DNA of 64,000 bases. Origin: Armatimonadota bacterium. Its GTDB lineage: Bacteria; Armatimonadota; HRBIN16. Below, piece by piece: positions 1 to 64,000 of this stretch (positions are counted from its first letter, which is position 1; the number at the start of each line of letters is the position of its first letter). The translations under genes were made by a program, and so were the position numbers. A model generated the notes under the pieces. That model searched no databases, had not been told where the DNA came from, and saw nothing but the letters and a program-made list of their open reading frames with translations. The stretch covers positions 472,763-536,762 of the forward strand of contig BPGU01000003.1 in assembly GCA_026003195.1 (NCBI GenBank), in the 5' to 3' direction.

Positions 1-336
1 CCAGTCGTAAGGGTCGGTGTTCCAAGGCTTGCGAGGCACCCCGTGGCTGGGGCAGCGAAAAATGTCCTCGTTCTTAACGTATGGCAGAATGAACCCTGAC
101 CACGTGTTGGGGAAATGGGTGAACTGCCAGTACGTATCCCAAATGGACATGCCGTCGTAGTCTTCCACGTACATCCGCGCTGCAGTACCGATCTGCTTCA
201 TGTTAGACAGACACGAAGCCTGCCGTGCCTTTTCCCGAGCTTGCGCGAAGACCGGGAACAGAATCGCTGCCAGTATCGCGATAATCGCGATCACTACGAG
301 CAGCTCAATCAGGGTAAAACCGCGACGAGATTTCAT
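1..336 (-). CDS. prepilin-type N-terminal cleavage/methylation domain protein (DUF1559 / H-X9-DG family), 5-prime part only; gene runs off the window
   Basis: Reverse-complement translation from ATG (334-336) reads [61 protein letters not shown]..., the canonical type IV pilin-like leader plus DUF1559 N-terminus. No stop before position 1. Its start overlaps the stop of the upstream regulator (ATGA). Confidence 0.8.
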
Positions 337-1472
337 GGTGAACCCTCCTTCTGGTTTTCAGGTTGTCGAGATGTTTGAGAGTGTGGCGGTGCACACGAAT
401 CGCGCAGCACCACCTGAGCGGGTATCTCTACCCGTTGAGGAACTGGTTTGCCCTCCATCATGTCCATCAGCAGACGTACACCCGTGCGCGCCATCTGCTC
501 GAGGTCCACGCGCACCGAGGAGAGGGGCGGCTGCATGGTGGTGCAGAAAGGCTCGTCGTCGAAGCCGATAAGCGAGAGGTCTTCCGGCACCCGTACGTTC
601 ATCTCCGTGATCGCGGGATAGGCGAACGCCAACAGGATGTCCGACGCTCCCACGATAGCCGTCAGGGGTGGACGTACTTCCAGCAGCCGCTTCAGCGCCT
701 CCTGAACGGTAGGACGAGGCTGACCGTGTTGCATCACCCAGCTGGCTTCAGGGGTGATGCCCGCTTCTTGTAACGCCTCCATGTAGCCCTCGAAACGCTG
801 GGCGTAATGAGGCATATAGTGACCGGTAAAGAAGCCGATGCGCTGGTGTCCGAATCGAATCAGCTCACGCACCGCCAGATAGGTGCCCTCACGGTTCGCC
901 TGCACCACACGGGGAACCGGAACCTCGGGCTCGGCATCTACCACCACTACCGGATAACCCCGCCGCTGCATCCACAGCAGCCCCTCATCGTGCAGAGGAC
1001 CGAACACCAGCGCGGCGTCGAAGCGGTGGTGTCGCTCCCACTCTTGCAGGTAGCTGGCAGATGCGCTTCGGTCGGGGAAGTGGAGTAACAGGCTACCCCA
1101 CAGATGCCGGGCACACTCCTCCGCCGCTGCGTGCAACATGCGCATCTCGCCCACCGAATAGGAGGGGCGTGCCCCCGGTATCTGCCAGGTGTAGATGAGA
1201 GCAACCAGATGCTGTTGCACCGGCTGTTTGGGGCGGCTGGCGGCGATAACCGTTCCTCGCCGTGTGCGTTCCACCACCCCACGCTGCGCCAGCAGAGTCA
1301 GCGCACGCTCGGCGGTCTGGTAACTGATGCCGTAGTGCCTGGCGATAGCACGGGCAGACCACAGGGGAATGCCCGGCTTGAGCTGCCCCGAGCTGACCGC
1401 TGCCTCTATCTGCTCCACGATTTGCACGTAGAGCGGTGTGCGCAGATGTGGGTTCAGGTGCAACGGTATCAC
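333..1472 (-). CDS. GntR-family HTH transcriptional regulator with C-terminal LacI/periplasmic-binding-protein-like sugar-binding domain
   Basis: N-terminus [22 protein letters not shown]...[31 protein letters not shown] is a GntR winged HTH. The remaining ~280 aa has a PBP type 1 fold pattern (RIGFFTG, LIGFDD). Probable GTG start at 1470-1472. Translationally coupled to the downstream DUF1559 gene. Confidence 0.75.
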
Positions 1473-1863
1473 TTGGCTAATCCTTTGCTATGACTGCTAT
1501 GATATACTCATCGCTAATACTCTACAACACTTCACGCCGTTTGTCAAGGGGTTTTTCCCCTGTTTTCTGCGAGGTTTTCAAAAAATCGGCGCAAACCGAA
1601 GGCAAAACGCAAACTTTCTCCATACTGATATTCAGAGCCAATAAAAACGGGAGAATAGTCAATAAATGGGAAATTCATTCTCTGCTTCCGCTGCGTGCTC
1701 TCTGACAAAGGAAGAAGCATCCGTCTGCCCCCTGCAAATACCGGTATCGTCAGCCATCCCATAAACTAATATGTGCTATGATTAATGGAGTGAACACCCT
1801 CTGTGTGCTATGAGAGAAATTCCTGTTTGGGAAGAATTTTACTGGTCAACGCGCAAAAAGTTA

Positions 1864-1892
1864 TTGACAAACGTGGAAAGTTTTTGTATAAT
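1864..1892 (+). promoter_or_regulatory. consensus sigma70-type promoter (TTGACA-17 nt-TATAAT) upstream of the DUF1559 gene
   Basis: TTGACA at 1864-1869, a 17-nt spacer, TATAAT at 1887-1892. GGAGG RBS at 1935-1939 and ATG at 1950. Confidence 0.55.
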
Positions 1893-1949
1893 AAGGAAAC
1901 AAGTTATGCCCTTAACCGGGCGAAATCACCAGTGGAGGTGTTTCTGGTC

Positions 1950-2885
<936 letters not shown>

Positions 2886-2901
2886 TCTCACCCGTGCTCC
2901 G

Positions 2902-2934
2902 AATCCCTCTCCCACGCTGTGGGAGAGGGATTTT
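2902..2934 (+). terminator. intrinsic terminator hairpin after the DUF1559 gene
   Basis: Perfect 14-bp inverted repeat AATCCCTCTCCCAC / GTGGGAGAGGGATT with a 3-nt loop, followed by TTTT. Confidence 0.5.
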
Positions 2935-3083
2935 GGCTATTCTCTCTTGCGCCCCCGCCACTTGGCGTCCAACAGCCTGCCGATTTGCTTGTCGGGAGTG
3001 GAAGGTTGAGGCGCAGCTGGACGAGGGGAAGTCTGCGGTGTTTCCCAAGCAAGTATTGGAGGCTGAGCAAGGACTACGAGGCT

Positions 3084-3844
3084 TTACCGCAGACCGGTGA
3101 GGCGTTGATCTATGCCAGCCGTGGTTCCGGTGGTGGTCCGACTCTTGGCATGTAGATGACGTAAACCCGCCTCCACACGCGCCACAGGCAACCAACCTGC
3201 CTCCTCCAACTGCTTTAACAAACACGCCCGATGCCCACACAACCTGTCCCCCACCAACAAAGTGCCAGACGCCAAACCACCACGACCATATCGCTCCACC
3301 CACTCCCCCAACAGCCGACCCTCATCCGCATACGCCTCCCCCAACTGCAACCCCACCACCCAGACCCGACCACCCTTCCCAACGCCACCCTCTTCACATG
3401 CGACCGCTGCTGACGTGCCTGTGCCCCTCGCCAATACTGCGCGAAAAACGGCGAGGGCTACCCCACCCCCGTGCCATCCACAAACACACATGACGTCTCA
3501 CCGGTCGGCGTCTCGGCACCGATACCCTGCTGGACGAGCCAATGGAGCAGTTGTTGCAGGCGTTCGTCTGCAAGATGCCGCAAGCGGTAGGAGAGCGTGC
3601 CTAAGGCAGGCAGAGGGTGGTCGGGCAGAATCTCGGGGGCAAGCGCAAAGAGCAGGCGTCGGTAGGGGACGTGTTCGCGCACGCCGAGCAGCCAGAGGGT
3701 GAGGATGAGGGCTTCGGGATACTTGTGGGGTCGTCCGCGTCGTTTGGGAAGGGGGTTCTCCTGGCAGAAGCGCAGGACAAGGCTGTAAATGGTGCGTACC
3801 CGTATGGTGGCGAGAGTAGTTCGTCTGGAGTATGTGTGTTTCAT
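3084..3844 (-). mobile_element. degenerate IS5-family (IS427-group-like, two-ORF) insertion sequence remnant
   Basis: OrfA (3458-3844) carries a DUF4096-type HTH: KRRGRPHKYPEALILTLWLLGVREHVPYRRLL. A second ORF (3084-3491) lies in the -1 frame and overlaps OrfA, with weak DDE-region similarity (VGDRLCGHRACLLKQLEEAGWLPVA resembles ADKGYDS..LR..L...G..PVIP). Catalytic residues appear lost and no terminal inverted repeats were found. Confidence 0.5.
3458..3844 (-). pseudogene. IS5-family transposase OrfA (HTH, DUF4096) of the IS remnant
   Basis: 128-aa ORF with the RRGRP-HKYP...LILTLWLL signature of IS5/IS427-group OrfA proteins. Confidence 0.5.
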
Positions 3845-3900
3845 AGTATGTTTTATACCCGATGCTCACCGATTTTTCGAACACCCTCTGCTACCCCTGA

Positions 3901-4189
3901 CTCGCCGCGCGGACAGATTGTAAGCCAGTATGGATGGTTGGTTAACCACCTGAAGGGAGCACACTTCCTGTTCGCAGACGGACACGCCAAGTGGACGCGC
4001 GTGCAGGTGACTATTGCCAACAACCTGTGGAAGTGGCACTGCTTCCAGAGACCGGGCGAGAAAACCTTCGCGGGCGGCGATAATGTCCGCGACTTCGCCC
4101 CGGGATACGGTGCGCGTATCGGTGCAGTGTCCGATGCTGCATCCTGCCGCGCTGTCGCTTCGATCCGGGTCGCGGCAGAATACAAGTAA
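3901..4189 (+). pseudogene. C-terminal fragment (about 95 aa) of a DUF1559 / H-X9-DG paralogue, truncated next to the IS remnant
   Basis: Translation ...[50 protein letters not shown]... parallels the C-terminus of the intact gene at 1950-2885. It has no N-terminal pilin-like leader and no start codon. Confidence 0.75.
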
Positions 4190-4214
4190 TCTCCTCTTCT
4201 CGTTCTCATCATCG

Positions 4215-4240
4215 TACGGGGCGCCCGAGGGCGCCCCGTA
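4215..4240 (+). terminator. GC-rich hairpin (11-bp perfect stem) downstream of the DUF1559 fragment; probable relic terminator
   Basis: TACGGGGCGCC-CGAG-GGCGCCCCGTA. No U-tract. Confidence 0.3.
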
Positions 4241-4573
4241 TGCATGATCCCGTCCCACCCTTACTTGCAGAGGTTTATGCCCCGCCGCAACCATAAAGTG
4301 CTTCCGCACACAGACATCCCGAATAGCCCCATACAGAGCGAAGCGGAGAATCTCCGAGATGCTTCCCTTTTGTTTAGCGACGGTAAATGTCATAAAGAAA
4401 ACTTTCCCCGCATCCCATAATTCCTTTATAGATGCTCTTCTTGAAGAGAGAGATGTACCCCGATGCCATCTTCGCAGAAACGCCCTCCTCGGTCACATCT
4501 CTGTTTGGATCGCTGCCCATGTGGTGAACCGAGTTGCGTACATAGCACGAACCTTCTTCAGGAGGTGACGTTG

Positions 4574-6919
4574 ATGCAACGATTTTACAACCTGAGCACC
4601 GCTGTGAAACTAGGTGTCGGTTTCGGGGTGTGTGCCCTGTTGACTGCAGCAGTAGGCATCTTCAACCTGGTGCAACTGGTGAAAGTGAACCAGCCTGCCC
4701 GCGAGGTCGTACGCCACCATCTGGCAAACGCTATCGCCTTTGGCAAGATGGACTCGAACATGCAGCAGGTTCGGGCGCGCGAGTTTCGCCACATGCTCGC
4801 CATCGGCGACCCCAAAGAGATGCAAGCTGCAGAGGAAGCCGCCCAGAAGAACATCCAGGCGATAGAAGAGGCTTTCAAGCAGTATGAAGCCTCCTTGACC
4901 TCGGAGGACAATCGCCAGACGTTTGAGGAGCTCAAAAGCGCGTGGGCGGAATATGTGAAGCTGCACGAACAGCTCATTCAGCTGAACCGTCAGGGCAAAC
5001 GCGCTGAGGCAGCGCGTTTTGTAGCAGAGCAGATGCGCCCTGTCCTGCGCGAGCGCATTGACCCGCTCATACAACAGATAGACCAGGAGGTTAGCGAGAA
5101 GAGCAAACGCGCTGAAGCCGCTATCATGGGCACGTACGGACGAGCACGAGTATGGACTATCCTCTTCGTGCTTTTTGCGGTAATGGTCGGTGTGCTCTTC
5201 GGCTGGACCATTTCACGTTACCTGGTAGGCGTGGTTCGGCAGATGATGCAGGGGATGGAAAGCCTGCGCACGGGTGACCTCAGCAGTCTCCAGCAGGCGA
5301 TGAGTGCCATGGAACAGGGTGACCTGACGGCACAGGTGACCACGCAGGCTCTCCCGTTGCCTGTCCAAACCCGCGATGAGTTCGGCATGCTGGCACGCAC
5401 GTATAACTCGATGCTGGAGGGCATCCACGAGATTGGGCGTGCCTACTCGAAGGCACAGGAGACTCTGCGCTCGCTGCTGGCTGAAGTTGCCCGCTCTGCA
5501 GGAGAGGTCTCCAGCGCAAGCACGGAGCTCGCGGCGTCCACCGAACAGTCCGGACAAGCCTCCAGCGAAATCGCCAGAGGCAGCGAGCAACTTGCCCAGC
5601 AAGCGGGCGAAGCCGCACAGGCGATGGACAACCTCGACCGAGCCATCCACACTGTGCAGCAGGGCAGCGAAGCACAACGCGAAGCCGCCCAGCAAGCCGA
5701 AGAGGGCATGAGACAGGCTGCCAAAGCGGTGGAAGAGGTCGCTCGCTCCGCCCAGCAGATGGCTGCCTCCGCCCAGCAAGCCAGCGCGATTGCCCAGCAG
5801 GGTGGGCAATCGGTGGAAGAGATGTTGCGCACCATGCGCCAGATTCAAGAGCAAGCGGAAGCCTCCGCGCAGAAGGTGGCGCAGTTAGACCAGCTGGGTC
5901 AGCAGATAGGCAACATTGTGCAGACGATCGAGCAGATCGCGGAGCAGACAAACCTGCTGGCGTTGAACGCGGCGATAGAGGCGGCGCGTGCGGGCGAGCA
6001 CGGCAGAGGTTTCGCGGTGGTGGCGGACGAGGTGCGCAAGTTGGCGGAGCAGGCAGGTGCTGCCACCAAAGAGATTGCGACGTTGATTGGCAACGTGCGT
6101 TCTGGAGTGGAGGAGGCGGTTCGCGCCATGCAAGCCACCGGTGCACAGGTTTCGGACGGTTTCGCCCGCAGTGAGCAGGTCGGTTCCGCGCTGATGCAGA
6201 TTGTGGAGTCGGCGCAGCAGGTAGCGGGTGAGGTGCAGTCGGTGACGGCGGTGGCGGAGCAGATGTCGGCGAGCGTGCAGCAGGTATTGGCGACGGTGAG
6301 CACGGTGTTGCAGAGCGCGGAGGAGAACGTTCGCGCGGCATTAGAGATGGCGTCTGGTGCGGAGCAGGTGTCTTCGGCGATTGCGTCGGTGGCGAGCATC
6401 AGCGAGGAGGCAGCGGCGAGCGCGCAAGAGCTGACCGCTACCAACGAAGAGGTCGCAGCCACTGCTCAGGAGCTGTCCAGAATGGCGTCGGAGCTGCAGC
6501 TGGCACTGGTGCAGTTCAACACGGGCGACAGTTCGGCTTTGCAGGAATGCATCCACGTGTTCAAGAACGCGCATATCAGTCGTGCAGAGCGGCTGCAGAA
6601 GGTGATAGCAGGCAAAGTCTCGTTGACCGAAGCCGCTCTGGGTGACCACACCACCTGCCATTTCGGCAAGTGGTACTATAGCTCCGGGCAAAGAGACTTC
6701 GGCGCATACGCGGAGTTTCAGGCGATAGAAGCTCCGCACGCCCGCTTCCACCAGCTGGAACAGGAGATTGTCTCGCTGGTCAACCGCGGGCAGAAAGGAC
6801 AAGCGGAGCGGTTGCTGCCTGAAGCCCTCCGGGCGAAGGACGAGATCGTTCATCGGCTGGATGCGCTGATGAACCTCATCAGCGGGAGACAACAAAACAT
6901 TTTGCGCAAAGCGGCATAA
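4574..6919 (+). CDS. methyl-accepting chemotaxis protein: 4HB_MCP sensor, TM, HAMP, MA signalling domain and C-terminal CZB (chemoreceptor zinc-binding) domain
   Basis: ATG at 4574, 8 nt after GGAGG. Two TM segments flank a periplasmic helical sensor. The signalling-domain core is [33 protein letters not shown]. The C-terminus H-x27-C-H-F-G-K-W-x22-H-A-R-F-H fits the CZB 3His/1Cys motif. Confidence 0.9.
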
Positions 6920-6948
6920 AAGAGCTGAAAGGCTACACTGTGCGAACA

Positions 6949-6974
6949 GAGGGGCACGATAGAGCGTGCCCCTC
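6949..6974 (+). terminator. hairpin terminator after the MCP gene
   Basis: GAGGGGCACG-ATAGAG-CGTGCCCCTC, a perfect 10-bp stem. No clear U-tract. Confidence 0.35.
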
Positions 6975-7147
6975 AGGAGTTATCCTGGTGCTTTCACGGG
7001 TGCGCGCCGCTGCACTCCACACCCAACGGCTCGGCAGGAGCCTCGCCCTCCAATGACCTGAATGAGGGGACATACTTCGCGGCGTCCAGAGGAGAGCTGT
7101 TCCCTTACCGCGAAAATACAGACGACGCCACAGGAGGTAGCGGAACG

Positions 7148-7554
7148 ATGAAGTGCTCTCGGCATATCTGGTTGCTTTTTCTCCTCATTGCCCTGTCTGC
7201 CGCCGCCTTTGCCCAGCAGAGCCCCGACTGGGTGCAGGTGCGGCGGGAGGTTCCCACTCCGGGCTCACCCTGTCTGGATGGACACGTCCGTCAGTACGGG
7301 TGGCTGGTGAACCATCTAAGGGGGTACACTTCGTGTTCGCAGATGGGCACGTGAAGTGGACGCGCGTGCAGGTGACTATTGCCAACAACCTGTGGAAGTG
7401 GCACTGCTTCCAGAGACCGGGCGAGAAAACCTTCGCGGGTGGCGATAATGTCCGCGACTTCGCCCCGGGATACTGTGCGCGTATCGGTGCAGTGTCCGAT
7501 GCTGCATCCTGCCGCGCTGTCGCTTCGATCCTGGTCGCGGCAAAGTACAAGTGA
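7148..7554 (+). pseudogene. chimeric, frameshifted ORF: Sec-type signal peptide fused to a mosaic DUF1559 H-X9-DG C-terminal fragment
   Basis: AGGAGG RBS then ATG at 7148. MKCSRHIWLLFLLIALSAAAFAQQ resembles a signal peptide. From about 7236 the DNA is about 97% identical to 2597-2700 of the intact paralogue, with a 1-nt deletion near 7318 that shifts the frame. From about 7350 it is about 97% identical to fragment 3990-4190. The domain continues in the second frame (7153-7554). Confidence 0.6.
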
Positions 7555-7633
7555 CATTTTCCTGTGGAAGACTAGAAGGCATGAGGCTTGACCAACCACC
7601 GGGAGGGGCGGTTTCGCATGGGACAGCAAAGCC

Positions 7634-8497
7634 TCACGCCTTCAACGCGCCGCTGGTGACCCCTTGCACGAAGGCGCGCATTCCTATCGCGAATAGCGCA
7701 ATCAGCGGCAGACTGCCTATCACATACCCCGCCAGTGTGGGACCATAGTCCAGGTTGAACTCGCCCGAGAAACGAGTCACGCCGACGGTGAAGGTCTGCA
7801 GGCTGCTATCGCTGATGGTGACGAGAGGCCAGATGTAGTCGTTGTAGATGCCCAGCGTGGTCATGATGGCGATGGTCGCCAGCGTGGGCAGGGAAAGAGG
7901 CAGGGCAAGATGGCGGTAAATCTGCACGTCGCCTGCGCCGTCCAGCCGCATCGCCTCGAACAGCTCGTCGGGCAAGCTGGTGAAGAAGGTACGACACAGT
8001 ACCACGCCCAGCACCTGCCCACCCGCCAGGTAGGGCAGTATCAACGCCCAGCGCGTGTTCAGCAGCCCCATGCTCTGCACCAGCGCGTAGGTGGGGATGA
8101 GCGTGAGGATACCGGGCACCACCAGCAGAGCCAGAATCAGCGCGAACACCCCATCGCGCCCGCGAAAGTGGAGCCGCGCCAGCGCGTAGCCCGATAGGGA
8201 ACTGAACAGCAACACACCCGGTACCACCACTGCAGTGACAATGAGCGTATTGAGCAGATAGCCCTTGAGTGCGATGGCGGCGTCGCGGTAGAAATCCCAG
8301 CGAGCAGGCTGGGGCAGTCCCCAGAAGCGGGTGAAGATATCGGCGTTGGTCTTCAACGAGAGCAACAGCATCATCGCGAAAGGCAACAGCGACAACGCCA
8401 GCAGCACCGCCAGCACCGCACCGGAGAGCACCTCCGAAAAGCGGAGGCGACGCCTTCGGGAGGGAGACAGTGAACGAACTGTGCGGAGTGGTTTCAT
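7634..8497 (-). CDS. carbohydrate ABC transporter permease (MalG/UgpE-like, binding-protein-dependent inner membrane component)
   Basis: Six predicted TM helices and the EAA-like loop ...EAMRLDGAGDVQIYRHLALP.... Start ATG at 8495-8497 overlaps the upstream permease stop (ATGA). Confidence 0.85.
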   Translation of the reverse strand: MKPLRTVRSLSPSRRRRLRFSEVLSGAVLAVLLALSLLPFAMMLLLSLKTNADIFTRFWGLPQPARWDFYRDAAIALKGYLLNTLIVTAVVVPGVLLFSSLSGYALARLHFRGRDGVFALILALLVVPGILTLIPTYALVQSMGLLNTRWALILPYLAGGQVLGVVLCRTFFTSLPDELFEAMRLDGAGDVQIYRHLALPLSLPTLATIAIMTTLGIYNDYIWPLVTISDSSLQTFTVGVTRFSGEFNLDYGPTLAGYVIGSLPLIALFAIGMRAFVQGVTSGALKA

Positions 8498-9381
8498 GTC
8501 AGCTTCTCCAGCCTCCTGCCCCAGAGCAGGTTCAACAGCGACAGTACAAATATCGCCACAAACAGCGTCAATCCGATGGCGGCAGCATACCCCAGGTGCC
8601 CGAAGCGAAACGCCTGAAAGTACATGTGCAATGCGGGCACATGCGTCGCCAGCCCCGGGCCGCCTCCCGTCAGAATCAGGATGCTTCCGAAATCCTGCAA
8701 CACACCGATGAGCGTGAGTATCACCAGCAGGCGCACCTGCGGTAGCAGAAGAGGCAGGTCCACATACCACACCCTCTTCCAGCCGCTCACCCCGTCCACC
8801 TGGCACGAGTCCCACACGTCACCCGAAATCTGGTTCAGTCCCGCGAGATAAATGAGCAGAGCCAGTCCCCCTGCCCATGGGAAGCCGATGCCGATAATCG
8901 CCCACAATGCGGTGCCGGACTCGCCCAGCCACGAGCGGGTCAACGCGCCCATACCCATCGCTTCCAGCACCTGATTGAGCAATCCCACACTGCCGTCGTA
9001 GATGAAGCTCCACAGCAGCATCGTTACCATACCGGGCACTACCATCGGCAGGATGAAGGCGGTACGCAACACGTACTGCCAGCGTGGCGAGCGCAGGCTC
9101 ATGAGCAGCTCCGCAACCAGCAAGGGCATGGTCAGCGTCTTCAGCACGCTGGCTATCAGAAGGATAAGCAGGTTGCGCAAGCTGAGGCGCAGGAACTCAT
9201 CGTGCCACATCGCCACGAAGTTCCCCAGACCAATCCACTGCGGGTCTTCGCCCGTTTCCCATCGCGTGAAGGCTCGCGACAAGCCCAGTATCGCCGGGTA
9301 GTAGTTGAACAGTGCCAAAAGCACCAGCGTCGGCGCGAGCATCAGCGCAATGACCACTATGGAGGTGCGTCGTCGGCTCAT
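8494..9381 (-). CDS. carbohydrate ABC transporter permease (MalF/UgpA-like)
   Basis: Multi-TM protein with ...DSCQVDGVSGWKRVWYVDLPLL... (EAA motif region). ATG at 9379-9381 overlaps the SBP stop. Confidence 0.85.
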   Translation of the reverse strand: MSRRRTSIVVIALMLAPTLVLLALFNYYPAILGLSRAFTRWETGEDPQWIGLGNFVAMWHDEFLRLSLRNLLILLIASVLKTLTMPLLVAELLMSLRSPRWQYVLRTAFILPMVVPGMVTMLLWSFIYDGSVGLLNQVLEAMGMGALTRSWLGESGTALWAIIGIGFPWAGGLALLIYLAGLNQISGDVWDSCQVDGVSGWKRVWYVDLPLLLPQVRLLVILTLIGVLQDFGSILILTGGGPGLATHVPALHMYFQAFRFGHLGYAAAIGLTLFVAIFVLSLLNLLWGRRLEKLT

Positions 9382-10805
9382 GAGGGTGTATCCTTCGTAC
9401 GGGGATTCATGTCCAGCTTCTGCATGGCGATCACGCGGGGCACCGCCTCCTCTATCAGTTGCTGGTAGCGTTTCAGAAACTCTTGCAGAGAGATGCGCCC
9501 CTCCATGTACCTCTGCGCCCACACCGTCCACTGCCATATTGATTCCTGCTCGTCCATCAGCCCACGAAAAGAGAGCTTTTCGAACCCTCTGCCCTCAAAG
9601 GGACGATAGTACCGCTGCAGTTCGGGGGGCATTTGCACGTCGGGGATAAGCATCGGACCGCTGAGGGTGCGACGGTGTCGCACGGCTTCATCCACCAGAA
9701 TCTGTGCGCCTTGTGGGCTGGTCAGGAACATCAGGAAATCTATCACGCGCCTCGTCTGCTGGGGGTTCTTCTTCACCACGCCCAGTACCAGCCCCGGTCC
9801 GCCCACCCCCCGAAACGGCGGTATCTTGAAGCGTGAGGTGATCAACGGTGGCACGGCGAAAATCCCCCACTCGAAACGCGCCCGAGGCGGCAGGTCCGCC
9901 ATGTCTTGCATCAGGTCGCCGATGAGCCACGAGCCTTCCAGCAGAATCGCCGCCCGCCCCGTCAGGAACAGGTTGTACGCGGTCACCGAGTTCGCGCCAT
10001 GAAAGCCACGTTGCCAATAGCGCGAAAAGTTGTGGATATGCGTATACAGCTCAGCGAAGCGTTCACCGTCAAAACGGATGAGTCGTCGACGCACCGCGTC
10101 TAGCAGCCGTTCGCCGTTGATGATGACCAGCGAGTCGTTATAAGGGTCGTTCAGGTTCAGGCGGAAGTGGGCGTTGCGCGTGGGGTCATAGTCCCAATCG
10201 CCCGGGCGCGACATCACCAGAGGAACCCACTGGCGCGTGTAGGCATCGGTAAAGAAGCGCACAATCCAGCCGACCGTGCCTGACCAGTAGGAATCGGCGT
10301 TGCCGGGCACAGCGAAGGGCAGGTAGCCTGCGGCGCGAATACGCTCCGCCAGAGCCAGCATCTGCTCCCAGGTGCGCGGAGGCTGTAAGCCCAGCTTGCG
10401 GAAAAGAGTCGCGTTGTAATAAAAACCAATCTCTACGAAGTCTACGGTAACGAACGAGACGCCGCCTGCGGTCTTAAACTTCTCGATGAACTGGGGGTTG
10501 AGCGTTTCTATCCACGCCTTGCCCGTATAGGGGTTGTGCTGGTTCAGGTAGGGGGCAAGGTTCACCAGCAAGCCTTTCTCATACATGCCCCAGGCATAGT
10601 TGGCGTTGAACAGGTCGGGCGCACGGTCTCCCGCTCCGGGAATCTGGGTGCGCAGCCACGTCTCATAGCCGTTCACGGGCATCACCTGCACCTTCACCTG
10701 CACGCCAGGGTGGGCACGTTCATACTCCCGCGCCAGCCGATAAAACCCCTCCCGGTAGTTGCCGCTCACGGTGGCGAGAAACAGGGTTGCCGCCTGTTGG
10801 GGCAT
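9378..10805 (-). CDS. ABC transporter extracellular solute-binding protein (family 1, sugar-binding)
   Basis: About 475 aa with typical SBP_bac_1 features and a Trp/Tyr-rich sugar-binding fold. Start assigned to the ATG at 10803-10805 with an upstream GGAGG. No obvious signal peptide at this start, so the true start may be an upstream alternative. Confidence 0.75.
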   Translation of the reverse strand: MPQQAATLFLATVSGNYREGFYRLAREYERAHPGVQVKVQVMPVNGYETWLRTQIPGAGDRAPDLFNANYAWGMYEKGLLVNLAPYLNQHNPYTGKAWIETLNPQFIEKFKTAGGVSFVTVDFVEIGFYYNATLFRKLGLQPPRTWEQMLALAERIRAAGYLPFAVPGNADSYWSGTVGWIVRFFTDAYTRQWVPLVMSRPGDWDYDPTRNAHFRLNLNDPYNDSLVIINGERLLDAVRRRLIRFDGERFAELYTHIHNFSRYWQRGFHGANSVTAYNLFLTGRAAILLEGSWLIGDLMQDMADLPPRARFEWGIFAVPPLITSRFKIPPFRGVGGPGLVLGVVKKNPQQTRRVIDFLMFLTSPQGAQILVDEAVRHRRTLSGPMLIPDVQMPPELQRYYRPFEGRGFEKLSFRGLMDEQESIWQWTVWAQRYMEGRISLQEFLKRYQQLIEEAVPRVIAMQKLDMNPRTKDTPS

Positions 10806-10959
10806 ATTTACGATTCCTCCTGCATGGTATAAGTTATCGGCTGGCAAGAAGGACTCCTGTGCGGGGAGGGTCTCTCGCGTGTTTCCCAGAGGAACGTCTC
10901 GCAGGATGGAGGAATCTGTAACAGAACGCCTTGCCTGAAGTAGAAAAACGGAGAGTGTC

Positions 10960-12195
10960 ATGAAGTCGGTGCACAGCATGGAATGGCATCCAGACCGTTC
11001 CTCCACGCAGAGGGAGACCCGCGCCCTGGGGGTAGTGTCTACGCCTCGTGACCTGGTAGAGTTCATGGTGCGCCTAGCTCAACCTTCGCGGAGGAGGTGT
11101 CGGGTGCTGGAGCCTGCCTGCGCCGAAGCGCCCTTCCTGGCTTCATTTGCCCAGCATTACGGTCGCGAACACGAGCTGGTCGGCGTAGAGATCGCCCCTG
11201 AACGCCTGCAACGCGCCCGTATGAGCTTACCTCAGGCTCACTTCATAGAGGCGGACTTTCTGCTGTGGGAACCTGTTGCACCGTTTGACATCGTTCTCGG
11301 CAACCCTCCGTACGGCATCATCGGCAACGCCTCGCACTATCCCCTTTATCCGTTGAAAGAGCGCAAAAGGCTCTATCGCCAGCGTTCAAGCACCTGGCAC
11401 GGCAAGTTCAACATCTACGGCGCGTTTATCGAACGGGCGGTGAACCTGCTAGCTGCAGGGGGCAAGCTGGTGTTTGTGGTTCCAGCCAGCTGGCTGGTGC
11501 TGGACGATTTTCATCGGCTGCGCCGATACCTGGCACAGTCGGGCCAATTGCACGTGTACTATCTCGGCAGGGTCTTTCCAAAGCGCAACGTGAGCGCGGT
11601 GGTGCTGATGCTGGAAAAGGGCGGGCAGGGGTTACTGCTCTACGATGGCATAGACGATGTGAAAGTGGCGCTGCCGAAGTATGGCGGTGAAATGATTCGG
11701 TTCGAAACGGACGAATGGCTGCGCTTTGAGCGGGAAGGCGTAGCGTTGGGAGACCTTTTTGATATCCGCTTCGCTGCACGTAGTACCGAAGTGCGCGCGC
11801 ATCCAGCAGTGGCTCTGGAGAAACGCGAGGGATATGTGCCCATTCTCACCGGGCGCAACCTGCACGCAGGCTGGATAGACTACGACACCTGTTACTCCGG
11901 ACTATGGATGCCCCACGAGCGGGTGGTGGAGCTGCGCACGTTCTATGGTTTTCCGCATCTGGTGGTAGCGCACACGAAAGGCGCGCGAGTGGTTTGTGCG
12001 TACGACGAGCGCTGTTACCCGTGGCGCGAGGAGTTTCATCTGGTGCCGAAGGCAGGAGGCTTAGACCTGCCCTCCATCAGGGAACATCTGAACAGTGAGC
12101 CTGTCCAGCGTTACGTGAGGCAACTCTATCGGGATTTCGTGCCCCACCTGACGGCTTCGATGCTGAGGCGGATACCTGTGCCCTGCGGATTCTGA
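10960..12195 (+). CDS. gamma-class N6-adenine DNA methyltransferase, close homologue of M.TaqI (TCGA-specific family); apparently solitary
   Basis: VLEPACAEAPFL (motif I), LGNPPYGIIG (motif IV, NPPY), and long collinear similarity to M.TaqI as I recall it: ...STWHGKFNIYGAFIERAVNLLAAGGKLVFVVPASWLVLDDF...YYLGRVFP...VSAVV...IRFETDE...LGDLFDIRFAARSTE...HPAV...VPILTGRNL..GW.DY....SGLWMP.ER..ELR.FY..PHLVVAHTKG.RVV.A.DER.YPWREEFHL.PK...LD......LNSE..Q..VR.LYRDFVPHLT..ML.R.PV. No endonuclease gene is adjacent. Confidence 0.85.
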   Translation: MKSVHSMEWHPDRSSTQRETRALGVVSTPRDLVEFMVRLAQPSRRRCRVLEPACAEAPFLASFAQHYGREHELVGVEIAPERLQRARMSLPQAHFIEADFLLWEPVAPFDIVLGNPPYGIIGNASHYPLYPLKERKRLYRQRSSTWHGKFNIYGAFIERAVNLLAAGGKLVFVVPASWLVLDDFHRLRRYLAQSGQLHVYYLGRVFPKRNVSAVVLMLEKGGQGLLLYDGIDDVKVALPKYGGEMIRFETDEWLRFEREGVALGDLFDIRFAARSTEVRAHPAVALEKREGYVPILTGRNLHAGWIDYDTCYSGLWMPHERVVELRTFYGFPHLVVAHTKGARVVCAYDERCYPWREEFHLVPKAGGLDLPSIREHLNSEPVQRYVRQLYRDFVPHLTASMLRRIPVPCGF

Positions 12196-12407
12196 GATGG
12201 TTCCGGTCCCTATATGGGTTTCTGCAATCGCTATGATTGCAAAAATCGCCTTATGCCCTTTTCAAATGGGAGAAGTTGGTGTACTATATTGACTGGGTGA
12301 AGCGAGTGAGACACCACAACGTGTAACATCAGGCAAGTCAGGCGTTACGCCTTGCAGATATAGTTGTGGTGTACGACCGACAACGCTACACAGAAAGGGT
12401 CACGACG

Positions 12408-15400
12408 ATGAAACGTTCCTATATCACCTTAGACGGCAACGAGGCAGCGGCATATACCGCTTACCGTACCAACGAAGTGATAGCCATCTACCCTATCACC
12501 CCCTCCTCCCCCATGGGCGAGTTCAGCGATGAATGGTCAGCCAAAGGCATTCCCAACATCTGGGGTACTGTTCCTCAGGTGGTGGAGATGCAGTCGGAGG
12601 GGGGAGCCGCAGGAGCCGTGCATGGCTCTCTGCAGGCAGGAGCCCTCACCACCACTTTCACCTCCAGTCAGGGGCTCCTGCTGATGATACCCAACATGTT
12701 CAAAATCGCCGGTGAGCTCACCAGCACGGTGTTCCATATCGCCGCGCGAACGGTAGCCACGCACGCCCTCTCCATCTTCGGCGACCACAGCGACGTGATG
12801 GCGTGCCGTTCCACAGGCTGGGCGATGCTGTTCTCCAATGACCCGCAGGAAGTGATGGACATGGCGCTCATTGCGCAGGCTGCGACGCTGGAGGCGCGGG
12901 TGCCCTTCCTGCATGTGTTTGACGGTTTTCGCACCTCCCATGAGGTGCGCAAGATCGAACTGCTCACGGAAGACGATATGCGCGCGATGATAGACAACGA
13001 GCTGGTGCGCGCCCACCGTGAACGAGCGTTGACTCCCGACCGCCCGATTTTGCGTGGCACCGCCCAGAACCCCGATACCTTCTTCCAGTCGCGCGAGCGC
13101 ATTAACCCCTTCTACATGGCGACGCCGGGCATCGTGGAGAAGACGATGCGCAAGTTCGCCAGCATCGTCGGCAGGGAGTATCATCTCTTCGAGTACATCG
13201 GTGCCCCCGACGCCGAGTACGTCATCATCCTGATGGGCTCGGGCTGTGGCACCGTGGAAGAGACGGTGCGCGTGCTGATGGAGAAAGGCGAAAAGGTAGG
13301 TTTCATCAAGGTGCGCCTGTATCGCCCGTTCTCGCGCGAACACTTGCTGAAGGCGCTGCCAGTGACGGTCAGAGCGATTGCTGTGCTGGACCGCACTAAG
13401 GAACCGGGCGCACTGGGAGAGCCGCTCTATCAGGACGTGGTCACCGCACTGGGCGAGGCGATGATGGAAGGAACCCTGCCGTTCGAGCGGGCACCTCGTG
13501 TGATTGGCGGACGCTACGGGCTGTCCTCCAAAGAGTTCACACCGGCAATGGTCAAGGCGGTGTACGACGAACTGGCAAAAGACAACCCCAAAAACCACTT
13601 CACCGTGGGCATCGTAGACGATGTAACCCATACCAGCCTGGAGGTAGACCCCCACTTCAACACCGAGTCGCCTGACGTGGTACGTGCGGTGTTCTGGGGT
13701 CTGGGCGCGGACGGCACCGTCGGCGCAAATAAAAACTCCATTAAAATCATCGGTGAGGAGACACCCAACTGGGCGCAGGGTTACTTTGTGTACGACTCTA
13801 AGAAGTCGGGAGCAGTGACCGTTTCTCACCTGCGCTTCGGTCCGCGCCCCATCCTAGGCACGTACCTGATCCAGCGGGCGAATTTCGTCGCGTGTCACCA
13901 GTTCCACTTCCTAGAGCGCTACAACGTGCTGGAGATGGCGGAGGAGGGCGCGACTTTCCTGCTCAACAGCCCGTATGGTCCTGAAGAGGTGTGGGACCAT
14001 CTGCCCCGCTCGGTGCAGCAGCAGATTATTGACAAAAAACTGAAGTTTTACGTCATCAACGCCTACGACGTCGCGAAGCACGTGGGGCTGGGCGTGCGCA
14101 TCAATACCATCATGCAGACCTGCTTCTTCGCCATCAGCGGCGTGCTTCCGCGCGAGGAAGCCATCGAAAAGATTAAGGAAGCCATTCGCAAGACCTACGG
14201 GCGACGCGGAGAAGCGGTGGTGCAGCAGAACTTCGCAGCCGTAGACGCCGCGCTGGACAACCTGTTCGAGGTCCAGGTGCCTGCTCAGGTGACCAGCACC
14301 TTCGACCGCCCGCCGGTGGTTCCCGACCACGCTCCAGAGTTCGTGAAGCGTCTGACGGCGCAGCTGATGGCAGGACGAGGAGACCTGCTGCCGGTGAGCG
14401 CATTTCCGGTGGACGGCACGTATCCCACCGGCACCGCCGCATGGGAGAAGCGCAACATCGCACTGGAAGTGCCTGTGTGGGAGCCGGACCTGTGCATCCA
14501 GTGCGGCAAGTGCGTGTACATCTGCCCGCACGCCACCATCCGCGCGAAGGTATACGACAAGGAACTGCTGGCCAACGCCCCGGCAACCTTCAAGACAACA
14601 CCCGCCAAATGGCGCGAGTTGCCCGACAAAATGTTCACCATTCAGGTGGCGGTGGAAGACTGTACGGGATGCCAGCTGTGCGTAGAGGTCTGTCCGGCAA
14701 AGGACAAGAGCGACAGTTCGCGCAAGGCACTGAATATGCGCCCGCAAATCCCCCTGCGGGAGCAGGAGCGGGTCAACTGGGAGTTCTTCCTGAGTCTGCC
14801 GGACGTGCCCAAGCACGACAGCCTGCGCTTCAATAATATCAAAAACGTGCAGCTGCTGCGACCACTGTTCGAGTTCTCCGGAGCATGTTCCGGCTGCGGT
14901 GAAACCCCGTACGTGCGACTGCTCACCCAGCTGTTCGGCGATCGGCTGTACATTGCGAACGCAACGGGTTGTTCCAGCATCTACGGAGGCAACCTGCCCA
15001 CCACGCCCTACACGACGGATAGCGAAGGCAGAGGTCCCACCTGGAGCAACTCGCTGTTTGAGGATAATGCCGAATTTGGTCTGGGGATGCGGCTCGCTAT
15101 CAATCGCCAGAATGCCTATGCTCGCCAGCTGCTTCAGGAGCTGCGTCCGCTCATCGCCGATGACGAACTGGTGGATGGTCTGCTGAACGCCGACCAGTCG
15201 AATGAGGCAGGTGTTCAGGCGCAACGCGAGCGCGTGGCGAAGCTGAAGCAGAAACTGGCAGGTAAGAGTGAGCCCAAAGTGCGCGACCTGCTCGCCGTCG
15301 CCGATATGCTGGTGCGTAAGAGCGTCTGGATTATTGGGGGCGACGGCTGGGCATACGACATCGATTACGGTGGGCTGGACCACGTTATCGCCAGCGGTGA

Positions 15401-15977
15401 GGATGTGAACATTCTTATCCTCGATACCGAAGTGTACTCCAACACGGGTGGGCAGGCTTCTAAAGCCACTCCAATGGGTGCGGTCGCTCGCTTTGCGGCA
15501 GGTGGCAAGCCCACCGCCAAGAAAGACCTGGGCATGATGGCGATGCACTATGGCAACGTCTACATCGCCCAGGTGGCAATGGGCGCGAACGAGCTGCAGA
15601 CGCTGAAGGCTTTCCTGGAGGCGGAAGCGTACCCCGGTCCCTCCATCATTATTGCCTACAGCCACTGCATCGCGCACGGCATCGACATGTCCAAAGGACA
15701 CATCCAGCAGAAGCTGGCGGTCGATTCCGGTTACTGGCCGCTCTATCGCTACAACCCCATGCTGGCGGAGCAGGGTGAGAACCCCTTCCAGCTCGATTCG
15801 AGCGGACCGACCGTCCCCTTCAAGGAGTACGCCTCCAAGGAAGGGCGTTACCGCATCCTGATGCAAGCCAATCCCGAAGCGGCGGAGCAGTTGCTGCAAC
15901 AAGCACAGCAGGTAATCGAGGAGCGGTGGCGCTACTACCGGATGCTGGCGGGCAAAAACCCCGACGGTGCAAAGTAG
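12408..15977 (+). CDS. nifJ: pyruvate:ferredoxin (flavodoxin) oxidoreductase, single-polypeptide PFOR (NifJ/YdbK type)
   Basis: Hallmark PFOR blocks: DGNEAAAYTAYRTNEVIAIYPITPSS, GGAAGAVHGSLQAGALTTTFTSSQGLLLMIPNM, two 4Fe-4S Cys clusters (CIQCGKCVYICPH, CTGCQLCVEVCP), the TPP motif GGDGWAYDIDYGGLDH and SNTGGQ. ATG at 12408 chosen over the GTG at 12366. Confidence 0.95.
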   Translation: MKRSYITLDGNEAAAYTAYRTNEVIAIYPITPSSPMGEFSDEWSAKGIPNIWGTVPQVVEMQSEGGAAGAVHGSLQAGALTTTFTSSQGLLLMIPNMFKIAGELTSTVFHIAARTVATHALSIFGDHSDVMACRSTGWAMLFSNDPQEVMDMALIAQAATLEARVPFLHVFDGFRTSHEVRKIELLTEDDMRAMIDNELVRAHRERALTPDRPILRGTAQNPDTFFQSRERINPFYMATPGIVEKTMRKFASIVGREYHLFEYIGAPDAEYVIILMGSGCGTVEETVRVLMEKGEKVGFIKVRLYRPFSREHLLKALPVTVRAIAVLDRTKEPGALGEPLYQDVVTALGEAMMEGTLPFERAPRVIGGRYGLSSKEFTPAMVKAVYDELAKDNPKNHFTVGIVDDVTHTSLEVDPHFNTESPDVVRAVFWGLGADGTVGANKNSIKIIGEETPNWAQGYFVYDSKKSGAVTVSHLRFGPRPILGTYLIQRANFVACHQFHFLERYNVLEMAEEGATFLLNSPYGPEEVWDHLPRSVQQQIIDKKLKFYVINAYDVAKHVGLGVRINTIMQTCFFAISGVLPREEAIEKIKEAIRKTYGRRGEAVVQQNFAAVDAALDNLFEVQVPAQVTSTFDRPPVVPDHAPEFVKRLTAQLMAGRGDLLPVSAFPVDGTYPTGTAAWEKRNIALEVPVWEPDLCIQCGKCVYICPHATIRAKVYDKELLANAPATFKTTPAKWRELPDKMFTIQVAVEDCTGCQLCVEVCPAKDKSDSSRKALNMRPQIPLREQERVNWEFFLSLPDVPKHDSLRFNNIKNVQLLRPLFEFSGACSGCGETPYVRLLTQLFGDRLYIANATGCSSIYGGNLPTTPYTTDSEGRGPTWSNSLFEDNAEFGLGMRLAINRQNAYARQLLQELRPLIADDELVDGLLNADQSNEAGVQAQRERVAKLKQKLAGKSEPKVRDLLAVADMLVRKSVWIIGGDGWAYDIDYGGLDHVIASGEDVNILILDTEVYSNTGGQASKATPMGAVARFAAGGKPTAKKDLGMMAMHYGNVYIAQVAMGANELQTLKAFLEAEAYPGPSIIIAYSHCIAHGIDMSKGHIQQKLAVDSGYWPLYRYNPMLAEQGENPFQLDSSGPTVPFKEYASKEGRYRILMQANPEAAEQLLQQAQQVIEERWRYYRMLAGKNPDGAK

Positions 15978-16052
15978 TCGGGCTGGGGGTTGGCACGCGC
16001 CAACCCCCCTTCCCATCTGTCAAGGAATCGCAACTCAGGAGGACTGCAGACA

Positions 16053-17051
16053 ATGGATTTGAGTACCACATACATGGGTTTGAAATTGCGCAACCCGCTG
16101 GTTGCCTCTTCCTCGCCCCTGTCGCACAAGGTGGAAGGTATCTGCCAGCTGGAGGAGGCGGGTATTGGCGCAGTGGTGATGTATTCGCTGTTCGAGGAGC
16201 AAATCACCCTCGAGAGCCAGCAACTGGATTACTTCCTCACGCATGGCACCGAGAGTTATGCTGAAGCGCTCAGCTACTTTCCGGACCTGGGCGAGTATAA
16301 CGTGGGACCGGATGAATATCTCCGTCTCATCCGCAACGCCAAGGAGAAAGTGGGCATTCCCCTCATTGGCAGTCTGAATGGCGTCTCTGCGGGGGGGTGG
16401 GTGCACTACGCGAAGCTGATAGAGCAAGCCGGTGCGGATGCGCTGGAGCTGAATGTGTACTATCTGCCCACCGATCCCGACCTGACCGGTAGCGCCGTGG
16501 AAGAGATGACGGTCGAAGTGGTGCAGGCAGTGCGCAAGGAGGTCACCATCCCGCTGGCGGTAAAGATAAGCCCCTTCTTCAGCTCCATTCCCCACATGGC
16601 GAAGAGATTGGCGGAGGCGGGCGCGAACGCTCTGGTGTTGTTCAACCGTTTCTACCAGCCCGACATCGATATCGAGAATCTGGAGGTCAAGCCTCATCTG
16701 GTGCTCAGCGACTCGGATGAGCTGCGCTTGCCCTTGCGCTGGACAGCTATCCTGCATGGGCGCGTGCCTCTGGACCTCGCCATCACCACAGGAGTCCATA
16801 CCCACCGTGACGTGTTAAAGGGGCTGATGGCGGGTGCGAAGGTGACCATGATGGCTTCGGAGCTGCTGCAGAACGGTTTGGGGCGCATCGGGCAGATACT
16901 GCAGGAGATGCAGGCATGGATGGAAGAGTACGAATATTCCTCCGTGCAGCAGATGATTGGCAGCGTCAGCCAGAAGAACGTGGCGGAACCTGCCGCGTTT
17001 GAGCGTGCCAACTACATGAAGGTGCTCGATTCGTATCCTCGTCTCATATAA
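16053..17051 (+). CDS. dihydroorotate dehydrogenase-like flavoprotein (class 1 DHODH / dihydropyrimidine-dehydrogenase PreA-like TIM barrel)
   Basis: [23 protein letters not shown]...[13 protein letters not shown]...ELNVYY...PLAVKISP...ALVLFNRFY is the DHO_dh family pattern. AGGAGG RBS 10 nt upstream of ATG 16053. Confidence 0.7.
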
Positions 17052-17053
17052 GC

Positions 17054-17087
17054 ATTCGCGGGAGCACACCACTGTGCCCCCGCGAAT
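17054..17087. terminator. bidirectional hairpin terminator between the convergent DHOD-like gene and flgM
   Basis: ATTCGCGGG ... CCCGCGAAT outer stem with a nested GCACA/TGTGC inner stem. Confidence 0.35.
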
Positions 17088-17141
17088 CAGGCTCCTGATC
17101 CGAAAATGGTTCGCCCGTGTCTCTGTAGTCCGGGAGGCAGA

Positions 17142-17459
17142 CTACCGCACGTTGTCGGCGATGGTGCGCCGAACGATAAGGTCCGCGATCTCCGCAGAAG
17201 AGACGTGATACTCGCCCGCTTCAATCTTGCGGCGGAGCTCCTGTACCATCTCCTCGCGTACCTCCGGGATTTCGTCCAGAAGGAACTTAATTTGCCGGAT
17301 TTCCTGGGCGCGAGGCGATAGCTCCACCGAAGCGGCGGGGGAAACGTCCCTTTGAGCGTCGACCGGCGGAGGGGCAGGCAACACTGCCGCACCCACCCTG
17401 CCCGTGCGGCTGAACTGCAACACCCGGCTGTACTCGTCCAGCGATATTTTCATGACCAT
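17142..17459 (-). CDS. flgM: anti-sigma-28 factor FlgM
   Basis: 105 aa. The C-terminus EEMVQELRRKIEAGEYHVSSAEIADLIVRRTIADN matches the conserved FlgM helix region. GGAGG RBS. Confidence 0.75.
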   Translation of the reverse strand: MVMKISLDEYSRVLQFSRTGRVGAAVLPAPPPVDAQRDVSPAASVELSPRAQEIRQIKFLLDEIPEVREEMVQELRRKIEAGEYHVSSAEIADLIVRRTIADNVR

Positions 17460-17625
17460 CCTGCCTCCTTCGACGACGCCCCTGCGAAGATGCGTCGTGT
17501 CGTTCGGCAGAACTTCGGCAGCCGGGCGATCATATCCCGACCCTCGTCGGGACTTAGACCCCTATGGCTTTGCGTCCCCACATTTCTGTGGGTTTGCCTT
17601 TATCGGATCCGCCTGTCAATCTCTA

Positions 17626-17653
17626 TTATTGGCAAATCTGCGCAGGAACTTTA
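17626..17653 (-). promoter_or_regulatory. sigma28 (FliA)-like promoter upstream of flgM
   Basis: On the minus strand: TAAAGTTC-N12-GCCAATAA, versus the consensus TAAAGTTT-N11-GCCGATAA. About 165 nt upstream of the flgM ATG. Confidence 0.35.
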
Positions 17654-17726
17654 GGGTTGAAACGGTTTCTTTTCAAAAATTCCCACCTGCAGTATAGCAA
17701 AAAAGGCGCAGAGGTTGCAAGCTGCT

Positions 17727-19838
17727 TTACTCCCCCTTCTCATCGCTTCCCCGAACCTCGACGAGCCGATGCCCCAGAGCGGGTACGCGAACCCACAGGG
17801 TGACCTCCCCGCCTCGCTGGTGGGACGGCACGTCCGGGAAGTGAGCCCGGAAGTTGTCTGGCAGACCGATGTCCCCCAGGCGAAAGCGAATCTCGCGCTC
17901 TACCTCCGTCGTCGCCAGGTTGAAGACGTTCAGCACCGCTACCGTCTGTCCCTCCGCGAAGGCTTCACCGGTGAGGGTGTGTGCGTGCACGGTCTCATCG
18001 ATGCCGTAAAACCTGCCCTGCGTGTAGAAGCGTTTGAGGGAGAGGTAGGTCTGCATCGCCTGTTTGTGGGCATACCAGACCCTTGGGTCGGGGTGTCTCC
18101 CACCAATCCCCAGATGCCGACAGGTACTGGCATACCACCAGAAAACCAGAGCGTGTTCGTTGTCCTTGCGCAGGTCGATGTGCAGGTAAACCGGAATGGA
18201 GTACGCCAGATTCAGGTAGTAGAGGCTGAGCGCGCGCCCACTGCGCAGGTCATCCATCGGGTCCCACATGTACTCGTAACCCCAGAGCTCATCAAACGAG
18301 TCGGGCAGGGCGTGTAAGAAGTAGGTAGGCGCATACCGTATCGTCGTACCGCCGACTATCGGGTCGTGCAGTTCAATCCACACCTGAGGGAACTCTCGCT
18401 TGACCGACTGTATCAGCTGCAACAGCGCCATACAATGCTCATGGCGGGTGAGAGGGAGGGAATGACCATGCGACTCGTCATAACATTCACCGGTAAACAT
18501 GGTTCCGTCATACATCAGGAACGAGGCGCCATCCCGACAGAGCCGCAGCAATCTCTCCGACTTTGTCTGCAGGTAAGCAGGAGACGCACTGCATAAGGAC
18601 GGGAGCGTTTGCCCGTCTTTTGCTTTTCGCCGTGCCTGCTCGGGATAACCGTTCACATCACACCAGGCTGCCAGCGGATTGTGCAGCGCCAGCCGTAAAC
18701 CGTAACGCTCCTCCAGCAGCCTGACGAACTCCCGCTGTTTGCCCAGCCTGTCTTCCGCCCATATCGAGGAGGCAAAGAGGGTGTCCCAGCCCGGGTCCAG
18801 GTAGAGCGCTTCGCACCCCAGATACACTGCCTTGTGCGCCTCTGCTTCCATATCCGCCAGTTGATAAAACTGCTGGCGACGCTCGAGGGTATCTGCTCCC
18901 CACCAGAGCGGGTTGTCGTACAGCTCATTCCAGTGCACAGGCGGGTCATAGCCTTCTGGTATCCGGTGTCCCAGCGATTCCGTCCATTTGCGAAACGCGC
19001 TGAAAGCGCCTTTCCATCCACCCTCACAGGGCTCGAACCGGGTTCTTCCAAAGTGCACACTCTGCCCCGGTTGCAGGCAGGCAGCGGGTTCAGGGTCGCC
19101 CAGCTTCCACAAGCCTGCTCCCCCAAAGCGCAGGTACGTCTTGTCTGCACGCTGGAAAGCCTCCAGCAAAGACCATTCCATCGCGTCAGGGTTGTACTTG
19201 GCGATGAGAAGCGTGTGCTCTCCATCCGAATCCGTCCAGCCCCACGCCTCCGAACCAAAAGCGGAGGTGGTGTAGCGCTGTAGAGGGATTTCAAACGACC
19301 AGAAGTAAAAGCCACCCTGACGCGATAGAAGCTCTTCCGGGGCGAGGTCCCCAAACTCGCCGGTTACCGTCTCCCTGCGGTACGGGATGGGGTGAAAACA
19401 ACACCCCTTCAGGTCCGCACGGAAATCGTTGCCGTCCCGCAGAGTTCTCGTGAAACCGAAGACGGCGTCCCGCAGGTCTATCGGTTCTGCACCCCCATTG
19501 GTCAGGGTGAGTTGCTCCTCCAGAGCGTCGAGAGTGGCTCGGAAGGTATGCTGCACCACCAGATTGCCTCTACGGGCGAGGAGAGTCACTCGAAGCGAGC
19601 CATCGTCTCCCTGCTCCACGTGAGGCTCGCCCTGCAACTGCGGTAAAGGGGCGTCCGGCTTGCCGTAGCAGTAGTCGGCGTCGGCGTACACGCGCCCGGT
19701 TCGCCAGTGCACCAGATGATAAGGGTTCAGTCCATCGCGCGTGCGAATACGCAGCTGCAGGGCTGAGTTTTCCAGTACGAGTTCACCCGTTCGTCGGTTC
19801 CACCGCACGAAGGGAGAAGGGGGCTCCTTTTTCGCCAT
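17727..19838 (-). CDS. putative glycoside hydrolase, GH36/alpha-galactosidase-like (N-terminal beta-sandwich plus TIM barrel)
   Basis: 703 aa with no signal peptide. The YLDPGWD motif recalls the (I/L)DDGW of GH27/GH36, in a Trp/Tyr/His-rich barrel. The family assignment is tentative. Confidence 0.4.
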   Translation of the reverse strand: MAKKEPPSPFVRWNRRTGELVLENSALQLRIRTRDGLNPYHLVHWRTGRVYADADYCYGKPDAPLPQLQGEPHVEQGDDGSLRVTLLARRGNLVVQHTFRATLDALEEQLTLTNGGAEPIDLRDAVFGFTRTLRDGNDFRADLKGCCFHPIPYRRETVTGEFGDLAPEELLSRQGGFYFWSFEIPLQRYTTSAFGSEAWGWTDSDGEHTLLIAKYNPDAMEWSLLEAFQRADKTYLRFGGAGLWKLGDPEPAACLQPGQSVHFGRTRFEPCEGGWKGAFSAFRKWTESLGHRIPEGYDPPVHWNELYDNPLWWGADTLERRQQFYQLADMEAEAHKAVYLGCEALYLDPGWDTLFASSIWAEDRLGKQREFVRLLEERYGLRLALHNPLAAWCDVNGYPEQARRKAKDGQTLPSLCSASPAYLQTKSERLLRLCRDGASFLMYDGTMFTGECYDESHGHSLPLTRHEHCMALLQLIQSVKREFPQVWIELHDPIVGGTTIRYAPTYFLHALPDSFDELWGYEYMWDPMDDLRSGRALSLYYLNLAYSIPVYLHIDLRKDNEHALVFWWYASTCRHLGIGGRHPDPRVWYAHKQAMQTYLSLKRFYTQGRFYGIDETVHAHTLTGEAFAEGQTVAVLNVFNLATTEVEREIRFRLGDIGLPDNFRAHFPDVPSHQRGGEVTLWVRVPALGHRLVEVRGSDEKGE

Positions 19839-19862
19839 GTCGGTCCTCCCGAATCTGCGCTG

Positions 19863-22800
19863 TCAGCGCAGCTTCACCGAGATCACTTCAAAGGGCTGAA
19901 TCTGGATGGTGAACGAACCGTTCTCCATCGGTAAGGGCTGGAGGTCTCGCTCCAGCAAGTCGCACAGCACTGCCTCTCGAACAGGCAGGCTGGTAGTGAC
20001 GGTCACCTCGCCTCGCGAGTTGTACGCCTCATACAGCCGAACCACTATCGCCTCTTCGTCTTCCGCTTTCTTGACCGCTTCGATAATCACTCCATCGCGG
20101 TCTACCCAGAAGAACTTGCCCTCGGTATCCCCCTCTGCCGGTCTGCCTGCAGGCAATCGCAAGGTGCGCGGTGGGCTGTTCAACCAGTATGCCTCCTCGA
20201 TGACGCCACCCTCCTGCGGGCTACCCGCATGGGGGAAGAGGGAGTAAGTGAAGACGTGATGTCCCATATCCGCCTCGGGGTCAGGCGCTTTGGGGGCGCG
20301 CAGAAGCGTGAGGCGCAGGGTGTTGCCAAACACATCGTGTCCGTACTTGCAGTCGTTCAAAAGCGCCACGCCGTAGCCGTGTTCGCTGAGGTCTACCCAT
20401 TTCTGCGCGGCGACCTCGAAGCGCGCCATATCCCAGCTTGTGTTGTAGTGGGTCGGCCGCTCCACGTGACCGTATTGTATCTCGTAAGTTGCCCGATGGC
20501 TGTTGACCGCAACGGGGAAAGCCACTTTGAGCAGTTTGTACTCCTCGTGCCAGTCCACTTCTGTGACGAAATCGATGCGGCGGCTCCCCGCTGCCAGCCG
20601 AACCGTTTGCACGATGCAGGAGTTGCCGAACCGTCGGGTGAAGCGTACTGCTCCGCGCAGAGCACCCGCTTCCACCACCTCTGCTGACTCCAGCTCGGTA
20701 ATGACGCACCCCTTCTCCTGATAGAAGATGTCGATATCCCAGGCATCCCAGAAGAGAGGTTTGTCCTCAAAGAGCTGTAGCTGATTGCCCTTTTCACCGG
20801 GGGCGAGCACTTCCCGCTGGTGTTCATAGTCGTAAATGCGGGTAATCAGCCCCTGCTCGTCGAACTCCACCCGCAGGATGCCGTTGTCCAGCACGCGCGC
20901 CGAGACAGTGATTCCGGTTTCCTCCGCACAGGGCTCCTCGCGCAGGTCGTACACGGAGAAAGAGTACTCCTCGGAGCTCTCCACATCTTCCAAAAGAACG
21001 TAACGCTGTCCCTCCCGCTCCACGATTTGCACGGGCATCACGTTTTCGCCACAGCGAACCGATCGTGGCGTGAATCCATCGACAAGGGGTGCTTCCACCA
21101 GCTGGGCGGAAGAGGGAGGCGGCAGGGTGCGCACCACCAGAAGAGGCGCCTGCATCCCTTCGGTGTTCACCGCTTCGCCGATGGCTTGGAGCGACTCCAC
21201 GACAATGCGTTCGGCAATTGCCCTGACCTCTGCGTAGTCGCGCTCGGAGTCGCGGTACACTTCATTCACCGACGAGCCGGGGATAATATCGTGGAACTGA
21301 TTGGTCAGCACCAGTTTCCAGGCGCGCTCCAGCTCCTGCGCGGGGTAGTGGCGCAGTCCTTCGGGGCGCACACACGCCAGGAACTCGGCTTCGCGCAGCA
21401 AGAACTCGCTCTTTCGGTTGTGGCGTTTGTTGCGAGCCTGCGTGGTGTAGGTGCCACGATGCAGTTCCAGATAGAGTTCACCCACCCACACGGGCAGGTC
21501 TTTCGCCTCCGCTTCCGCCTTGGCGAAGAAATCGCGAGCGAACTCCAGCGTCACGCGGGGCATTCCTTCCACATCGCGCAGACGGCGAGCGTATTCTAAC
21601 ATCTGGGCGGTGGGACCGCCGCCACCGTCGCCATAACCGTAGATGTAGAGCGCACGGGTGGCGCGGTCGTGTTCGCGGAAGTTGCGCACGTGGTACATCA
21701 GCTCGCGCGGTGTCATGTTGCCGTTATAAGTGTCGGCAGGCGGGAAGTGCGTGAAGATGCGCGTACCGTCGATGCCCTGCCACAGGAAGGTATGGTGCGG
21801 GAACTTGTTCACCTGATTCCAGCTGATTTTCTGTGTCATGAAGTAGCGGATGCCCGCTTTCTTCAGGATTTGGGGCAGGCACGCCGCATAGCCGAACACA
21901 TCAGGCAGCCACAGGTCCACCGTTTCGATGCCGAACTCCTGCATCCAGAACCGCTTTCCGTACAGAATCTGCCTCACCAGCGACTCGCCGCCCGTAATAT
22001 TACAATCTGCCTCCACCCACATCGAGCCGGCGACCTCCCACTGCCCTTCGCGCACTTTCTGCTTGATGCGCTCGTACAGACGGGGAGCCAGCTCCTTCAC
22101 CCATGCATACTGCTGCGCCTGTGAGCAGATGAATTTGTACTCCGGGTACATGTCCATCAGGCGCACGGCGGTAGCGAAGGTGTGAATGCACTTTTGCTGG
22201 GTGCGCTCGAGAGGCCACAGCCATGCGGTATCGATGTGGGCGTGCCCGATAGCGCTGATGCGGTGTGCCGAGGGGCAGGCAGGCTTGTTGTAGGTCTCGC
22301 TGATTATCTGCCGACAGCGAGCGATGCTACTGCGGTCACCGGGATCAAAAGCGTTCACCGCCTGATTCAGCGCATACAGCAGCTGCGCCCGGCGCGGTTC
22401 AGCAGGTGGAAGCTCCTTCAATACCTCCAGGGCGACCTGCATGTCCCAATACAGCGCAGAGATCTCGCGATCCCATACCGCCAGATGGGCATAGTGGAAG
22501 GTGAAAGGTTGGGGAGGGGGTTCTATCGGCTTGGCATCCACGCTGACGTAAGGGTTCATGCCTGTTGCCTGCACGTAGAGAGTAATTTCCTCACCGCCAC
22601 GTGCCGAATCGGTAACCAGGTACTCGCGGTGGTATTCGTCGATACCCTGTCGTGGGTCGTCCCCCACCCAGACCACCGCTTCCGCGCCGCAGTCGATGAG
22701 GGCACATACGGTTTGCCCGCGCCATTCCGGGGGAACGACAGCGGTCAACCGGAACCAGGCGTCGCTCCAAATCGGTCCCCAGGTATAGCCCGGCTGCACG

Positions 22801-22961
22801 GGGGTATAGGCTTGCCTGGGCGCGTCCGCCGGGGAGATTTTGCCGCTGGGGCGGTACACTCCCGCCTGCATGGGTATCTGCGCAGCCCAGATTCGAGGCT
22901 GCAGCTCATTGCGTAGAAAACGTTCCACACGCGCCAGAGTCAGTTCGGGATGTTTCAGCAT
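19863..22961 (-). CDS. GH38 alpha-mannosidase
   Basis: GHAHIDTAWLW (metal/nucleophile region), ...GGESLVRQILYGKRFWMQEFG...DVFGY..., and a 1,032-aa architecture typical of bacterial GH38. RBS GAGGAGAAGG. Confidence 0.9.
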   Translation of the reverse strand: MLKHPELTLARVERFLRNELQPRIWAAQIPMQAGVYRPSGKISPADAPRQAYTPVQPGYTWGPIWSDAWFRLTAVVPPEWRGQTVCALIDCGAEAVVWVGDDPRQGIDEYHREYLVTDSARGGEEITLYVQATGMNPYVSVDAKPIEPPPQPFTFHYAHLAVWDREISALYWDMQVALEVLKELPPAEPRRAQLLYALNQAVNAFDPGDRSSIARCRQIISETYNKPACPSAHRISAIGHAHIDTAWLWPLERTQQKCIHTFATAVRLMDMYPEYKFICSQAQQYAWVKELAPRLYERIKQKVREGQWEVAGSMWVEADCNITGGESLVRQILYGKRFWMQEFGIETVDLWLPDVFGYAACLPQILKKAGIRYFMTQKISWNQVNKFPHHTFLWQGIDGTRIFTHFPPADTYNGNMTPRELMYHVRNFREHDRATRALYIYGYGDGGGGPTAQMLEYARRLRDVEGMPRVTLEFARDFFAKAEAEAKDLPVWVGELYLELHRGTYTTQARNKRHNRKSEFLLREAEFLACVRPEGLRHYPAQELERAWKLVLTNQFHDIIPGSSVNEVYRDSERDYAEVRAIAERIVVESLQAIGEAVNTEGMQAPLLVVRTLPPPSSAQLVEAPLVDGFTPRSVRCGENVMPVQIVEREGQRYVLLEDVESSEEYSFSVYDLREEPCAEETGITVSARVLDNGILRVEFDEQGLITRIYDYEHQREVLAPGEKGNQLQLFEDKPLFWDAWDIDIFYQEKGCVITELESAEVVEAGALRGAVRFTRRFGNSCIVQTVRLAAGSRRIDFVTEVDWHEEYKLLKVAFPVAVNSHRATYEIQYGHVERPTHYNTSWDMARFEVAAQKWVDLSEHGYGVALLNDCKYGHDVFGNTLRLTLLRAPKAPDPEADMGHHVFTYSLFPHAGSPQEGGVIEEAYWLNSPPRTLRLPAGRPAEGDTEGKFFWVDRDGVIIEAVKKAEDEEAIVVRLYEAYNSRGEVTVTTSLPVREAVLCDLLERDLQPLPMENGSFTIQIQPFEVISVKLR

Positions 22962-23040
22962 GGATGCCTTCTCCTCACCTCCTGAGCAGAGTGATGATAC
23001 TGATAGGTTTCTTTCTCCGCAGAGCCGGTTCCTGCAGGGG

Positions 23041-23083
23041 GAGCAAAAGTAAAGGCGTCCTGCCCAGAAGGAGGCAGGACGCC
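23041..23083 (-). terminator. rho-independent terminator for the 23101-23916 gene
   Basis: 11-bp perfect stem GGCGTCCTGCC/GGCAGGACGCC followed, on the minus strand, by TTTACTTTT. Confidence 0.4.
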
Positions 23084-23100
23084 AGGCAAAGGGGAGTGTC

Positions 23101-23916
23101 CTACAGCCGGGTAGACCGGAGGGACTTTTGATACAGAGCCATCAACACCAACGCGGGACCTGAGCCGGTCTCGTACGATACCTCCATTTCCACCGAACCA
23201 GTATTCGCCCTGAAAATGCACACAGGAACGGCGTCGGTCTCGATATCCCGCTTAAGCACCCGTCCGTTTTGCCTCACTTCCAGGTCTAAGTCGTCGGCTT
23301 CATCGTCGGCAACCGCTATCGCCATGTAATCGCCCTCGCGGATGCCGTTCATATTCATAGACTGTTTTTCGCCGCGTTTCATCACGAAGCCGAAGAATCG
23401 CGCGGGCAAAGACTCGAAGCCTGTCAAATCACTGAGCGTAGAAGCTGTTCCCAGACGGGTGAGTACTGTCTCTACATCGCGTTCCGGGACATTCCATCCT
23501 CTGCCGGGCGTTTCGATGATGAAGTAACACAGGGCGCGTGCACTGGCTTCCGCCAAATGCAACTCGATACTGTATCTTCCGGTGTTCTTCGGGCGGAACG
23601 TGACAGAGGCATCTCTTGAACTGCTGGAGTCTTCCGTAACGACGCGACCGTCCCGGTCCAAGATTCTCAGGTCCACATCGCGTGCATCCTTGTCTCCTGA
23701 AGCGGCTATCACGTAGGTTACCCCCGCGTAAAACTCGCGGGTAAAGGTGGCTTTTTCACCTTCGCGCAGGGAGCTTCCCCCCAGCGACCAGCCCTCATCC
23801 AGACCGGCGGCGTCCGCGGGTACGTCAGCGTGAAGGATGGCTAACACCGCGTACAAGATGAAGACTGTTAATGTTCTTGTCGGACATTTGGACACCTTCG
23901 TGAACACCTCCAGCAC
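23101..23916 (-). CDS. hypothetical secreted protein (N-terminal signal-peptide-like segment)
   Basis: 271-aa ORF with a hydrophobic N-terminus TLTVFILYAVLAILHADVPA and protein-like composition. No recognisable domain. Confidence 0.55.
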   Translation of the reverse strand: MLEVFTKVSKCPTRTLTVFILYAVLAILHADVPADAAGLDEGWSLGGSSLREGEKATFTREFYAGVTYVIAASGDKDARDVDLRILDRDGRVVTEDSSSSRDASVTFRPKNTGRYSIELHLAEASARALCYFIIETPGRGWNVPERDVETVLTRLGTASTLSDLTGFESLPARFFGFVMKRGEKQSMNMNGIREGDYMAIAVADDEADDLDLEVRQNGRVLKRDIETDAVPVCIFRANTGSVEMEVSYETGSGPALVLMALYQKSLRSTRL

Positions 23917-24126
23917 GAGATTCCAATACGATAGGATTCTGCCTGCCTTGCGATCTCCAGAACCTGTGAGAATTACGGGTATTTCATCCGGAGCGGATCA
24001 TCCACTGTGCATCGCAAGAGCCCTGCACTGTGCGAAGCCGGCTACAGGCTGTGGAGCGGGAGGATCCTGCGAAGTGGGCGAAATAAACGGGAAAGCAGAA
24101 TACATCCGACGGAGGAAGATGTCTCT

Positions 24127-25155
24127 ATGTCTACACAACGTTCGAGGGTACTTTACCTGCCTCAGACTGACCATACCGATCTGGCTTTCACGCCTTACTG
24201 GTGGAACCGACTGCGTCGCCATGCGGAGGTGGTAGAGTGGGACCATGCTGTGCCCTGCACTTCCGAGAATCTGGCAGAACGCATCGGCGAGTTTGAGGTG
24301 CTGGTGACCGCGTGGGGCAGTCCACGCTTGACGGACGAGGTACTGCAAAAGGCGACAAGGCTTCGGTTGATTGCCCATGCCGCCGGGTCGGTCAAGTTCA
24401 TGCTCTCGCAAGAGGCGGTACAGCGTTATCTCCTCCCGCGCGGTATTCGCGTGTTCAGTGGAAACGGTGCGATTGCGCTCAACGTTGCTGAAGCCACTGT
24501 GGGCATGATGATTATGGGCGTGCGCCGCTGGATAGACCACGCCATCGCCTACCGCGAGCGAGGCGTCTGGCGTGACCCGGCTCTTCCCCTGAACGGGCAA
24601 TACCTTCTCGGTGCGACGGTAGGGCTGGTTTCGTGCAGTGCTGTCGCCAGGGAGGTGGTTCGGCTTCTTCGCCCCTTCCGCACCCATCTTCTGGTGTACG
24701 ATCCCTTCCTGCCGCTGCAGGAGGCGCGACGTATGCGCCTGAAGCCGGTAGACCTGCAAACGCTCTTCCGCGAGTCGCACATCGTGAGCGTGCATACCCC
24801 CCTCCTGCCTGAAACGGTGGGGTTGATTCGTGCCGAACATCTGCGCCTGTTGCGCGCGCACAGCGTATTGGTGAACACCAGTCGTGGCAAGGTGATAGAC
24901 CACGAGGCTCTGCTGGAAGAGGCGCGCACAGGGCGTTTTGTGGCGGTGCTGGATGTGACCGACCCCGAGCCGCTTCCTCCCGACCATCCTTTGCGTGAGC
25001 TGCCCAATGTGATTATCCTGCCGCATATCGCCGGTACGGGATTTTACGGCTACCATCGCATCGGCGAGATGCTGGTGAGGGCGGTGGAAGCAACAGCAAA
25101 GGGGCAACCTTTCCAGGGGGAAGTTCCTCTGGAGCGTTACGAGCGAATAGCCTAA
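24127..25155 (+). CDS. D-isomer-specific 2-hydroxyacid dehydrogenase family protein (NAD-binding)
   Basis: Rossmann segment LGATVGLVSCSAVAREVVRLLRPF and the catalytic-region pattern ...LVNTSRGKVIDHEALLEEARTGR...LDVTDPEP...ILPHIAG. Confidence 0.85.
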   Translation: MSTQRSRVLYLPQTDHTDLAFTPYWWNRLRRHAEVVEWDHAVPCTSENLAERIGEFEVLVTAWGSPRLTDEVLQKATRLRLIAHAAGSVKFMLSQEAVQRYLLPRGIRVFSGNGAIALNVAEATVGMMIMGVRRWIDHAIAYRERGVWRDPALPLNGQYLLGATVGLVSCSAVAREVVRLLRPFRTHLLVYDPFLPLQEARRMRLKPVDLQTLFRESHIVSVHTPLLPETVGLIRAEHLRLLRAHSVLVNTSRGKVIDHEALLEEARTGRFVAVLDVTDPEPLPPDHPLRELPNVIILPHIAGTGFYGYHRIGEMLVRAVEATAKGQPFQGEVPLERYERIA

Positions 25156-25772
25156 ACCTCCCAGCCTGACCTGGGTTTGCGGCGCGCTCCGCCGCGTTTG
25201 GCGGTCTGGTAGGCGTCAATCAGGCTGACCACGTACACCGATGCCATCACCGAGGCGAGGAACAGGAACGCCCCGCCGCCCCGCTCGATGTTTTGTGCAC
25301 CCCACGGCGAGAACGCCATGAGCAACCACAGCACCAGCCAGATGGCAATGAGTACTCCGCCCTTGGCGCGGTCGTTCATCAGCCACTGCGCGAGTCCGGG
25401 GAAGACGATGGAAGCAGCAATAGCCAGCAGGGGACTGGCGGGTTCTTCGGGCAAGTCGGAAGCGGAAATACCCTGCTGCTTCAGCAGGGCAGCGGCGTAC
25501 TTGCGCTCGGCGGAGGCATAGCGCGGCGAATCTACCGGAGAGAGGTCGCGCGCCTTGCGAAACGACTGTACCGCCTCCTCGATGCGCCCGGTGCGCTCCT
25601 GAATGTCGCCCAGCAGCTCCAGTGCCTCGGCGTTATGGGCGTCCAGTTCCAGCAGCTGGCGACAACTTTGCTCAGCCCGTAGCAGGTCGTTGCGCATCTG
25701 ATAGACGTATGCCTCGCGTAGCAGCTTCTCTATCTGCTCGCGTCGCAGTTCGTCCTCATCTCCGGCAGGCAT
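25152..25772 (-). CDS. TPR-repeat membrane protein
   Basis: An N-terminal TPR-like helical region (AEQSCRQLLELDAHNAEALELLGDIQERTGRIEEAVQSFRKA) followed by three predicted TM helices. Confidence 0.6.
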   Translation of the reverse strand: MPAGDEDELRREQIEKLLREAYVYQMRNDLLRAEQSCRQLLELDAHNAEALELLGDIQERTGRIEEAVQSFRKARDLSPVDSPRYASAERKYAAALLKQQGISASDLPEEPASPLLAIAASIVFPGLAQWLMNDRAKGGVLIAIWLVLWLLMAFSPWGAQNIERGGGAFLFLASVMASVYVVSLIDAYQTAKRGGARRKPRSGWEV

Positions 25773-25778
25773 CGTTGC

Positions 25779-26123
25779 TTACCCCCGTTTGTCCAGCAGC
25801 GGTGCGTTCCGCCAGAACTCCTCTAACCCGTAGAACTCGCGCACCTCGGGCTGCATGACATGCACTACCACATCACCGTAGTCCAGCAGTACCCACTCTC
25901 CGCGTACATACCCTTCCAGACGCACCTCGCGCTCTCCTGCCTCCTCCATGAACTCGATAATCTTGTCCACGATGGCGCGCACCTGAATGTTGGAACGTCC
26001 GTTCATCAGCAGGAAATAGTCCGCCAGAATGGTTTTGCCGCGCAGGTCGATCTGCGAGATGTCCTCTGCTTTCACTTCTTCTGCGGCTCGCACAATAATG
26101 TCCACTTTCTCTTCGGCTGTCAA
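25779..26123 (-). CDS. rsfS: ribosomal silencing factor RsfS (Iojap/YbeB)
   Basis: 114 aa; ...KAEDISQIDLRGKTILADYFLLMNGRSNIQVRAI...DYGDVVVHVMQPEVREFYGLEEFW. Confidence 0.85.
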   Translation of the reverse strand: MTAEEKVDIIVRAAEEVKAEDISQIDLRGKTILADYFLLMNGRSNIQVRAIVDKIIEFMEEAGEREVRLEGYVRGEWVLLDYGDVVVHVMQPEVREFYGLEEFWRNAPLLDKRG

Positions 26124-27085
26124 GGCGTCTGGTTCCCCCCTTCCACAGTGGTTTGAGAGAGTGCACTCTGCTCCAGTTCGTCCAGCGCGTGGGCAACGCG
26201 CGTTTCATCGGGAATATAGTAACTCACGCCATCTATGTTTTGCGGTTGACCGGGCAAGACCCCCATAAAGATACGCTCCGGCGGCAGGTCTTTGCCGAAC
26301 CTCGCCAGATGCAGCACCTCGCGGGTGGTCATGTCGGTCTCTATCTGCTCCATAATCTGTCGGGTCAGCTCCGGCAGCTTGTCCACCTCCTGCCACTGGA
26401 ACATTTTCGCCGCCAATGCCTTCAGGAACTTCTGCTGGCGCTGGATGCGTCCCAGGTCGCCCAATGGGTCGTGTCGGAACCGCACATACTGCATCGCTTT
26501 TTCGCCGTCCAGCAAGCGATAGCCTTTTTTCAGGTGGATATACAGTCTCTGTTTGCGGTCTACGTAGTGCATGTCCTTCTCAATGTCTATCTCCACACCG
26601 CCCAGCAGGTCCACGATGCGCTTAAACCCTTCCAGCCGCACCAGCACCACGCGGTCGATGGTGATGCCCAGCAAGTTCTCCACCGTCTGCTTCGCCGTCT
26701 GCAGTCTACCCCAGGCGTAGGCAGCGTTTACCTTGAAGGTGCGGTGTCCCGGAATGTCTGCGCGGGTATCACGCGGAATGGACAGGGCGTATACCGCCTT
26801 CTTCTCGAAATCCACCGTCGCCACGATGATGGTGTCGGTGTTGCCTGATTCCTGGTCCACTCCCAGCGCGAGGATGCGCATTCGCGGCGTGCCCTCAAAG
26901 GCTGGGGTCACCAGTTCCCGCACGGTAACGGGTTTGGAAGCGTGCTGATTATATCCCAGCAGCGCACCGGTGATGCCTGCTCCCGCGATGACCACCAGTG
27001 ACAACAACCCCCAGAGCACACGATGCAACCAGAGGCGCGCCCCAGCAGGCGGCTCAAAACTCATTCGGCTCCTCCAGCGGTTCAT
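26120..27085 (-). CDS. LytR-CpsA-Psr (LCP) family protein
   Basis: N-terminal TM anchor then an LCP domain (RILALGVDQESGNTDTIIVATVDFEKKAVYALSIPRDTRADIPG...NAAYAWG). Start may be the internal ATG at 27062-27064; the 5-prime end overlaps nadD. Confidence 0.8.
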   Translation of the reverse strand: MNRWRSRMSFEPPAGARLWLHRVLWGLLSLVVIAGAGITGALLGYNQHASKPVTVRELVTPAFEGTPRMRILALGVDQESGNTDTIIVATVDFEKKAVYALSIPRDTRADIPGHRTFKVNAAYAWGRLQTAKQTVENLLGITIDRVVLVRLEGFKRIVDLLGGVEIDIEKDMHYVDRKQRLYIHLKKGYRLLDGEKAMQYVRFRHDPLGDLGRIQRQQKFLKALAAKMFQWQEVDKLPELTRQIMEQIETDMTTREVLHLARFGKDLPPERIFMGVLPGQPQNIDGVSYYIPDETRVAHALDELEQSALSQTTVEGGNQTP

Positions 27086-27668
27086 TGCGATAAAGCTGAT
27101 GTTTCAGGATATACTGTACCACGCTGTCGGGCGTCAGGTATCGGATAGACGCGCCACGCCGCACCCGGTTGCGAATATCGGTGGCGGAAATATCCAGCAA
27201 GGGCATCTCCATCACGTACACACGCCGGCACAGCGTGTCAGGCAGATGCAAACTGGCGAGGTCAAAGCCGGGACGCGACGCGGCAATGATATGCGCCATC
27301 TGGCAAATACGCTCTGGTTGTTTCCATGTGCTCATGTACGCCAGCGAGTCCGCCCCCATAATGAGAAATAGTTCGTGATGCGGGTAGAGGCTCAGCCACT
27401 GCTCCAGAGTGTCCACCGTGTACGATACGCCGCCGCGCTCTATCTCGATGCGGGAGGCGCGAAAACAGGGATTGCTCGCCGTCGCCAGCAGGGTCATGGC
27501 GAAGCGGTGTTCCGCAGGAGAGACCGCATAGCTTTTCTTATGAGGTGGTGTGCCGCAGGGGATAAACACCACCTGCTCCAGCTCGAAACGCTGGCGCGCC
27601 TCTTCAGCGATGAACAGATGGGCGTAGTGGATGGGGTCAAACGTACCGCCCAGTATTCCTGTGCGCAT
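27054..27668 (-). CDS. nadD: nicotinate-nucleotide adenylyltransferase
   Basis: MRTGILGGTFDPIHYAHL (HxGH-type motif) and ...YISSTDIR-like ISATDIRNRVRRG. Confidence 0.9.
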   Translation of the reverse strand: MRTGILGGTFDPIHYAHLFIAEEARQRFELEQVVFIPCGTPPHKKSYAVSPAEHRFAMTLLATASNPCFRASRIEIERGGVSYTVDTLEQWLSLYPHHELFLIMGADSLAYMSTWKQPERICQMAHIIAASRPGFDLASLHLPDTLCRRVYVMEMPLLDISATDIRNRVRRGASIRYLTPDSVVQYILKHQLYRNEPLEEPNEF

Positions 27669-27670
27669 GG

Positions 27671-28930
27671 TTACGTCCGCACCTGCCCATCGCCGTACAC
27701 GACGTATTTGGTGGTGGTCAGTTCGCGCAAGCCCATGGGACCACGTGCGTGCAGTTTCTGCGTGCTGATACCAATCTCCGCCCCGAAGCCGAACTCAAAG
27801 CCGTCGGTGAATCGAGTGGAGGCGTTCACGTACACACAGGCAGCGTCTACCTCGCGAGTAAATCGTCGTGCGGCGTCTAGACTGCGCGTAAGGATGGCTT
27901 CGGAATGGCGACTGCCGTAGTGGTTGATATGCGCCACCGCCTCCTCGAGACTGTCCACCACCTTCACCGCCAGTATCAGCGCGAGGTATTCGGTGTACCA
28001 GTCCTCTTCGGTGGCGGGCACCGCCCAGGGAACCAGTTGTCGCGTACGCTCACAACCGCGAATCTCCACTCCTGCGCTCTTCAACCTCTCTGCAAAGGCA
28101 GGCAGGAACGCTTCCGCCACTGCCGAATGCACCAGCAGCGTCTCCATCGCATTGCATACCGAGCACCGCTGTACCTTCGCGTTGAACGCCACCTCCGATG
28201 CCATCTGCAGGTCGGCGTCCTCATGCACGTAGGTATGGCAGTTGCCCACGCCGGTTTCAATCACGGGCACGGTGGCGGTCTGCATCACCGTTTGTATCAG
28301 ACCTGCGCCGCCTCGCGGGATAATGCAGTCCACCAGTCCGTTCAGGCGCATCAGATAGGTGGCCGCTTCGCGGTCAGTGGTCTGCACCATCTGCACACAC
28401 TCCGCCGGTAGACCCGCGCTTTGCACTGCGCGCACCAGACTGCCGGTGATTGCCTGATTCGACTGGAAAGCCTCCGAGCCGCCCCGCAAGATGACGGCGT
28501 TGCCCGACTTGAGGCACAGTGCCGCCGCGTCGGCGGTCACGTTCGGGCGCGATTCATAGATGATGGCGATGACTCCCAGCGGCACACGCACCTTCAGGAT
28601 TTCTAGCCCGTTGGGTCGCTTCCAGCCTTCCACGATCTCGCCCACCGGGTCGGGTAGCGCAGTCACCTGCCGAATGCCCTCTGCCATCGCTGCGATGCGC
28701 TTTTCGCTCAGCGTCAGCCGTTCTATCATGGCTTCAGAGAGTCCCCGCTCACGAGCCCGGCGGATATCCTCGTCATTTGCCTCCAGAATATGCGCGGAAT
28801 CGGCAAGCAAGGCATCAGCCATCGCCAGCAGAGCCCGGTTCTTGACGGCACTGCTTGCCTGCGCCAGCGTCATCGCCGCACGGCGAGCGGCTCTCGCTTG
28901 TTCAGTAATCTGTAGTTCCCAATCGCTCAT
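27671..28930 (-). CDS. proA: gamma-glutamyl phosphate reductase
   Basis: ALDH-like fold with ...[31 protein letters not shown]...[10 protein letters not shown].... Confidence 0.9.
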
Positions 28931-29058
28931 CTGTGTGCTGCACCACCTGTGGAAGTACTTCGTTTATAGATTACCACAAAACATCCCTCTCTACGCACGA
29001 ACGCCAGGGATGCCCCTCCTCTGGAGGAGCGAAAGGCGAAAGGGCAGGTATGCAATGC

Positions 29059-29439
29059 TCACCTCAGCGACAACGCTGCCATGAGATGTTGCTCCAGCTC
29101 CCCAACTGCTCCCCGGACCGCCTCGGGTTGCACCCCGGCAGCGATTTCCGGGTAGCCTGCCTGCGTCAGCATTTCCGGCAGGTGATAGGCGAGCTGCTTC
29201 AGCGTCCAGACGATGGCATCCGACATCCCATAGCCTGCCAGCTCCACACGCTCATCGCGCCCCAGAGGGTCATAATGATAGTGCGGTTGGTACCTGAAGC
29301 AGTCAAAGCGCAGGATTTGGCGCGGGCTTTCGTTCACTCGCGCGTATACCCGGATGTCGAAGCCCTCATCCCCACCGAAGTGCCGGTACTCTGCCGTCAA
29401 CCAGATATTGCCAGCCTCGAAAGTGCGCTGCAAAAGCAT
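29059..29439 (-). CDS. hypothetical protein
   Basis: ORF with a GGAGG-type RBS at the ATG 29437-29439. No recognisable domain. Confidence 0.4.
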   Translation of the reverse strand: MLLQRTFEAGNIWLTAEYRHFGGDEGFDIRVYARVNESPRQILRFDCFRYQPHYHYDPLGRDERVELAGYGMSDAIVWTLKQLAYHLPEMLTQAGYPEIAAGVQPEAVRGAVGELEQHLMAALSLR

Positions 29440-29653
29440 CCCTCCTTCCCTGATTCGGACACGGGTGCGGCAAGCGCATCCCTGCACACAAAACCTCCTT
29501 GCCGTTTGCTCCAGCCCGCACAACGGTTATTACGGAGTTTATCACTAAAACCCACCAGAAGGCAATAGGTGCCCGGCATTGCTCTGAGGTGCAGGAATCG
29601 TCCACCGCAGCGCGTATTCCAGCTTGTCCAACATTGCCGACAGGAGGAGAGCC

Positions 29654-30838
29654 ATGCCCCAACCGGACATCTGTCAGCAGTTCCTGATTTCGTTCTGGTG
29701 TGCACCGCCCGGCGAGGAGACGAATCTGCAACGCTACCGCGAAATAGCGGAGTGCGGTTTCAACGTCGTGCTTCCACCCTGCGGTGCGTGGAGCGTGGAA
29801 CTCAATCGCCAGATTCTGCACCTGTGCCAACAAACCGGTCTGAAGGCGATTGTCGGCGACGGCAGGGTGATGGCGAAGCAACCCAATGATCCCGACTTCG
29901 CACGCAACCTCGACGCGGTCATCGCCGACTACGCTCACCACCCCGCGCTCGCCGGTTATTTTCTCGTCGATGAACCCAGTGCCTCTGCCTTTCCTTTGCT
30001 GGGTTCCGTGAACCGGTACTTTTTGCAGAAAGACCCCAAGCATCTGCCTTACATCAATCTTTTTCCGAACTACGCGAACGAACAGCAGCTCGGCACCGAG
30101 AGCTACGATGAGCATATCGCTCGTTACATCCGGGAGGTACAGCCCGCTCTGGTAAGCTGGGACCACTACGCGCTGCTGGAAAACGGCGAGCGCGATATCT
30201 ACTTCGAGAACCTGGAGATTGTGCGCAGACACTGCCTGCAGGCGAATCTACCCTTTGTGCAAATCGTGCTGACCGTGCCGCATGGTCCGTATCGCGACCC
30301 CGATGAAGTTGACCTGCGCTGGCAGGCGTACACCACCCTCGCGTACGGCGCAAAGGGCATCCTCTGGTTCACTTACTGGACACCACCTTTTGACCCGCAA
30401 TGGCGATTCCGCAACGCCATCATCAACGAGAAGGGCGTGCCTTCCACCAAGTACACTATCCTGAAAGACCTGCACGGACGTATCCGAAACCTTGCCCGCA
30501 CGCAGATGCGCCTGCGCAGTGCAGGTGTTTACCATACGCCGCCGTTGCCAAAGGGCACCGTTGCTCTGGATAGCAGGTCGCCGATTACGGAGTGTGACGC
30601 AGAGGACACCTTGCTGGGCTGGCTGCGCGATGGGCAGCGCAGGGATTATCTGTGGGTGGTGAACCGCTCGTTCCGGCAGAGTCGTCGCGTGCTACTGCGC
30701 CTGCGTGCCTCCGTCAGCGAGGTCGGGGAGGTGAACCAGATAGACGGACTGGTACAGCCTGTCTCTTACGATGCTTCCAGCCGCCGATTACCGATCGCGC
30801 TGTTGCCCGGAGAGGGTAAACTGTTTGTGCTGGCGTAG
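29654..30838 (+). CDS. putative TIM-barrel glycoside hydrolase (GH42/GH113-like, family uncertain)
   Basis: AGGAGG RBS then ATG 29654. FLISFWCAPPGEETNLQRYREIAECGFNVVL... and Trp-rich barrel motifs (ILWFTYWTPP). No signal peptide. Confidence 0.55.
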   Translation: MPQPDICQQFLISFWCAPPGEETNLQRYREIAECGFNVVLPPCGAWSVELNRQILHLCQQTGLKAIVGDGRVMAKQPNDPDFARNLDAVIADYAHHPALAGYFLVDEPSASAFPLLGSVNRYFLQKDPKHLPYINLFPNYANEQQLGTESYDEHIARYIREVQPALVSWDHYALLENGERDIYFENLEIVRRHCLQANLPFVQIVLTVPHGPYRDPDEVDLRWQAYTTLAYGAKGILWFTYWTPPFDPQWRFRNAIINEKGVPSTKYTILKDLHGRIRNLARTQMRLRSAGVYHTPPLPKGTVALDSRSPITECDAEDTLLGWLRDGQRRDYLWVVNRSFRQSRRVLLRLRASVSEVGEVNQIDGLVQPVSYDASSRRLPIALLPGEGKLFVLA

Positions 30839-31037
30839 CCACGAGGGGACACCTGGTAGTCTGTCAACCCGATTGTTGGCAGGTTGCTGGATGAGCTCCA
30901 CCAACTCTTTATCCCGTTATTCTGACAGAATCAACATGCCCTTCTGAGCGAAGCGGAGAATCTCACTAGAGCGACAACTGGAGACGCTTCGCTGACGCTC
31001 CGCGTGACAGGAAAGTAGCACACCCATCTGTCAGTTG

Positions 31038-32051
31038 TTACATCGCCTGTAGCAGCTCCAGCATCTCGCGGTCCAGCTTGTGCCCCCGCCAGTCCTCATA
31101 GCGCACGTCCGCGCGTCCGCTATCTACCGGTCCAAAGGAACCGTAGAAGTTCCACATCGCCCAGCCCCAGCCTGCCTCCTTCCAGAGGCTCAGCAGGTCA
31201 CGCAGCCATGCCATCACCACCCGGTGAGGTGTCTGGTTGTGTGCGCCGAACTCGCCAATCATCACGCCGACGCCCTTCTTCTCCAGCTCTTTCCAGGGCT
31301 TGTAGATGCGCTCCCAGATCGTCTGTTTGTCCCACACGGTGTTGCCTTCGCGCCAGGGGTAGGTGGGTTCGGGCCATCTGTCGGAGCCTTGCACCCAGCT
31401 GGCTTTATAGTGGGAGATGACGAAGGGGTCGTAACCGCGCGTGGCACCCGCTACCTTCAGCCCAACCAGCTCCTCGATGGGGTTCCTTGCCCAGTTCAAC
31501 CCATCACAGATGATGAGACGGTCGGGGTCTTGCTCGCGGATGGCTTCCACCACACGCTCCACCACCCTGCGATGTACTTCGGGAGAAATGTTTGCGGGCT
31601 CGTTGAACAGATTGAAACTGACCTGGCTGTTGGGGATGCCCTTATACCTTTTGGCGAAGTGCGCCCAGTGCAGGCAACACACTTTGAGCGCCTCAGCGTC
31701 TGTCCACAGCGGTTTCGGTTCTGGCGGCGAGGCGACTGTGTAACCGGGCGCGCGATGGAAGTTGATGCATACATGCACTCCATGCTTTTGCCCGTAGCGC
31801 ACTGCTGCATCGATCTCTTTCAGCACCTCTTCGCGCAGTTTCGTCCAGTCCGAAGGGTCTGTCCAGCATCGGTAATCCATCGGCAGGCGCACGAAGTTGA
31901 ACCCCAGTTCGGCAAGCCATGCGAAGTCTTGCTCGCTGAAAGGTCGGTTATTCCAGTCGAGATGAAACTTATTGAGCAGGTTAAAGCCACGCCATCGGGG
32001 TAGCTTTTGCGGCGTTGCCGCAGGGAGCTTGCGCTGTGCTACTGGTGCCAT
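31038..32051 (-). CDS. GH5 family glycoside hydrolase (cellulase family A fold), cytoplasmic
   Basis: FNLFNEPAN (acid/base NEP) and MIGEFGAH (nucleophile GEFG). Strong RBS GGAGGAGGG upstream of ATG 32049-32051. Confidence 0.8.
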   Translation of the reverse strand: MAPVAQRKLPAATPQKLPRWRGFNLLNKFHLDWNNRPFSEQDFAWLAELGFNFVRLPMDYRCWTDPSDWTKLREEVLKEIDAAVRYGQKHGVHVCINFHRAPGYTVASPPEPKPLWTDAEALKVCCLHWAHFAKRYKGIPNSQVSFNLFNEPANISPEVHRRVVERVVEAIREQDPDRLIICDGLNWARNPIEELVGLKVAGATRGYDPFVISHYKASWVQGSDRWPEPTYPWREGNTVWDKQTIWERIYKPWKELEKKGVGVMIGEFGAHNQTPHRVVMAWLRDLLSLWKEAGWGWAMWNFYGSFGPVDSGRADVRYEDWRGHKLDREMLELLQAM

Positions 32052-32199
32052 GCTTTCCCTCCTCCTTCGGTGATGCTTACTGTTGGGTTCTTGCTTCTTC
32101 TTGCGGAATCCTCTCCAGAGGAATCTGGACAGAACAGGGTATTGTGGGTAAACTATGAGTGGGATGGGCAGGAGTATTACATCCTGCTTGAAATCTGAG

Positions 32200-32955
32200 A
32201 TGTCTGACACGGCTTTCAACCTGATCGCTCCCTACTACGACGAGCTCATGCACAACGTGCCCTACGACTTCTGGGTGCGCTACGTGCACGAGCTGATAGA
32301 CCGCTACCGCCTGAAGGTGCACAGTATCCTCGACCTTGCCTGTGGCACGGGCAACGTGGCGATGCGCTTGGCGAAAATGGGTTATGAGGTGTGGGGAGTA
32401 GACATCTCCGCGCCGATGGTGGCGGAAGCGCAGCGCAAAGCGCAGGAAGCGGGGCTACATATCCACTACGAGGTGCAAGACGCTGCGCAGCTGCAACTGC
32501 CCCGACAGTTTGACCTCGTGCTCAGCCTGTTCGACAGCCTGAACTATATCCTCTCTCCCGAAAAGCTGCAAGAGGCGTTCCGAAGGGTTTACACTCACCT
32601 GCAACCCGGAGGTGCGTTCCTCTTCGATGTGAATACCGAGTATGCCTTGCGCGAGGGGCTGTTCGACCAGGACAACCTCGGTTCGCGCCGCCGACTGCTT
32701 TATCGCTGGAAGAGCCGATACGACGAGGAGACCAGAATCTGTACGGTGGAGATGGAGTTCTGGCTGCGCAACGAGAGGGGAGAGCTCGCCCAACATTTTG
32801 TGGAGGTGCATCGCCAGCGAGCGTACACCCTGGACGAGTTGAACACCATGTTACGAGAGGCTGGCTTCGATTACGCCCGCGCCTTTCACGCCTATACCCT
32901 GCGTCCGCCCAACGCTACCACCGACCGCGCCTTCTTTGTGGCGACGAAGTGGTAA
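32200..32955 (+). CDS. class I SAM-dependent methyltransferase
   Basis: ILDLACGTGNVAMRLAKMGYEVWGVDIS (motif I) and ...LVLSLFDSLNYIL. Confidence 0.8.
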   Translation: MSDTAFNLIAPYYDELMHNVPYDFWVRYVHELIDRYRLKVHSILDLACGTGNVAMRLAKMGYEVWGVDISAPMVAEAQRKAQEAGLHIHYEVQDAAQLQLPRQFDLVLSLFDSLNYILSPEKLQEAFRRVYTHLQPGGAFLFDVNTEYALREGLFDQDNLGSRRRLLYRWKSRYDEETRICTVEMEFWLRNERGELAQHFVEVHRQRAYTLDELNTMLREAGFDYARAFHAYTLRPPNATTDRAFFVATKW

Positions 32956-33102
32956 GGCGCTATGGATACGGCTCGTCAGGAGCCTCGCCCTCCAAGTTCG
33001 TACAACAGCAGGGTGCTGCTCGGTCGTGGCCGCAAGATTCGAATGCGGCGGAGCGCCTCTCTCCCATCCGATGGGGAGCGGCCTGAGACGCAGAAACCTG
33101 CG

Positions 33103-35535
33103 TTACGTCCCCACCACCCTTTCGAGAAGGTTCACCTCTGCAATCTCAGGTGGTTCGCCCGGTACTATACGCCACGTCTTGATTTCACACGCGCCGATAG
33201 GAGCCTCCCACCTCACACCCAGCAGGGGCATCTCGATGCGCACGGTGCAGCCCGTGCCGGTGCTCTCGTATGCTCGCACGATGAGTGCATCGGCATCCTC
33301 AGCCTTCTTGCAAACGGCCACCAGCACATTCTCCGGTTCAACGCTCAGCAGGGAGGCGGTTGGTAGCAGATCGCCCTCATGCACATACTCGTTCACGGTA
33401 ATCGGAGGCACGTTCAGCTCCCATGCACGTCGGGGGATATGTGCCTCCTGCCAGCTGCCTGTATGCGGCACCAGCCGATAGGTAACCGTCTGGATACCCT
33501 GATCGATATACTGGTAACGCTTCTCGGTTTCCAGCGTGTTTGGGGCGTGATGTGCGTAGGCAGGGCTGCGCAGGATGCTAAGGCGCAGTTCGGAGTCCAG
33601 CGCGTCGTAGCCGTACTTGCTGTCGTTCAGCAGGGCGAAGCCGTAGGGGATGCGTTCGCCGTCGTCGTTCACCGCCCAGCCCGACAGGTCTATCCACTGC
33701 TGGCAGGGTTCCTCCTCGCCGTTCGGTTCGCGCAGCGTGAAGCCGTACGGTGCCTCGGCGGTGACCCGCGCTTCCTGCAAGCGCAGGGGGAAAGCTATCT
33801 TGAGCATCCTGTACTGCTCCTGCCAGTGGATGGTGGCTCGGCACTCGATGAGGTCGCAATCGCGATACAGGTACAGTCGCTGCGTCATCTGCGAGCTGCC
33901 CCAGCGGGTCTCAATACGCAAGCAGGTGCGCACCTCCCCCAGCTCCTCGATAGCCAGCTGTGCACCGTCGAACCGCCCCAACTCGTTGCGGAAGGAGGAT
34001 ACGTCATGGCTCCAGGTGTCGCTGGGGTCGTCGATGACGATGCCCACATTGGCGGGCGCAGAAAGCACCTCCACACGGTGGCGTTTGTCGTACAGGCGCG
34101 CCAGATGACCAGCAGGGTTGACCTCCAGTCGCCAGAAGTCGTTCTCTAACACTGCGCCTTCCGCCTCCAGTTCCGCGCGGAGAGTGCGCTGAGGCTGGAC
34201 AGGGGCAACCTCCACGTCCGAACGTAACACCCGGTAGCCCATCGGAGGCAGGTGCAGGACAAACACACTGCGCCGCTGTCCACTGGCGGTGGTGGGCTGG
34301 ATGCTTTGCGCTGGCAGGAGGTTGCCCGATTCGTCCTTCAGCTGCGCCGAGCCACGTTCCACCTCCACAGGAACCCTGATCGCCCAGGGCAAGGGATTGA
34401 AGACCACCAGCGGATTACCCTCGCCGCGCGTGTCGATGTGTGCTGTCAACGCCTGCAGGCTGGTGTGCAGGGCGTATGCGCCCAGTGTGGCAGCGTGTCC
34501 GTACAGGTCGCGCGCGTCCTCGTAGCCTTCGGGCAGGCTGGTGCCCGCGAGAATGTCATGGAACTGGTTGAACAGCACGCTCTGCCACGCTTCGGTCAAC
34601 GTCTGCTGCGGATATTCCCGCCCCAGCAATGCCCACGCCATCGATGCCACGCGCTCGGCGGTCATCAGCAGGTGCTCAGTGCGGCGGTTCTGGCGTTTGA
34701 CCTCCGAGTGGGCGGTGTAACAGCCGCGTGCATGGTGTTGCAGCTCTTCGGGCACAGTGGGGAGGGGGACACCTGCCTCCGCCTGTGCTTCTACCGCCTC
34801 GAAGAAGGCGTTCAGGGTGCTGAGACGAACGGCTGGCGTATCGGGGTTCCGGCTCATCTCCAGCAGGGAGCGGATGTTCTGGATGGTGGGACCTCCTCCG
34901 TGATTACCCACGCCGTAGAAAACGATATAGTCCTGCAAGAAACCGGGCGCGCCTTCCGCGCTGGCGCGCACATGCTCTACCAGATCCCTGCCCCACGTGG
35001 CGTAGGAGCGGGTGATTCGCGCCGTCAGCACGCGCGAGCCGTCGGGCGACTGCCACCAGAAAACGTTGGCAGGCAGGCTCTTCTCATGCGGACCGGGGCG
35101 CATGAAGAGGTAGCGTATTAGCCCCGCTTTGCGCAGAATCTGCGGCAGTGTGCCCGCGTGCCCGAAGCTATCGGGGTTATAGCCCACTGTTGCGGTCACG
35201 CCGAAGGTCTTCTGGAAGTAACGCTGCGCGTACAGCGCCTGACGCACGAAGGACTCGCCGCAGGGGATGTTGCAGTCGGGCTGTATCCACCATCCGCCCA
35301 CGATCTCCCACCGTCCCTCGCGCACGCGCTGGCGAATCTGCTCCAGCAGGTCGGGGTCGGTCTGCTCTAACAGCCAGTAAAACGCGGCGGAACTGCCCGT
35401 GAAGTGGAACTCGGGGAACTCCTCCATGCGTTGCAGTACGCTGGCGAAGGTGGAGCGAATGGTCTCTAGCCCCTCCGTCCACCGCCACAGCCATACCGGG
35501 TCGATATGCGCGTTGCCGATAGCGTGAAGAGTCAT
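33103..35535 (-). CDS. GH38 alpha-mannosidase (second paralogue)
   Basis: GNAHIDPVWLWRW, ...GGWWIQPDCNIPCGESFVRQALYAQRYF...PDSFGH.... ATG at 35533-35535. Confidence 0.9.
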   Translation of the reverse strand: MTLHAIGNAHIDPVWLWRWTEGLETIRSTFASVLQRMEEFPEFHFTGSSAAFYWLLEQTDPDLLEQIRQRVREGRWEIVGGWWIQPDCNIPCGESFVRQALYAQRYFQKTFGVTATVGYNPDSFGHAGTLPQILRKAGLIRYLFMRPGPHEKSLPANVFWWQSPDGSRVLTARITRSYATWGRDLVEHVRASAEGAPGFLQDYIVFYGVGNHGGGPTIQNIRSLLEMSRNPDTPAVRLSTLNAFFEAVEAQAEAGVPLPTVPEELQHHARGCYTAHSEVKRQNRRTEHLLMTAERVASMAWALLGREYPQQTLTEAWQSVLFNQFHDILAGTSLPEGYEDARDLYGHAATLGAYALHTSLQALTAHIDTRGEGNPLVVFNPLPWAIRVPVEVERGSAQLKDESGNLLPAQSIQPTTASGQRRSVFVLHLPPMGYRVLRSDVEVAPVQPQRTLRAELEAEGAVLENDFWRLEVNPAGHLARLYDKRHRVEVLSAPANVGIVIDDPSDTWSHDVSSFRNELGRFDGAQLAIEELGEVRTCLRIETRWGSSQMTQRLYLYRDCDLIECRATIHWQEQYRMLKIAFPLRLQEARVTAEAPYGFTLREPNGEEEPCQQWIDLSGWAVNDDGERIPYGFALLNDSKYGYDALDSELRLSILRSPAYAHHAPNTLETEKRYQYIDQGIQTVTYRLVPHTGSWQEAHIPRRAWELNVPPITVNEYVHEGDLLPTASLLSVEPENVLVAVCKKAEDADALIVRAYESTGTGCTVRIEMPLLGVRWEAPIGACEIKTWRIVPGEPPEIAEVNLLERVVGT

Positions 35536-35990
35536 GAGTGCTCCTACCTTATTTCGGTTATTTGACATCGCCTCTACCGATTCGCGGGGGATGGGCGTTC
35601 TCCTGCATCTGCCATGCAGGAAGGCTTCCATCCGCTAATGGTGGTCTTCTTCCAGACCGATGGCGGAATCCAGCCAGCGCGAGTGCGAAAGTCGCCAGTT
35701 GTTGCTGACCACCCGGCGACTGGAAGTCACGGGCAACGTGCACAAAACCTCCTTCGGGGGTTGATAACCTGCGTGAGCAGGTTTCGTCCTCTGTTGCCCG
35801 CGACTTTCCATCGCTGGGGCAAAACCAACATCTTAAGGAAAGGGTTTGACAAAGCAGTACCACTCTGTCAAGGCTCCATCTTCTGGAGGGCGAGGCTCCT
35901 GCCGAGCCGTTGTGGATGTGATGTTCGGCTCACCGGCATGTCGCCCTCCAGAGTATCAGAGCGAAGATGCATGTTTGACAGAGTACTACC

Positions 35991-38135
35991 TCAGTACCAT
36001 TCTAACCGCAGACCACCCAACAGGTGCTCGCCTTCCAGCTTACCCACCGCGCCTTCGTCTGTCAGGCTATACACCACCCAAGGCACTTCACCCTTCTGCC
36101 AGTCTGCCAGAGGCAACAACGGCACGCGGCACGGATAGGGAGCGGTCTGGCGCAGACGCACCACCCCCTGCGTGCGGTCTATCTGCAGCCCGCACAGCGC
36201 GAACAGGTATCCGATGGAGGTGATGCCGCGCGGGTAGAAACAGAGGTTGTTGGTGAAATAGGTATCGATGAACCCTTTGTTCAGCCCGGCAGTGTTCATT
36301 AACTGCTCCATCGCCATATAGCGCGAGGAGTTATCGGGCAGCCCCACCCCCAGATAGGCGGCGATATAGTCGCGCCACAGGTTTTGCGAGAGCCACACGT
36401 TGCTTTTGTCTGCGCTGGTGTGTGTGCAGCCGTATTCGGTGAGCGCGTGTCGGTAGGCGCTGACGATGTCCTGTTTCATGCGCGAGAGGTCTACCGGTGG
36501 CGTATGCCCGCTCATCAGCAGATAGAGCAAACCGTTGGCGGTATAGAGGGAATAGGCATCCCATCCACTCATCTCCCCGTGCAACGGCTCACCGGTCCAG
36601 GGGTCTTTCAAACCCTCGGCGGTGCGCTCCAGACACACCGCGTAGTGGTCGCCCAGCCACGCCTGCGCGTCCAGCGTTTCCCGAATGCGCGTCACGATGC
36701 GCTCACATTGTGTCAGCCATTCGCTATCTCCCAGAGCCTGCGCGATGTGCGCCGCGGCATGACAGGCGGAGAGGGTCTTGACCGCCAGGTACACCTGCTC
36801 GCGGGCGTATTGTACCGCAGCGGAGGCGTCGTCGATAGTGTTTGCCACACCCTCGTTAGGAAAGCCGTTGCCGGTGGTATCGCTGCGCTCGAAGTAGTCC
36901 ACCAGCCGTCGGCACAGGGCGTGGTGTCGGCGTGCCGGCTCCAGGTTGCCCGTCCAGCGCCAGTAAGCGTGCAGCATCAGCAGGTAGTTGGCGTTCTCTT
37001 CCACCTGCATCGGGTGCGGGTACGCCTGCTTACCGACCCTGGCGTGCGTGCCCATGTCATGCGCGAGGTAGCTGCCTACCTCGTCCCGCATCTCGAAGCG
37101 TGCCCACTCGTCCAGCAGCCTCTCCAGCAGGGGCAGCCAGAAGGCAAAGTACACCAGCCCGTTGTTGTACTCTACGTCGACGGTGCTGTGGAAGTAGCAG
37201 GAACCTTCCCACACGCTGAACCACTGCTCGCCCGCTTCGTCGACCGTCCACCAGCTGTTCAGCAGGAAGTTCTGGAAGGAGAAGCGGATGAGGTCCAGCT
37301 GCGATTTGCTCAGGCTGGCTTCGTCCAGCAGGCTTTCCACGAACTCCGTTTTGCGCAGCAGGGTATCTGCCTCTTCTCTGGCGAAACGGGCGACCTCGTC
37401 CACGTTCGCGAACTGGCGCGTGTACAGGAAGCGCATCGGCTTGCCGAACACCTCCAGCACGGGCGCGTCAATATGGGTGCACCATGCAAAGCGCAGGCTG
37501 GTTTCCTCACTCTGGGTGAAGTCGAACGGCAGTGCCAGCCCATTGTTCTCTACCAGAGTACCTTCGGTCAAGGGCACGATGCGCTCATGCGCTACAGGTG
37601 GGTTCTCCCCGACGATGAAGTCCCGGATGGTGAACCGCTCGTCGGCGACATGCGACACAGCGTATTCCAGTGCCAGCGCATCCTGCAAGGGAGTCATCTG
37701 TGTGCCCTCGCGCTGCAGGCGCACCACCAGTCTGCCCTTCTGCACGGGGTTCTGGCAACTTGTCCAGAAGAGGCGGGGCTGGGGTTGCACCTTCACCGTG
37801 AAGTAGAACAGGGGCGCTGTGGAGACCACGGCATCGTGCGGGTAGAAGGGGGCGACGATCTCCACCTCCAGCCGGACGCCGTATTGCACCGAATGTGCCC
37901 GGTAGCGCACCCCGCACAGGCGCAGTTCCTGCTCTACCGCGTCGAACATCTGTGCCTCACTGGTGAAGGGCAGGGCGACCACCTCGCCCTTCTCCGTTTC
38001 TACCCCGATAGTCAGATCCATCGGCTGTTCTACCCACCGCCCGAGTGCGGAGTGGAGCACATGTTTCGCGTAGGGGTCCAGCACCAGCGTCAAGCGCGAC
38101 CCCAATCGGCTCACAGAAGTAGCATGAAGGTTCAT
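35991..38135 (-). CDS. GH52-like glycoside hydrolase (beta-xylosidase family)
   Basis: 714 aa. (alpha/alpha)6-type segments and a C-terminal FYPRGITSIGYLF resembling the GH52 YYPRGVTSILW region. RBS GAGGTGA. Confidence 0.65.
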   Translation of the reverse strand: MNLHATSVSRLGSRLTLVLDPYAKHVLHSALGRWVEQPMDLTIGVETEKGEVVALPFTSEAQMFDAVEQELRLCGVRYRAHSVQYGVRLEVEIVAPFYPHDAVVSTAPLFYFTVKVQPQPRLFWTSCQNPVQKGRLVVRLQREGTQMTPLQDALALEYAVSHVADERFTIRDFIVGENPPVAHERIVPLTEGTLVENNGLALPFDFTQSEETSLRFAWCTHIDAPVLEVFGKPMRFLYTRQFANVDEVARFAREEADTLLRKTEFVESLLDEASLSKSQLDLIRFSFQNFLLNSWWTVDEAGEQWFSVWEGSCYFHSTVDVEYNNGLVYFAFWLPLLERLLDEWARFEMRDEVGSYLAHDMGTHARVGKQAYPHPMQVEENANYLLMLHAYWRWTGNLEPARRHHALCRRLVDYFERSDTTGNGFPNEGVANTIDDASAAVQYAREQVYLAVKTLSACHAAAHIAQALGDSEWLTQCERIVTRIRETLDAQAWLGDHYAVCLERTAEGLKDPWTGEPLHGEMSGWDAYSLYTANGLLYLLMSGHTPPVDLSRMKQDIVSAYRHALTEYGCTHTSADKSNVWLSQNLWRDYIAAYLGVGLPDNSSRYMAMEQLMNTAGLNKGFIDTYFTNNLCFYPRGITSIGYLFALCGLQIDRTQGVVRLRQTAPYPCRVPLLPLADWQKGEVPWVVYSLTDEGAVGKLEGEHLLGGLRLEWY

Positions 38136-38158
38136 ACGCTTTCACCTCAGAAATCGAT

Positions 38159-39241
38159 CTATGTTTGCAGGATCTGTTGCATTGCTTCATTCCACAGCAT
38201 CTTGATAGTGGCAGAAGATTCGCTCATCAGATCAAGAAGCTCCTTAAGAAAAGCATCTCTTCCATGCACTCCAGCAGTTGCCAGGTTGTCGTAAATCCAG
38301 TCACTTAAACGTACGAAGCCAACTTCATGCCCCTGTGCAAAGAGCGAATAAGCCCTCCGAAAAGCGTCTTCTGTCGGAGGGTCGTTGGCAAAAGCAAAAA
38401 GGTAATCGGTAACACTGAGTGCAGAGAGTTTGCTGTGGAAGACTGTTTCCACTCGTGCACCGTCTATCATCCGTTCCGTCACCTCTATGGCGATTCGTAT
38501 GTGTTCACCTTCTCTGACTGTGATGTCTCCTGCTGCGCCGCTCGCGCTATCTGCGACATGAATTCCTTGCCACTCTATTTTCCAATTCAGCCGATATGTG
38601 TTGGAAACGGCTTTGAGCAGTGCTACGCACAGAAGTAGAGGTATCAGACCACCACTTCTTCGGGACAGTAGATTGTCGACCAGTTGACGAATCTGTTCCA
38701 AACTGAGTCGAGGTAAGCGAACCAAGGAGATCGCGGAACTTTCACGCAACCCTACGAAGCGATATAGCAGATATCGTAAAAGATTTAGAGCCGTCTGTTC
38801 ATCAGCTTGCATTAGTTCTTTCAGATATGCCAAGAACGCTTGGTAACCCTTCTTGTCCTTTAACCCTTTTGCGGTGTCGGTGGTGAAGCGGATGCTCCGC
38901 CGGAATACAGCGAGGTATGGTCCCTTGGAACAGGGTATACGCTTCGACACGAGGAATGGATTGACGACCTTCTCATCCAAACTTCGTCCCGAGAAGGCGT
39001 TCTCTCCTTGGTCAGTGTAGGGCTGTGTGAGGTCAATCTGAGCATCTACGACTCGTGCAATGGCACACCCGAGCAGGGCTTCTCGGTATGACTGCACCCC
39101 GGTTTCAAACAGAGTATCTGCGGCTTCCTGCGCTCTTGCCGAAACAGGAGGGGGGGCAGTGTTGAGATAATCTTGCTCTGCACGTTCAAACTGCTCGCGA
39201 AGTATCTGTTCAGCCTTCTTAAAATCTATACTTCTCCCCAT
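38159..39241 (-). CDS. putative type II restriction endonuclease (family unrecognised) partnered with the upstream Dam-like MTase
   Basis: 360-aa ORF starting 6 nt after the MTase stop, in a region of clearly lower GC (about 48-50%). Possible PD-(D/E)xK-like region GDITVREGEHIRIAIEVTER. No similarity that I recognise to DpnII or EcoRV. Confidence 0.5.
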   Translation of the reverse strand: MGRSIDFKKAEQILREQFERAEQDYLNTAPPPVSARAQEAADTLFETGVQSYREALLGCAIARVVDAQIDLTQPYTDQGENAFSGRSLDEKVVNPFLVSKRIPCSKGPYLAVFRRSIRFTTDTAKGLKDKKGYQAFLAYLKELMQADEQTALNLLRYLLYRFVGLRESSAISLVRLPRLSLEQIRQLVDNLLSRRSGGLIPLLLCVALLKAVSNTYRLNWKIEWQGIHVADSASGAAGDITVREGEHIRIAIEVTERMIDGARVETVFHSKLSALSVTDYLFAFANDPPTEDAFRRAYSLFAQGHEVGFVRLSDWIYDNLATAGVHGRDAFLKELLDLMSESSATIKMLWNEAMQQILQT

Positions 39242-39247
39242 GTGAAC

Positions 39248-40171
39248 TTATATCCCTTGCTCAGGTATACTATAGTTCACCCAGAGTGCCTCTTGGCGCG
39301 GTTGCTTTACAGAATGGCAAGTCTTCACTGGGGCAAGAATGCACTTCCAGTCACCGTATAGTTCATCCATCAGATCACAGCGATATCCAGAGATAGCAAC
39401 TTTGCCCTGACACGCATGCAGTACTTTCGCAAGTTCACGGTGCGAGGCTTCATCCATCTCAAACCCATAGGCTTTTCTGTCTTTTCGCGCTTCTGGAGGG
39501 TAGGGTGGGTCGCAGTAGAAGAGGGTATTCGGGGAGTCATACAGTTTGATGACCTCAATCGCCGGGCGATTTTCTATCTGCACCCGCAGCAGGCGTTCCG
39601 CAATCTCAGGGAGCATTTCGATGCCTCCTAGCCAGCGCGATACAACCCCTGACATGCCTCTACGTGAGGTATGGATGCAGTTCGCCCATCTGCCTAGAGT
39701 AGCAGTCTGCGCCAGCCCTGTGCGTGCTTGCCTGGCTCGCACATAGAACCGGCGAGCACGTTCGAGGTCGGAGATGGTCTGGTCAGGCGGTGAGATTGCC
39801 AACTCAAACTCCTCACGCGAAAAGGGGGTTAAAGCGATAGCTTTCACGAGCTCTTCTGTTTGCTCTCTCAGCACCCGAAAGAAATTAACCACCTCTCCAT
39901 CCAAATCGTTGTAGGTCTCTACGGGCGATGGGGCACGGTTCAACAGTACTGCTGCTGAGCCTCCGAAAGGTTCACAGTAATGGTATGTTCGCGGTAGCAG
40001 AGGCAGCAACCAGTCCAGATGGGAATATTTGCCTCCGTACCAGCCGAAGGCGATCAGCTTGCGCGCGCGAGTCCGCCCTTGGCGCGTTACCACAGGAGCA
40101 GGTTTACGCCCACTCTGTGGAGGCGCAGTCAAAAAATAGTCCATGTTCTCCATGATATCGAACAGATCCAT
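39248..40171 (-). CDS. Dam-like (alpha-class, D12 family) N6-adenine DNA methyltransferase
   Basis: EPFGGSAAVLL (motif I, FxGxG) and LFYCDPPYPPE (motif IV, DPPY), in the D12-class order. RBS GAGAGGTGGA. Confidence 0.85.
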   Translation of the reverse strand: MDLFDIMENMDYFLTAPPQSGRKPAPVVTRQGRTRARKLIAFGWYGGKYSHLDWLLPLLPRTYHYCEPFGGSAAVLLNRAPSPVETYNDLDGEVVNFFRVLREQTEELVKAIALTPFSREEFELAISPPDQTISDLERARRFYVRARQARTGLAQTATLGRWANCIHTSRRGMSGVVSRWLGGIEMLPEIAERLLRVQIENRPAIEVIKLYDSPNTLFYCDPPYPPEARKDRKAYGFEMDEASHRELAKVLHACQGKVAISGYRCDLMDELYGDWKCILAPVKTCHSVKQPRQEALWVNYSIPEQGI

Positions 40172-40238
40172 CTGTCCACCTCTCTTTTCGGAACTGTTTC
40201 GATTCTACTACTGATGTCTATGCCCTGTAAACTAACGC

Positions 40239-42332
40239 CTATACTCTCATGCACAGCCTCACCTGAGTCGGGTCGCCGCCCAACTCCTCGAAAAGCACGA
40301 GCACGTTCTGCTCGCGCAGCCAGTCGGCGGGCAGGTGATAATACCGCTGGGTGGGCAAGCCTTCGCCTTCTGGGTAGACCGCTTGCAGCAACCACTCCTC
40401 AGGCTTACCGGTGCCTGCAGCCAGCCAGTAGCGCCCGATGCACCGTCCGTTCAACCACGCCATGCCCTTGGTCATACCGCTCAGGTCCAGGGCGAGGGGA
40501 GCGTTGGTCTTCGGGCGTTCAAAGGTGGTCTTCCACCAGCAGAGGGGCTTGCCTCGTGCTACCTCGATACTGCTCTCCCATCGCACGTAGGCGCTGCCCT
40601 CGGCATACACCCGACAGTGTTCACCTCTCAGTCCCGCTTCGATACGCCAGGGCGCTTCCAGCGGCTCGCTACGCCATAGCAACCTGCCCCAAAAGCCTTT
40701 GCGCTCGTCTGCCATGTTGTGTTCGCCAAGCATCCAGTCGCCCTTCACTAGCCCCAGCGCACAGCAGAGTATCGCCAGCGTGTGCTCGCCTGCGCTCATC
40801 TCCAGTTCGAACCGCTGGGTAAAACTCTCCGGGTCGTCTAAGTTGCGGTTCTCGGGCAGGGGTGACTGTGTGGTGGCAACGAACTGCCCGTCGAGAAACA
40901 GATGCACCACATCCGCTACTCCCTGCAGCTCCAGCACGCCTTTGCCCTCTTGATGGGGCAACACCATGATTTTGGCAACATACCAGCAATAGTCGGTCTC
41001 GTCGTGGGTGAACTGCAGTTGCTCCACCGGCTTGTCGGAGAGCACTGGCGGGTGTAACGGGATCGGCTCGCCATTGGGGAGCGGCTCTACCCACCACTGG
41101 AAGGGGGCAAGCTTCGGGTCGCAGACCTCCATGCGTCGCTCCAGCACGTATTGGGGCTCCACCTGTGCGGTGTTCATGAGCGGTTGCCCATCGCCGATGA
41201 GGGTGACCGACTGCGGCGGCAGCTGGTAACGACGCCCCGCGCAGGAAACCTCTATGGTCTTTTGGGTATCGTCGTTGCACAGGAAGAGCAGTGAGCGTCC
41301 CTCGTGCTGATAGGTGTACATCAGGGCGCCCTCCGGCAGCGTTTCCGGTTGAGCGCGTTCGCTTTCGACCAGCACCGGGGCGTACTCCTGCAGGATGCGG
41401 TGCAGATGTGCCAGATGGTACATCTTGGTAGTGGGCAAGCCGAACTCGTCCAGCGGGGCGTCGTAGTCATAGCTGGTGGTTTGCAGGAAGGAGCCATCGC
41501 GGTCGAAGTTGGTACCGCCGTGCCACATGTAGTAGTTCATCCCCGTTCCGCCCGCCGCGAAGAAACGTGCCGCCGCATACGCAACGTTTTCAGGGGTGCG
41601 GCGGTTGTGCGGATAGCCCCACAGGTCGTACCAGCCGGGCCAGTGCTCTGTCCACAGCGCGGGTTTGTCGGGGTGACAGGTGAAGTGTTCGTCCAGCAGA
41701 GGATGGGCATAGAAGGCGTTAATGGTCTCGATAGTGCCCGGCGCGCTGCCTTTGCACATCACCCAGGGCACCCCTACCTGCAAGGATTCCGCCATCTCGG
41801 CGATGCGCTTCAGATAGTGTTCACCCGCCTCACCATAGCGCCACGCGATATTGCCGTACTCGTTCTCAATCTGCGCCAGGATGATGGGACCACCGTTCGG
41901 GGCGAAGTAGGGGCGCACATAGTCGCAGAGCAGGCGCACCCATCTCTCCATCTCCCGCAGGAACGGTTCGTTATCGGTGCGCATCTGGATGCCGGGCACA
42001 TCGCGCAGCCAGGCGGGCAAGCCGCCGTAGTTGGTTTCGGCGCAGATGTAGGGACCGATGCGCAGGATAACGTACAGCCCCAGCTCGTGCGCGATGTCCA
42101 GAAAGCGGCGGATATCCAGCCTGTCGGAAAAGTCGTAAACGCCGCGACGACGTTCGTGCAGGTTCCAGAAGACGTAGGTTTCGATAGCGTTCAGTCCCGC
42201 CTCTTTGCTGTGTTCCATCAGCGAACGCCACATACCCGGCGTGCTGCGCGGATAGTGTATGGCTCCGCTAAGGAGCAGGGTGCGTTTACCGTCGATGGTG
42301 ATAGCACGACGATCATAACTCACGTTCGGCAT
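40239..42332 (-). CDS. GH35 beta-galactosidase
   Basis: ...GGPIILAQIENEYG (acid/base) and the N-terminal TIM-barrel pattern LNAIETYVFWNLHE...GLYVILRIGPYICAE. No signal peptide. Confidence 0.85.
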   Translation of the reverse strand: MPNVSYDRRAITIDGKRTLLLSGAIHYPRSTPGMWRSLMEHSKEAGLNAIETYVFWNLHERRRGVYDFSDRLDIRRFLDIAHELGLYVILRIGPYICAETNYGGLPAWLRDVPGIQMRTDNEPFLREMERWVRLLCDYVRPYFAPNGGPIILAQIENEYGNIAWRYGEAGEHYLKRIAEMAESLQVGVPWVMCKGSAPGTIETINAFYAHPLLDEHFTCHPDKPALWTEHWPGWYDLWGYPHNRRTPENVAYAAARFFAAGGTGMNYYMWHGGTNFDRDGSFLQTTSYDYDAPLDEFGLPTTKMYHLAHLHRILQEYAPVLVESERAQPETLPEGALMYTYQHEGRSLLFLCNDDTQKTIEVSCAGRRYQLPPQSVTLIGDGQPLMNTAQVEPQYVLERRMEVCDPKLAPFQWWVEPLPNGEPIPLHPPVLSDKPVEQLQFTHDETDYCWYVAKIMVLPHQEGKGVLELQGVADVVHLFLDGQFVATTQSPLPENRNLDDPESFTQRFELEMSAGEHTLAILCCALGLVKGDWMLGEHNMADERKGFWGRLLWRSEPLEAPWRIEAGLRGEHCRVYAEGSAYVRWESSIEVARGKPLCWWKTTFERPKTNAPLALDLSGMTKGMAWLNGRCIGRYWLAAGTGKPEEWLLQAVYPEGEGLPTQRYYHLPADWLREQNVLVLFEELGGDPTQVRLCMRV

Positions 42333-42641
42333 GGTATTACCTCTGTTTGTAAGGGCTCTTTGCTCTGTCTCTATGCGTGTTCGTTATTCATTCTTGTCGA
42401 TACTATACTTAGACGCACTACCTACGTGTCACCTGCAAGAAGCGACGTAGCCGTCGCGTAAGAGAGTATGCTAAAGCAATCTCTGAGGTGTTACATGACT
42501 CTGTCTTGCAAAAAAGAGAGGAAATGGCTGTTAGCCGGTCGATATAGGACATTTTTTGTTTCTTTACGAGAAAGGGAACGACACATTGTAAACAGAAGAT
42601 TAAGAAGAGATAGTCGGCTTCGGGTATTAGGGTGGAGAGAT

Positions 42642-45600
42642 ATGGAAAAGCCAGTTGAAGATGTCAGAGTTCGCAGCCTAGATGTAACGCAGATGCAGTG
42701 GGGCTTCGGATTCGTGGTGGGAGACAGGAATGCTTTTTTCCACATAAAGGTCCTGCGAAAGAGTTTTCCCGAGATCGCAAACGCGATCGACCCGCGAACG
42801 AGGAAGGGCGTTCCGCCGGCGTTTGTGCCTGGCTTGATAGCACGTGTTACACAGACTTCTAGGGGAAGCGAAGTCGTAGAATTTCTCCTTATAAATGAGT
42901 CGGAAACCTGCCTTGTTGGATACGAGATTACGCAAGAAGGTTATCGGCTCTGCAATCTTCCCGCATTGCATCCTTCATCTAGCTACAGAGTAGACTACTC
43001 ATCGTGGCAGCCTAAAGGTAACTATACAACAGGCTTAGTGGTTTGTGAGGTCAGGCCTGTAACCCTTGTAATGGAATATGTTCGCCGTAGCCCTGATCCC
43101 GCATGGGGAATCTTCCCTATTGCCGAGTACAGTCGTCAGGATATTTCGACGTTTGCTAACCATGTGGAGTGGCAGTCTCCCCAAAACACCGAATTCCTGC
43201 TGAAGATTTTTAGTGAAAGAGTACTACGTGCTCCTGTGGTCGCTCTGGATATAGAGTCAGACGGCGAGCGTATTCACCAAATAGGTATTGCGGGAGCAAA
43301 TGGAGCGACACTCCTTTTCGGAAACGGTAACAAAGGTTTAGACGCTGCTCTACAAGAGCTTCAACAGATCATTAGAGGCAAACTGGTCGTTGGGCACAAT
43401 ATCGTTGATTGGGATATTCCTATACTGAAGCGTCACGGAGTATCTTTCGATGACTCGGAGACCTGGGACACCCTACACATGAGTTTGTGGTCGGCACCTT
43501 TGCAATGGACGCATGCTTTGGGAGGGACACATCAAGCAGACCAGGACGCGCAACAAGCTCTGCGACTTTTCGAAAAGCAGCTATTGGGATGGATAAGCGG
43601 CGCGTATACTATACCCTCTAATCTTCTTCCGTCAACCGTTCGAGAATTGGATGCCGAGATCGCTGTCTTGAAACCCGTATTTTCCTTATGTCCAGTTTCG
43701 CAGAACGAAATAAGAGATGTCAGTGCAGACGACAATTATGCTCGCCAGATTGCAGATCAAATAAGGAGTGTCGTAAAGGATCTCGCGTCTACCACAATAG
43801 TAGTGGTCCCTGAACCCTGCCTGCTAGCTGCACGGTTTCTCGAGGGATCGGCAGTGATAATACCTGAGTCATCGTTTGGCTGGGATGCAAGCGGGGATGC
43901 AGGTATCGCCTTGTGCCCCGAACTAGTACCCTACGAGGCTAACAACGAGAAGTTCTTCTCCATAGCAACCAGGTATATCGAGGCAGCGAGGGCAAGCAAG
44001 ACATCTCCAGACCGCTTCCTGATCCCACCGTATCTAAAGCAGGTTCTTTCTGGAAGCCCAGAGTCGTGGGAAAGAACGAAGAAACGATGTATAAGCTGTA
44101 GCAGTCAGCAATGTGCTTTTTATCCTTCGCGCTTACAGTTTACTACTTACTCCGCCCTTCCTGAACCCTCCTTTTGGGAGTATGTGGAGTCAAAGGATAT
44201 CAAACACATAGTCATTTATTACTATCCTTTAATCCCACCTTACGTGACTATGCGTGTGAAGTCAGAACAACTCGACAAGCTATACCTGCATAGAAGGGGA
44301 TTGCTGATAGCAGCGCGGGAACGGACGGTATCAGTAGACAGAGATATGCTCAGCGTGTTGGGTTTCAGGGAAGATCAACAACAGATACTTCAGAATGCGT
44401 GTTTCCTCCATTACACCGCTTACGATGGCTACTATCTGGTTGCCGACGTCAGGCAACTACGGCTACCGGAAATTCAGAACCTTTCCATTGTCAAACACAT
44501 CTTTCACATCTTTAAGACGGAAGAAGCAATTGGAGAAAAGATTACCATTGCACAACCGAAATACCCGTCTCCAATGAGTGAAGAAGCACCATCTCCGGTC
44601 GTCGCTATAACCACTCGATACCGCGCCGATTTTTGGAGTACTCAAACATTGTTGGTCAAAGAACTGCATCGAAGTTTGAAGGCTCCATTGGTGGTTTTCG
44701 TCCCCCGCGCAGAGGTCACGGAAGTTGAAAACCTGTTTGACGTCGCAGGCATTCCTTTGCTGCCTAGGTACCTTAGCCTACAGAGGCAGACGGAGCTGCT
44801 AACTGTTGGAAAGGTGCTATTACACACCTACCGGAACGCCTATAACCTCTGTTCACAGGCGGTACAGCTACTCACCTCTTATACGCTACCAAAGGGGATA
44901 GTTTTTGTTCTTCCTGAAGTACCTCTTTTCCCTATTGCCGAGCAGAGCTCGTTCACTAACGGGGAGTTCAAGAGTGTGGCGGGAGTAACAACGGAAGCTA
45001 GTATCGAAAATAGCATTCCCGGCGACGAAGAGGAAGAAGAGCAAGATGAAATCCCTGCAGTGCCGCGAAGCCTGCTCGGCGAACACTTTCTCAAAGAGGC
45101 TGCTGCCTTTCTCGTGACGTTGAGCAAGCTAGCGAGTTGCTCCCGTGAGGCAAAGATCGTGGTGACAGATATAGCGGTATCAGCTATAGGATACAGAAGG
45201 CTGCCAGATTTTAGATCTCAAAGATTACCAGTCTACGATGACCAAGAGCGATGTCGAGAGGTGTACGAGAAGGCAGTAGTGTTGTTTGCACAATCTCCTT
45301 TGAAGCCTGCGTTTCCTGAAGATGCCGAGACGCGCTTACAAAGATGGCGAGACCTTCTTCTACCTCCAACAGCGGACTATACTTCAGAACAACGACGTTA
45401 TCTCCTGCGCGTGATGGCGCAAGAAGATGGCGTAGCAGTTCGCATTCCAACTGGTGGGGGGAAATCCGTTATATTCCAGATACCCGCTCTGGACGAAGGG
45501 ATTAGAAGTGGGTTTTTAAGCGTTGTCATCTCGCCCCTTAGAGCTCTCATAGACGATCAGGTGCGTCACCTATGGGAGAAGGGTTTTGCTAGCTGCGTTG

Positions 45601-45965
45601 ACGGGATTACCAGTGACTTAACACAATTTGAGATTGAAAGCATCTTTCGACGCGTAGCTGGTGGAGAGATACTGCTCCTGTACGTCACCCCAGAACGTGT
45701 GTATACGAGACGTTTTCAGAAGTATATAAGCAGGCGCATCGAGCTCGATGGACGTATTGCTTACTGGATTCTAGATGAAGCCCATTGCGTTTCTCAGTGG
45801 GGGCTGGACTTCCGTCCTGCCTACCTGCGCGCTGCCCGCTGGATACAACAACGTCGCCAGGTGAACTTGACCAAACAAGAAGGGGCTACCCCGGTTGTTT
45901 TTCTGTCCGCAACACTAACGGCAAAGACTATCAGTGATCTTAAACGAATATTTGAAACCTTCTAG
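42642..45965 (+). CDS. multidomain protein: cold-shock-like OB fold, DEDDh 3-prime-5-prime exonuclease, about 500 aa unknown, and RecQ-type helicase lobe 1 (motifs I-III); WRN-like architecture
   Basis: CSD-like QWGFGFVVGDRNAFFHI. Exo motifs: I ALDIESDG, II VGHNIVDWDIPIL, III H-QADQDAQQAL. RecQ lobe 1: PTGGGKSVIFQIPAL...VISPLRALIDDQV...LLYVTPER...ILDEAHCVSQWGLDFRPAY...FLSATLT. The ORF stops directly after motif III. ATG 42642 preferred over upstream starts. Low-GC region. Confidence 0.8.
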   Translation: MEKPVEDVRVRSLDVTQMQWGFGFVVGDRNAFFHIKVLRKSFPEIANAIDPRTRKGVPPAFVPGLIARVTQTSRGSEVVEFLLINESETCLVGYEITQEGYRLCNLPALHPSSSYRVDYSSWQPKGNYTTGLVVCEVRPVTLVMEYVRRSPDPAWGIFPIAEYSRQDISTFANHVEWQSPQNTEFLLKIFSERVLRAPVVALDIESDGERIHQIGIAGANGATLLFGNGNKGLDAALQELQQIIRGKLVVGHNIVDWDIPILKRHGVSFDDSETWDTLHMSLWSAPLQWTHALGGTHQADQDAQQALRLFEKQLLGWISGAYTIPSNLLPSTVRELDAEIAVLKPVFSLCPVSQNEIRDVSADDNYARQIADQIRSVVKDLASTTIVVVPEPCLLAARFLEGSAVIIPESSFGWDASGDAGIALCPELVPYEANNEKFFSIATRYIEAARASKTSPDRFLIPPYLKQVLSGSPESWERTKKRCISCSSQQCAFYPSRLQFTTYSALPEPSFWEYVESKDIKHIVIYYYPLIPPYVTMRVKSEQLDKLYLHRRGLLIAARERTVSVDRDMLSVLGFREDQQQILQNACFLHYTAYDGYYLVADVRQLRLPEIQNLSIVKHIFHIFKTEEAIGEKITIAQPKYPSPMSEEAPSPVVAITTRYRADFWSTQTLLVKELHRSLKAPLVVFVPRAEVTEVENLFDVAGIPLLPRYLSLQRQTELLTVGKVLLHTYRNAYNLCSQAVQLLTSYTLPKGIVFVLPEVPLFPIAEQSSFTNGEFKSVAGVTTEASIENSIPGDEEEEEQDEIPAVPRSLLGEHFLKEAAAFLVTLSKLASCSREAKIVVTDIAVSAIGYRRLPDFRSQRLPVYDDQERCREVYEKAVVLFAQSPLKPAFPEDAETRLQRWRDLLLPPTADYTSEQRRYLLRVMAQEDGVAVRIPTGGGKSVIFQIPALDEGIRSGFLSVVISPLRALIDDQVRHLWEKGFASCVDGITSDLTQFEIESIFRRVAGGEILLLYVTPERVYTRRFQKYISRRIELDGRIAYWILDEAHCVSQWGLDFRPAYLRAARWIQQRRQVNLTKQEGATPVVFLSATLTAKTISDLKRIFETF

Positions 45966-45990
45966 CCAGAGACGGAGTGTGGAGGATAAG

Positions 45991-48900
45991 ATGTTTAACG
46001 AGACGACACCTTCTGCAGAAGTGATTCAAGATTATCTCTCTTTGCGTTTCGAGCAGGTACCTCGTGCAGAACGCACAGAGTGGGTAGCAGATTATCTAGT
46101 TGATGCTATCTTTAATAGCGAGTTTAACCCGCAGCTCAGCAGGGCAATCGTTTTTGTCACCGCTCGGAATCGAGCAGAAGAAGTAGCCCAAGGGCTCCAA
46201 CAACTCTTTGAAAAGCGTAACCTGAGGCTTGCAGTAGAGGCTTTCCACGCGGAACTATCAGGAGAAGTGCGCAAGGAGCGCTATGAACAGTTTCGCGAGG
46301 GTAGCCTGTGTGTCCTTGTTGCTACGAAGGCTTTCGGATTGGGAATGGATATCCCCAACATCCACTTGGTTGTCCATTATGATCCGCCGACCAGCCTCGA
46401 GGACTACATTCAGGAGATAGGTAGAGCTGGACGAGACCCCAAAGCACGCCTCCAGGCGGGTTTCGACGGTTCGCGTCGTGTACCCTGTATACTGCTGTGG
46501 GACGCAGACGACTTAGGACGCTCTCGTGACCGCCTGCGTCGTCAGCTAGTCTCTTGGCACGACGTTACGCGAGTTTTCGAAGCTATCAAGGAATATGCGA
46601 AAGAGGTCGGGCATATATTCGCGACGGCGGGGCAGCAAAGTGACAAGCCTCTGTATGTACCTACTAACCTACTCGCCGCCGAAAGGAACGGCGCGCTGAA
46701 ACTAGACATGGGAATGTACTGGCTGGAAAGAGCGGAAAGGATTAAAGTCTGCTACATGGTTCCAGGGCTATTCTACATCAAGAGGCTAGTAGATAAACCC
46801 AAAGATGTAGACAAAAGAATACTTGCTCTGATGGATCTTATCGCCAGAAGGGAAAGAGGCGACGAGGCTGTGCCGTTGCTGATATACGAACTTCTGTGTG
46901 AGCTGGAGATCGAGGATATCCCTGACCTGGTTGACTTTCTCTCGCAGGTAGAAAAGAAGGGATACATCGAGGTTGTTGACAAGATTCATGTTAGGACTAC
47001 AGGAAAATGGCTTAGCGAGGTCGAGGGTGCACTCCAAGGCAAGTTAGATATACCGCGCCTTCGCACGGCGATGAACATCTTGCAAGGAATCGTGCAAGAA
47101 GCGGCTGCCTGCCAGGATGGCTTGCTTAGGCTAAGTCGAGACGAGCTCGAGAGTCTTAAGAAGGAACTCGCCATCAAGTCCTTAGGAGAGAACAACAAAG
47201 GATGGGCGGAAGATGTAGCAAAACGTGCTTGCATCCTGCGTATGCTCACACTGGCACCAGGTGTCAGCGTAAGGACCTCTGTGGAAGAGGGGAAACTTTA
47301 CTACAGTATAGTGGTTCTAGGAAAAAAGGGTGGCGCCGAGTCATCTCAGTTTACGCAATGGCTATACGAGACATCAGCAAGTTTTCTTCGAGAAGTGTAT
47401 GTTGCCAACAGTGGAACGTACTCTCTTACGAAGATCCTCGCTTCGTTGGGTCTCATCAACCAAGGAAAGCTTTGGGGGTATAACTCCTTAGAACTGCTGG
47501 CACTTGTCATCCAGTGGCTGAGAGGACTAGGTTACGTTCACGCGGACTCCAACCTTATACCTTTCGCTACGGAGATCCTGCTGAAAGACACTCGTGACCT
47601 GGATCCATCCGATTTGCGCAGCCTTGACTATCAGGTGCAGCAAAAGTTGATAGAAAGTAACCGCTTTAGGGAGTTGAGTATGTTCGTGCTGTTCACAATA
47701 GCCAAGATTGGTGAGGAGCAAACTGTAAGGGATCTGGTGAGAAGCTATTTTGAAGTAGAGGACTCGGCGACGCTTATGGATCTTCTGTTGACGAGACTAC
47801 CCGACACAAGCGACCTTGTTAGAGCACTCCGTGCGGACGCCCTGCGCGAGGAGATGGAAAGGCTTAATGAGGAGCAGAGGCAGGTCGTCACTGCTCCGGT
47901 AAACTGTTCTCTCATTGTGTATGCGGGACCAGGCTCTGGAAAGACCCATACCCTTCTACTACGCCTCGCATATCTTGTGCATGAAGAACAGATTACTCCT
48001 TCACAAATACTGGTGCTTGCCTACAATAACGCTGTGGTAACAGAGATTCGTCATCGGCTGCGTGAATTGTTTAGGAGGTTAGGATATGCCTCATATATCA
48101 ACGGCTTGTCTGTGTATACTTTCCACGGTTTTGTGCGCGCTCTGGTAGGGAGGCAGATGAATTCGCTAAGTGAACGAGAACGGGAGGAACTCTTAGATAA
48201 TTGTTGCTATCTACAGGTTACTCAATCTGCTGACTACAACAAACTCATTCGGCGAAGAAGGGGAACTGTTAATCCCGATGGTACAAGAAGGCTACCTGTG
48301 TCTATGTATATCGCGTACTTTAACTACCTGTGCGAGCAGGGACGTGCACCGTTGGAGTTGTCAAACTATCGCTACATTTTGGTAGACGAGTTTCAAGACA
48401 TCACCGAAGAGCGTTATCGGATGCTGAGACATATCTCCAACGCTAGTAACAAGTATCTGACTGTCATTGGCGATGACGACCAGAGTATCTACGGGTATGA
48501 GAGGGAGCGAGAGATAGATGCAGGGCTGCTTGATTCACAAAAAGGCCGGGCTAAGGTCGTTGGAGCTAGTTGGTGGTTCGCACGCTTCAAAAAGGAATAT
48601 CAAGCAAACCACATCGTCCTGAAATCGAACTACCGAAGCCTTCCCCTAATACTGGTAACTGCTCTGGACTGGATCAGCCGAAACAGTTCACACGTTAAAC
48701 AGTACAAACAAGATATGCGTGCAGAGCGTACAGTATCGGAGCAATGGGACATTCGCGACAGGTACTGTGAGATTATTGAAGACACCCAGGTGGACTGGAA
48801 GGATATCGTTCGTTCTCTGTTATCTGAGAAAAACACTCAGGGAACGAAATATAGAGAGATCGCTTTGCTGTTCCGATACCATGCACAGGCTTACAGAGCC

Positions 48901-49923
48901 TACCAGATTCTGCGTGAAGATGATCTATTGGGAGGGATGCTTCGCCTGCATGATAGGTCGCCGCACTTTACCAATATCCGGGAAGTACACCTTGTGCTAC
49001 AGCGATGGGAACAGCGTGCAAGTGAGCCAATTGATGAGATAAAACCGTTCGAGGACATACAAGAGGTCGCTCAGGAGTGCCGTCTCAGTATGGATGCGGA
49101 CAACCTGTCTTTGTTGAACATGCTGGCAAAAGAATTTTTTCTCACCGCTCCGCCTCGTTCCACATACTCAGACCTCATCCAGGCAGTACAGGACTTCGAA
49201 CACAGCGGCAACATCAGCAAGCTGATGCAGGCGTACTGGGACAAAGTTAGCGGTCAAGAACGAGAGACGCGAATCATTCTGACTACTTTTCATCAGGCAA
49301 AAGGCTTAGAGTTCGATGCTGTAGTGGTAGCTCCTGTCGAGAAACTAATGCGTAACAATGGCTCCCAAGACGAGGACAGCCCGGAAGAGGATACAAACAA
49401 TCCAGAAGAGCTGAGGCGGATTGTTTACGTTGGTTTAACCCGAGCTCGAGATAGATTGATATGGATTCGTGGCGACATCGAAAAACAGCTCCTTGCAGGA
49501 AAGTTAGCGGCGCAACCAATGGAAGAACCGCTTGTCACCTTCAAGTGGAGCGACCCTTCCACCATCTTTCTCTCCTACTGTGCAAGCGACCAACTGGCAG
49601 CAAAGTCTGGTTCGACAGCTGTTAGCTTACAGGACTACATACGACAAGAAGTACATAGGTATGACCCTCTCAAGCTTGTCCCCCTCAACGATCAGCTTTA
49701 CCTCCAACACGGGGACACCAATTTTGTTGCAAGAGTAGCAGGAAACTGGCGCGACAGAATCTTGAATCTGAGCAGATATAAATCCCACCTGTACGTTTCT
49801 GATGTTTTCTGGAAAGAGTACGATGAAAACGAAGACATAGAAAGGGATTACGTATCCGAATCCATCAAAAACCGTGGCGGCTATTACTACGTCTCCGTCT
49901 TTGGCTACGTAGAGCCCGCGTAA
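45991..49923 (+). CDS. multidomain protein: RecQ helicase lobe 2 (motifs IV-VI), linker, UvrD/Rep-like SF1 helicase, and an unknown C-terminal domain
   Basis: GGAGG then ATG 45991. RecQ lobe 2: [16 protein letters not shown]...[42 protein letters not shown]. UvrD motifs: [12 protein letters not shown] (I), TFHGF (Ia), VDEFQDIT (II), IGDDDQSIY (III), NYRS (IV), [12 protein letters not shown] (V), VYVGLTRAR (VI). The ORF track start at 45934 is a GTG in the overlap. Confidence 0.8.
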   Translation: [1310 protein letters not shown]

Positions 49924-49972
49924 TCACCAAGGCGTTCCTGCTTACACATAGCCTGTTCTCATCTCTGCAGTA

Positions 49973-50392
49973 CTACTCCCTCCTCGGTATCGGGCGATCC
50001 TCGAAGTAGTGCGGGTTCTCGCTTTCCATCACATGGTGTCGAAAAGCCTCGATCAACCGCTCCGCTTCCGAGCGCAGTCGGAAGGTACCTTTCACCTCGC
50101 CCTGCCACACGTCCTCCTGCACCCATTCGGGCACCGGCATGAAGACTACCGGCTCCGGGGTGTCTACCTCCACACACAGGATCAGTGGCGCGCCCGGGGT
50201 GTCATGTAGAAAGACGAACTCCAGTATGACGCTGTGCGGGGTATAGCGGGTGCTGCCCATCTGCACTTCGCGCATCTGCACTGCCTCTTCGAAGGTCTTG
50301 AGGTCAAAGTGTCCGACGGGCGGCGCCTGTTTGTGCTGCAGCGCTTCCAGAATCTGCTTGCGGGTGGTGTTGGTGAACTCACGCAGGGTCAT
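49973..50392 (-). CDS. hypothetical protein
   Basis: 139-aa high-GC ORF, convergent with the helicase module. No recognisable domain. Confidence 0.45.
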   Translation of the reverse strand: MTLREFTNTTRKQILEALQHKQAPPVGHFDLKTFEEAVQMREVQMGSTRYTPHSVILEFVFLHDTPGAPLILCVEVDTPEPVVFMPVPEWVQEDVWQGEVKGTFRLRSEAERLIEAFRHHVMESENPHYFEDRPIPRRE

Positions 50393-50396
50393 TGTC

Positions 50397-50996
50397 TCAC
50401 CTCCGACGATTCTCCAGCCACTCCTCCACCTCCTCCAGGCTTTGCTGGTAGTGTCCTATCTCCTGTTGCAGCTCCTGCAGCGCTTCCAGCAGACCCTTGG
50501 GAGGGTCGGTCGTGACGCGCGGTGTGGAATGGAGCAACAGCACCCTATCGTGCAGCACATCCAGCGCCACCAGCCACTGATGTATCTGCGCTTCGATCTG
50601 ACGTGCCGCCAGCAGGGCATGATTGCGCTGGCGACGAGATTCCTCCAGCTGTTTCAGTGTCAGGCGGTACGTAATCGCCAGTTCGATCTCTCCACGGTGT
50701 TCATACCACCATGCCAGCCCCGTGTACCACAGCCGCTGCAACCACCGGTCCGGGGGCAGGTGCCTCAAAATACGGTCTTGCTGCAGCAGGTGTTCGTAGA
50801 TGCCTGCCAGTAGCCTCTGCAGGCTTTCCGGCAGTTCGCGCAGGCACTCCTTGCCGTGTCGGGGTAAGGAGCGATAGGTGCGCAGGATCCTCTTCGCGCG
50901 TTCTCGCACCCGACGCCACAGCGCTTGCGTGCGCCCATGCCGCAGTCGACGTGCTTGCCACTGTTGCCATCTCTCCAGCCAGGTACGCCAAATCAT
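50397..50996 (-). CDS. hypothetical protein (Trp/Arg/Gln-rich helical)
   Basis: 199-aa ORF directly downstream of gatA on the same strand. MIWRTWLERWQQWQARR.... Confidence 0.45.
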   Translation of the reverse strand: MIWRTWLERWQQWQARRLRHGRTQALWRRVRERAKRILRTYRSLPRHGKECLRELPESLQRLLAGIYEHLLQQDRILRHLPPDRWLQRLWYTGLAWWYEHRGEIELAITYRLTLKQLEESRRQRNHALLAARQIEAQIHQWLVALDVLHDRVLLLHSTPRVTTDPPKGLLEALQELQQEIGHYQQSLEEVEEWLENRRR

Positions 50997-51008
50997 CGTG
51001 GTAACCCT

Positions 51009-52469
51009 TTAGAGCGACGGCTTCTGCCGATGCCAGTCGGTTGCCTGTTCGTAGGTGTATGCCACGCGCAGGATGGTCCACTCGTCCCACGGTTTGCCGA
51101 TAATTTGCAATCCGATGGGCAATCCATCCTGAAATCCACAGGGCATGGACAAGGCGGGTAGACCGGCGATGTTGACCGGAATGGTGCATACATCCGCCAG
51201 TTTCATCGCCAGCGGATCGTCCGCCTTCTCACCAACGCGGAACGCCACCGTCGGTGAGGTGGGGGTAATGAGCACATCGTACCGCTCGAATGCGCGGTCA
51301 AAATCTCGCCGGATGAGTGTGCGCACCTGTTGCGCTTTCAGATAGTAAGCATCGTAGTAACCGGCGGAGAGGGCATAGGTGCCAATCATGATGCGCTGCT
51401 TCACCTCCGCCCCAAAGCCCTCGCCCCGCGTCTGCTCCACCATATCGATATGTCCTGCCAGCTGCTCGGTGCGCCAGCCATACTTCACACCGTCATAGCG
51501 GGCGAGGTTGGAGCTGGCTTCCGCCGGCGCGAGGATATAGTAACATGCCAGACCGTAATCGATGTAGGGCAGGGAGGTCTCCTCTGCCTGTGCTCCCAGG
51601 CTTTCCAACACGCGAACCGCCTGATACACCGCCTCCGCCACTTCCGGCGCGACGCCCTGTGCGAAGAACTCTTTCGGCACGCCGATTCGCAAACCTTTCA
51701 CTTCCGGTACCAGCGCAGCGGTGAAATCGGGCACGGGGACGTCCACACTGGTGGAATCGCGGTGGTCCTTACCGCAGATGGCATTGAGCAGGATGGCGCA
51801 GTCGGTCACATCTTTGGTAATCGGTCCTATCTGGTCCAGCGAGGAGGCGTACGCCACCAGTCCGTATCGGCTGACACGCCCGTAGGTGGGCTTCATCCCC
51901 ACCACGCCACACAGCGCGGCGGGCTGGCGGATAGACCCCCCTGTATCCGAACCCAGCGCGGCGATGCACATATCCGCCGCCACCGCTGCTGCCGAGCCGC
52001 CGCTACTGCCGCCCGGCACGCAGTCCAGATTCCACGGGTTGCGCGTGACGAAGAAGGCGGAGTTCTCGGTGGAGGAACCCATCGCGAACTCGTCCATGTT
52101 GGTTTTGCCGGTAAACACGGCGTGCCGATAGCGCAACTGCTCCACTACATGCGCGTCGTAAGGGGGCACGAAGTTCTGCAGTATCTTCGAGGCGCAGGTG
52201 GTCAATACACCGCGCGTGCACAGATTATCCTTCAAGGCGATGGGCACGCCGGTCAGCACGTCGGCATCACCACCGGCTTGCAGTACCCGGTCTGCCTCTT
52301 CTGCCTGTTGCAGTGCCAGGTCGGGTGTCAGCGTGATGTAAGCACGCACCGATGGCTCCGCCGCCTCGATGCGTTCCAGAACCGCCTGTGTCAGCTCTCG
52401 GCTACTGATGGCACGCTGACGCAGCAGGTGGTGTGCCTCATGAATCGTCAGTTTCTGTAACTCGCTCAT
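51009..52469 (-). CDS. gatA: Glu-tRNA(Gln)/Asp-tRNA(Asn) amidotransferase subunit A
   Basis: Amidase signature [13 protein letters not shown]...[13 protein letters not shown]. 486 aa. Confidence 0.95.
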
Positions 52470-52635
52470 CGCTTCCTTGTATTCCTGACCGTGACGGTAT
52501 CTGCGAAAAGATGTTTCACCGCAGGGTGCGCAGAGCGATAGTTACCACTCATGCGTTCTGCGCATCCTCAGCGTCTCGCTCCTGTCGAGTGTTCCGGTCC
52601 AACACACTCCATTATACCGCCCTTTCGGATGGCTG

Positions 52636-53868
52636 TCACGTGGTGAACGCTCGCTGCACTTTGGCGATAGCGGTGGCGATATCTGCCATGTCCTCTTCAT
52701 CTCCGAGCAACATGTTCTGGAAAAGCCATACAGCCTCCTCATAGCATGCGCGCTCGCACACGGGACAGTGCACTTGCGAGTAGTCCTTCAACCTGCTCAT
52801 CTGGCACAGGTCACTGGAGGCAGGACGGTTGGCGAATACGCGCTCCTTATAGAGCGGCACGTAGCCCGCACTACAGGGAATCCCCTCCGCATTCAATGCC
52901 TTCAAGAACTCCTCGCGCGGCTTGCCGCCGAAGGCTTCCTTGTCGTAACGGAAGATGTACAGGTGATAGGCGTGGCGGGTCACGCGGGGGTCGGGGCGTG
53001 GGGGGCGAATGCCCGGAATCTGGCTGAGCATCTCGCTGAGCTTTTGCGCGTTTCGGGTACGTCGCTCGGTCTGTTCAGGCAGACGTTGCAGCTGGCAGAG
53101 CAGTATCGCCGCCTGAAACTCGGTCATACGGAAATTACTGCCCAGCACATGGTGTTCATACCAGCGCCCACCGCGTACTCGCCCGACGTTATGCACCGAC
53201 CACACCTGGTCTGCCCAGTGCGAGTTGTTGGTCAGCACTGCACCGCCCTCTCCGGCGTTCAGATTCTTGCTCGCCTGAAAGCTGAAGCAGCCCATGTCGC
53301 CGATCGCGCCCACTTTGGTGCCTTTCCACTCGGCGGCGTGTGCCTGTGCGGCGTCCTCGATCACCAGCAGGTTGTGCTTGCGGGCGACCTCCAGCACGCC
53401 GTCCATGTTTGCGGGACAGCCCGCGATATGCACGGGAATAATAGCACGGGTACGCGGGGTAATGGCTTCTTCGATCTTCGTGGGGTCTATATTGAGGCTC
53501 TCCTCCTCCACATCCACGAACACAGGCGTCGCTCCAACTGCCAGCACCGCGGTGGCGGTGGCGATAAAAGTATAGGGTGGCACGATGACCTCGTCTCCAC
53601 AGCCGATGTGCGCGGCGCGAAGAGCCACTTCCAGGGCGGCGGTGCCGTTGGTCACGCATACGGCGAACTGCGCATCCTGAAAGCGGGCGAACGCCTCTTC
53701 GAACTCGCGAACCTTCGTACCCTCTACCGACCACCACTTGCCGCTGCGTACGACTTCCAGTAGGGCTTGCTCTTCCGTTTCGTCAAAGACGGGCCATCGC
53801 GGCCAGGGGCGTGTGCGTACAGGTGTGCCCCCGTTGATGGTCAGGACGTCGGATGTGCCTACAGACAT
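52636..53868 (-). CDS. DegT/DnrJ/EryC1/StrS-family PLP-dependent aminotransferase
   Basis: ...VTNGTAALEVALRA...DEVIVPPYTFIATA...FSFQASKNL (PLP lysine region). ATG at 53866-53868 with an RBS. Confidence 0.85.
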   Translation of the reverse strand: MSVGTSDVLTINGGTPVRTRPWPRWPVFDETEEQALLEVVRSGKWWSVEGTKVREFEEAFARFQDAQFAVCVTNGTAALEVALRAAHIGCGDEVIVPPYTFIATATAVLAVGATPVFVDVEEESLNIDPTKIEEAITPRTRAIIPVHIAGCPANMDGVLEVARKHNLLVIEDAAQAHAAEWKGTKVGAIGDMGCFSFQASKNLNAGEGGAVLTNNSHWADQVWSVHNVGRVRGGRWYEHHVLGSNFRMTEFQAAILLCQLQRLPEQTERRTRNAQKLSEMLSQIPGIRPPRPDPRVTRHAYHLYIFRYDKEAFGGKPREEFLKALNAEGIPCSAGYVPLYKERVFANRPASSDLCQMSRLKDYSQVHCPVCERACYEEAVWLFQNMLLGDEEDMADIATAIAKVQRAFTT

Positions 53869-54023
53869 CACATTGGTCCTCCTGCAGGTGGTTACGAAAA
53901 GATTCCTTCTGCTCAGCGAGTTTACCTGCTGTGCCGGTGCGGTTTGCCTCGCGCTGGCAAAAGGGGTACAATGAGGTGTGCACCACTCTCCGTGTTCTTA
54001 CGGTCTGGCAGAGGGTTATCACG

Positions 54024-54524
54024 ATGAACGCTGAGGCGCAATACTGGATAGAGAAACTGGGGCTTCAACCTCACCCAGAGGGGGGTTATTATCGGGAAAC
54101 CTATCGCTCCAGCCAGAGGCTGCTGGGCTGTTGCCTGCGTGAGCATGAGGGACCACGTGTCGCGGCAACCTGTATCTACTTCCTGTTGCCGGGAGGGCAG
54201 TTTTCCGCTCTGCATCGCCTGCGCTCCGATGAGATATGGCATTTCTATGCAGGCAGCCCGTTGACCCTGCACATCATAGACCCACAGGGCAACCTCTCTC
54301 AGGTCAGACTGGGAAAAGACCTCGAGAACGGCGAAACTTTTCAAGCGGTGGTGCAGGCAGGATGTTGGTTCGGGGCAACAGTAGAGGACCCACACGGTTA
54401 CACACTGGTAGGCTGCACGGTGGCGCCCGGTTTCGAGTTCGAAGATTTCGAACTGGGCAATCGTCAACAGCTGATGGAACAGTATCCACAGCACCGCGAC
54501 TGGATCGAGCGGTTGACGAGGTAA
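54024..54524 (+). CDS. cupin-fold protein (DUF985-like)
   Basis: 166 aa; GGYYRETYRS...FHRL.SDEIWHFYAGSPL pattern. Confidence 0.65.
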   Translation: MNAEAQYWIEKLGLQPHPEGGYYRETYRSSQRLLGCCLREHEGPRVAATCIYFLLPGGQFSALHRLRSDEIWHFYAGSPLTLHIIDPQGNLSQVRLGKDLENGETFQAVVQAGCWFGATVEDPHGYTLVGCTVAPGFEFEDFELGNRQQLMEQYPQHRDWIERLTR

Positions 54525-54531
54525 GAGCAAG

Positions 54532-55998
54532 ATGCACCATACCCGACTGGTGATATTTGGTGCGACTGGCGACCTGACGCGACGGTTTTTGGTGCCGTCG
54601 CTTTACCGCCTGCATCGCGCGGGCTTGCTGGAACCCAACCTGCAAATTCTCCTCTATGCCCGCCGCCCTGTGACGCTGGAAACGTTTCTGGATAGCATGG
54701 AGAACGCTCTGCGCGAGTCGGGCAAGGACCTGAGTGCGTGGAGCGAGTTTGCCCGACGGTTTGTCGCCTATGTACGGGGCGGACTGGACGCAGAGGGAGT
54801 GCGTCAGCTGCGCGACTGGATAGACGGCAACGCAGTGTTCTATCTCGCCCTGCCTCCCGGCTTGTTTGCAGAAGCGGCGGAGTATCTCGCCCAGGCGGGG
54901 CTTCATGAGCAAAAATCGGGCTACCGCCGCCTGGTGATTGAAAAGCCCTTCGGGGAGGACCTGCAGAGCGCGTGCCAGTTGCAACAGCGCGTGAGCCGGT
55001 ACTGGCAAGAGGAGCAGGTGTTTCGGATAGACCACTACCTGGGCAAAGAGACGGTGCAGAATATCCTGGTCTTTCGCTTCGCGAACCTGTTGGTCGAATC
55101 GTTGTGGAACCGCAACTACGTAGACTGTGTGCAGATTACTGCTGCGGAAACCGCCGGTGTGGAAGACCGCTCGGGCTACTACGATCAGTCGGGTGCACTG
55201 CGGGATATGGTGCAGAACCACCTGATGCAGCTGTTCACGCTGACCGCGATGGAGCCCCCTGCCAGCCTGGACCCCGACGCCCTGCGCAGTGAGAAGGTGA
55301 AGGTGCTGGAGTGCGTGCGTCCCATCCCGAAGAACGCGGTCGGTGCGTTCGCGGTGCGTGGACAGTACACACGCGGACAGTTCGACGAGATGGAAGTACC
55401 CGGCTATCTGGAAGAACCCGGTGTGTCGCCACAGTCTACCACCGAGACGTACGCCGCGATCAAACTGTATGTGGACAACTGGCGATGGCAGGGTGTGCCT
55501 TTCTACCTGCGCACAGGCAAGCGACTGGCTGCAGAGCGCAGCGAAATCGCCATTCTGTTCAAATCGCCGCCTGTGCAGCTGTTCCGGCGCACTCCGCTGG
55601 ACCACCTCGAACCGAACAGCATCGTCTTTGAGATGAAGCCCTCGGAATCCATGCTGCTCATCGCGCAGGCGAAGACCGTGGGACTGGAGATGGGGGCGCG
55701 TACGATTATCCTGCGGGCGTGTTACCGCGAGGCGGGAGAGATTGGTTTTGAAGCGTATGAAACACTGTTGTTGAGCATCCTGCAGGGTGACCGTACCTAC
55801 TTCCTGCGCTTCGATGAAGTGGAAAAGGCGTGGGAAATCCTGGACCCGGTGCTGCGCGCCTGGCAAACACACAGCGTTCCGATGGCGTTCTACCCTGCGG
55901 GAGGCGAGGGACCGCGCGAGGCGGAACGTATACTGGACTCATCCACTCACCAATGGCGACCACTGAAAGGCGAGACGGACGGTTCGGAGTGCGCATAG
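54532..55998 (+). CDS. zwf: glucose-6-phosphate 1-dehydrogenase
   Basis: VIFGATGDLTRR (NADP-binding site) and RIDHYLGKE (active-site motif). Confidence 0.95.
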   Translation: MHHTRLVIFGATGDLTRRFLVPSLYRLHRAGLLEPNLQILLYARRPVTLETFLDSMENALRESGKDLSAWSEFARRFVAYVRGGLDAEGVRQLRDWIDGNAVFYLALPPGLFAEAAEYLAQAGLHEQKSGYRRLVIEKPFGEDLQSACQLQQRVSRYWQEEQVFRIDHYLGKETVQNILVFRFANLLVESLWNRNYVDCVQITAAETAGVEDRSGYYDQSGALRDMVQNHLMQLFTLTAMEPPASLDPDALRSEKVKVLECVRPIPKNAVGAFAVRGQYTRGQFDEMEVPGYLEEPGVSPQSTTETYAAIKLYVDNWRWQGVPFYLRTGKRLAAERSEIAILFKSPPVQLFRRTPLDHLEPNSIVFEMKPSESMLLIAQAKTVGLEMGARTIILRACYREAGEIGFEAYETLLLSILQGDRTYFLRFDEVEKAWEILDPVLRAWQTHSVPMAFYPAGGEGPREAERILDSSTHQWRPLKGETDGSECA

Positions 55999-56693
55999 CC
56001 GACACCACCGGCGAACTCCTTCAGGCAGTCGCGGAGGCGATTGCCGCCCGAGCGGGGGAGGCGCTTGCTCGGCAAGAGAATTTCAGCCTCGCCTTGTCGG
56101 GAGGCAACACTCCGCGCGCCCTGTACCGCTTGCTGGCTGAGGAATACCGCTTGCGGATAGACTGGCATCGCGTGCATTTCTTCTGGGGCGACGAACGCTA
56201 TGTGCCTCACGACCATCCTGCCAGCAATTTCCGCATGGCAAGAGAGACGTTGATAGACCCGCTGAACCTTCCCCCTGAAAACATCCACCCGATGCCCACC
56301 GATGTTGCCAACCCGGACGAGGCTGCGCACCTCTACGAACGGCAACTCCGCGCTTTCTTTGGGGAAACGCCCCGCTTAGACCTCATCTTGCTGGGCATGG
56401 GGGCGGATGGACATACCGCATCGCTGTTCCCGGGAACCTCTGCGCTGCAAGAACGCACACGGTGGGTCACCGTCGGCGAGGCGCCTGTAGAACCGCGTGT
56501 GCGCTTAACGTTGACCCTGCCGGTGCTGAACGCCGCGAAGGCGGTGTACTTCCTGGTTACCGGCGCAGACAAGGCGGAAACGGTGCGACGTATCCTTGTG
56601 CAACAGGAGCCTCTGCCCGCCGCGCTGGTGTCTCCCACAGAGGGCGAACTGCTCTGGTGGCTGGACAGGGACGCCGCAAGCAGCATATCATGA
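55953..56693 (+). CDS. pgl: 6-phosphogluconolactonase
   Basis: ...ALSGGNTPRALY...FFWGDERYVP...LLGMGADGHTASLFPG. Overlaps the zwf 3-prime end. An in-frame GTG at 55989 is an alternative start. Confidence 0.85.
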   Translation: MATTERRDGRFGVRIADTTGELLQAVAEAIAARAGEALARQENFSLALSGGNTPRALYRLLAEEYRLRIDWHRVHFFWGDERYVPHDHPASNFRMARETLIDPLNLPPENIHPMPTDVANPDEAAHLYERQLRAFFGETPRLDLILLGMGADGHTASLFPGTSALQERTRWVTVGEAPVEPRVRLTLTLPVLNAAKAVYFLVTGADKAETVRRILVQQEPLPAALVSPTEGELLWWLDRDAASSIS

Positions 56694-56759
56694 GGTAGCA
56701 TCATAGACCTGCGTGAGACAGGATGTGATTCCTGCACGATTGCCGAAAAATAAACTGCA

Positions 56760-58139
56760 ATGGCTATTTGGGTGCAACATACCGAAGATACCCTTCTGCC
56801 CATGCGCACGAGGATGCCTTTTCGCTACGGTATCGCTACCGTGCGTGAAGTGCAGCATCTGATTCTGCGCGTCAGTGTTGTTATCGATGGACAGCAGATG
56901 GAAGGCGTATCTGCCGACCACCTCGCCCCGCGCTGGTTCGTGAAAGACCCCCATCTGACGCTCGAACAGGAAGCGCAGTTGCTACTGCGAGCTATCCGCC
57001 ACGCTTGCCACCTTGCCATCGATCTTGGCGAATGCCCGACCCCTTTTGACCTGTGGTGGCAAGTGTATCAGGCGCAGATGTGCTGGGCGAAGGCGGAGGG
57101 CATCGCCCCTCTGGTGGCATCTTTCGGCGTGAGCCTGGTGGAAAGGTCGCTGATTCACGCCTTTTGTCGGGCAACCAGCACCTCCTTCGCACAGGCGCTG
57201 CGCGGGAACACGCTGGGCATCGCCCTGGAGCGGATTCACCCTGTGCTTCAGAACATCCAGCCGCGCGATATTCTTCCCGCCGAGCCGTTACGCCGTATCA
57301 CCGTGCGCCATACGGTGGGGCTTGGTGACCCACTGACGGAAGCCGATATCGCTCCCGACGAACGACTGGATGACGGGTTGCCCCAGTCCCTGCGGGAGTG
57401 CATCCGTGTTTATGGGTTGACACACTTCAAGATCAAACTGGGTGGTGATGCGCAGGCGGATAGAGAGCGATTGCTGTCGCTGGCAAGATTGCTACAGGAG
57501 GAGTGCCCTGCCTGTCGGTTCACCCTCGACGCCAACGAGATGTATCCCGACATGGAGCATTTCCGCGCTTTCTGGGAGAGCCTGCGAGCGGACGCGGACA
57601 TACGCGATTTTCTGCAGAGGCTGATTTTCGTGGAGCAACCGTTATACCGCGATGAGGCACTCAGTGAACGTACCCGTGCGGAGTTGCGCCGCTGGAGCGA
57701 CCGCCCTCCGATGATTATCGATGAGTCCGACGCCGACCTGTACAGTCTGCCCCTCGCGCTGGAGTGTGGATATGACGGCTGCAGTGTGAAGAGCTGTAAA
57801 GGCGTTTTCAAAGGCATCGCCAACGCCTGTCTTGCGGAGCACCTGCGTCGGCAGGGCAAACAGGTGCTGATCAGCGGGGAGGATTTGACCACCGTACCCC
57901 CTGTTTCCCTGCAACAGGACCTTGCGCTCATGGCGAACCTGGGCATCTCACACGTGGAGCGCAACGGTCACCACTACTTCAGAGGCTTGAGCATGTTGCC
58001 TGAGCATGCACAGGAGGCTCTTCTGGCTCAGCATCCCGACCTGTTCACCCGCCATGAGCAGGGGGTGGTGGTGGTGAGGGTGGCGGATGGTTGTTTGAGC
58101 ACCGAAAGCGTGACGGAAGCTGCGTATGGGGTCCCCTAG
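56760..58139 (+). CDS. enolase-superfamily protein (mandelate racemase / muconate lactonizing enzyme-like)
   Basis: FKIKLGG (KxK motif) and the acidic metal-ligand pattern ...IIDESDAD.... The N-terminal start is uncertain. Confidence 0.55.
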   Translation: MAIWVQHTEDTLLPMRTRMPFRYGIATVREVQHLILRVSVVIDGQQMEGVSADHLAPRWFVKDPHLTLEQEAQLLLRAIRHACHLAIDLGECPTPFDLWWQVYQAQMCWAKAEGIAPLVASFGVSLVERSLIHAFCRATSTSFAQALRGNTLGIALERIHPVLQNIQPRDILPAEPLRRITVRHTVGLGDPLTEADIAPDERLDDGLPQSLRECIRVYGLTHFKIKLGGDAQADRERLLSLARLLQEECPACRFTLDANEMYPDMEHFRAFWESLRADADIRDFLQRLIFVEQPLYRDEALSERTRAELRRWSDRPPMIIDESDADLYSLPLALECGYDGCSVKSCKGVFKGIANACLAEHLRRQGKQVLISGEDLTTVPPVSLQQDLALMANLGISHVERNGHHYFRGLSMLPEHAQEALLAQHPDLFTRHEQGVVVVRVADGCLSTESVTEAAYGVP

Positions 58140-58303
58140 AGAAATCCTCGTAGCTGTCTGACGCCTGGCATTCACAGAACCCCAAGCCAGCTTGTTTGCC
58201 CGCCCTGCTTCATTGTGTTAAAATGAAAAGCAGGAAGTTTGCAGAGAACAGACACCGTCACGTCCGATCTGGAAAGCGGAGTGGCAGGAGAGGCAGAGAG
58301 GAT

Positions 58304-59200
58304 ATGCCGATTGCGGTTGGTATAGCGTTCAAGCGGGTAGCGCGTTCTTACTGGTTCGACCCCGCCGGTCACACCTTGAAGGAATGGGATAAGGTCATTG
58401 TGGAGACGACGCGCGGTCAGGAGATGGGCACGGTGCGCATCCCGGCGCGCGAGGTCGCTGAGGAGGATTTGCAAGCGCCCCTGAAGCCCATTCTGCGTCC
58501 CGCTACCCCCGAAGACCTGGAGCAGCACAAGCAAAACCTCTATCTGGCCAAAGAGGCGATAGGCATCTGTAGAGAGAAGATAGCCAAACACGGTTTACCC
58601 ATGAAGCTGGTGCACTCGGAGTACGCTTTTGACCGCTCGCAGCTCACTTTCTATTTCGTGGCGGAAAACCGTGTGGACTTCCGCGAGCTGGTGCGAGACC
58701 TCGCCGCGACTTTTCGTACGCGCATCCAGCTCCTGCAAATCGGTCCCCGCGACCAGGCGAAAATGATGGGCGGAATCGGTCCCTGTGGGCGGACGCTGTG
58801 CTGTAGCACCTTCTTGAAAGAGTTCACGCCTATCTCGATGAAAATGGCGAAGGACCAGAGCCTGTTTCTGAATCCGGTAAAGTTCTCCGGGGTGTGCGGC
58901 AAGCTGATGTGCTGTTTGCAGTACGAACACGAAATGTATCAGGACGCCCGAACGCGACTGCCCCGAATCGGTGCAATGGTGCAGACCCCGCGGGGAGAGG
59001 GGCGCGTCAACGACCTGAATATTCTGAAAGAAGAGGTCATGGTGGAGTTTTCGGACGGGACGATTATTGCCTATGCCGCCTCCGAGTTACAATGGGAGAG
59101 GCAGACGTTGACCTGTGCCTGCGCTGCTGGCGCCGCTGAGGCGGTGGAAGAGGAACCTGTCGTCGACGAGGAGGTGCCGGATACCGATGCCTATCTATGA
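58304..59200 (+). CDS. ricT: PSP1 C-terminal domain protein RicT (YaaT)
   Basis: ...IGPCGRTLCCSTFLKEF...VCGKLMCCLQYEH, the conserved Cys cluster of YaaT/RicT. Confidence 0.8.
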   Translation: MPIAVGIAFKRVARSYWFDPAGHTLKEWDKVIVETTRGQEMGTVRIPAREVAEEDLQAPLKPILRPATPEDLEQHKQNLYLAKEAIGICREKIAKHGLPMKLVHSEYAFDRSQLTFYFVAENRVDFRELVRDLAATFRTRIQLLQIGPRDQAKMMGGIGPCGRTLCCSTFLKEFTPISMKMAKDQSLFLNPVKFSGVCGKLMCCLQYEHEMYQDARTRLPRIGAMVQTPRGEGRVNDLNILKEEVMVEFSDGTIIAYAASELQWERQTLTCACAAGAAEAVEEEPVVDEEVPDTDAYL

Positions 59201-59429
59201 GTTCCGCTGCAAAGGGTGTGGTCAGAAGTTTGAACAGAGGTTTTCCAGCACCGATGTTGCTGGGGTCACCTGCCCGCAGTGTGGCTCGCCGGAAGTATCG
59301 CGCCTCATCTCACTCTTCTTCTCGCCCAAGGTAAGCCGTGATATGGGCGTGGTAGGTTGCGACAGATGCGCAGGAGGCAACCCTCCTCCGTTCTGCGAGC
59401 CGGGCGGTTGTTCCTCTTGTGAGACGTGA
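59187..59429 (+). CDS. FmdB-family zinc-ribbon protein
   Basis: MPIYEFRCKGCGQKFE...CPQCGS. Confidence 0.75.
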   Translation: MPIYEFRCKGCGQKFEQRFSSTDVAGVTCPQCGSPEVSRLISLFFSPKVSRDMGVVGCDRCAGGNPPPFCEPGGCSSCET

Positions 59430-59430
59430 A

Positions 59431-59685
59431 ATGCGCAAAGGCTCTCGCGAGCGGTGGGTGCTTTTTTACTCCACCCCGAACGTGATGGAGGGAAACATCA
59501 TTCTAGACCTGCTGCGCAGTGCAGGGGTGAAAGTGTTGGCGCGTACGCTGGGACACGTTTACGTGACGTGGGGAATGGAAATCCTGGTGCCGCAGGAACA
59601 ACTGCAGCAGGCTCAGCAGGTATTCGCGGAAGCGAAAGAGACGAATGAATCGGAAGAAGGAGACAACGGACATCATGGGGAGTGA
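59431..59685 (+). CDS. small hypothetical protein (DUF2007-like)
   Basis: ATG directly after the FmdB stop. 84 aa. Confidence 0.4.
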   Translation: MRKGSRERWVLFYSTPNVMEGNIILDLLRSAGVKVLARTLGHVYVTWGMEILVPQEQLQQAQQVFAEAKETNESEEGDNGHHGE

Positions 59686-61609
59686 GAAAGCCTACTATGT
59701 GACCACTCCGATCTATTACGTGAACAGCTCGCCACACATCGGCAGCACGTTGACCACGCTGGCGGCGGACATGCTGGCGCGCTACCAGAAAATGCAGGGG
59801 CGCAAGGTGTGGTTCCTGACCGGAACTGACGAAAACGCGATTAAAGTGCACCGCGCTGCGCAGGAGCGGGGGGTACCCACCCAGCAGTTTGTGGACACGC
59901 TCGCCGCCGAGTTCCAGCAGGCATGGAAGGTGATGCACATCGAATACGATGACTTCATCCGCACCACCGAGCCACGCCACGTACGCGTGGTGCAGGAGTT
60001 TTTCCGCCGCATGCAGGAAAACGGCGATATTTACAAGGGCGTCTACGAGGGCTGGTACTGTGTTTCGGATGAGACCTTCTTCGCTCCCTCTGATGTCGGC
60101 GAAGACCGTCTTTGCCCCAACGCCGAGTGCCGCCGCCCCCTACAGTGGGTGCAGGAAGAGGATTACTTCTTCCGCCTCTCGGCGTACGGCGACCGCTTAT
60201 TGCAGTATATCGAAGAGCATCCGGACTGGCTGGAGCCGGAGTTTCGTAAGAACGAGGTCATCGCCTTTATCCAGCAGGGGCTGCGGGACCAGAGCGTCAC
60301 CCGCGCCAATCCGGGCTGGGGCATCCCCGTGCCCGGCGAGCCGGACAAGGTCATCTACGTGTGGTTCGACGCCCTGATTAACTACGTCTCCGCCACCGGC
60401 TGGCCCGAGGACATGGAGCGTTACCGGCAGCTGTGGCCCGCCGTGCACCTGATGGGCAAAGAGATTTTTGTGCGCTTCCACGCCACCCTCTGGCCCGCCA
60501 TGCTGATGTCTATCGGCTTGCCGGTGCCGGAGCGAATCTTTGGGCATGGCTGGTGGACTATCGGAGGCGAAAAGGGAAGCAAGTCCAAAGGCAACTTGCC
60601 CCATCCGGTGCAGCTGGCAAAGGATATCGCTGCATGGTCGGGCGCGGACTTCGACATCGCGGTGGATGCCGAACGATACCTGTTGATCCGCGAGATGCAG
60701 TTCGGGCTGGACAGCGAGTTCTCGGAGGAGTCCTTCCGCAAACGTTATAACAGCGACCTCGCCAACGACCTGGGCAACCTGCTCAACCGCACACTGAACA
60801 TGGTGTGGCGGTATGCGGAGGGGCGGGTGCCTAAGCCTCTGGAACGCAACAGGGAGCTGGTGGAACTGGCAGAGGACATCGACAGGGGTATCGCCGAGGA
60901 GGTCTATCGCTTTCGCCTGAACGGAGTACTGGAGCAAGTTTGGCGGATGGTGTCGCGGTTGAACAAGTATCTGGACGAGCAGGCGCCGTGGGGTCTTTAC
61001 CGCAACGGCGAGGTAGAACGTGCGCAGGGCGTGCTGTACGATGTGCTGGAAGGCGTTCGGCTCTGTGCGCTCTGGCTGGCGCCCACCATGCCCGTCGCTA
61101 CCGCCCGCATCTGGGAACAGCTGGGCATCGAAAGCCAACCTGTACAGGCGAACTGGCAAGCGGAAAGCACGTGGGGACGATTGCAGACGGGCACGAGTGT
61201 GCGGCAGCCTCAGCCTCTCTTCCCGCGCATTACGGAAGAAGCACTGACGGTGACGACAGAAAAGGAGACCGAAATGGAGCAGAGCAACCTGATTACCATC
61301 CAGGATTTCCAAAAGCTGGAAATCAAAATCGCTGAGGTGAAGTCGGCAGAACCCGTGCCGAATACCTCCAAACTGTTGAAGCTGACGGTAGACATCGGCG
61401 GAGAGGAGCGTACACTGGTGGCGGGTATCGCCGAGACCTATAGCCCACAGGACGTTATCGGCAGACAGATTGTGGTGCTGACGAATCTGCAACCTGCCAC
61501 CATTCGCGGAGTGCAGTCCCAGGGCATGTTGCTGGCAGCGGAAGTGAACGGCAAAGCCATTCTGCTCATACCCGATAAGCCTGTGCCGACTGGAAGTAAG
61601 GTGCGTTAG
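59675..61609 (+). CDS. metG: methionine--tRNA ligase with C-terminal EMAP/Trbp111-type tRNA-binding domain
   Basis: HIGS (HIGH motif) in YYVNSSPHIGSTLTT, the zinc knuckle CPNAECRRP, KSKGN (KMSKS motif) and the C-terminal tRNA-binding OB fold. Confidence 0.95.
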   Translation: MGSEKAYYVTTPIYYVNSSPHIGSTLTTLAADMLARYQKMQGRKVWFLTGTDENAIKVHRAAQERGVPTQQFVDTLAAEFQQAWKVMHIEYDDFIRTTEPRHVRVVQEFFRRMQENGDIYKGVYEGWYCVSDETFFAPSDVGEDRLCPNAECRRPLQWVQEEDYFFRLSAYGDRLLQYIEEHPDWLEPEFRKNEVIAFIQQGLRDQSVTRANPGWGIPVPGEPDKVIYVWFDALINYVSATGWPEDMERYRQLWPAVHLMGKEIFVRFHATLWPAMLMSIGLPVPERIFGHGWWTIGGEKGSKSKGNLPHPVQLAKDIAAWSGADFDIAVDAERYLLIREMQFGLDSEFSEESFRKRYNSDLANDLGNLLNRTLNMVWRYAEGRVPKPLERNRELVELAEDIDRGIAEEVYRFRLNGVLEQVWRMVSRLNKYLDEQAPWGLYRNGEVERAQGVLYDVLEGVRLCALWLAPTMPVATARIWEQLGIESQPVQANWQAESTWGRLQTGTSVRQPQPLFPRITEEALTVTTEKETEMEQSNLITIQDFQKLEIKIAEVKSAEPVPNTSKLLKLTVDIGGEERTLVAGIAETYSPQDVIGRQIVVLTNLQPATIRGVQSQGMLLAAEVNGKAILLIPDKPVPTGSKVR

Positions 61610-64000
61610 GGAGCCACCACAACCACCGCCGTCTGTTCCGCTGCTAGCTTCAGCCTCAGCTCGAGCTGGCTTCCCTGCACCTTCCAGCCCAGCGCGATCG
61701 CGTGCACCAGCTCCACCGGCTGCTTGACCGCGCTGGCTGAGATATTCAGGGCGCGCAGGTCGATTCGCATTCGCACCTCGCGTTCCGCGCCCTCCGGGTT
61801 GAACACGGTGAATGTCTTCGTGCCGTAGCGTTCTATCCATGCGCCCTCGGCGGTAGCGTGTGTGATCGGCTGCCAGCCTGCCTCGGCGACGCGGCGAATC
61901 AGCGGAATGTATTTTTGGAACAGTTCGCGGTCGCGGTTGTACCAGTTCGGGTTGTGCCAGTAGGGGTTGTCCGCCGCGTTGTGGCTGAACATGCTGGGAT
62001 AGATGCCCCAGAACAGACAACGCTGGAAATACCGTTCCACCTGCCCGCCGAAGGTCTCATAATCGGTGTTCATCAGCAGCAGGTAGGGCTTCTGGTAGCT
62101 CATGCTGCGCCAAACATCCATCTGCGCAGGCGACACGGGCTTCCATGCACCGTTTTGCCACCAGTTGGTCTCCGTGCCCGATACGTCCAGCTGTGCCATC
62201 AGGAAGGGAAATCGCCAGCCGACCGCGTTCGCGAACAGCCACTTGCCGCGCTGGCGCATCTCGCCCGCCAGGTAGCGCGTGTACTCCCAAGTGCTGAATA
62301 TCTGCAGGATAGCCGGGCGCAGGCTGCTGGTGTCGAATACCAGCGGTACGTCCGCCGTGGCGAAATGTTCCTCGCGGAAGTTGAGCATCTCACCGCCCAT
62401 CTCCAACGAGTCCAGATATTCACCGTCCAGCCCCTCCGTGCCCGGCTTCGTGTACGCACGCTGGGCATGTTCGGGTGGAAAGTTCAGGGTGGCTTTGGAA
62501 GGGTTGTCGGGTGTAGAAGGGAGGTCCGGGTCGGGGTTGAGCAGGAACATCGCACCGTCGTTCCACGGGGCGACGGTGATATAGCGATACAGCTTGCCGC
62601 TGGCGTCGGTGATGATACCACAATGGAGGGTTGCGCGCGCCTGCGCCCTCTGCCATGCGTCGCCGATTTTGCCCTGCGCATATTGCTGCAGGCAGTCTTC
62701 TGCGCCCGCGTCGGTACGGGGGAACTCCTTTGGCATGGGCATCCAGTAGCTCATCGGCTCGGTGTAGCGGAAGCTCAGGATGCCCAGCTGGTCGTCTTCG
62801 GCGATGCTGTTGTCGCCCTCGTGGAAGACGATGCCGAAATCCTGCACGTTCTGTACCGTATGCGGCGCGGTGAAGGGCATCCAGATACCCTGTTTGGGCA
62901 CACGGGTGCGGAACCAGTCGGGGAATGCGTCGATATATCTCTGCAGAGCGGAACGAAAGCCCCACTGCGGCTCCGCCGACCACAGCAGCAGATGGAACTG
63001 CGCCTGATAGGGAAACTTGCGCGTCTTGCCGGTGAGCACACAGTCGTACGCCGCACACGCCCATCCCCACTGCGGGTTCGCGAACAGGCGCACCAGCCGC
63101 GGTGCATCCATTCGCCATCCCCACGCCAGACCCCAGTCCTTGCCCGAGAGGCACGCCAGCGGGTAGAAGCTCATCATGCTGTTGGCACCGCCGTGGGCGC
63201 GTATCAGGTGCGCCTTCTCATTTCCCTCTGCGCCCACCGACTGACGGATGTCATCATGCCAGAGTGCTCCCTGCATTCCCACCGGCAACGCCCATATCAG
63301 ACTCACCGCACGGTCAGGCGAGCCCTGCGGGGTGCGCAGGGTAGCGGTGGCTTGAAGGAGGTTGCCCTGTTGTTCGTACTTCACCTCTATCTGCACATCC
63401 TTTGCCTTGCCCGTCCACATGAGCGGTTTGCGGCTTGTCCACTTGCCGGTGAAGGGCACCAGTTCTTCAGGACGCTGCAGATCACGTAGAAACCAGCCTC
63501 CGGGCAGTTTCCCTCTGGGCAGGGGTTTCTTGCCTGACGAAACGCCAGTGACGAACCCCGCATTGTCGAACTGTACCTGCAACCCGCCGGCATCTCCCCA
63601 GAGGACGGTGGTTTTGCCCGCGCGCAGGGTCGGCTGGCGGGTGGTTTGCATATCCAGCACCTGTAAACCCTCCAGAATCTCCATCTGTATATCGTCAAAC
63701 CACACCGTGCCCGAGTGATGGCGCAACAGCAGATGCACATGCACCTTCCCCACCGGCTTGCGGGGTATCACCAGCACCTCGCGCCGTTCCCAGTCGTGCG
63801 TGCCGGTGCTGAAGGGGGCAATCCATCCCCATTCGGGCGTGCCGTCGGTGTAGTAGATGTCCAGGTACAGGGAGTAGCCGGAATCTGCGCTGCCGGACAC
63901 GTCCTGCGCCCGGCTCCACGCGGTCACCCGGAAGGGTGCCGGCTTTGTCTGATTCATCTCCACCACGTGCATCACGCCACTGCGCAGGTCGGCGGTGGGA
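61606..64000 (-). CDS. large hypothetical protein, possibly glycoside-hydrolase-like; 5-prime end probably beyond the window
   Basis: Open frame of more than 789 aa with Trp/Tyr-rich, protein-like composition. No stop upstream before the window edge. The opposite-strand ORF 61858-63489 looks like an antisense artefact. Confidence 0.55.
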   Translation of the reverse strand, partial: PTADLRSGVMHVVEMNQTKPAPFRVTAWSRAQDVSGSADSGYSLYLDIYYTDGTPEWGWIAPFSTGTHDWERREVLVIPRKPVGKVHVHLLLRHHSGTVWFDDIQMEILEGLQVLDMQTTRQPTLRAGKTTVLWGDAGGLQVQFDNAGFVTGVSSGKKPLPRGKLPGGWFLRDLQRPEELVPFTGKWTSRKPLMWTGKAKDVQIEVKYEQQGNLLQATATLRTPQGSPDRAVSLIWALPVGMQGALWHDDIRQSVGAEGNEKAHLIRAHGGANSMMSFYPLACLSGKDWGLAWGWRMDAPRLVRLFANPQWGWACAAYDCVLTGKTRKFPYQAQFHLLLWSAEPQWGFRSALQRYIDAFPDWFRTRVPKQGIWMPFTAPHTVQNVQDFGIVFHEGDNSIAEDDQLGILSFRYTEPMSYWMPMPKEFPRTDAGAEDCLQQYAQGKIGDAWQRAQARATLHCGIITDASGKLYRYITVAPWNDGAMFLLNPDPDLPSTPDNPSKATLNFPPEHAQRAYTKPGTEGLDGEYLDSLEMGGEMLNFREEHFATADVPLVFDTSSLRPAILQIFSTWEYTRYLAGEMRQRGKWLFANAVGWRFPFLMAQLDVSGTETNWWQNGAWKPVSPAQMDVWRSMSYQKPYLLLMNTDYETFGGQVERYFQRCLFWGIYPSMFSHNAADNPYWHNPNWYNRDRELFQKYIPLIRRVAEAGWQPITHATAEGAWIERYGTKTFTVFNPEGAEREVRMRIDLRALNISASAVKQPVELVHAIALGWKVQGSQLELRLKLAAEQTAVVVVAP

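What the first reader, a model, noticed from the sequence alone, without database searches (positions are those of the whole stretch)
3901..7554. Mosaic DUF1559 C-terminal fragments forming about 200-bp, 97%-identical direct repeats around the MCP gene
3990-4190 and 7350-7554 are near-identical (6 mismatches in about 205 bp by my alignment) and flank a 3.2-kb segment carrying the CZB chemoreceptor. The second copy is mosaic. Its 5-prime part (7236-7345) is about 97% identical to the intact paralogue at 2597-2700, then it switches to about 97% identity with the first fragment. This indicates gene conversion or recombination among H-X9-DG paralogues, and the repeats could mediate deletion or amplification of the chemoreceptor gene.
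Basis: seen in the sequence. Interest (0 to 1): 0.55.

Follow-up and report, generated by a model that had tools for sequence, protein, structure and literature searches.

The report
Repeat-flanked chemoreceptor gene, absent in sister strains
Two near-identical tail pieces of a pilin-like (DUF1559) gene bracket a chemoreceptor gene in this hot-spring Armatimonadota genome, and sister strains carry one hybrid tail piece and no chemoreceptor, so this is an ordinary but well-documented gene gain or loss by recombination between repeats.

Summary
Bases 3989-4187 and 7354-7552 differ at 5 of 199 positions and share an 86-bp exact run. Bases 7245-7361 match the intact DUF1559 gene (2593-2710) except for 3 substitutions and a 1-bp frameshifting deletion. 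The switch lies in 7354-7361.

Fragment 1 (3889-4190) abuts the terminus of a decayed IS5-like element. Its downstream spacer and the chemoreceptor gene are syntenic with relatives that carry a complete DUF1559 gene, then the chemoreceptor, then a 977-aa GxGYxYP glycosidase.

Fragment 2 (7250-7554) is fused by microhomology to the first 35 codons of that glycosidase gene, which is otherwise missing from the window.

Three contigs of a sister lineage (about 93% identical) carry a single fragment. It has fragment 1's left flank and fragment 2's right flank, and the 3365-bp chemoreceptor unit is missing. The crossover maps to the 86-bp identical stretch.

So the repeats are the joints of a homologous-recombination presence/absence polymorphism. 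I favour deletion in the sister lineage. The reverse, Campbell-type integration of a circle in this lineage, is not excluded.

The mechanism is known, so this is a new example of a known kind and of moderate-to-low interest.

The parts
1864..1892 (+). Promoter-like site (TTGACA-17-TATAAT, 12 of 12) upstream of the intact DUF1559 gene
   Evidence: Bases 1884-1950 are homologous to the 5' leader of the DUF1559 gene that precedes the chemoreceptor gene in relatives.
1950..2885 (+). Intact prepilin-type DUF1559 / H-X9-DG gene (311 aa), segment types A1-B1-C1
   Evidence: PF07963, PF07596 and TIGR04294 all above cut-off. 99% aa identity to the orthologue in L050 and 72-75% to L001/L047/L013.
2902..2932 (+). 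Perfect 14-bp-stem hairpin just after the intact gene, terminator-like
   Evidence: I7. Conserved 31/31 in L050. It did not meet the T-run rule of the terminator scan.
2940..3888 (-). Decayed IS5-like (DDE_Tnp_1) insertion sequence. The N-terminal ORF is 3458-3844 and the rest is frameshifted. The left limit of about 2940 is approximate.
   Evidence: NF033579 E=1.7e-5, below cut-off. 70 homologues, and full-length ones carry PF01609. Frame-by-frame translation matches them down to about 3084. The terminus at 3888 is defined by aligning four copies.
3889..4190 (+). Fragment 1: 3' remnant of a DUF1559 gene (types A2-B2-C2), no start codon, no prepilin N-terminus
   Evidence: TIGR04294 23.3 bits against cut-off 19. 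Alignments. The post-stop DNA is homologous to the DUF1559-chemoreceptor spacer of relatives.
3989..4074 (+). 86-bp stretch identical to 7354-7439: the interval in which the crossover seen in sister strains must lie
   Evidence: informative sites on either side.
4075..7439 (+). 3365-bp unit absent from sister strains (tail of fragment 1, spacer, chemoreceptor gene, glycosidase 5' stub, head of fragment 2). The phase is arbitrary within the 86-bp identity.
   Evidence: L048, L049 and L050 each align to the window up to 4187 and from 7286 on as one copy.
4571..6919 (+). Methyl-accepting chemotaxis protein gene (4HB_MCP, HAMP, MCPsignal, C-terminal CZB zinc-binding domain)
   Evidence: Pfam. Identical to GIV20919.1 apart from the start codon. 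The next-best proteins are 82% identical. Its 90% cluster has one member.
7107..7254 (+). Leader, ribosome-binding site, start (7148) and first 35 codons (signal peptide) of a GxGYxYP glycoside-hydrolase gene. The rest of that gene is missing from the window.
   Evidence: 78% nt identity to L001 3960-4101. The 977-aa gene of L001 has the four GxGYxYP Pfam domains. Only residues 9-34 are found in the window.
7250..7254 (+). Junction microhomology GTTCC (glycosidase GGCGGGAGGTTCC against DUF1559 GGCGGGGATGTTCC)
   Evidence: Three-way alignment.
7250..7554 (+). Fragment 2: DUF1559 3' remnant (types A1-B2-C2') fused in frame to the glycosidase stub, with a 1-bp deletion between 7310 and 7311 that splits it into ORFs 7148-7354 and 7153-7554
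   Evidence: After the frameshift is corrected, TIGR04294 scores 28.6 bits. Part of it is annotated as GIV20921.1.
7354..7361 (+). Switch point AAGTGGAC, just after the H-X9-DG coding stretch: intact-type sequence to the left, fragment-1-type sequence to the right
7555..7631 (+). Right flank of fragment 2, leading into a convergent sugar ABC transporter operon (permease ORF on the minus strand from 7634). The single fragment of the sister strains has the same flank.

Best explanation
The two repeats are 5'-truncated, non-functional 3' remnants of prepilin-like DUF1559 (H-X9-DG) genes. They are the two joints of a 3365-bp presence/absence polymorphism that carries the CZB chemoreceptor gene.

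Shown:
- Relatives have the order complete DUF1559 gene, spacer, chemoreceptor gene, GxGYxYP glycosidase gene.
- In the window, fragment 1 lies directly against the end of a decayed IS5-like element and keeps that spacer and the chemoreceptor gene.
- Fragment 2 is joined through a GTTCC microhomology to codon 35 of the glycosidase gene and is followed by an ABC transporter operon.
- A sister lineage has one fragment with fragment 1's left half and flank and fragment 2's right half and flank. The crossover lies within the 86-bp identical stretch.

Inferred:
- The exchange was RecA-type homologous recombination between the direct repeats.
- The most likely direction is deletion of the chemoreceptor unit in the sister lineage, with the window keeping the older state. 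One event then explains both the single fragment and the absence of any orthologous chemoreceptor there.
- The patchwork of sequence types among the three copies comes from earlier recombination or gene conversion among paralogues. The crossovers sit next to the most conserved (H-X9-DG) coding stretch.
- One economical reading is that an IS-bearing piece of another paralogue (about 2711-3988) split the ancestral gene into the present 'intact' gene and fragment 1.
For: Repeat identities and the switch point.

Ancestral order in relatives:
- L001, L047 and L013 carry DUF1559, then the chemoreceptor gene, then the glycosidase gene.
- L046 has a DUF1559 tail end immediately upstream of the chemoreceptor gene.
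- The spacer after fragment 1 is 71-79% identical to the relatives' spacer in the first 14 bases. It aligns with L013 out to window position 4241.

Boundaries:
- The IS terminus is at 3888.
- The IS family assignment rests.
- The glycosidase junction is shown.

Sister lineage:
- L048 1-579 matches window 3609-4187, and L048 312-3889 matches window 7286-10865.
- L049 2489-3529 matches 3155-4187, and L049 3262-3608 matches 7286-7631.
- L050 matches 1887-4187 and then 7286-7578.
- At the sites where the window's two copies differ, the single copy is fragment-1-like up to 3988. It is fragment-2-like at 4075, 4109, 4167, 4180 and after the stop codon.
- L048 and L050 are 99.6-99.8% identical to each other and 92-93% identical to the window.

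Absence of the gene elsewhere: no chemoreceptor more than 82% identical exists in the 5.8-billion-protein collection apart from the window's own. The collection includes the sister-lineage assemblies.

Recombination in the same gene part in another species: L001 against L047/L013 drops to 72-78% there, against 90-100% elsewhere.
Against: - The direction is not proven. Excision and integration are exact reverses, and every informative site fits both.
- Only two lineages are available, so parsimony on the locus alone is neutral.
- Deletion as the direction needs the distal end of the glycosidase deletion to have landed in another DUF1559 paralogue. That would be a coincidence, and the circle model explains it naturally.
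- The two left boundaries of the fragments lie less than 10 nt apart in gene coordinates. This has no explanation.
- The window's arrangement is seen in one assembly only, and the reads could not be inspected.
- Absence of the chemoreceptor in the sister lineage rests on assembled, gene-called data.
Confidence: 0.8

Rival explanations
1. Insertion in this lineage (Campbell-type). A 3.4-kb circle formed from a DUF1559-spacer-chemoreceptor-glycosidase locus by microhomology recombination between glycosidase codon 35 and DUF1559 codon 266. It then integrated by a single homologous crossover into the pre-existing IS-truncated fragment next to the ABC operon. The sister lineage keeps the empty site.
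For: - The unit between the repeats is exactly a contiguous block of the relatives' locus, closed on itself at a microhomology junction.
- This explains why the partner of the glycosidase stub is DUF1559 sequence at all.
- DNA on both outer sides of the unit is not syntenic with the relatives.
- The single-fragment arrangement is found in three contigs from two data sets.
Against: - It needs a donor locus whose DUF1559 3' end was about 97% identical to resident copies. That implies a conspecific donor or the same genome.
- It also needs a separate loss, or non-assembly, of the chemoreceptor locus in the sister lineage.
- The circle has no replication or transfer gene.
- No reciprocal product could be looked for, because only 64 kb of this genome is held.
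Confidence: 0.3
2. Assembly artefact. The chromosome really has the single fragment, as in the sister strains. The chemoreceptor unit belongs to another locus or a separate molecule and was threaded in through the shared repeat.
For: - The occupied arrangement is seen in a single metagenome-assembled genome.
- The unit forms a cycle through the 86-bp repeat in an assembly graph.
- One sister contig (L048) ends inside the IS remnant about 280 bp upstream of the fragment, which shows this region is hard to assemble.
Against: - The sites that distinguish the copies on either side of the identical run (3988 and 4075) are only 88 bp apart. Ordinary reads would span and phase that distance (inference).
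- The glycosidase-DUF1559 junction and the A1-to-B2 switch rest on 5-8 bp of shared sequence. That is too short for k-mer mis-joins.
- Both junction sequences must exist in the reads.
Confidence: 0.05
3. The fragments are maintained silent cassettes. Like pilS copies of Neisseria, they would donate C-terminal sequence to the expressed pilin-like gene by gene conversion.
For: - The intact gene has a prepilin N-terminus and a consensus promoter.
- The fragments lack both and lie within 5 kb of it.
- The fragment is 98% identical between lineages whose flanking genes are 92-93% identical.
- The C-terminal region is mosaic within and between species.
Against: - Each fragment boundary is explained by an accident: an IS end and a fusion to another gene's stub.
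- Fragment 2 is frameshifted.
- Sister strains have a single fragment.
- The intact gene is 99% identical in protein between lineages, with no C-terminal hypervariability.
- No G-quadruplex motif lies near the expressed gene.
Confidence: 0.05

Closest known systems
RecA-dependent deletion or duplication between direct repeats, and its reverse, Campbell-type integration of a circle (own knowledge of established bacterial genetics)
   Same: - Direct repeats of about 200-300 bp with an 86-bp exact core flank a 3.1-kb segment.
- Related genomes carry one hybrid repeat and lack the segment.
- The crossover maps inside the identical core.
   Different: - The repeats are neither IS copies nor rRNA operons. 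They are dead 3' ends of a paralogous gene family.
- The event is inferred from comparing genomes, not observed.
- The direction is unresolved.
DUF1559 / H-X9-DG prepilin-like paralogue families (PF07596, TIGR04294). 74 genes are reported in Rhodopirellula baltica (PMC2754498) and 68 in Planctopirus limnophila (PMC10632474).
   Same: - The intact gene has the prepilin methylation motif, the DUF1559 domain and the H-X9-DG C-terminal domain.
- Both fragments keep the H-X9-DG stretch.
   Different: - The host is Armatimonadota, not Planctomycetes.
- The fragments lack the N-terminal two thirds and cannot make a pilin-like protein.
IS-mediated adjacent deletion (own knowledge)
   Same: A gene remnant starts exactly at the terminus of an IS, and the missing gene part is not at the IS's other end.
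   Different: - The IS is itself decayed by frameshifts and a stop, and it is fixed in both lineages.
- A CCCTC overlap at the joint leaves a microhomology join possible.
pilE/pilS pilin antigenic variation in Neisseria (own knowledge)
   Same: - Promoter-less copies lacking the N-terminus lie near an expressed pilin-like gene.
- The 3' coding sequence is mosaic.
   Different: - There are only one or two fragments, and their boundaries are accidental.
- One fragment is frameshifted.
- The expressed gene shows no variation between lineages.
- No G4 element was found.

Membership tests
DUF1559 / H-X9-DG prepilin-like protein (intact gene 1950-2885) | N-terminal prepilin cleavage/methylation motif | tested here: met
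   PF07963 33.5 bits (cut-off 21.2). TIGR02532 36.5 bits (cut-off 16.3).
DUF1559 / H-X9-DG prepilin-like protein (intact gene 1950-2885) | DUF1559 (SBP_bac_10) domain and H-X9-DG C-terminal domain | tested here: met
   PF07596 55.8 bits (cut-off 23.3). TIGR04294 25.8 bits (cut-off 19).
DUF1559 / H-X9-DG (fragments 3889-4190 and 7250-7554) | H-X9-DG C-terminal domain present | tested here: met
   TIGR04294 scores 23.3 bits for fragment 1 and 28.6 bits for frameshift-corrected fragment 2, against a cut-off of 19.
DUF1559 / H-X9-DG (fragments 3889-4190 and 7250-7554) | Complete gene with prepilin N-terminus and DUF1559 domain | tested here: not met
   No Pfam hit. Homology to complete genes starts at about codon 266-268. 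Fragment 2 is frameshifted.
IS4/IS5-type DDE insertion sequence (2940-3888) | DDE_Tnp_1 transposase | tested here: inconclusive
   The N-terminal ORF hits NF033579 at 24.4 bits, below the cut-off of 140. Full-length homologues carry PF01609. In the window the catalytic part is readable only across frameshifts and gave no Pfam hit.
IS4/IS5-type DDE insertion sequence (2940-3888) | Defined termini with inverted repeats and a target-site duplication | tested here: inconclusive
   One terminus is defined at 3888 by conservation among four copies. The other end, the inverted repeat and any duplication were not found.
Homologous-recombination indel between direct repeats | Direct repeats with an exact core long enough for RecA pairing | tested here: met
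   199 bp at 97.5% identity, with exact runs of 86, 57 and 33 bp.
Homologous-recombination indel between direct repeats | Related genomes with a single hybrid repeat, both outer flanks kept and the inner segment absent | tested here: met
   L048, L049 and L050.
Homologous-recombination indel between direct repeats | Both states or the circular product observed within one population; dependence on RecA | not testable with these tools
   Needs reads or experiments.
pilS-like silent cassette system | Several in-frame silent copies, variation of the expressed gene's C-terminus, a recombination-initiating element | tested here: not met
   There are one or two fragments and one is frameshifted. The expressed gene is 99% identical in protein between lineages. 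No G4 motif lies near it.
Methyl-accepting chemotaxis protein with CZB domain (4571-6919) | MCPsignal, HAMP, 4HB_MCP sensor and CZB domains | tested here: met
   PF00015 153.9 bits, PF00672 37.6 bits, PF12729 96.8 bits and PF13682 51.3 bits, all above cut-off.

The most novel reading that the evidence does not exclude
The truncated DUF1559 tails are not just debris. They would be retained recombination cassettes, so the large DUF1559 pilin-like families diversify their exposed C-terminal tails by gene conversion from silent 3' fragments, as Neisseria does with pilS. As a side effect, the cassettes would act as portable homology that moves neighbouring genes such as this chemoreceptor between loci.
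Probability: 0.05. Interest if true: 0.75.

Novelty: new member of a known kind. Interest (0 to 1): 0.35.

Why it matters
- It is a clean natural example of how dead pieces of a very large paralogous family supply the homology for gain or loss of an unrelated gene. Here that gene is a zinc-binding-domain chemoreceptor that differs between strains of one uncultured hot-spring Armatimonadota species.
- It shows that the 3' region next to the H-X9-DG motif of DUF1559 genes is a recurrent crossover site within and between species. That is relevant to how these unexplained families of 60-70 paralogues evolve.
- It warns annotators that GIV20921.1 and the 190-aa ORF family (P0123) are pseudogene pieces.
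- It does not reveal a new mechanism.

Tried and rejected
- Exact-protein look-ups of the intact gene and of the chemoreceptor, with my start codons and with P0001, found nothing on record.
- The word-index search with the fragment returned a single protein. Its 90% cluster then supplied the decisive sister-strain contigs.
- Pfam found nothing in the fragments or in the transposase ORF. NCBIfam and a full HMMER search were needed.
- A search for terminal inverted repeats of the IS inside the window was uninformative.
- All P0197 loci are one fixed remnant at one site. They helped define only the IS terminus.
- I rejected a simple tandem duplication of the tail-chemoreceptor-stub segment. In that case fragment 2 would be followed by the spacer and a second chemoreceptor gene, but its flank is the ABC operon flank shared with sister strains.
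- I rejected a chimera between the window's own copies as the source of the mosaic, because only 8 bp are shared at the switch.
- A search for the rest of the glycosidase gene in the window found only residues 9-34.
- The literature on DUF1559 is sparse (4 papers) and says nothing on recombination.
Full report
**1. Observation**

The window (58% G+C) comes from the metagenome-assembled genome 'Armatimonadota bacterium KatS3mg023'. The chemoreceptor is GIV20919.1 and the second fragment's ORF is GIV20921.1, both on a 922-kb contig.

A self-comparison of all 64 kb gives five non-trivial matches. Three of them involve the finding:
- 3926-4187 against 7292-7552: 93.1%, E 3e-108.
- 2593-2773 against 7245-7424: 88.4%.
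- 2638-2773 against 3924-4059: 78.7%.

Ungapped counting gives 5 mismatches in 199 bases for 3989-4187 against 7354-7552. Exact runs are 86, 33 and 57 bp.

Copy 2 matches the intact gene over 7245-7361 = 2593-2710, with three substitutions and one missing base. It changes allegiance within AAGTGGAC at 7354-7361. Similarity between the fragments stops at the stop codons.

The DUF1559-derived part of copy 2 starts at 7250, not 7236.

**2. What the pieces are**

- The gene at 1950-2885 is a complete prepilin-type DUF1559/H-X9-DG protein: PF07963, PF07596 and TIGR04294 all score above cut-off. A 12-of-12 consensus promoter match lies at 1864-1892. A perfect 14-bp hairpin follows the gene at 2902-2932.
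- Another DUF1559 gene runs off the window start on the minus strand, behind a GntR/LacI-type regulator.
- Both fragments keep the H-X9-DG stretch. TIGR04294 scores 23.3 bits for fragment 1 and 28.6 bits for fragment 2 after frameshift correction. Both lack everything upstream of about codon 266.
- Between the intact gene and fragment 1 lies a decayed insertion sequence on the minus strand:
  - ORF 3458-3844 is the N-terminus of an IS5-like transposase (NF033579, E 1.7e-5, below cut-off).
  - An exhaustive HMMER search found 70 homologues. The full-length ones (about 325-444 aa) carry PF01609.
  - The window sequence can be followed against them through frameshifts down to about 3084.
  - Aligning the window with three other copies fixes the IS terminus at 3888 (...GAACACCCTC|TGCTACC...). 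Fragment 1 therefore starts at 3889, with a 5-nt ambiguity (CCCTC).
- The gene between the repeats (4571-6919) encodes a chemoreceptor with 4HB_MCP, HAMP, MCPsignal and a C-terminal CZB domain.

**3. Relatives give the older gene order**

The nearest other species have chemoreceptors 82% identical in protein: L001, L047 and L013. They carry a complete 317-aa DUF1559 gene, a spacer of about 227 bp, the chemoreceptor gene, and then a 977-aa secreted GxGYxYP glycoside hydrolase. L046 (77%) has a DUF1559 tail end directly upstream of its chemoreceptor gene.

In the window:
- The DNA after fragment 1's stop codon is homologous to that spacer, at 71-79% identity in the first 14 bases. It aligns with L013 out to window position 4241.
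- Bases 7107-7254 are the leader, ribosome-binding site and first 35 codons of the glycosidase gene.
- At GTTCC (7250-7254) the sequence leaves the glycosidase gene and continues as DUF1559. The two parents read GGCGGGAGGTTCC and GGCGGGGATGTTCC, which is a microhomology join.
- The rest of the glycosidase gene is not in the window.
- A missing G between 7310 and 7311 splits the fusion into ORFs 7148-7354 and 7153-7554. Fragment 2 is therefore a pseudogene unless that base is a sequencing error.

**4. The decisive comparison**

The 90% cluster of the annotated fragment-2 protein holds two more sequences. Their contigs, plus one found through the transposase ORF, belong to a sister lineage. L048 and L050 are 99.6-99.8% identical to each other and 92-93% identical to the window in the ABC and PFOR genes.

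All three have one fragment only:
- L048 1-579 aligns with window 3609-4187, and L048 312-3889 aligns with window 7286-10865.
- L049 2489-3529 aligns with 3155-4187, and L049 3262-3608 aligns with 7286-7631.
- L050 aligns continuously with 1887-4187 (intact gene, hairpin, IS, fragment). It then aligns with 7286-7578.

Site by site, the single copy is fragment-1-like up to 3988. It is fragment-2-like at 4075, 4109, 4167 and 4180 and in the stop codon and flank. The exchange point therefore lies in the 86-bp identical stretch, and the 3365-bp unit with the chemoreceptor is absent.

No protein more than 82% identical to this chemoreceptor exists in the collection apart from the window's own. The collection includes these assemblies.

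**5. Direction**

Excision and integration are exact reverses, so the informative sites fit both. With two lineages, parsimony on the locus alone is neutral.

For deletion in the sister lineage:
- The chemoreceptor and its linkage to a DUF1559 gene are old in this clade.
- One deletion then explains both the single fragment and the absence of the gene from the sister lineage.

For integration in this lineage:
- The unit is precisely a contiguous block of the ancestral locus closed on itself at a microhomology. That is what a circle would look like.
- This explains why the glycosidase stub is joined to DUF1559 sequence at all.
- The outer flanks are not syntenic with the relatives.

I put deletion at about 0.5, integration at about 0.3, and the remainder on other histories or artefact.

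**6. The mosaic**

I split the 3' region into three segments: A (to KWT), B (RVQ to TFAGG) and C (the tail). The copies read as follows:
- Intact gene: A1-B1-C1.
- Fragment 1 and the sister-lineage fragment: A2-B2-C2.
- Fragment 2: A1-B2-C2'.
- L001: A1-like, B2, C1-like.
- L047 and L013: A2-like, B2, C1-like.

B2 is the type shared with the relatives (83-87%), and B1 is the outlier (72-73%). Fragment 2 therefore has the same A1-B2 combination as a complete gene in L001. The 'intact' paralogue may be the copy whose tail was replaced.

One economical reading (inference) is as follows. The ancestral gene at this locus was 5'-A1-B2-C2 followed by the spacer and chemoreceptor gene, as in the relatives. 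Supporting this, the leader 1884-1950 is homologous to theirs. An IS-bearing piece of another paralogue (about 2711-3988: B1-C1, hairpin, IS, A2) then recombined into it. That produced the present intact gene and fragment 1.

Among the relatives themselves, L001 drops to 72-78% identity against L047/L013 in just this part of the gene, while the rest is 90-100%. L046 has yet another hybrid tail. Recombination beside the conserved H-X9-DG coding stretch is thus recurrent.

**7. Artefact check**

- The intact gene and fragment 1 share no exact run of 15 bp or more, and only 8 bp at the switch.
- The glycosidase junction rests on 5 bp.
- Neither junction can arise from a k-mer mis-join between copies in the window.
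- The sites that phase the repeat are 88 bp apart, which is within one read.
- Mis-threading of a separate chemoreceptor-bearing molecule through the repeat remains conceivable, because the occupied state is seen in one assembly only. I give it 0.05.

**8. Unexplained**

- The two left boundaries lie within 10 nt of each other in DUF1559 coordinates. One is the IS end at 3888/3889 and the other is the glycosidase junction at 7250-7254. Chance is roughly 1%, and I have no mechanism.
- Between the window and L050, both DUF1559 genes, the IS ends and the fragment are 96-99% identical. The neighbouring genes are 92-93% identical, and 3247-3533 is only 81%. Recent gene flow at this locus is the likeliest reason, but it is not shown.

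**9. Known context and verdict**

DUF1559 proteins form very large paralogous families of unknown function: 74 genes in Rhodopirellula baltica (PMC2754498) and 68 in Planctopirus limnophila (PMC10632474). Recombination between repeats, IS-adjacent deletion and microhomology joins are all textbook processes.

It is now backed by natural empty-site genomes. It is still a new example of a known kind, not a new mechanism.

A pilS-like cassette role for the fragments is the most novel reading that is not excluded. It is disfavoured by the following:
- The fragment boundaries are accidental.
- Fragment 2 is frameshifted.
- Sister strains carry only a single fragment.
- The expressed gene does not vary between lineages.

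Noticed in passing
window 7028-7051 (+), 32970-32993 (+, 1 mismatch), 35885-35908 (-); also L001 18-43 and L050 9409-9442: A short dispersed repeat, GGCTCGGCAGGAGCCTCGCCCTCC, contains a small hairpin (GGCTC...GAGCC). It recurs in intergenic DNA of this genome and its relatives. One copy sits between the chemoreceptor gene and the glycosidase stub.
   Followed up: partly
window 10866-12235 (ORF 10960-12195): A DNA-methyltransferase-like gene lies between the ABC-transporter binding-protein gene and the PFOR gene. It is absent from sister strains L048 and L050, where those two genes are adjacent. This is another strain-specific indel 3 kb from the finding. The methyltransferase call is by eye and was not tested.
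   Followed up: partly
L050 5984-9631 (equivalent to between window 7574 and 7632): One sister contig carries a 3.65-kb segment with a 1063-aa alpha-amylase gene (PF00128) immediately after the fragment. The window, L048 and L049 have 57 bp there instead. The fragment's right flank is therefore also structurally polymorphic.
   Followed up: partly
L049 1-2488 against window 3155: In a second variant from the same assembly as L050, the IS remnant is cut at window-equivalent 3155. It is joined to a different GntR/LacI regulator plus DUF1559 pair, with no intact DUF1559 gene in between. The decayed IS is a third rearrangement breakpoint.
   Followed up: partly
window 3889 and 7250-7254: The two DUF1559 fragments begin within 10 nt of each other in gene coordinates, although one abuts an IS end and the other a glycosidase stub. 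Both joints overlap the motif GTTCCC(T)C.
   Followed up: partly
window 1-450, 1898-3100, 3534-4074 and 7440-7578 against L050: The DUF1559 genes, the IS ends and the fragment are 96-99% identical between lineages. The neighbouring ABC and PFOR genes are 92-93% identical. A patch inside the IS remnant (3247-3533) is only 81% identical.
   Followed up: partly
window 7148-7554: If the 1-bp deletion were a sequencing error, this would be an intact 135-aa chimeric ORF. It would combine a glycosidase signal peptide with a DUF1559 C-terminal tail, behind the glycosidase gene's ribosome-binding site.
   Followed up: no
L001 851-1261 against L047 and L013: In the related species, the 3' 400 bp of the DUF1559 gene and part of the chemoreceptor sensor domain (L001 1751-2251) are much more divergent (72-84%) than the rest (90-100%). 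This indicates recombination tracts there too.
   Followed up: partly

What the first reader, a model, noticed from the sequence alone, without database searches (positions are those of the whole stretch)
10960..12195. Solitary, host-GC M.TaqI-like N6-adenine methyltransferase with no neighbouring endonuclease
The protein is collinear with M.TaqI over essentially its whole length, including the NPPY catalytic loop and the C-terminal target-recognition region (from my recollection of the M.TaqI sequence), so TCGA specificity is plausible. It sits between a sugar ABC operon and PFOR, at host-typical GC, with no REase partner. It may be an orphan MTase with an epigenetic or anti-restriction role, or the remnant of an R-M system that lost its R gene.
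Basis: partly seen in the sequence, partly recalled or inferred. Interest (0 to 1): 0.55.

Follow-up and report, generated by a model that had tools for sequence, protein, structure and literature searches.

The report
Solitary TaqI-family DNA adenine methyltransferase
This gene encodes an intact relative of the well-studied DNA-marking enzyme M.TaqI that has lost its DNA-cutting partner but has been kept by selection at the same chromosomal spot in several related hot-spring bacteria; this is a clear but ordinary example of an 'orphan' methyltransferase.

Summary
ORF 10960-12195 (+, 411 aa) matches M.TaqI crystal chains end to end (E=2.8e-141, 59.7% identity; recognition domain 65%). All cofactor and catalytic motifs are present (NPPY at aa 115-118). 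It lies between a sugar ABC operon and PFOR, with host-like GC and codon usage.

No TaqI-type endonuclease, intact or degraded, exists in the 64 kb window. In many more distant relatives an RE_TaqI gene sits directly downstream of the methyltransferase. In some relatives that gene is frameshifted or truncated. In one syntenic pair (L021 vs L025) it is cleanly deleted.

The R-less gene occupies the same SBP|M|PFOR slot in at least three diverged lineages. Its dS (~1.0-1.3) is similar to or slightly above that of its flanks, and dN/dS is 0.12-0.22. It is therefore a selected gene, not a decaying remnant.

TCGA is almost absent from most R-carrying loci (pooled O/E 0.35) but near baseline here (0.81). 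GGCC (0.07) and GATC (0.34) are strongly avoided in the same DNA.

Best reading: a long-standing orphan methyltransferase, probably TCGA-specific and making m6A, descended from a TaqI-type R-M system. It plausibly protects against TaqI-type nucleases circulating in this lineage and community. It is a new member of a known kind, of modest interest.

The parts
10960..12195 (+). Coding sequence of the solitary M.TaqI-family (gamma-class) N6-adenine DNA methyltransferase, 411 aa
   Evidence: ORF listing. M.TaqI match E=2.8e-141. Pfam TaqI_C, Eco57I and N6_Mtase. PADLOC MTase_II 5.9e-162.
11014..11697 (+). N-terminal catalytic / AdoMet-binding domain (about aa 19-246); the boundary is approximate, taken from the M.TaqI domain split at residue 243/244
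   Evidence: 55.7% identity to M.TaqI residues 14-243. Eco57I and N6_Mtase Pfam hits cover aa 17-222.
11110..11136 (+). Motif I (cofactor-binding loop), E51-P-A-C-A-E-A-P-F59, equivalent to M.TaqI E45-F53
   Evidence: Residue mapping. The H50E and G51A differences are also found in endonuclease-paired relatives.
11302..11313 (+). Motif IV catalytic loop NPPY (aa 115-118, equal to M.TaqI N105-Y108)
   Evidence: invariant across all 25 family members aligned.
11575..11586 (+). Motif VIII segment F206-P-K-R209 (M.TaqI F196-P-Q-K199)
   Evidence: F196 is conserved. K199R is the norm in the family, including all endonuclease-paired MAG copies.
11698..12180 (+). C-terminal target-recognition domain (about aa 247-407), TaqI_C
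   Evidence: Pfam TaqI_C over aa 294-407 at 7e-18. 65.2% identity to M.TaqI residues 244-405.
10803..10959 (.). Divergent intergenic region between the solute-binding-protein gene and the methyltransferase; GGAG ribosome-binding site at 10950-10953; contains no TCGA site
   Evidence: Sequence. TCGA positions. No sigma-70-like consensus was found here.
12196..12407 (+). Spacer to PFOR. An indel-rich stretch follows the methyltransferase stop codon, then a conserved promoter-like block (12261-12290) and a conserved hairpin that belong to PFOR. This is where an R gene sits in paired relatives; no remnant is present.
   Evidence: Alignment of five slot-A loci. Promoter scan. No endonuclease similarity by tblastn or six-frame HMM.
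7634..10802 (-). Flanking sugar ABC transporter operon (two permeases and a solute-binding protein); defines the left side of the conserved 'slot A'
   Evidence: Pfam BPD_transp_1 twice, SBP_bac_1. Synteny in L016, L020, L023, L024, L027, L028.
12408..15977 (+). Flanking pyruvate:ferredoxin oxidoreductase gene; defines the right side of 'slot A'
   Evidence: Pfam POR_N, POR, EKR, PFOR_II, TPP_enzyme_C. Synteny. Start codon placed at 12408 from the alignment.

Best explanation
The gene encodes a functional, solitary (orphan) Type II gamma-class N6-adenine DNA methyltransferase of the M.TaqI family. It most probably methylates the adenine of 5'-TCGA-3' on both strands, using AdoMet and the base-flipping NPPY/Phe mechanism known from M.TaqI.

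It descends from a TaqI-type M+R restriction-modification module. The endonuclease gene was lost, or was never co-acquired, before the divergence of at least three related lineages of uncultured thermophilic Armatimonadota-like bacteria. Since then the methyltransferase has been inherited vertically at one chromosomal slot (SBP | M | PFOR) under purifying selection.

The most likely selective benefit (inferred, not shown) is standing protection of TCGA sites against TaqI-type endonucleases. These circulate as mobile R-M modules in the same lineage and community. Protection would give immunity to establishment or post-segregational killing by incoming TaqI-type R-M systems, and would protect DNA exchanged with R-bearing neighbours. 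A regulatory (epigenetic) role is possible but has no specific support.

Shown here: family membership, intact motifs, absence of R in 64 kb, conserved locus, purifying selection, and no TCGA avoidance. Inferred: TCGA specificity, enzymatic activity, absence of R in the rest of the genome, and the selective reason.
For: 1. Identity. The match to M.TaqI is full length (E=2.8e-141, 59.7% identity; recognition domain 65.2%). The protein keeps 135 of the 143 alignment columns that are invariant among nine endonuclease-paired family members, M.TaqI included.

2. R-M ancestry and R loss.
- An RE_TaqI gene lies directly downstream of M in many relatives.
- It is frameshifted or stop-interrupted in L010, L017 and L019, and reduced to a remnant of about 46-51 aa in L037, L039 and L050.
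- It is cleanly absent in L025 compared with the syntenic L021.

3. No R in the window. tblastn and a six-frame HMM search found nothing, and no other nuclease domain lies near the gene.

4. Conserved orphan locus. The same SBP|M|PFOR arrangement without R occurs in L020 (94% aa), L027 (77%), and L023/L024/L028 (74%). L016 (72%) shares the upstream flank, but its contig ends inside M.

5. Selection.
- dN/dS is 0.22 against L020 and 0.12-0.16 among slot-A alleles.
- The methyltransferase's dS (1.0-1.3) is similar to or slightly above that of the flanks (0.43-0.98).
- In a neutral simulation the ORF stays open in 0.1% of runs at d=0.19 and in 0 of 20000 runs at d>=0.5.

6. Long residence. GC3 and codon usage are host-like, unlike the two low-GC islands in the same window.

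7. Genome signature.
- TCGA O/E is 0.81 in the window and 0.62-0.88 in the orphan loci. It is 0.00-0.31 in most loci with intact R (pooled 0.35 vs 0.79; Mann-Whitney p=0.001).
- GGCC (0.07) and GATC (0.34) are strongly avoided in the same DNA, so the avoidance signal is detectable in this lineage.

8. TaqI-type R-M modules circulate nearby. L041 is 87% nt-identical to the window in the permease gene and carries M+R+R' on the other side of the same ABC operon.

9. Precedent. Thermus phage phiLo, whose host carries the TCGA system TthHB8I, encodes a solitary 55%-identical homolog, and that locus is TCGA-depleted.
Against: - No methylation or enzyme activity data exist; specificity rests on homology.
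- Only 64 kb of the genome was available, so an unlinked TaqI-type or non-homologous TCGA endonuclease elsewhere cannot be excluded.
- The TCGA-avoidance signature is not fully diagnostic. L008 and L021 have an intact R gene but O/E of 0.74-0.79, and the short L041 contig shows no depletion either (1.33).
- dN/dS is 2-4 times higher than in the housekeeping neighbours, so constraint is relaxed.
- The protein NJ tree did not recover slot-A copies as one clade. It has no support values, and the dS values do favour slot-A monophyly.
- The proposed benefit, protection against circulating TaqI-type nucleases, is circumstantial.
- Eight positions that are invariant in paired enzymes differ here, including P273T next to the conserved R271-S272.
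Confidence: 0.8

Rival explanations
1. It is the M half of a complete but split R-M system: a cognate TCGA endonuclease, TaqI-like or unrelated, is encoded elsewhere in the genome outside the window.
For: - Only about 2% of a roughly 3 Mb genome was seen.
- L041 shows that a close relative carries a TaqI-type cassette at another position near the same operon.
- L021 and L008 show that an intact R gene can coexist with near-baseline TCGA frequency.
- Several window ORFs have no Pfam match, and endonucleases are often unrecognisable.
Against: - In every R-bearing relative recovered here (more than 20 loci), R is immediately downstream of M, never unlinked.
- TCGA is not avoided in the window, although GGCC and GATC are.
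- The R-less arrangement is conserved in three diverged lineages on contigs of up to about 63-64 kb.
Confidence: 0.1
2. It is a non-functional relic of a decayed R-M system that simply has not yet accumulated disabling mutations.
For: - dN/dS is higher than in the neighbouring genes (0.16-0.22 vs 0.02-0.12).
- Relatives show R-M decay in progress, including one locus (L017) where M is also broken.
Against: - The ORF is intact in at least three lineages separated by dS of about 1.
- The neutral simulation gives 0.1% or less chance of an open frame even at d=0.19.
- dN/dS is well below 1.
- All catalytic and cofactor motifs and 135 of 143 family-invariant columns are kept.
- Codon usage is fully host-like.
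Confidence: 0.04
3. It is an active orphan methyltransferase whose specificity has drifted away from TCGA, or whose main role is epigenetic gene regulation rather than protection.
For: - Once R is lost, specificity is no longer held by lethal selection.
- Eight family-invariant positions differ, one of them in the recognition domain next to R271-S272 (P273T).
- Conserved orphan methylases such as Dam and CcrM are regulators (general knowledge; review PMC10073500).
Against: - The recognition domain is the better conserved half (65% vs 56%).
- The gene is bracketed in the family by M.TaqI (experimentally TCGA) and by relatives whose genomes are purged of TCGA.
- TCGA sites are under-represented, not enriched, in intergenic DNA (8 observed vs 18.6 expected). 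None lies in the gene's own upstream region.
Confidence: 0.1

Closest known systems
M.TaqI (Thermus aquaticus; PDB 2ibs, 1aqj, 1g38), the methyltransferase of the TaqI Type IIP R-M system, TCGA, m6A
   Same: Full-length collinearity (E=2.8e-141; 59.7% identity). Same two-domain architecture (gamma-class catalytic domain plus TaqI_C recognition domain). Identical NPPY, F196, E45, E71, D89/F90, R271 and P393 equivalents.
   Different: M.TaqI is encoded next to R.TaqI; here there is no R gene. K199 is Arg, which is the norm in the MAG family. The host is a different phylum, Armatimonadota-like by its best relatives.
M.TthHB8I-type M+R modules in Armatimonadota, Fervidibacter and Anaerolineae MAGs (e.g. 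L021 = GCA_026003175.1, L006, L009, L012)
   Same: 60-77% identical methyltransferases with the same domains. They are clearly the same gene family, and L021 belongs to the same subclade.
   Different: Those carry an RE_TaqI gene that overlaps or closely follows the 3' end of M. Most of their genomes are purged of TCGA (O/E 0-0.3), unlike the window at 0.81.
Solitary TaqI-family methyltransferase of Thermus phage phiLo (phiLo_36, MH673673)
   Same: Solitary, with no adjacent R gene. 55.5% identical over 95% of the length. It is an example of this family being used without its endonuclease, presumably to evade TCGA restriction by the host.
   Different: It is phage-borne and in a TCGA-depleted locus (2 observed vs 22 expected). 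The window gene is chromosomal, vertically inherited and in DNA that is not TCGA-depleted.
Conserved orphan Type II methyltransferases derived from R-M systems (e.g. H. pylori M.HpyI/M.Hpy99III with facultative R loss; Dam; CcrM)
   Same: The methyltransferase is maintained by selection while the endonuclease is absent or decays (PMC10423294; PMC2588503 title and abstract). The orphan sits at a fixed locus across related lineages.
   Different: Different enzyme classes and motifs. Dam and CcrM have demonstrated regulatory roles, and nothing of that kind is shown here. Conservation here is documented only in a narrow set of uncultured lineages.

Membership tests
M.TaqI family of gamma-class N6-adenine DNA methyltransferases | Full-length sequence homology and collinearity with M.TaqI | tested here: met
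   phmmer E=2.8e-141, query 19-407 vs chain 14-405. 59.7% identity. PADLOC MTase_II PDLC03293 5.9e-162 over model positions 8-403 of 427.
M.TaqI family of gamma-class N6-adenine DNA methyltransferases | Gamma-class motif order: AdoMet-binding motif I N-terminal to the catalytic motif IV (N/D)PP(Y/F), with the motif VIII aromatic residue | tested here: met
   Motif I E51-F59, E77 (=E71), D99/F100 (=D89/F90), NPPY 115-118, F206 (=F196).
M.TaqI family of gamma-class N6-adenine DNA methyltransferases | C-terminal TaqI-like target-recognition domain (Pfam PF12950) | tested here: met
   TaqI_C 65.4 bits against a cut-off of 26.5, aa 294-407. 65.2% identity to M.TaqI residues 244-405.
M.TaqI family of gamma-class N6-adenine DNA methyltransferases | Recognition of 5'-TCGA-3' and N6 methylation of its adenine | not testable with these tools
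   Inference only, from recognition-domain conservation, 135 of 143 invariant columns kept, and TCGA purging in the genomes of R-paired relatives. A methylome or an in vitro assay is needed.
TaqI-type Type IIP restriction-modification system (M + R) | A cognate RE_TaqI (PF09573) endonuclease gene adjacent to the methyltransferase | tested here: not met
   No hit in the window by tblastn with 13 endonucleases (E<=1) or by a six-frame hmmsearch run with --max. The 212-nt downstream spacer holds only PFOR promoter and leader elements.
TaqI-type Type IIP restriction-modification system (M + R) | Genomic avoidance of the target palindrome, as seen in most R-bearing relatives | tested here: not met
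   TCGA O/E is 0.81 in the window against 0.00-0.31 in most loci with intact R. Caveat: L008 and L021 are exceptions.
Orphan (solitary) DNA methyltransferase maintained by selection | No cognate endonuclease in the genome | tested here: inconclusive
   Absent from the 64 kb window and from all syntenic contigs. The rest of the genome was not available.
Orphan (solitary) DNA methyltransferase maintained by selection | Conservation of the R-less gene at an orthologous locus across diverged lineages | tested here: met
   The SBP|M|PFOR slot without R occurs in L020, L027, L023, L024 and L028; L016 shares the upstream flank but its contig ends inside M. The methyltransferase's dS (1.0-1.3) is similar to or slightly above that of the flanks.
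Orphan (solitary) DNA methyltransferase maintained by selection | Purifying selection on the coding sequence | tested here: met
   dN/dS is 0.12-0.22. In the neutral simulation the ORF stays open in 0.1% of runs or fewer.

The most novel reading that the evidence does not exclude
The orphan TCGA methylase is a lineage-fixed 'genomic vaccine'. In hot-spring communities TaqI-type R-M modules hop between Armatimonadota, Fervidibacter, Anaerolineae and Thermus. A permanently expressed solitary M.TaqI homolog would be selected because it neutralises the addictive or killing behaviour of these modules and lets the cell exchange DNA freely with R-bearing neighbours.

The family would then offer a natural time series: intact R with TCGA purged, then R decaying with TCGA still purged, then an old orphan with TCGA recovered. 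That series could be used to measure how fast restriction-site avoidance is gained and lost. Alternatively, the retained methylase may have acquired a regulatory role.
Probability: 0.3. Interest if true: 0.5.

Novelty: new member of a known kind. Interest (0 to 1): 0.3.

Why it matters
The gene itself is an ordinary, well-understood enzyme type. Solitary methyltransferases derived from R-M systems are common, and the M.TaqI family is among the best characterised.

The modest value lies in the comparative picture. The same family is caught in every stage from an intact M+R module to a long-fixed orphan, and the stages correlate with TCGA purging of the host DNA. This gives a clean natural example of asymmetric R/M conservation in uncultured thermophiles.

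It also yields a practical prediction: genomic DNA of this lineage should resist TaqI and carry m6A at TCGA. That is useful for methylome-based binning of hot-spring metagenomes.

Tried and rejected
1. **Degraded R gene.** I searched the window and the orphan loci for a degraded R gene, including the 212-nt M-PFOR spacer, using tblastn (E<=1-10) with 13 endonucleases and a six-frame HMM. Nothing was found.

2. **K199R.** I suspected K199R (motif VIII region) might signal altered function. I rejected this because every R-paired MAG homolog also has Arg there.

3. **DNA-contact residues.** Full-text searches for the list of M.TaqI DNA-contact residues gave nothing usable; the 2001 structure paper is not in the library. 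I used family-invariant columns instead.

4. **Epigenetic-regulator signature.** I looked for TCGA enrichment or clustering in intergenic and promoter DNA. The result was the opposite: 8 observed vs 18.6 expected, and none upstream of the gene itself.

5. **Promoter and terminator scan around the gene.** Only one promoter-like site was found, and it belongs to PFOR. No terminator was found. This is uninformative about how the methylase is transcribed.

6. **Mobility.** No homolog was found in PLSDB plasmids or IMG/VR viral contigs. One was found in GenBank phages, phiLo. There are no tRNA genes in the window.

7. **NJ protein tree for counting R losses.** Its topology around the window's clade conflicts with the dS values and carries no support values, so I use it only qualitatively.

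8. **Recovering more of the source genome.** A look-up of the exact protein returned only a 2.6 kb contig.

9. **Structure prediction.** Not run, because a 60%-identical crystal structure exists.
Full report
**1. The observation.**
The ORF is at exactly 10960-12195 on the + strand and encodes 411 aa. A GGAG ribosome-binding site lies 6 nt upstream of the ATG.

Family matches:
- Pfam gives TaqI_C (7e-18), Eco57I (4.6e-17) and N6_Mtase (1.2e-9), all above their gathering thresholds.
- PADLOC's Type II methyltransferase model PDLC03293 matches over its whole length at 5.9e-162.
- NCBIfam has no specific model, only weak partial hits to MAD2 and PglX methylase cores.
- Against PDB sequences the best hits are the M.TaqI chains (2ibs_A, E=2.8e-141), aligned from query residue 19 to 407 and chain residue 14 to 405.

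A pairwise alignment gives 59.7% identity over 382 positions. The C-terminal target-recognition domain is 65.2% identical and the catalytic domain 55.7%.

The cofactor and catalytic residues known from M.TaqI are all present: E45, E71, D89/F90, N105-P-P-Y108, F146 and F196 (their roles are from my knowledge of the M.TaqI structure papers). The equivalent of K199 is Arg. That is also true of every endonuclease-paired homolog I aligned, so it is a family trait and not a defect.

The protein keeps 135 of the 143 alignment columns that are invariant among nine endonuclease-paired members including M.TaqI. The eight differences are A56S, I119L, H120Y, P156A, F180Y, P273T, P285K and A319V.

**2. Surroundings.**
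- Upstream, on the opposite strand, are a solute-binding protein and two ABC permeases.
- Downstream, on the same strand, are PFOR, a DHO-dehydrogenase-family gene and FlgM.
- The gene's GC (0.592), GC3 (0.687) and codon usage lie inside the range of the host genes. Two low-GC islands in the same window stand out clearly (GC3 0.48-0.56).

**3. Is there an endonuclease?**
I obtained the TaqI-type endonuclease sequence from relatives.
- One homolog (P0120) carried a precomputed RE_TaqI domain.
- Its C-terminal fragment located an ORF immediately downstream of the methyltransferase in 12 of the 19 genome loci.
- Full-length endonucleases of 260-282 aa were extracted, and Pfam confirmed RE_TaqI (precomputed).

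With these 13 proteins (tblastn, E<=1) and with an HMM run over all six frames with filters off, the window gave no hit at all.

The 212-nt spacer where R would sit contains an indel-rich stretch followed by a promoter-like block and a hairpin. Both are conserved among five syntenic loci and belong to PFOR.

I scanned all the long ORFs of the window against Pfam. The only other nuclease is a SacI-family enzyme at 38159-39241. It has its own D12-class methylase next to it, 26 kb away in a low-GC island.

**4. What the relatives show.**
The family is abundant in uncultured thermophilic Armatimonadota, Fervidibacter and Anaerolineae (466 proteins at E<=1e-10; loci). Three states occur.

(a) Intact M+R, with R overlapping or closely following M. 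Examples are L004, L006-L009, L012, L014, L015, L018, L021/L022, L030-L033, L035, L038, L040-L043, L046 and L048.

(b) A decaying R gene:
- a frameshift in L010 and L019;
- an internal stop in L017, where M is also broken;
- only a 46-51-aa N-terminal remnant in L037, L039 and L050.

(c) No R at all:
- the window, L001-L003, L005, L011, L013, L020, L023-L028, L036 and L051;
- L049 also lacks R, but holds only a partial M at a contig end and is discussed in section 6.

One pair catches the loss directly. L021 and L025 share the slot GFO_IDH_MocA | M | ... | DUF3866 | NUDIX, with flanks 92-96% identical. L021 has R plus two small ORFs, and L025 has none of them.

**5. The orphan is old and selected.**
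The window's arrangement (SBP | M | PFOR, no R) recurs in several loci:
- L020 (M 94% identical);
- L027 (77%);
- L023/L024/L028 (74%);
- L016, 'bacterium HR16' (72%), as far as its contig reaches.

Between the window and L023 the methyltransferase's dS is 1.07. That is similar to or slightly above the flanks (0.43-0.98), and dN/dS is 0.16 against 0.05-0.12 for the neighbours. Against L020, dN/dS is 0.22.

All slot-A alleles differ from each other by dS 1.0-1.3. They differ from the slot-B alleles (L021/L025) by 1.8 to more than 3. This supports common descent of the slot-A orphans, even though the unsupported NJ protein tree did not group them.

I simulated substitution-only neutral drift. 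It leaves the ORF open in 0.1% of runs at d=0.19 and in none of 20000 runs at d>=0.5.

The gene is therefore maintained by purifying selection, although less tightly than housekeeping genes.

**6. Genome signature.**
I computed expected counts with a second-order Markov model. TCGA in the window is 217 observed against 267.5 expected (O/E 0.81). That is about the baseline of other 4-bp palindromes in the window (0.79-1.06).

GGCC (0.07, z=-20.6) and GATC (0.34, z=-17) are heavily purged. The same is true in the lineage's relatives.

Across loci:
- Most with intact R have TCGA O/E of 0.00-0.31.
- Those with decaying R have 0.05-0.39 (L019, at 0.79, is an exception).
- The orphans have 0.62-0.88.
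- Pooled values are 0.35 with R and 0.79 without (Mann-Whitney p=0.001).

The exceptions are L008 and L021, which have intact R with O/E 0.74-0.79. L049 has no R, with 0 sites observed against 11.9 expected. The short L041 contig (intact R) also shows no depletion (1.33). The signature is therefore supportive but not decisive.

It argues that this lineage has not been under TCGA restriction for a long time. That is indirect evidence against an unlinked TaqI-type endonuclease elsewhere in the genome.

**7. Mechanism and likely role.**
By homology (inference), the enzyme binds AdoMet in the N-terminal Rossmann-like domain. It flips the target adenine of TCGA into the NPPY/Phe pocket and transfers the methyl group to N6. 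The C-terminal domain reads the sequence.

Why is it kept? Two observations give the protection hypothesis some footing.
- TaqI-type modules are mobile within this very lineage. L041 is 87% nt-identical to the window in the permease gene. It has M+R plus a diverged second RE_TaqI paralog on the other side of the same ABC operon.
- A Thermus phage whose host has the TCGA system TthHB8I carries a solitary 55%-identical homolog, in a TCGA-depleted locus.

A solitary methylase that neutralises incoming R-M modules is an established concept (general knowledge). Asymmetric conservation of M over R is documented, for example in H. pylori (PMC2588503; PMC10423294).

A regulatory role is not supported. 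TCGA is under-represented in intergenic DNA (8 observed vs 18.6 expected), and none lies in the gene's own upstream region. The sample is small, however.

**8. Comparison, novelty and verdict.**
The protein meets every sequence-testable criterion of the M.TaqI family. The locus fails the defining criterion of a TaqI-type R-M system, an adjacent R gene. It meets the testable criteria of a selected orphan methylase.

Not testable here: the methylated motif, enzyme activity, and the absence of R from the rest of the genome.

This is a new member of a known kind. Interest is modest at 0.3. The enzyme and the orphan phenomenon are well known, but the family offers a tidy natural series of R-M decay linked to restriction-site avoidance.

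Noticed in passing
window 38159-40171 (- strand): A complete second Type II R-M pair: a SacI-family endonuclease (PF09566, 8e-9; 360 aa) directly downstream of a D12/Dam-class N6-adenine methyltransferase (PF02086, 2.8e-21; PADLOC MTase_II 2.3e-57; 307 aa). GC is 0.50-0.54 and GC3 0.48-0.56 against a host GC3 of about 0.72, so it was probably acquired recently. GAGCTC is not avoided in the window (16 observed vs 17.3 expected), so its specificity is unknown.
   Followed up: partly
window 42468-49923 (+ strand): A low-GC island (GC about 0.49) with two overlapping giant ORFs (1165 and 1329 aa). A RecQ/DpdF-like helicase core is split between the C-terminus of the first ORF (RecQ model positions 14-182) and the N-terminus of the second (positions 226-320). 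A UvrD/PcrA/GajB-like helicase follows in the second ORF. The first roughly 970 aa have no Pfam match. It looks like one gene of about 2490 aa that is frameshifted or split, possibly a defence-type double helicase. Two small ORFs with no family match follow at 49973-50996.
   Followed up: partly
whole window, and loci L001, L003, L016, L020, L021, L023, L025: Extreme avoidance of GGCC (21 observed vs 299 expected; O/E 0.07; z=-20.6) and strong avoidance of GATC (105 vs 307; O/E 0.34; z=-17). CTAG (0.39) and AATT (0.52) are also low. The GGCC and GATC purging is shared by related Armatimonadota loci. This implies long-term HaeIII-like and MboI/DpnII-like restriction pressure in the lineage. The responsible systems are not in the window, unless the D12 methylase pair targets GATC.
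   Followed up: partly
window 12230-12407 (aligned with L020, L023, L027, L028): A conserved block upstream of PFOR contains a promoter-like element (TTGCAAAAAT...CCCTTTTCAAAT...GTTGGTGTACTATAT) and a conserved hairpin, CAGGCAAGTCAGGCGTTACGCCTT (stem AGGCG/CGCCT). This suggests a conserved PFOR promoter and 5' leader. The stretch immediately after the methyltransferase stop varies by 0 to about 110 nt among lineages.
   Followed up: no
L041 1-3258 (Ga0197142_1022468): A close relative of the window's organism (87% nt identity over the permease gene; L041 2767-3258 equals window 7636-8127). It carries M (28-1104), RE_TaqI (1091-1903; 1.3e-63) and a second, diverged RE_TaqI paralog (1794-2654; 3.6e-19; about 27% identical to R). 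These abut the 3' end of the same ABC operon, on the opposite side from the window's orphan. A tandem R paralog in a TaqI-type system is unusual.
   Followed up: partly
L010, L017, L019, L037, L039, L050, L049: Several relatives hold TaqI-type endonuclease genes in decay (frameshift, stop codon, or only a 46-51-aa N-terminal remnant). Their DNA is mostly still strongly TCGA-depleted (O/E 0.05-0.39; L019 is at 0.79). L049 lacks R, with 0 TCGA sites against 11.9 expected. These look like recent R losses, though sequencing or assembly errors in MAGs cannot be excluded.
   Followed up: partly
window vs L020, genes 7634-19838: Synonymous divergence between the window and the 94%-allele contig L020 varies about 45-fold between adjacent genes (dS 0.026 for the 703-aa ORF at 17727-19838, 0.16-0.20 for the ABC genes and the methylase, 0.50 for PFOR, 1.21 for the DHO-dh-family gene). 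This suggests a recombination mosaic in the region.
   Followed up: no
window 1803-2885, 3617-4189, 7153-7554: Paralogous DUF1559 / prepilin-type N-terminal-methylation proteins (PF07596, PF07963). The 133-aa ORF at 7153-7554 looks like a fragment of one. Their hits overlap on L005.
   Followed up: no

What the first reader, a model, noticed from the sequence alone, without database searches (positions are those of the whole stretch)
38159..40171. Compact low-GC type II R-M cassette (Dam-like MTase then unrecognised endonuclease) inserted inside the glycoside-hydrolase cluster
The MTase shows the D12-class motifs (FGGSAAVLL, DPPY). A 360-aa ORF starts 6 nt after its stop, so the pair is tightly coupled in M-then-R order. 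A sampled 60-mer gives about 50% GC, against about 65% for the flanking GH52 and GH35 genes. The endonuclease resembles no REase family I recognise (it is not DpnII-like), so its specificity and fold are open.
Basis: partly seen in the sequence, partly recalled or inferred. Interest (0 to 1): 0.6.

Follow-up and report, generated by a model that had tools for sequence, protein, structure and literature searches.

The report
SacI-family restriction-modification cassette, ordinary
This is a normal two-gene bacterial restriction-modification (anti-foreign-DNA) system whose cutting enzyme belongs to the known SacI family. It sits in a sugar-degradation operon of an Armatimonadota bacterium, at a site that is occupied in some relatives and empty in others.

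Summary
On the minus strand a 307-aa D12-class N6-adenine methyltransferase (39248-40171) is followed 6 nt later by a 360-aa ORF (38159-39241). The cassette has 51% GC, against 61-62% for the flanking GH35 and GH52-like genes.

In 78 of 80 genomes from many phyla, the same methyltransferase lies immediately upstream on the same strand.

Close relatives show empty sites, with GH35 and GH52 only 16 nt apart, and occupied sites carrying diverged alleles. One related contig carries a 99-100% identical cassette although its GH genes are only 88-93% identical.

Two things are mildly unusual:
- This clade replaces the canonical catalytic lysine (EVKDR becomes EVTER).
- It pairs with an adenine methylase, whereas the GAGCTC systems I could check use a cytosine methylase.

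The specificity, possibly GAGCTC, is inferred and not shown. Verdict: a new member of a known kind, of low interest.

The parts
40202..40231 (-). Sigma-70-like promoter (TTTACA, 18-nt spacer, TAGAAT) in the 67-nt spacer between the GH35 stop and the methyltransferase start. It lies inside the inserted segment.
   Evidence: It is the only promoter-like site on either strand of 37900-40500 and matches 10 of 12 positions; shuffled versions of the region average 1.9 such sites, so the count alone is not above chance. Other alleles also carry a -10-like element upstream of the methyltransferase. It is a consensus match only; function is inferred.
39248..40171 (-). Alpha-class (D12) N6-adenine DNA methyltransferase, 307 aa. 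Motif X-like WYGGK is at residues 44-48, motif I FGGSAAV at 69-75 (39947-39967) and motif IV DPPY at 221-224 (39500-39511). A GAGGTGG Shine-Dalgarno sequence lies 4 nt upstream.
   Evidence: Pfam PF02086, E = 2.8e-21. PADLOC MTase_II PDLC03244, E = 2.3e-57. DpnM (2dpm), E = 1e-10. It is 100% identical to an NCBI protein named 'MAG: DNA methyltransferase [Armatimonadota bacterium]'.
38159..39241 (-). SacI-family type II restriction endonuclease, 360 aa. It has an N-terminal helical domain (about residues 1-216) and a C-terminal PD-(D/E)xK core. The core holds D239 (38525-38527), E253 and T255 (IEVTER, 38471-38488), and the clade-invariant R263 and K271.
38136..38158 (-). Right junction: 23 nt between the endonuclease stop and the GH52-like start, containing the GH52 Shine-Dalgarno sequence (GAGGTGA). 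No terminator-like site lies on this strand.
40239..42332 (-). GH35 beta-galactosidase gene, upstream flank (context only). In empty-site relatives it abuts the GH52-like gene.
   Evidence: Pfam PF01301, E = 1.7e-104. Empty sites L086 and L091 have a 16-nt spacer.
35991..38135 (-). GH52-like (alpha/alpha)6 glycoside hydrolase gene, downstream flank (context only). Every cassette of this lineage sits immediately 5' of this gene.
   Evidence: Pfam PF03512 and PF16335. Linkage is seen in the window, L001, L003, L005, L088, L089, L093 and L094.

Best explanation
This is a functional two-gene type IIP restriction-modification operon. Its own promoter drives an alpha-class N6-adenine methyltransferase. 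This enzyme methylates an adenine in a short, probably palindromic, site on host DNA.

A SacI-family PD-(D/E)xK endonuclease follows 6 nt downstream and is probably translationally coupled. By analogy with EcoT38I it is probably a homodimer, and it cuts unmethylated copies of that site in incoming DNA.

The endonuclease belongs to a large, divergent branch of the SacI family. In this branch the canonical catalytic lysine of the D...ExK motif is replaced by threonine (D239...E253-V-T255). R263 and K271 are invariant in this branch and are candidates to supply the missing positive charge.

The site is most likely GAGCTC or a close relative, protected as G(m6A)GCTC.

The cassette has no mobility genes and no terminal repeats. 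It occupies the spacer just 5' of the GH52-like gene in one Armatimonadota lineage. There it is a presence/absence polymorphism with diverged alleles, and it still moves between relatives, most plausibly by homologous recombination through the flanking genes.

Shown: gene identities, family membership, fold, conserved pairing, empty and occupied sites, purifying selection, and recent exchange.
Inferred: enzymatic activity, specificity, the roles of R263 and K271, promoter use, read-through into GH52, and the recombination mechanism.
For: Family and fold:
- Pfam RE_SacI score is above the cut-off, with full-length coverage.
- NCBI names close homologues 'restriction endonuclease, SacI family'.
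- The AlphaFold model is confident, pLDDT 90.4.
- The clade profile hits the EcoT38I sequence at E = 4.6e-6 and aligns GDITV...IEVTER to LDIDV...IEVKDK.

Pairing:
- 78 of 80 genome loci from many phyla have a homologue of the window methyltransferase (61-91% identity) immediately upstream on the same strand.

Selection on the endonuclease:
- dN/dS is about 0.12 for the window against L003.
- 37 columns are invariant across 51 sequences.
- The pattern D231-D239-E253-T255-E256-R257-R263-K271 occurs in 153 of 167 full-length members.

Insertion:
- Empty sites are L083, L084, L085, L086, L091 and L087.
- Occupied sites are the window, L001, L003, L093, L094, L088, L089 and L005.

Recent exchange:
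- Against L001, cassette dS is 0.012-0.023 while GH-gene dS is 0.28-0.35, and the cassette is 99-100% identical in nucleotides.

Expression signals:
- A promoter-like site lies upstream of the methyltransferase, and no terminator lies before GH52.

Specificity lead:
- From my memory, SacI cuts GAGCT^C and EcoT38I cuts GRGCY^C.
- Of the sites covered by GRGCYC, only GAGCTC has an adenine on both strands, which an adenine methylase needs in order to protect the site.
Against: - No biochemical or methylome data exist for any member of this clade that I could find.
- GAGCTC is not avoided in the window: 16 observed against 17.3 expected.
- GAGCTC is only unremarkably low in 807 kb of carrier loci, at O/E 0.76 and rank 22 of 64 palindromes.
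- GAGCTC occurs inside the methyltransferase gene itself, at 39848.
- The window protein scores only 36 bits on the Pfam model, whereas the canonical-lysine subfamily scores 93-136 bits. It is about 23% identical to that subfamily. Restriction enzymes at that distance often differ in specificity.
- The canonical catalytic lysine is absent.
- Published GAGCTC and GRGCYC systems that I could check use cytosine methylation (PMC11954522, PMC11649196).
- I had no model coordinates, so the proximity of R263 and K271 to the active site is untested.
Confidence: 0.88

Rival explanations
1. It is the same functional restriction-modification system, but it recognises a different adenine-containing site and not GAGCTC. 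This divergent Thr-type branch would then have its own specificity.
For: The window protein is only about 23% identical to the canonical-lysine SacI subfamily and scores 36 bits against their 93-136 bits on Pfam. There is no GAGCTC avoidance in the window or in the pooled carrier loci. The partner is an m6A methylase, whereas the GAGCTC system I could check (M.Sgr13350I) uses an m5C methylase.
Against: From memory, SacI (GAGCTC) and the much more distant EcoT38I (GRGCYC) keep overlapping specificities, which suggests a conserved recognition mode across the family. Lack of site avoidance is common and is not diagnostic. The pooled test had no control set.
Confidence: 0.45
2. The endonuclease is catalytically dead or repurposed because it lost the canonical lysine. 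The pair would then be effectively an orphan methyltransferase plus a DNA-binding relic.
For: T255 replaces the lysine of the ExK motif. GAGCTC is not avoided. One locus, L059, has the endonuclease with no methyltransferase within 6 kb.
Against: The Thr variant is invariant, together with D239, E253, E256, R257, R263 and K271, in 153 of 167 full-length members. dN/dS is about 0.12. The tight methyltransferase-endonuclease pairing is kept in 78 of 80 genomes across phyla, as expected if the endonuclease is toxic without its methylase. From my knowledge, other PD-(D/E)xK restriction enzymes work with a non-lysine third residue: BamHI has E and BglII has Q.
Confidence: 0.06
3. The cassette entered this exact site several times independently, or just once recently in this genome, from an outside pool of about 50% GC. 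On this view it is not an old polymorphism inherited and exchanged within the lineage.
For: Cassette GC3 stays at 0.48-0.63 in every lineage, against 0.74-0.81 for host genes, so it has not drifted towards host composition. The cassette is about 50% GC in hosts of many phyla. The cassette is near-identical between the window and L001 despite 10% flank divergence. Cassette dS is at least as high as flank dS between lineages.
Against: All GH52-linked endonucleases form one clade in the NJ tree, with a Chthonomonadia (Armatimonadota) sequence as sister. Their pairwise divergence ranks in the same order as GH52 divergence. No integrase, transposase or terminal repeats are present that could target one site repeatedly. 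The cassette keeps its position 5' of GH52 even where the upstream gene differs.
Confidence: 0.25

Closest known systems
SacI restriction-modification system (Streptomyces achromogenes; Pfam PF09566 prototype, GAGCT^C)
   Same: The endonuclease passes the Pfam RE_SacI model over its full length. The family is classified as PD-(D/E)xK in PMC2441816 and PMC3424549. The size (about 360 aa) and the separate methyltransferase and endonuclease genes also match.
   Different: The window protein scores only 36 bits, against 93-136 bits for the canonical subfamily. The ExK lysine is replaced by Thr. The partner here is a D12 N6-adenine methylase. M.SacI is a C5-cytosine methylase according to my memory of Xu et al. 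1998, and the GAGCTC methylase M.Sgr13350I is m5C according to PMC11954522. The specificity here is untested.
EcoT38I restriction endonuclease (PDB 7E8R, 7EDB; GRGCY^C)
   Different: Identity is about 15%. EcoT38I has the canonical IEVKDK motif. The TM-score is only 0.44, so the domain orientation differs. From my memory of Kita et al. 2003 (paper not held), the EcoT38I genes are head-to-head with a C-protein regulator, the methylase modifies the inner cytosine, and the system sits in a P2 prophage. None of that applies here.
Dam / DpnM (M.DpnIIA) family of alpha-class D12 adenine methyltransferases
   Same: It hits Pfam PF02086. The motif order is X, then I, then the target-recognition domain, then IV (DPPY). 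The best solved relative is DpnM 2dpm, E = 1e-10.
   Different: It falls below the NCBIfam dam cut-off (69.1 against 114.85 bits) and the PRK10904 cut-off, so it is not a Dam orthologue and there is no reason to expect GATC. Its partner endonuclease is unrelated to DpnII or MboI.
Same cassette on Agrobacterium tumefaciens plasmid pAtCFBP6626a (annotated 'DNA adenine methylase' plus 'restriction endonuclease, SacI family')
   Same: The same two genes appear in the same order. The endonuclease is 47% identical to the window's and the methyltransferase 70% identical.
   Different: That copy is on a conjugative plasmid and is flanked by transposase and integrase genes. The window copy is chromosomal, with no mobility genes or repeats.

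Membership tests
SacI restriction endonuclease family (Pfam PF09566) | Score above the Pfam gathering threshold, with near full-length model coverage | tested here: met
   36.2 bits against a cut-off of 19.3; protein residues 4-282 cover model positions 4-272 of 276. Close homologues are named 'restriction endonuclease, SacI family' by NCBI.
SacI restriction endonuclease family (Pfam PF09566) | PD-(D/E)xK fold shared with a solved relative | tested here: met
SacI restriction endonuclease family (Pfam PF09566) | Canonical D...E-x-K catalytic motif, as in EcoT38I and the high-scoring SacI subfamily | tested here: not met
   D239 and E253 are present, but the lysine position is T255 (IEVTER against IEVKDK or EVKDR). 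The Thr form occurs in 153 of 167 full-length members. This marks a variant branch and does not exclude homology.
SacI restriction endonuclease family (Pfam PF09566) | Recognition of GAGCTC with cleavage leaving a 3' four-base overhang | not testable with these tools
   Site-avoidance tests were uninformative. No methylome or biochemical data were found.
Type II (IIP) restriction-modification system | Separate, adjacent methyltransferase and endonuclease genes whose pairing is conserved across genomes | tested here: met
   The gap is 6 nt and both genes are on the same strand. 78 of 80 genome loci keep the methyltransferase immediately upstream of the endonuclease.
Type II (IIP) restriction-modification system | Sequence-specific methylation that protects against cleavage by the cognate endonuclease | not testable with these tools
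   This requires a methylome or an in-vitro assay.
D12-class (alpha) N6-adenine DNA methyltransferases (Pfam PF02086) | Pfam score above threshold, with motif I (FxGxG) N-terminal to motif IV (DPPY) | tested here: met
   76.9 bits against a cut-off of 22. FGGSAAV is at residues 69-75 and DPPY at 221-224.
Dam orthologues (NCBIfam TIGR00571 / PRK10904; GATC) | Score above the curated NCBIfam cut-off | tested here: not met
   TIGR00571 gives 69.1 bits against 114.85. PRK10904 gives 35.5 bits against 441.
Transposon, integron-cassette or integrative-element-borne restriction-modification unit | Terminal inverted or direct repeats, target-site duplication, or an adjacent integrase or transposase | tested here: not met
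   No border repeats occur in 37900-40500. The only ORFs are the two restriction-modification genes, between two GH genes. The empty-site spacers hold no cassette remnant.

The most novel reading that the evidence does not exclude
The Thr-type branch, with 153 of 167 full-length family members sampled here carrying D...E-x-T plus invariant R263 and K271, would be a distinct and biochemically uncharacterised type IIP subfamily. It would have a rewired PD-(D/E)xK active site in which the positive charge is supplied from the following helix. It would also have a specificity different from SacI, protected by m6A and not m5C. In Armatimonadota it would persist as a long-lived allelic polymorphism embedded in a sugar-utilisation operon, whose downstream gene may depend on the cassette's promoter.
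Probability: 0.35. Interest if true: 0.4.

Novelty: new member of a known kind. Interest (0 to 1): 0.2.

Why it matters
As a restriction-modification system it is routine: the family is already in Pfam, and NCBI annotates close homologues by name.

Modest value lies in three points:
- A very widespread SacI-family branch (165 relatives among 185,579 species representatives) appears to lack any characterised member. It has a non-canonical catalytic motif and an adenine methylase partner, so one cloning and methylome experiment would assign a specificity to hundreds of annotated genes.
- The EcoT38I structure gives a template for that whole branch.
- The Armatimonadota locus is a clean natural example of a restriction-modification cassette without mobility genes that is kept as a presence/absence and allelic polymorphism, with recent exchange between genomes that differ by about 10%.

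Tried and rejected
- Restriction-site avoidance as a read-out of specificity. GAGCTC is 16 observed against 17.3 expected in the window. Pooled over 80 carrier loci (807 kb) its O/E is 0.76, rank 22 of 64. The most avoided sites (CAGCTG, GTCGAC, CTCGAG, GGGCCC) are, from general knowledge, commonly avoided palindromes, and I had no matched control. The test was uninformative.
- Literature searches for an m6A GAGCTC motif or for a characterised member of this clade found only m5C GAGCTC or GRGCYC systems.
- The Kita et al. 2003 paper on EcoT38I is not held, so its details are cited from memory only.
- A direct sequence search of the PDB with the single protein gave only noise. The clade profile was needed to reach EcoT38I.
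- NCBIfam and PADLOC have no model that recognises the endonuclease.
- I searched for terminal repeats and for cassette remnants in the empty-site spacers and found none.
- I considered that the longer spacers in L083 and L084 are deletion scars. One search found no similarity to any cassette allele, although L083 shares about 10 nt immediately upstream of GH52 with the L003 junction.
- I checked whether L001 is the same genome as the window. It is not, because its GH genes are only 88-93% identical.
Full report
**Observation**

The minus strand of the window carries four consecutive genes:
- GH35 beta-galactosidase, 40239-42332
- a 307-aa ORF, 39248-40171
- a 360-aa ORF, 38159-39241
- a GH52-like hydrolase, 35991-38135

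The two middle ORFs are separated by 6 nt.

Composition:
- GC is 0.512 for 38136-40238, against 0.612 for GH35 and 0.616 for the GH52-like gene.
- GC3 is 0.48-0.56 in the cassette and 0.77-0.80 in the flanks.

**The methyltransferase**

- It matches Pfam PF02086 (D12 class) at 76.9 bits.
- It matches a PADLOC type II methyltransferase model at E = 2.3e-57.
- Its best solved relative is DpnM, 2dpm, at E = 1e-10.
- The motif order is that of the alpha class.
- It falls below the NCBIfam cut-offs for Dam itself, at 69.1 bits against 114.85. 'Dam-like' therefore holds for the class, not for orthology or GATC specificity.
- It is 100% identical to an NCBI protein from an Armatimonadota MAG on a 1.59-Mb contig. 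This identifies the host phylum.

**The endonuclease**

The 360-aa protein is not an orphan.
- It passes Pfam RE_SacI (PF09566) at 36.2 bits against a cut-off of 19.3, covering model positions 4-272 of 276.
- It has 589 homologues in the word-indexed search, many named 'restriction endonuclease, SacI family'.
- An exhaustive profile search found 885 cluster representatives at E <= 1e-3.
- PF09566 was already assigned to the PD-(D/E)xK superfamily by sequence analysis in PMC2441816 and PMC3424549.

The structure prediction agrees.
- An AlphaFold2 model built on 51 sequences has mean pLDDT 90.4. It shows a helical N-terminal domain (about residues 1-216) and an alpha/beta C-terminal core.
- Foldseek gives the EcoT38I-DNA complex 7edb at E = 6.6e-14 over the full length. 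The TM-score is only 0.44, which indicates a different domain orientation.
- The clade profile also finds the EcoT38I sequence at E = 4.6e-6.

So the fold is settled, and a solved homologue exists.

**A non-canonical active site**

- The profile alignment places GDITV...IEVTER of the window protein (D239, E253, T255) on LDIDV...IEVKDK of EcoT38I. The canonical lysine is therefore a threonine here.
- An alignment with more distant family members shows two subfamilies:
  - One has EVKDR. It scores 93-136 bits on the Pfam SacI model, so it is nearer the prototype.
  - The other is the window's branch, with EVTER, which scores 36-47 bits.
- Among 167 full-length members, 153 carry D231-D239-E253-T255-E256-R257-R263-K271. 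The eight Lys-type representatives have Asp, Glu, Gln or Pro at position 263 and a variable residue at 271.
- The Lys-to-Thr change thus co-occurs with a fixed Arg263 and a fixed Lys271 on the helix that follows the catalytic strand. I infer that one of them supplies the missing charge. I could not measure distances, because model coordinates are not exposed.
- The gene is under purifying selection, with dN/dS about 0.12 against L003.

**Conserved pairing**

- A scan of one genome per species found 165 relatives. Of the 80 loci fetched, 78 carry a homologue of the window methyltransferase (61-91% identity) directly upstream on the same strand, usually 1-40 nt away.
- The exceptions are:
  - L082, which has no upstream sequence;
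  - L059, a solitary endonuclease next to a UvrA-like gene.
  L075 counts among the 78 but has only a partial methyltransferase match.
- The hosts span Chloroflexota, Acidobacteriota, Pseudomonadota, Nitrospirota, Planctomycetota, Armatimonadota and others.
- The methyltransferase is consistently more conserved than the endonuclease.
- A copy on an Agrobacterium tumefaciens conjugative plasmid lies between transposase and integrase genes.
- A distant Lys-type member on a Nostoc plasmid also follows a DNA adenine methylase.

**Specificity**

This is the weakest point.
- From memory, SacI cuts GAGCT^C and EcoT38I cuts GRGCY^C. Even distant members of the family would then recognise overlapping sites.
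- Of the sites covered by GRGCYC, only GAGCTC has an adenine on both strands for an adenine methylase to protect.
- On the other hand:
  - The window protein is only about 23% identical to the Lys-type subfamily.
  - The GAGCTC or GRGCYC systems I could document use cytosine methylation: M.Sgr13350I in PMC11954522 and the 5mC GRGCYC motif in PMC11649196.
  - GAGCTC is not avoided in the window (16 against 17.3 expected).
  - In 807 kb of carrier loci, GAGCTC is not avoided more than most other hexamer palindromes (O/E 0.76, rank 22 of 64).
- I put GAGCTC at roughly even odds.

**Insertion and history**

A metagenome scan with the GH52-like protein recovered close relatives.

| State | Loci | Detail |
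|---|---|---|
| Empty, GH35 context | L086, L091 | GH35 and GH52 16 nt apart (TAAGGAGGGACTTGCGATG) |
| Empty, GH35 context | L084, L085 | 94-nt spacer |
| Empty, GH35 context | L083 | 181-nt spacer |
| Occupied, GH35 context | window, L001, L003, L093, L094 | Cassette between GH35 and GH52 |
| Occupied, different upstream gene | L088, L089, L005 | Cassette still immediately 5' of GH52 |
| Empty, different upstream gene | L087 | Matching empty site for L088 and L089 |

- The inserted segment runs from just after the upstream stop codon to the endonuclease stop codon.
- It brings a promoter-like TTTACA-18-TAGAAT (40231-40202), and no terminator lies before GH52. In this genome GH52 is therefore probably transcribed through the cassette. 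This is an inference.
- No terminal repeats, mobility genes or remnants were found.

Identity to the window copy in the occupied loci:

| Protein | L001 | L003 | L093 | L088 | L089 |
|---|---|---|---|---|---|
| Endonuclease | 99% | 71% | 57% | 55% | 54% |
| Methyltransferase | 100% | 91% | 82.5% | 85.5% | 81% |
| GH52 | 94% | 87% | 85% | 79% | 79% |

- The GH52-linked endonucleases form one clade in an NJ tree, with a Chthonomonadia sequence as sister.
- Their divergence ranks in the same order as GH52 divergence. This favours an old acquisition with losses and/or allele exchange.
- Two observations show continuing lateral flow:
  - Against L001, the cassette is 99-100% identical in nucleotides while the GH genes on both sides are 87-93% identical. 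Cassette dS is 0.012-0.023, against 0.28-0.35 for the GH genes.
  - Cassette GC3 has not drifted towards host values in any lineage.
- One caveat: all of these are metagenome assemblies, so strain-level chimerism cannot be excluded. It would not, however, produce a pattern that follows the cassette borders.

**Verdict**

This is a type IIP restriction-modification cassette of a known family, already annotated as such in public records. The claim of an unrecognisable endonuclease with an open fold is wrong. What remains open is the recognition sequence and how the Thr-type active site works. It is a new member of a known kind, and interest is low.

Noticed in passing
window 42333-49923 (+): A second low-GC (0.49) island lies on the other side of GH35. 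A 1165-aa ORF has about 960 aa without any Pfam hit, followed by a DEAD/DpdF-like helicase N-lobe. It overlaps by 32 nt a 1329-aa ORF that has Helicase_C followed by a UvrD/GajB-like helicase. The RecQ/DpdF-like helicase core thus appears split across two ORFs, as it is in L001. The island is 99-100% identical to L001, while GH35 next to it is 88-95% identical, and it is absent upstream of GH35 in L083-L094. It is possibly a defence island.
   Followed up: partly
window 1-64000: Hexamer palindromes containing GGCC are almost absent: GGGCCC 0, CGGCCG 1, TGGCCA 2, AGGCCT 1. CATATG (0 against 6.2 expected) and ACGCGT (2 against 14.9) are also strongly depleted. This suggests pressure from other restriction systems in this host.
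   Followed up: no
L001 20821-21083; window 31038-32219 (-): The related contig L001 has an XcyI-family restriction endonuclease gene next to the small-molecule-type methyltransferase. At the corresponding place the window has a GH5 cellulase ORF. This is another difference in restriction genes between the two genomes.
   Followed up: partly
L059 5995-7092: In a Planctomycetia MAG, a SacI-family endonuclease has no D12 methyltransferase within 6 kb on either side. It lies next to a UvrA-like gene. It is either a solitary restriction gene or one protected by a methylase encoded elsewhere.
   Followed up: partly
L099 1771-3891 (Staphylococcus epidermidis plasmid p1): A 706-aa protein annotated as DNA cytosine methyltransferase has a C5-methylase domain at residues 1-324. 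Its C-terminal half gives a weak tblastn match to the window endonuclease but no Pfam hit. It is possibly a methylase fused to a SacI-like domain.
   Followed up: partly
L001 about 9020-9045, against window 40202-40231: Relative to the window, L001 carries an 11-nt tandem duplication (CAGTAGTGGAT) inside the spacer of the promoter-like element upstream of the methyltransferase. This would change the -35/-10 spacing.
   Followed up: no
L083 2290-2470; L084 7907-8000: The empty-site spacers in L083 and L084 share a GC-rich element (GAGGC.(G)ACTCC.GCCGAGCCGA) that is absent from the 16-nt spacers of L086 and L091 and shows no similarity to the cassette. Its nature is unknown.
   Followed up: partly
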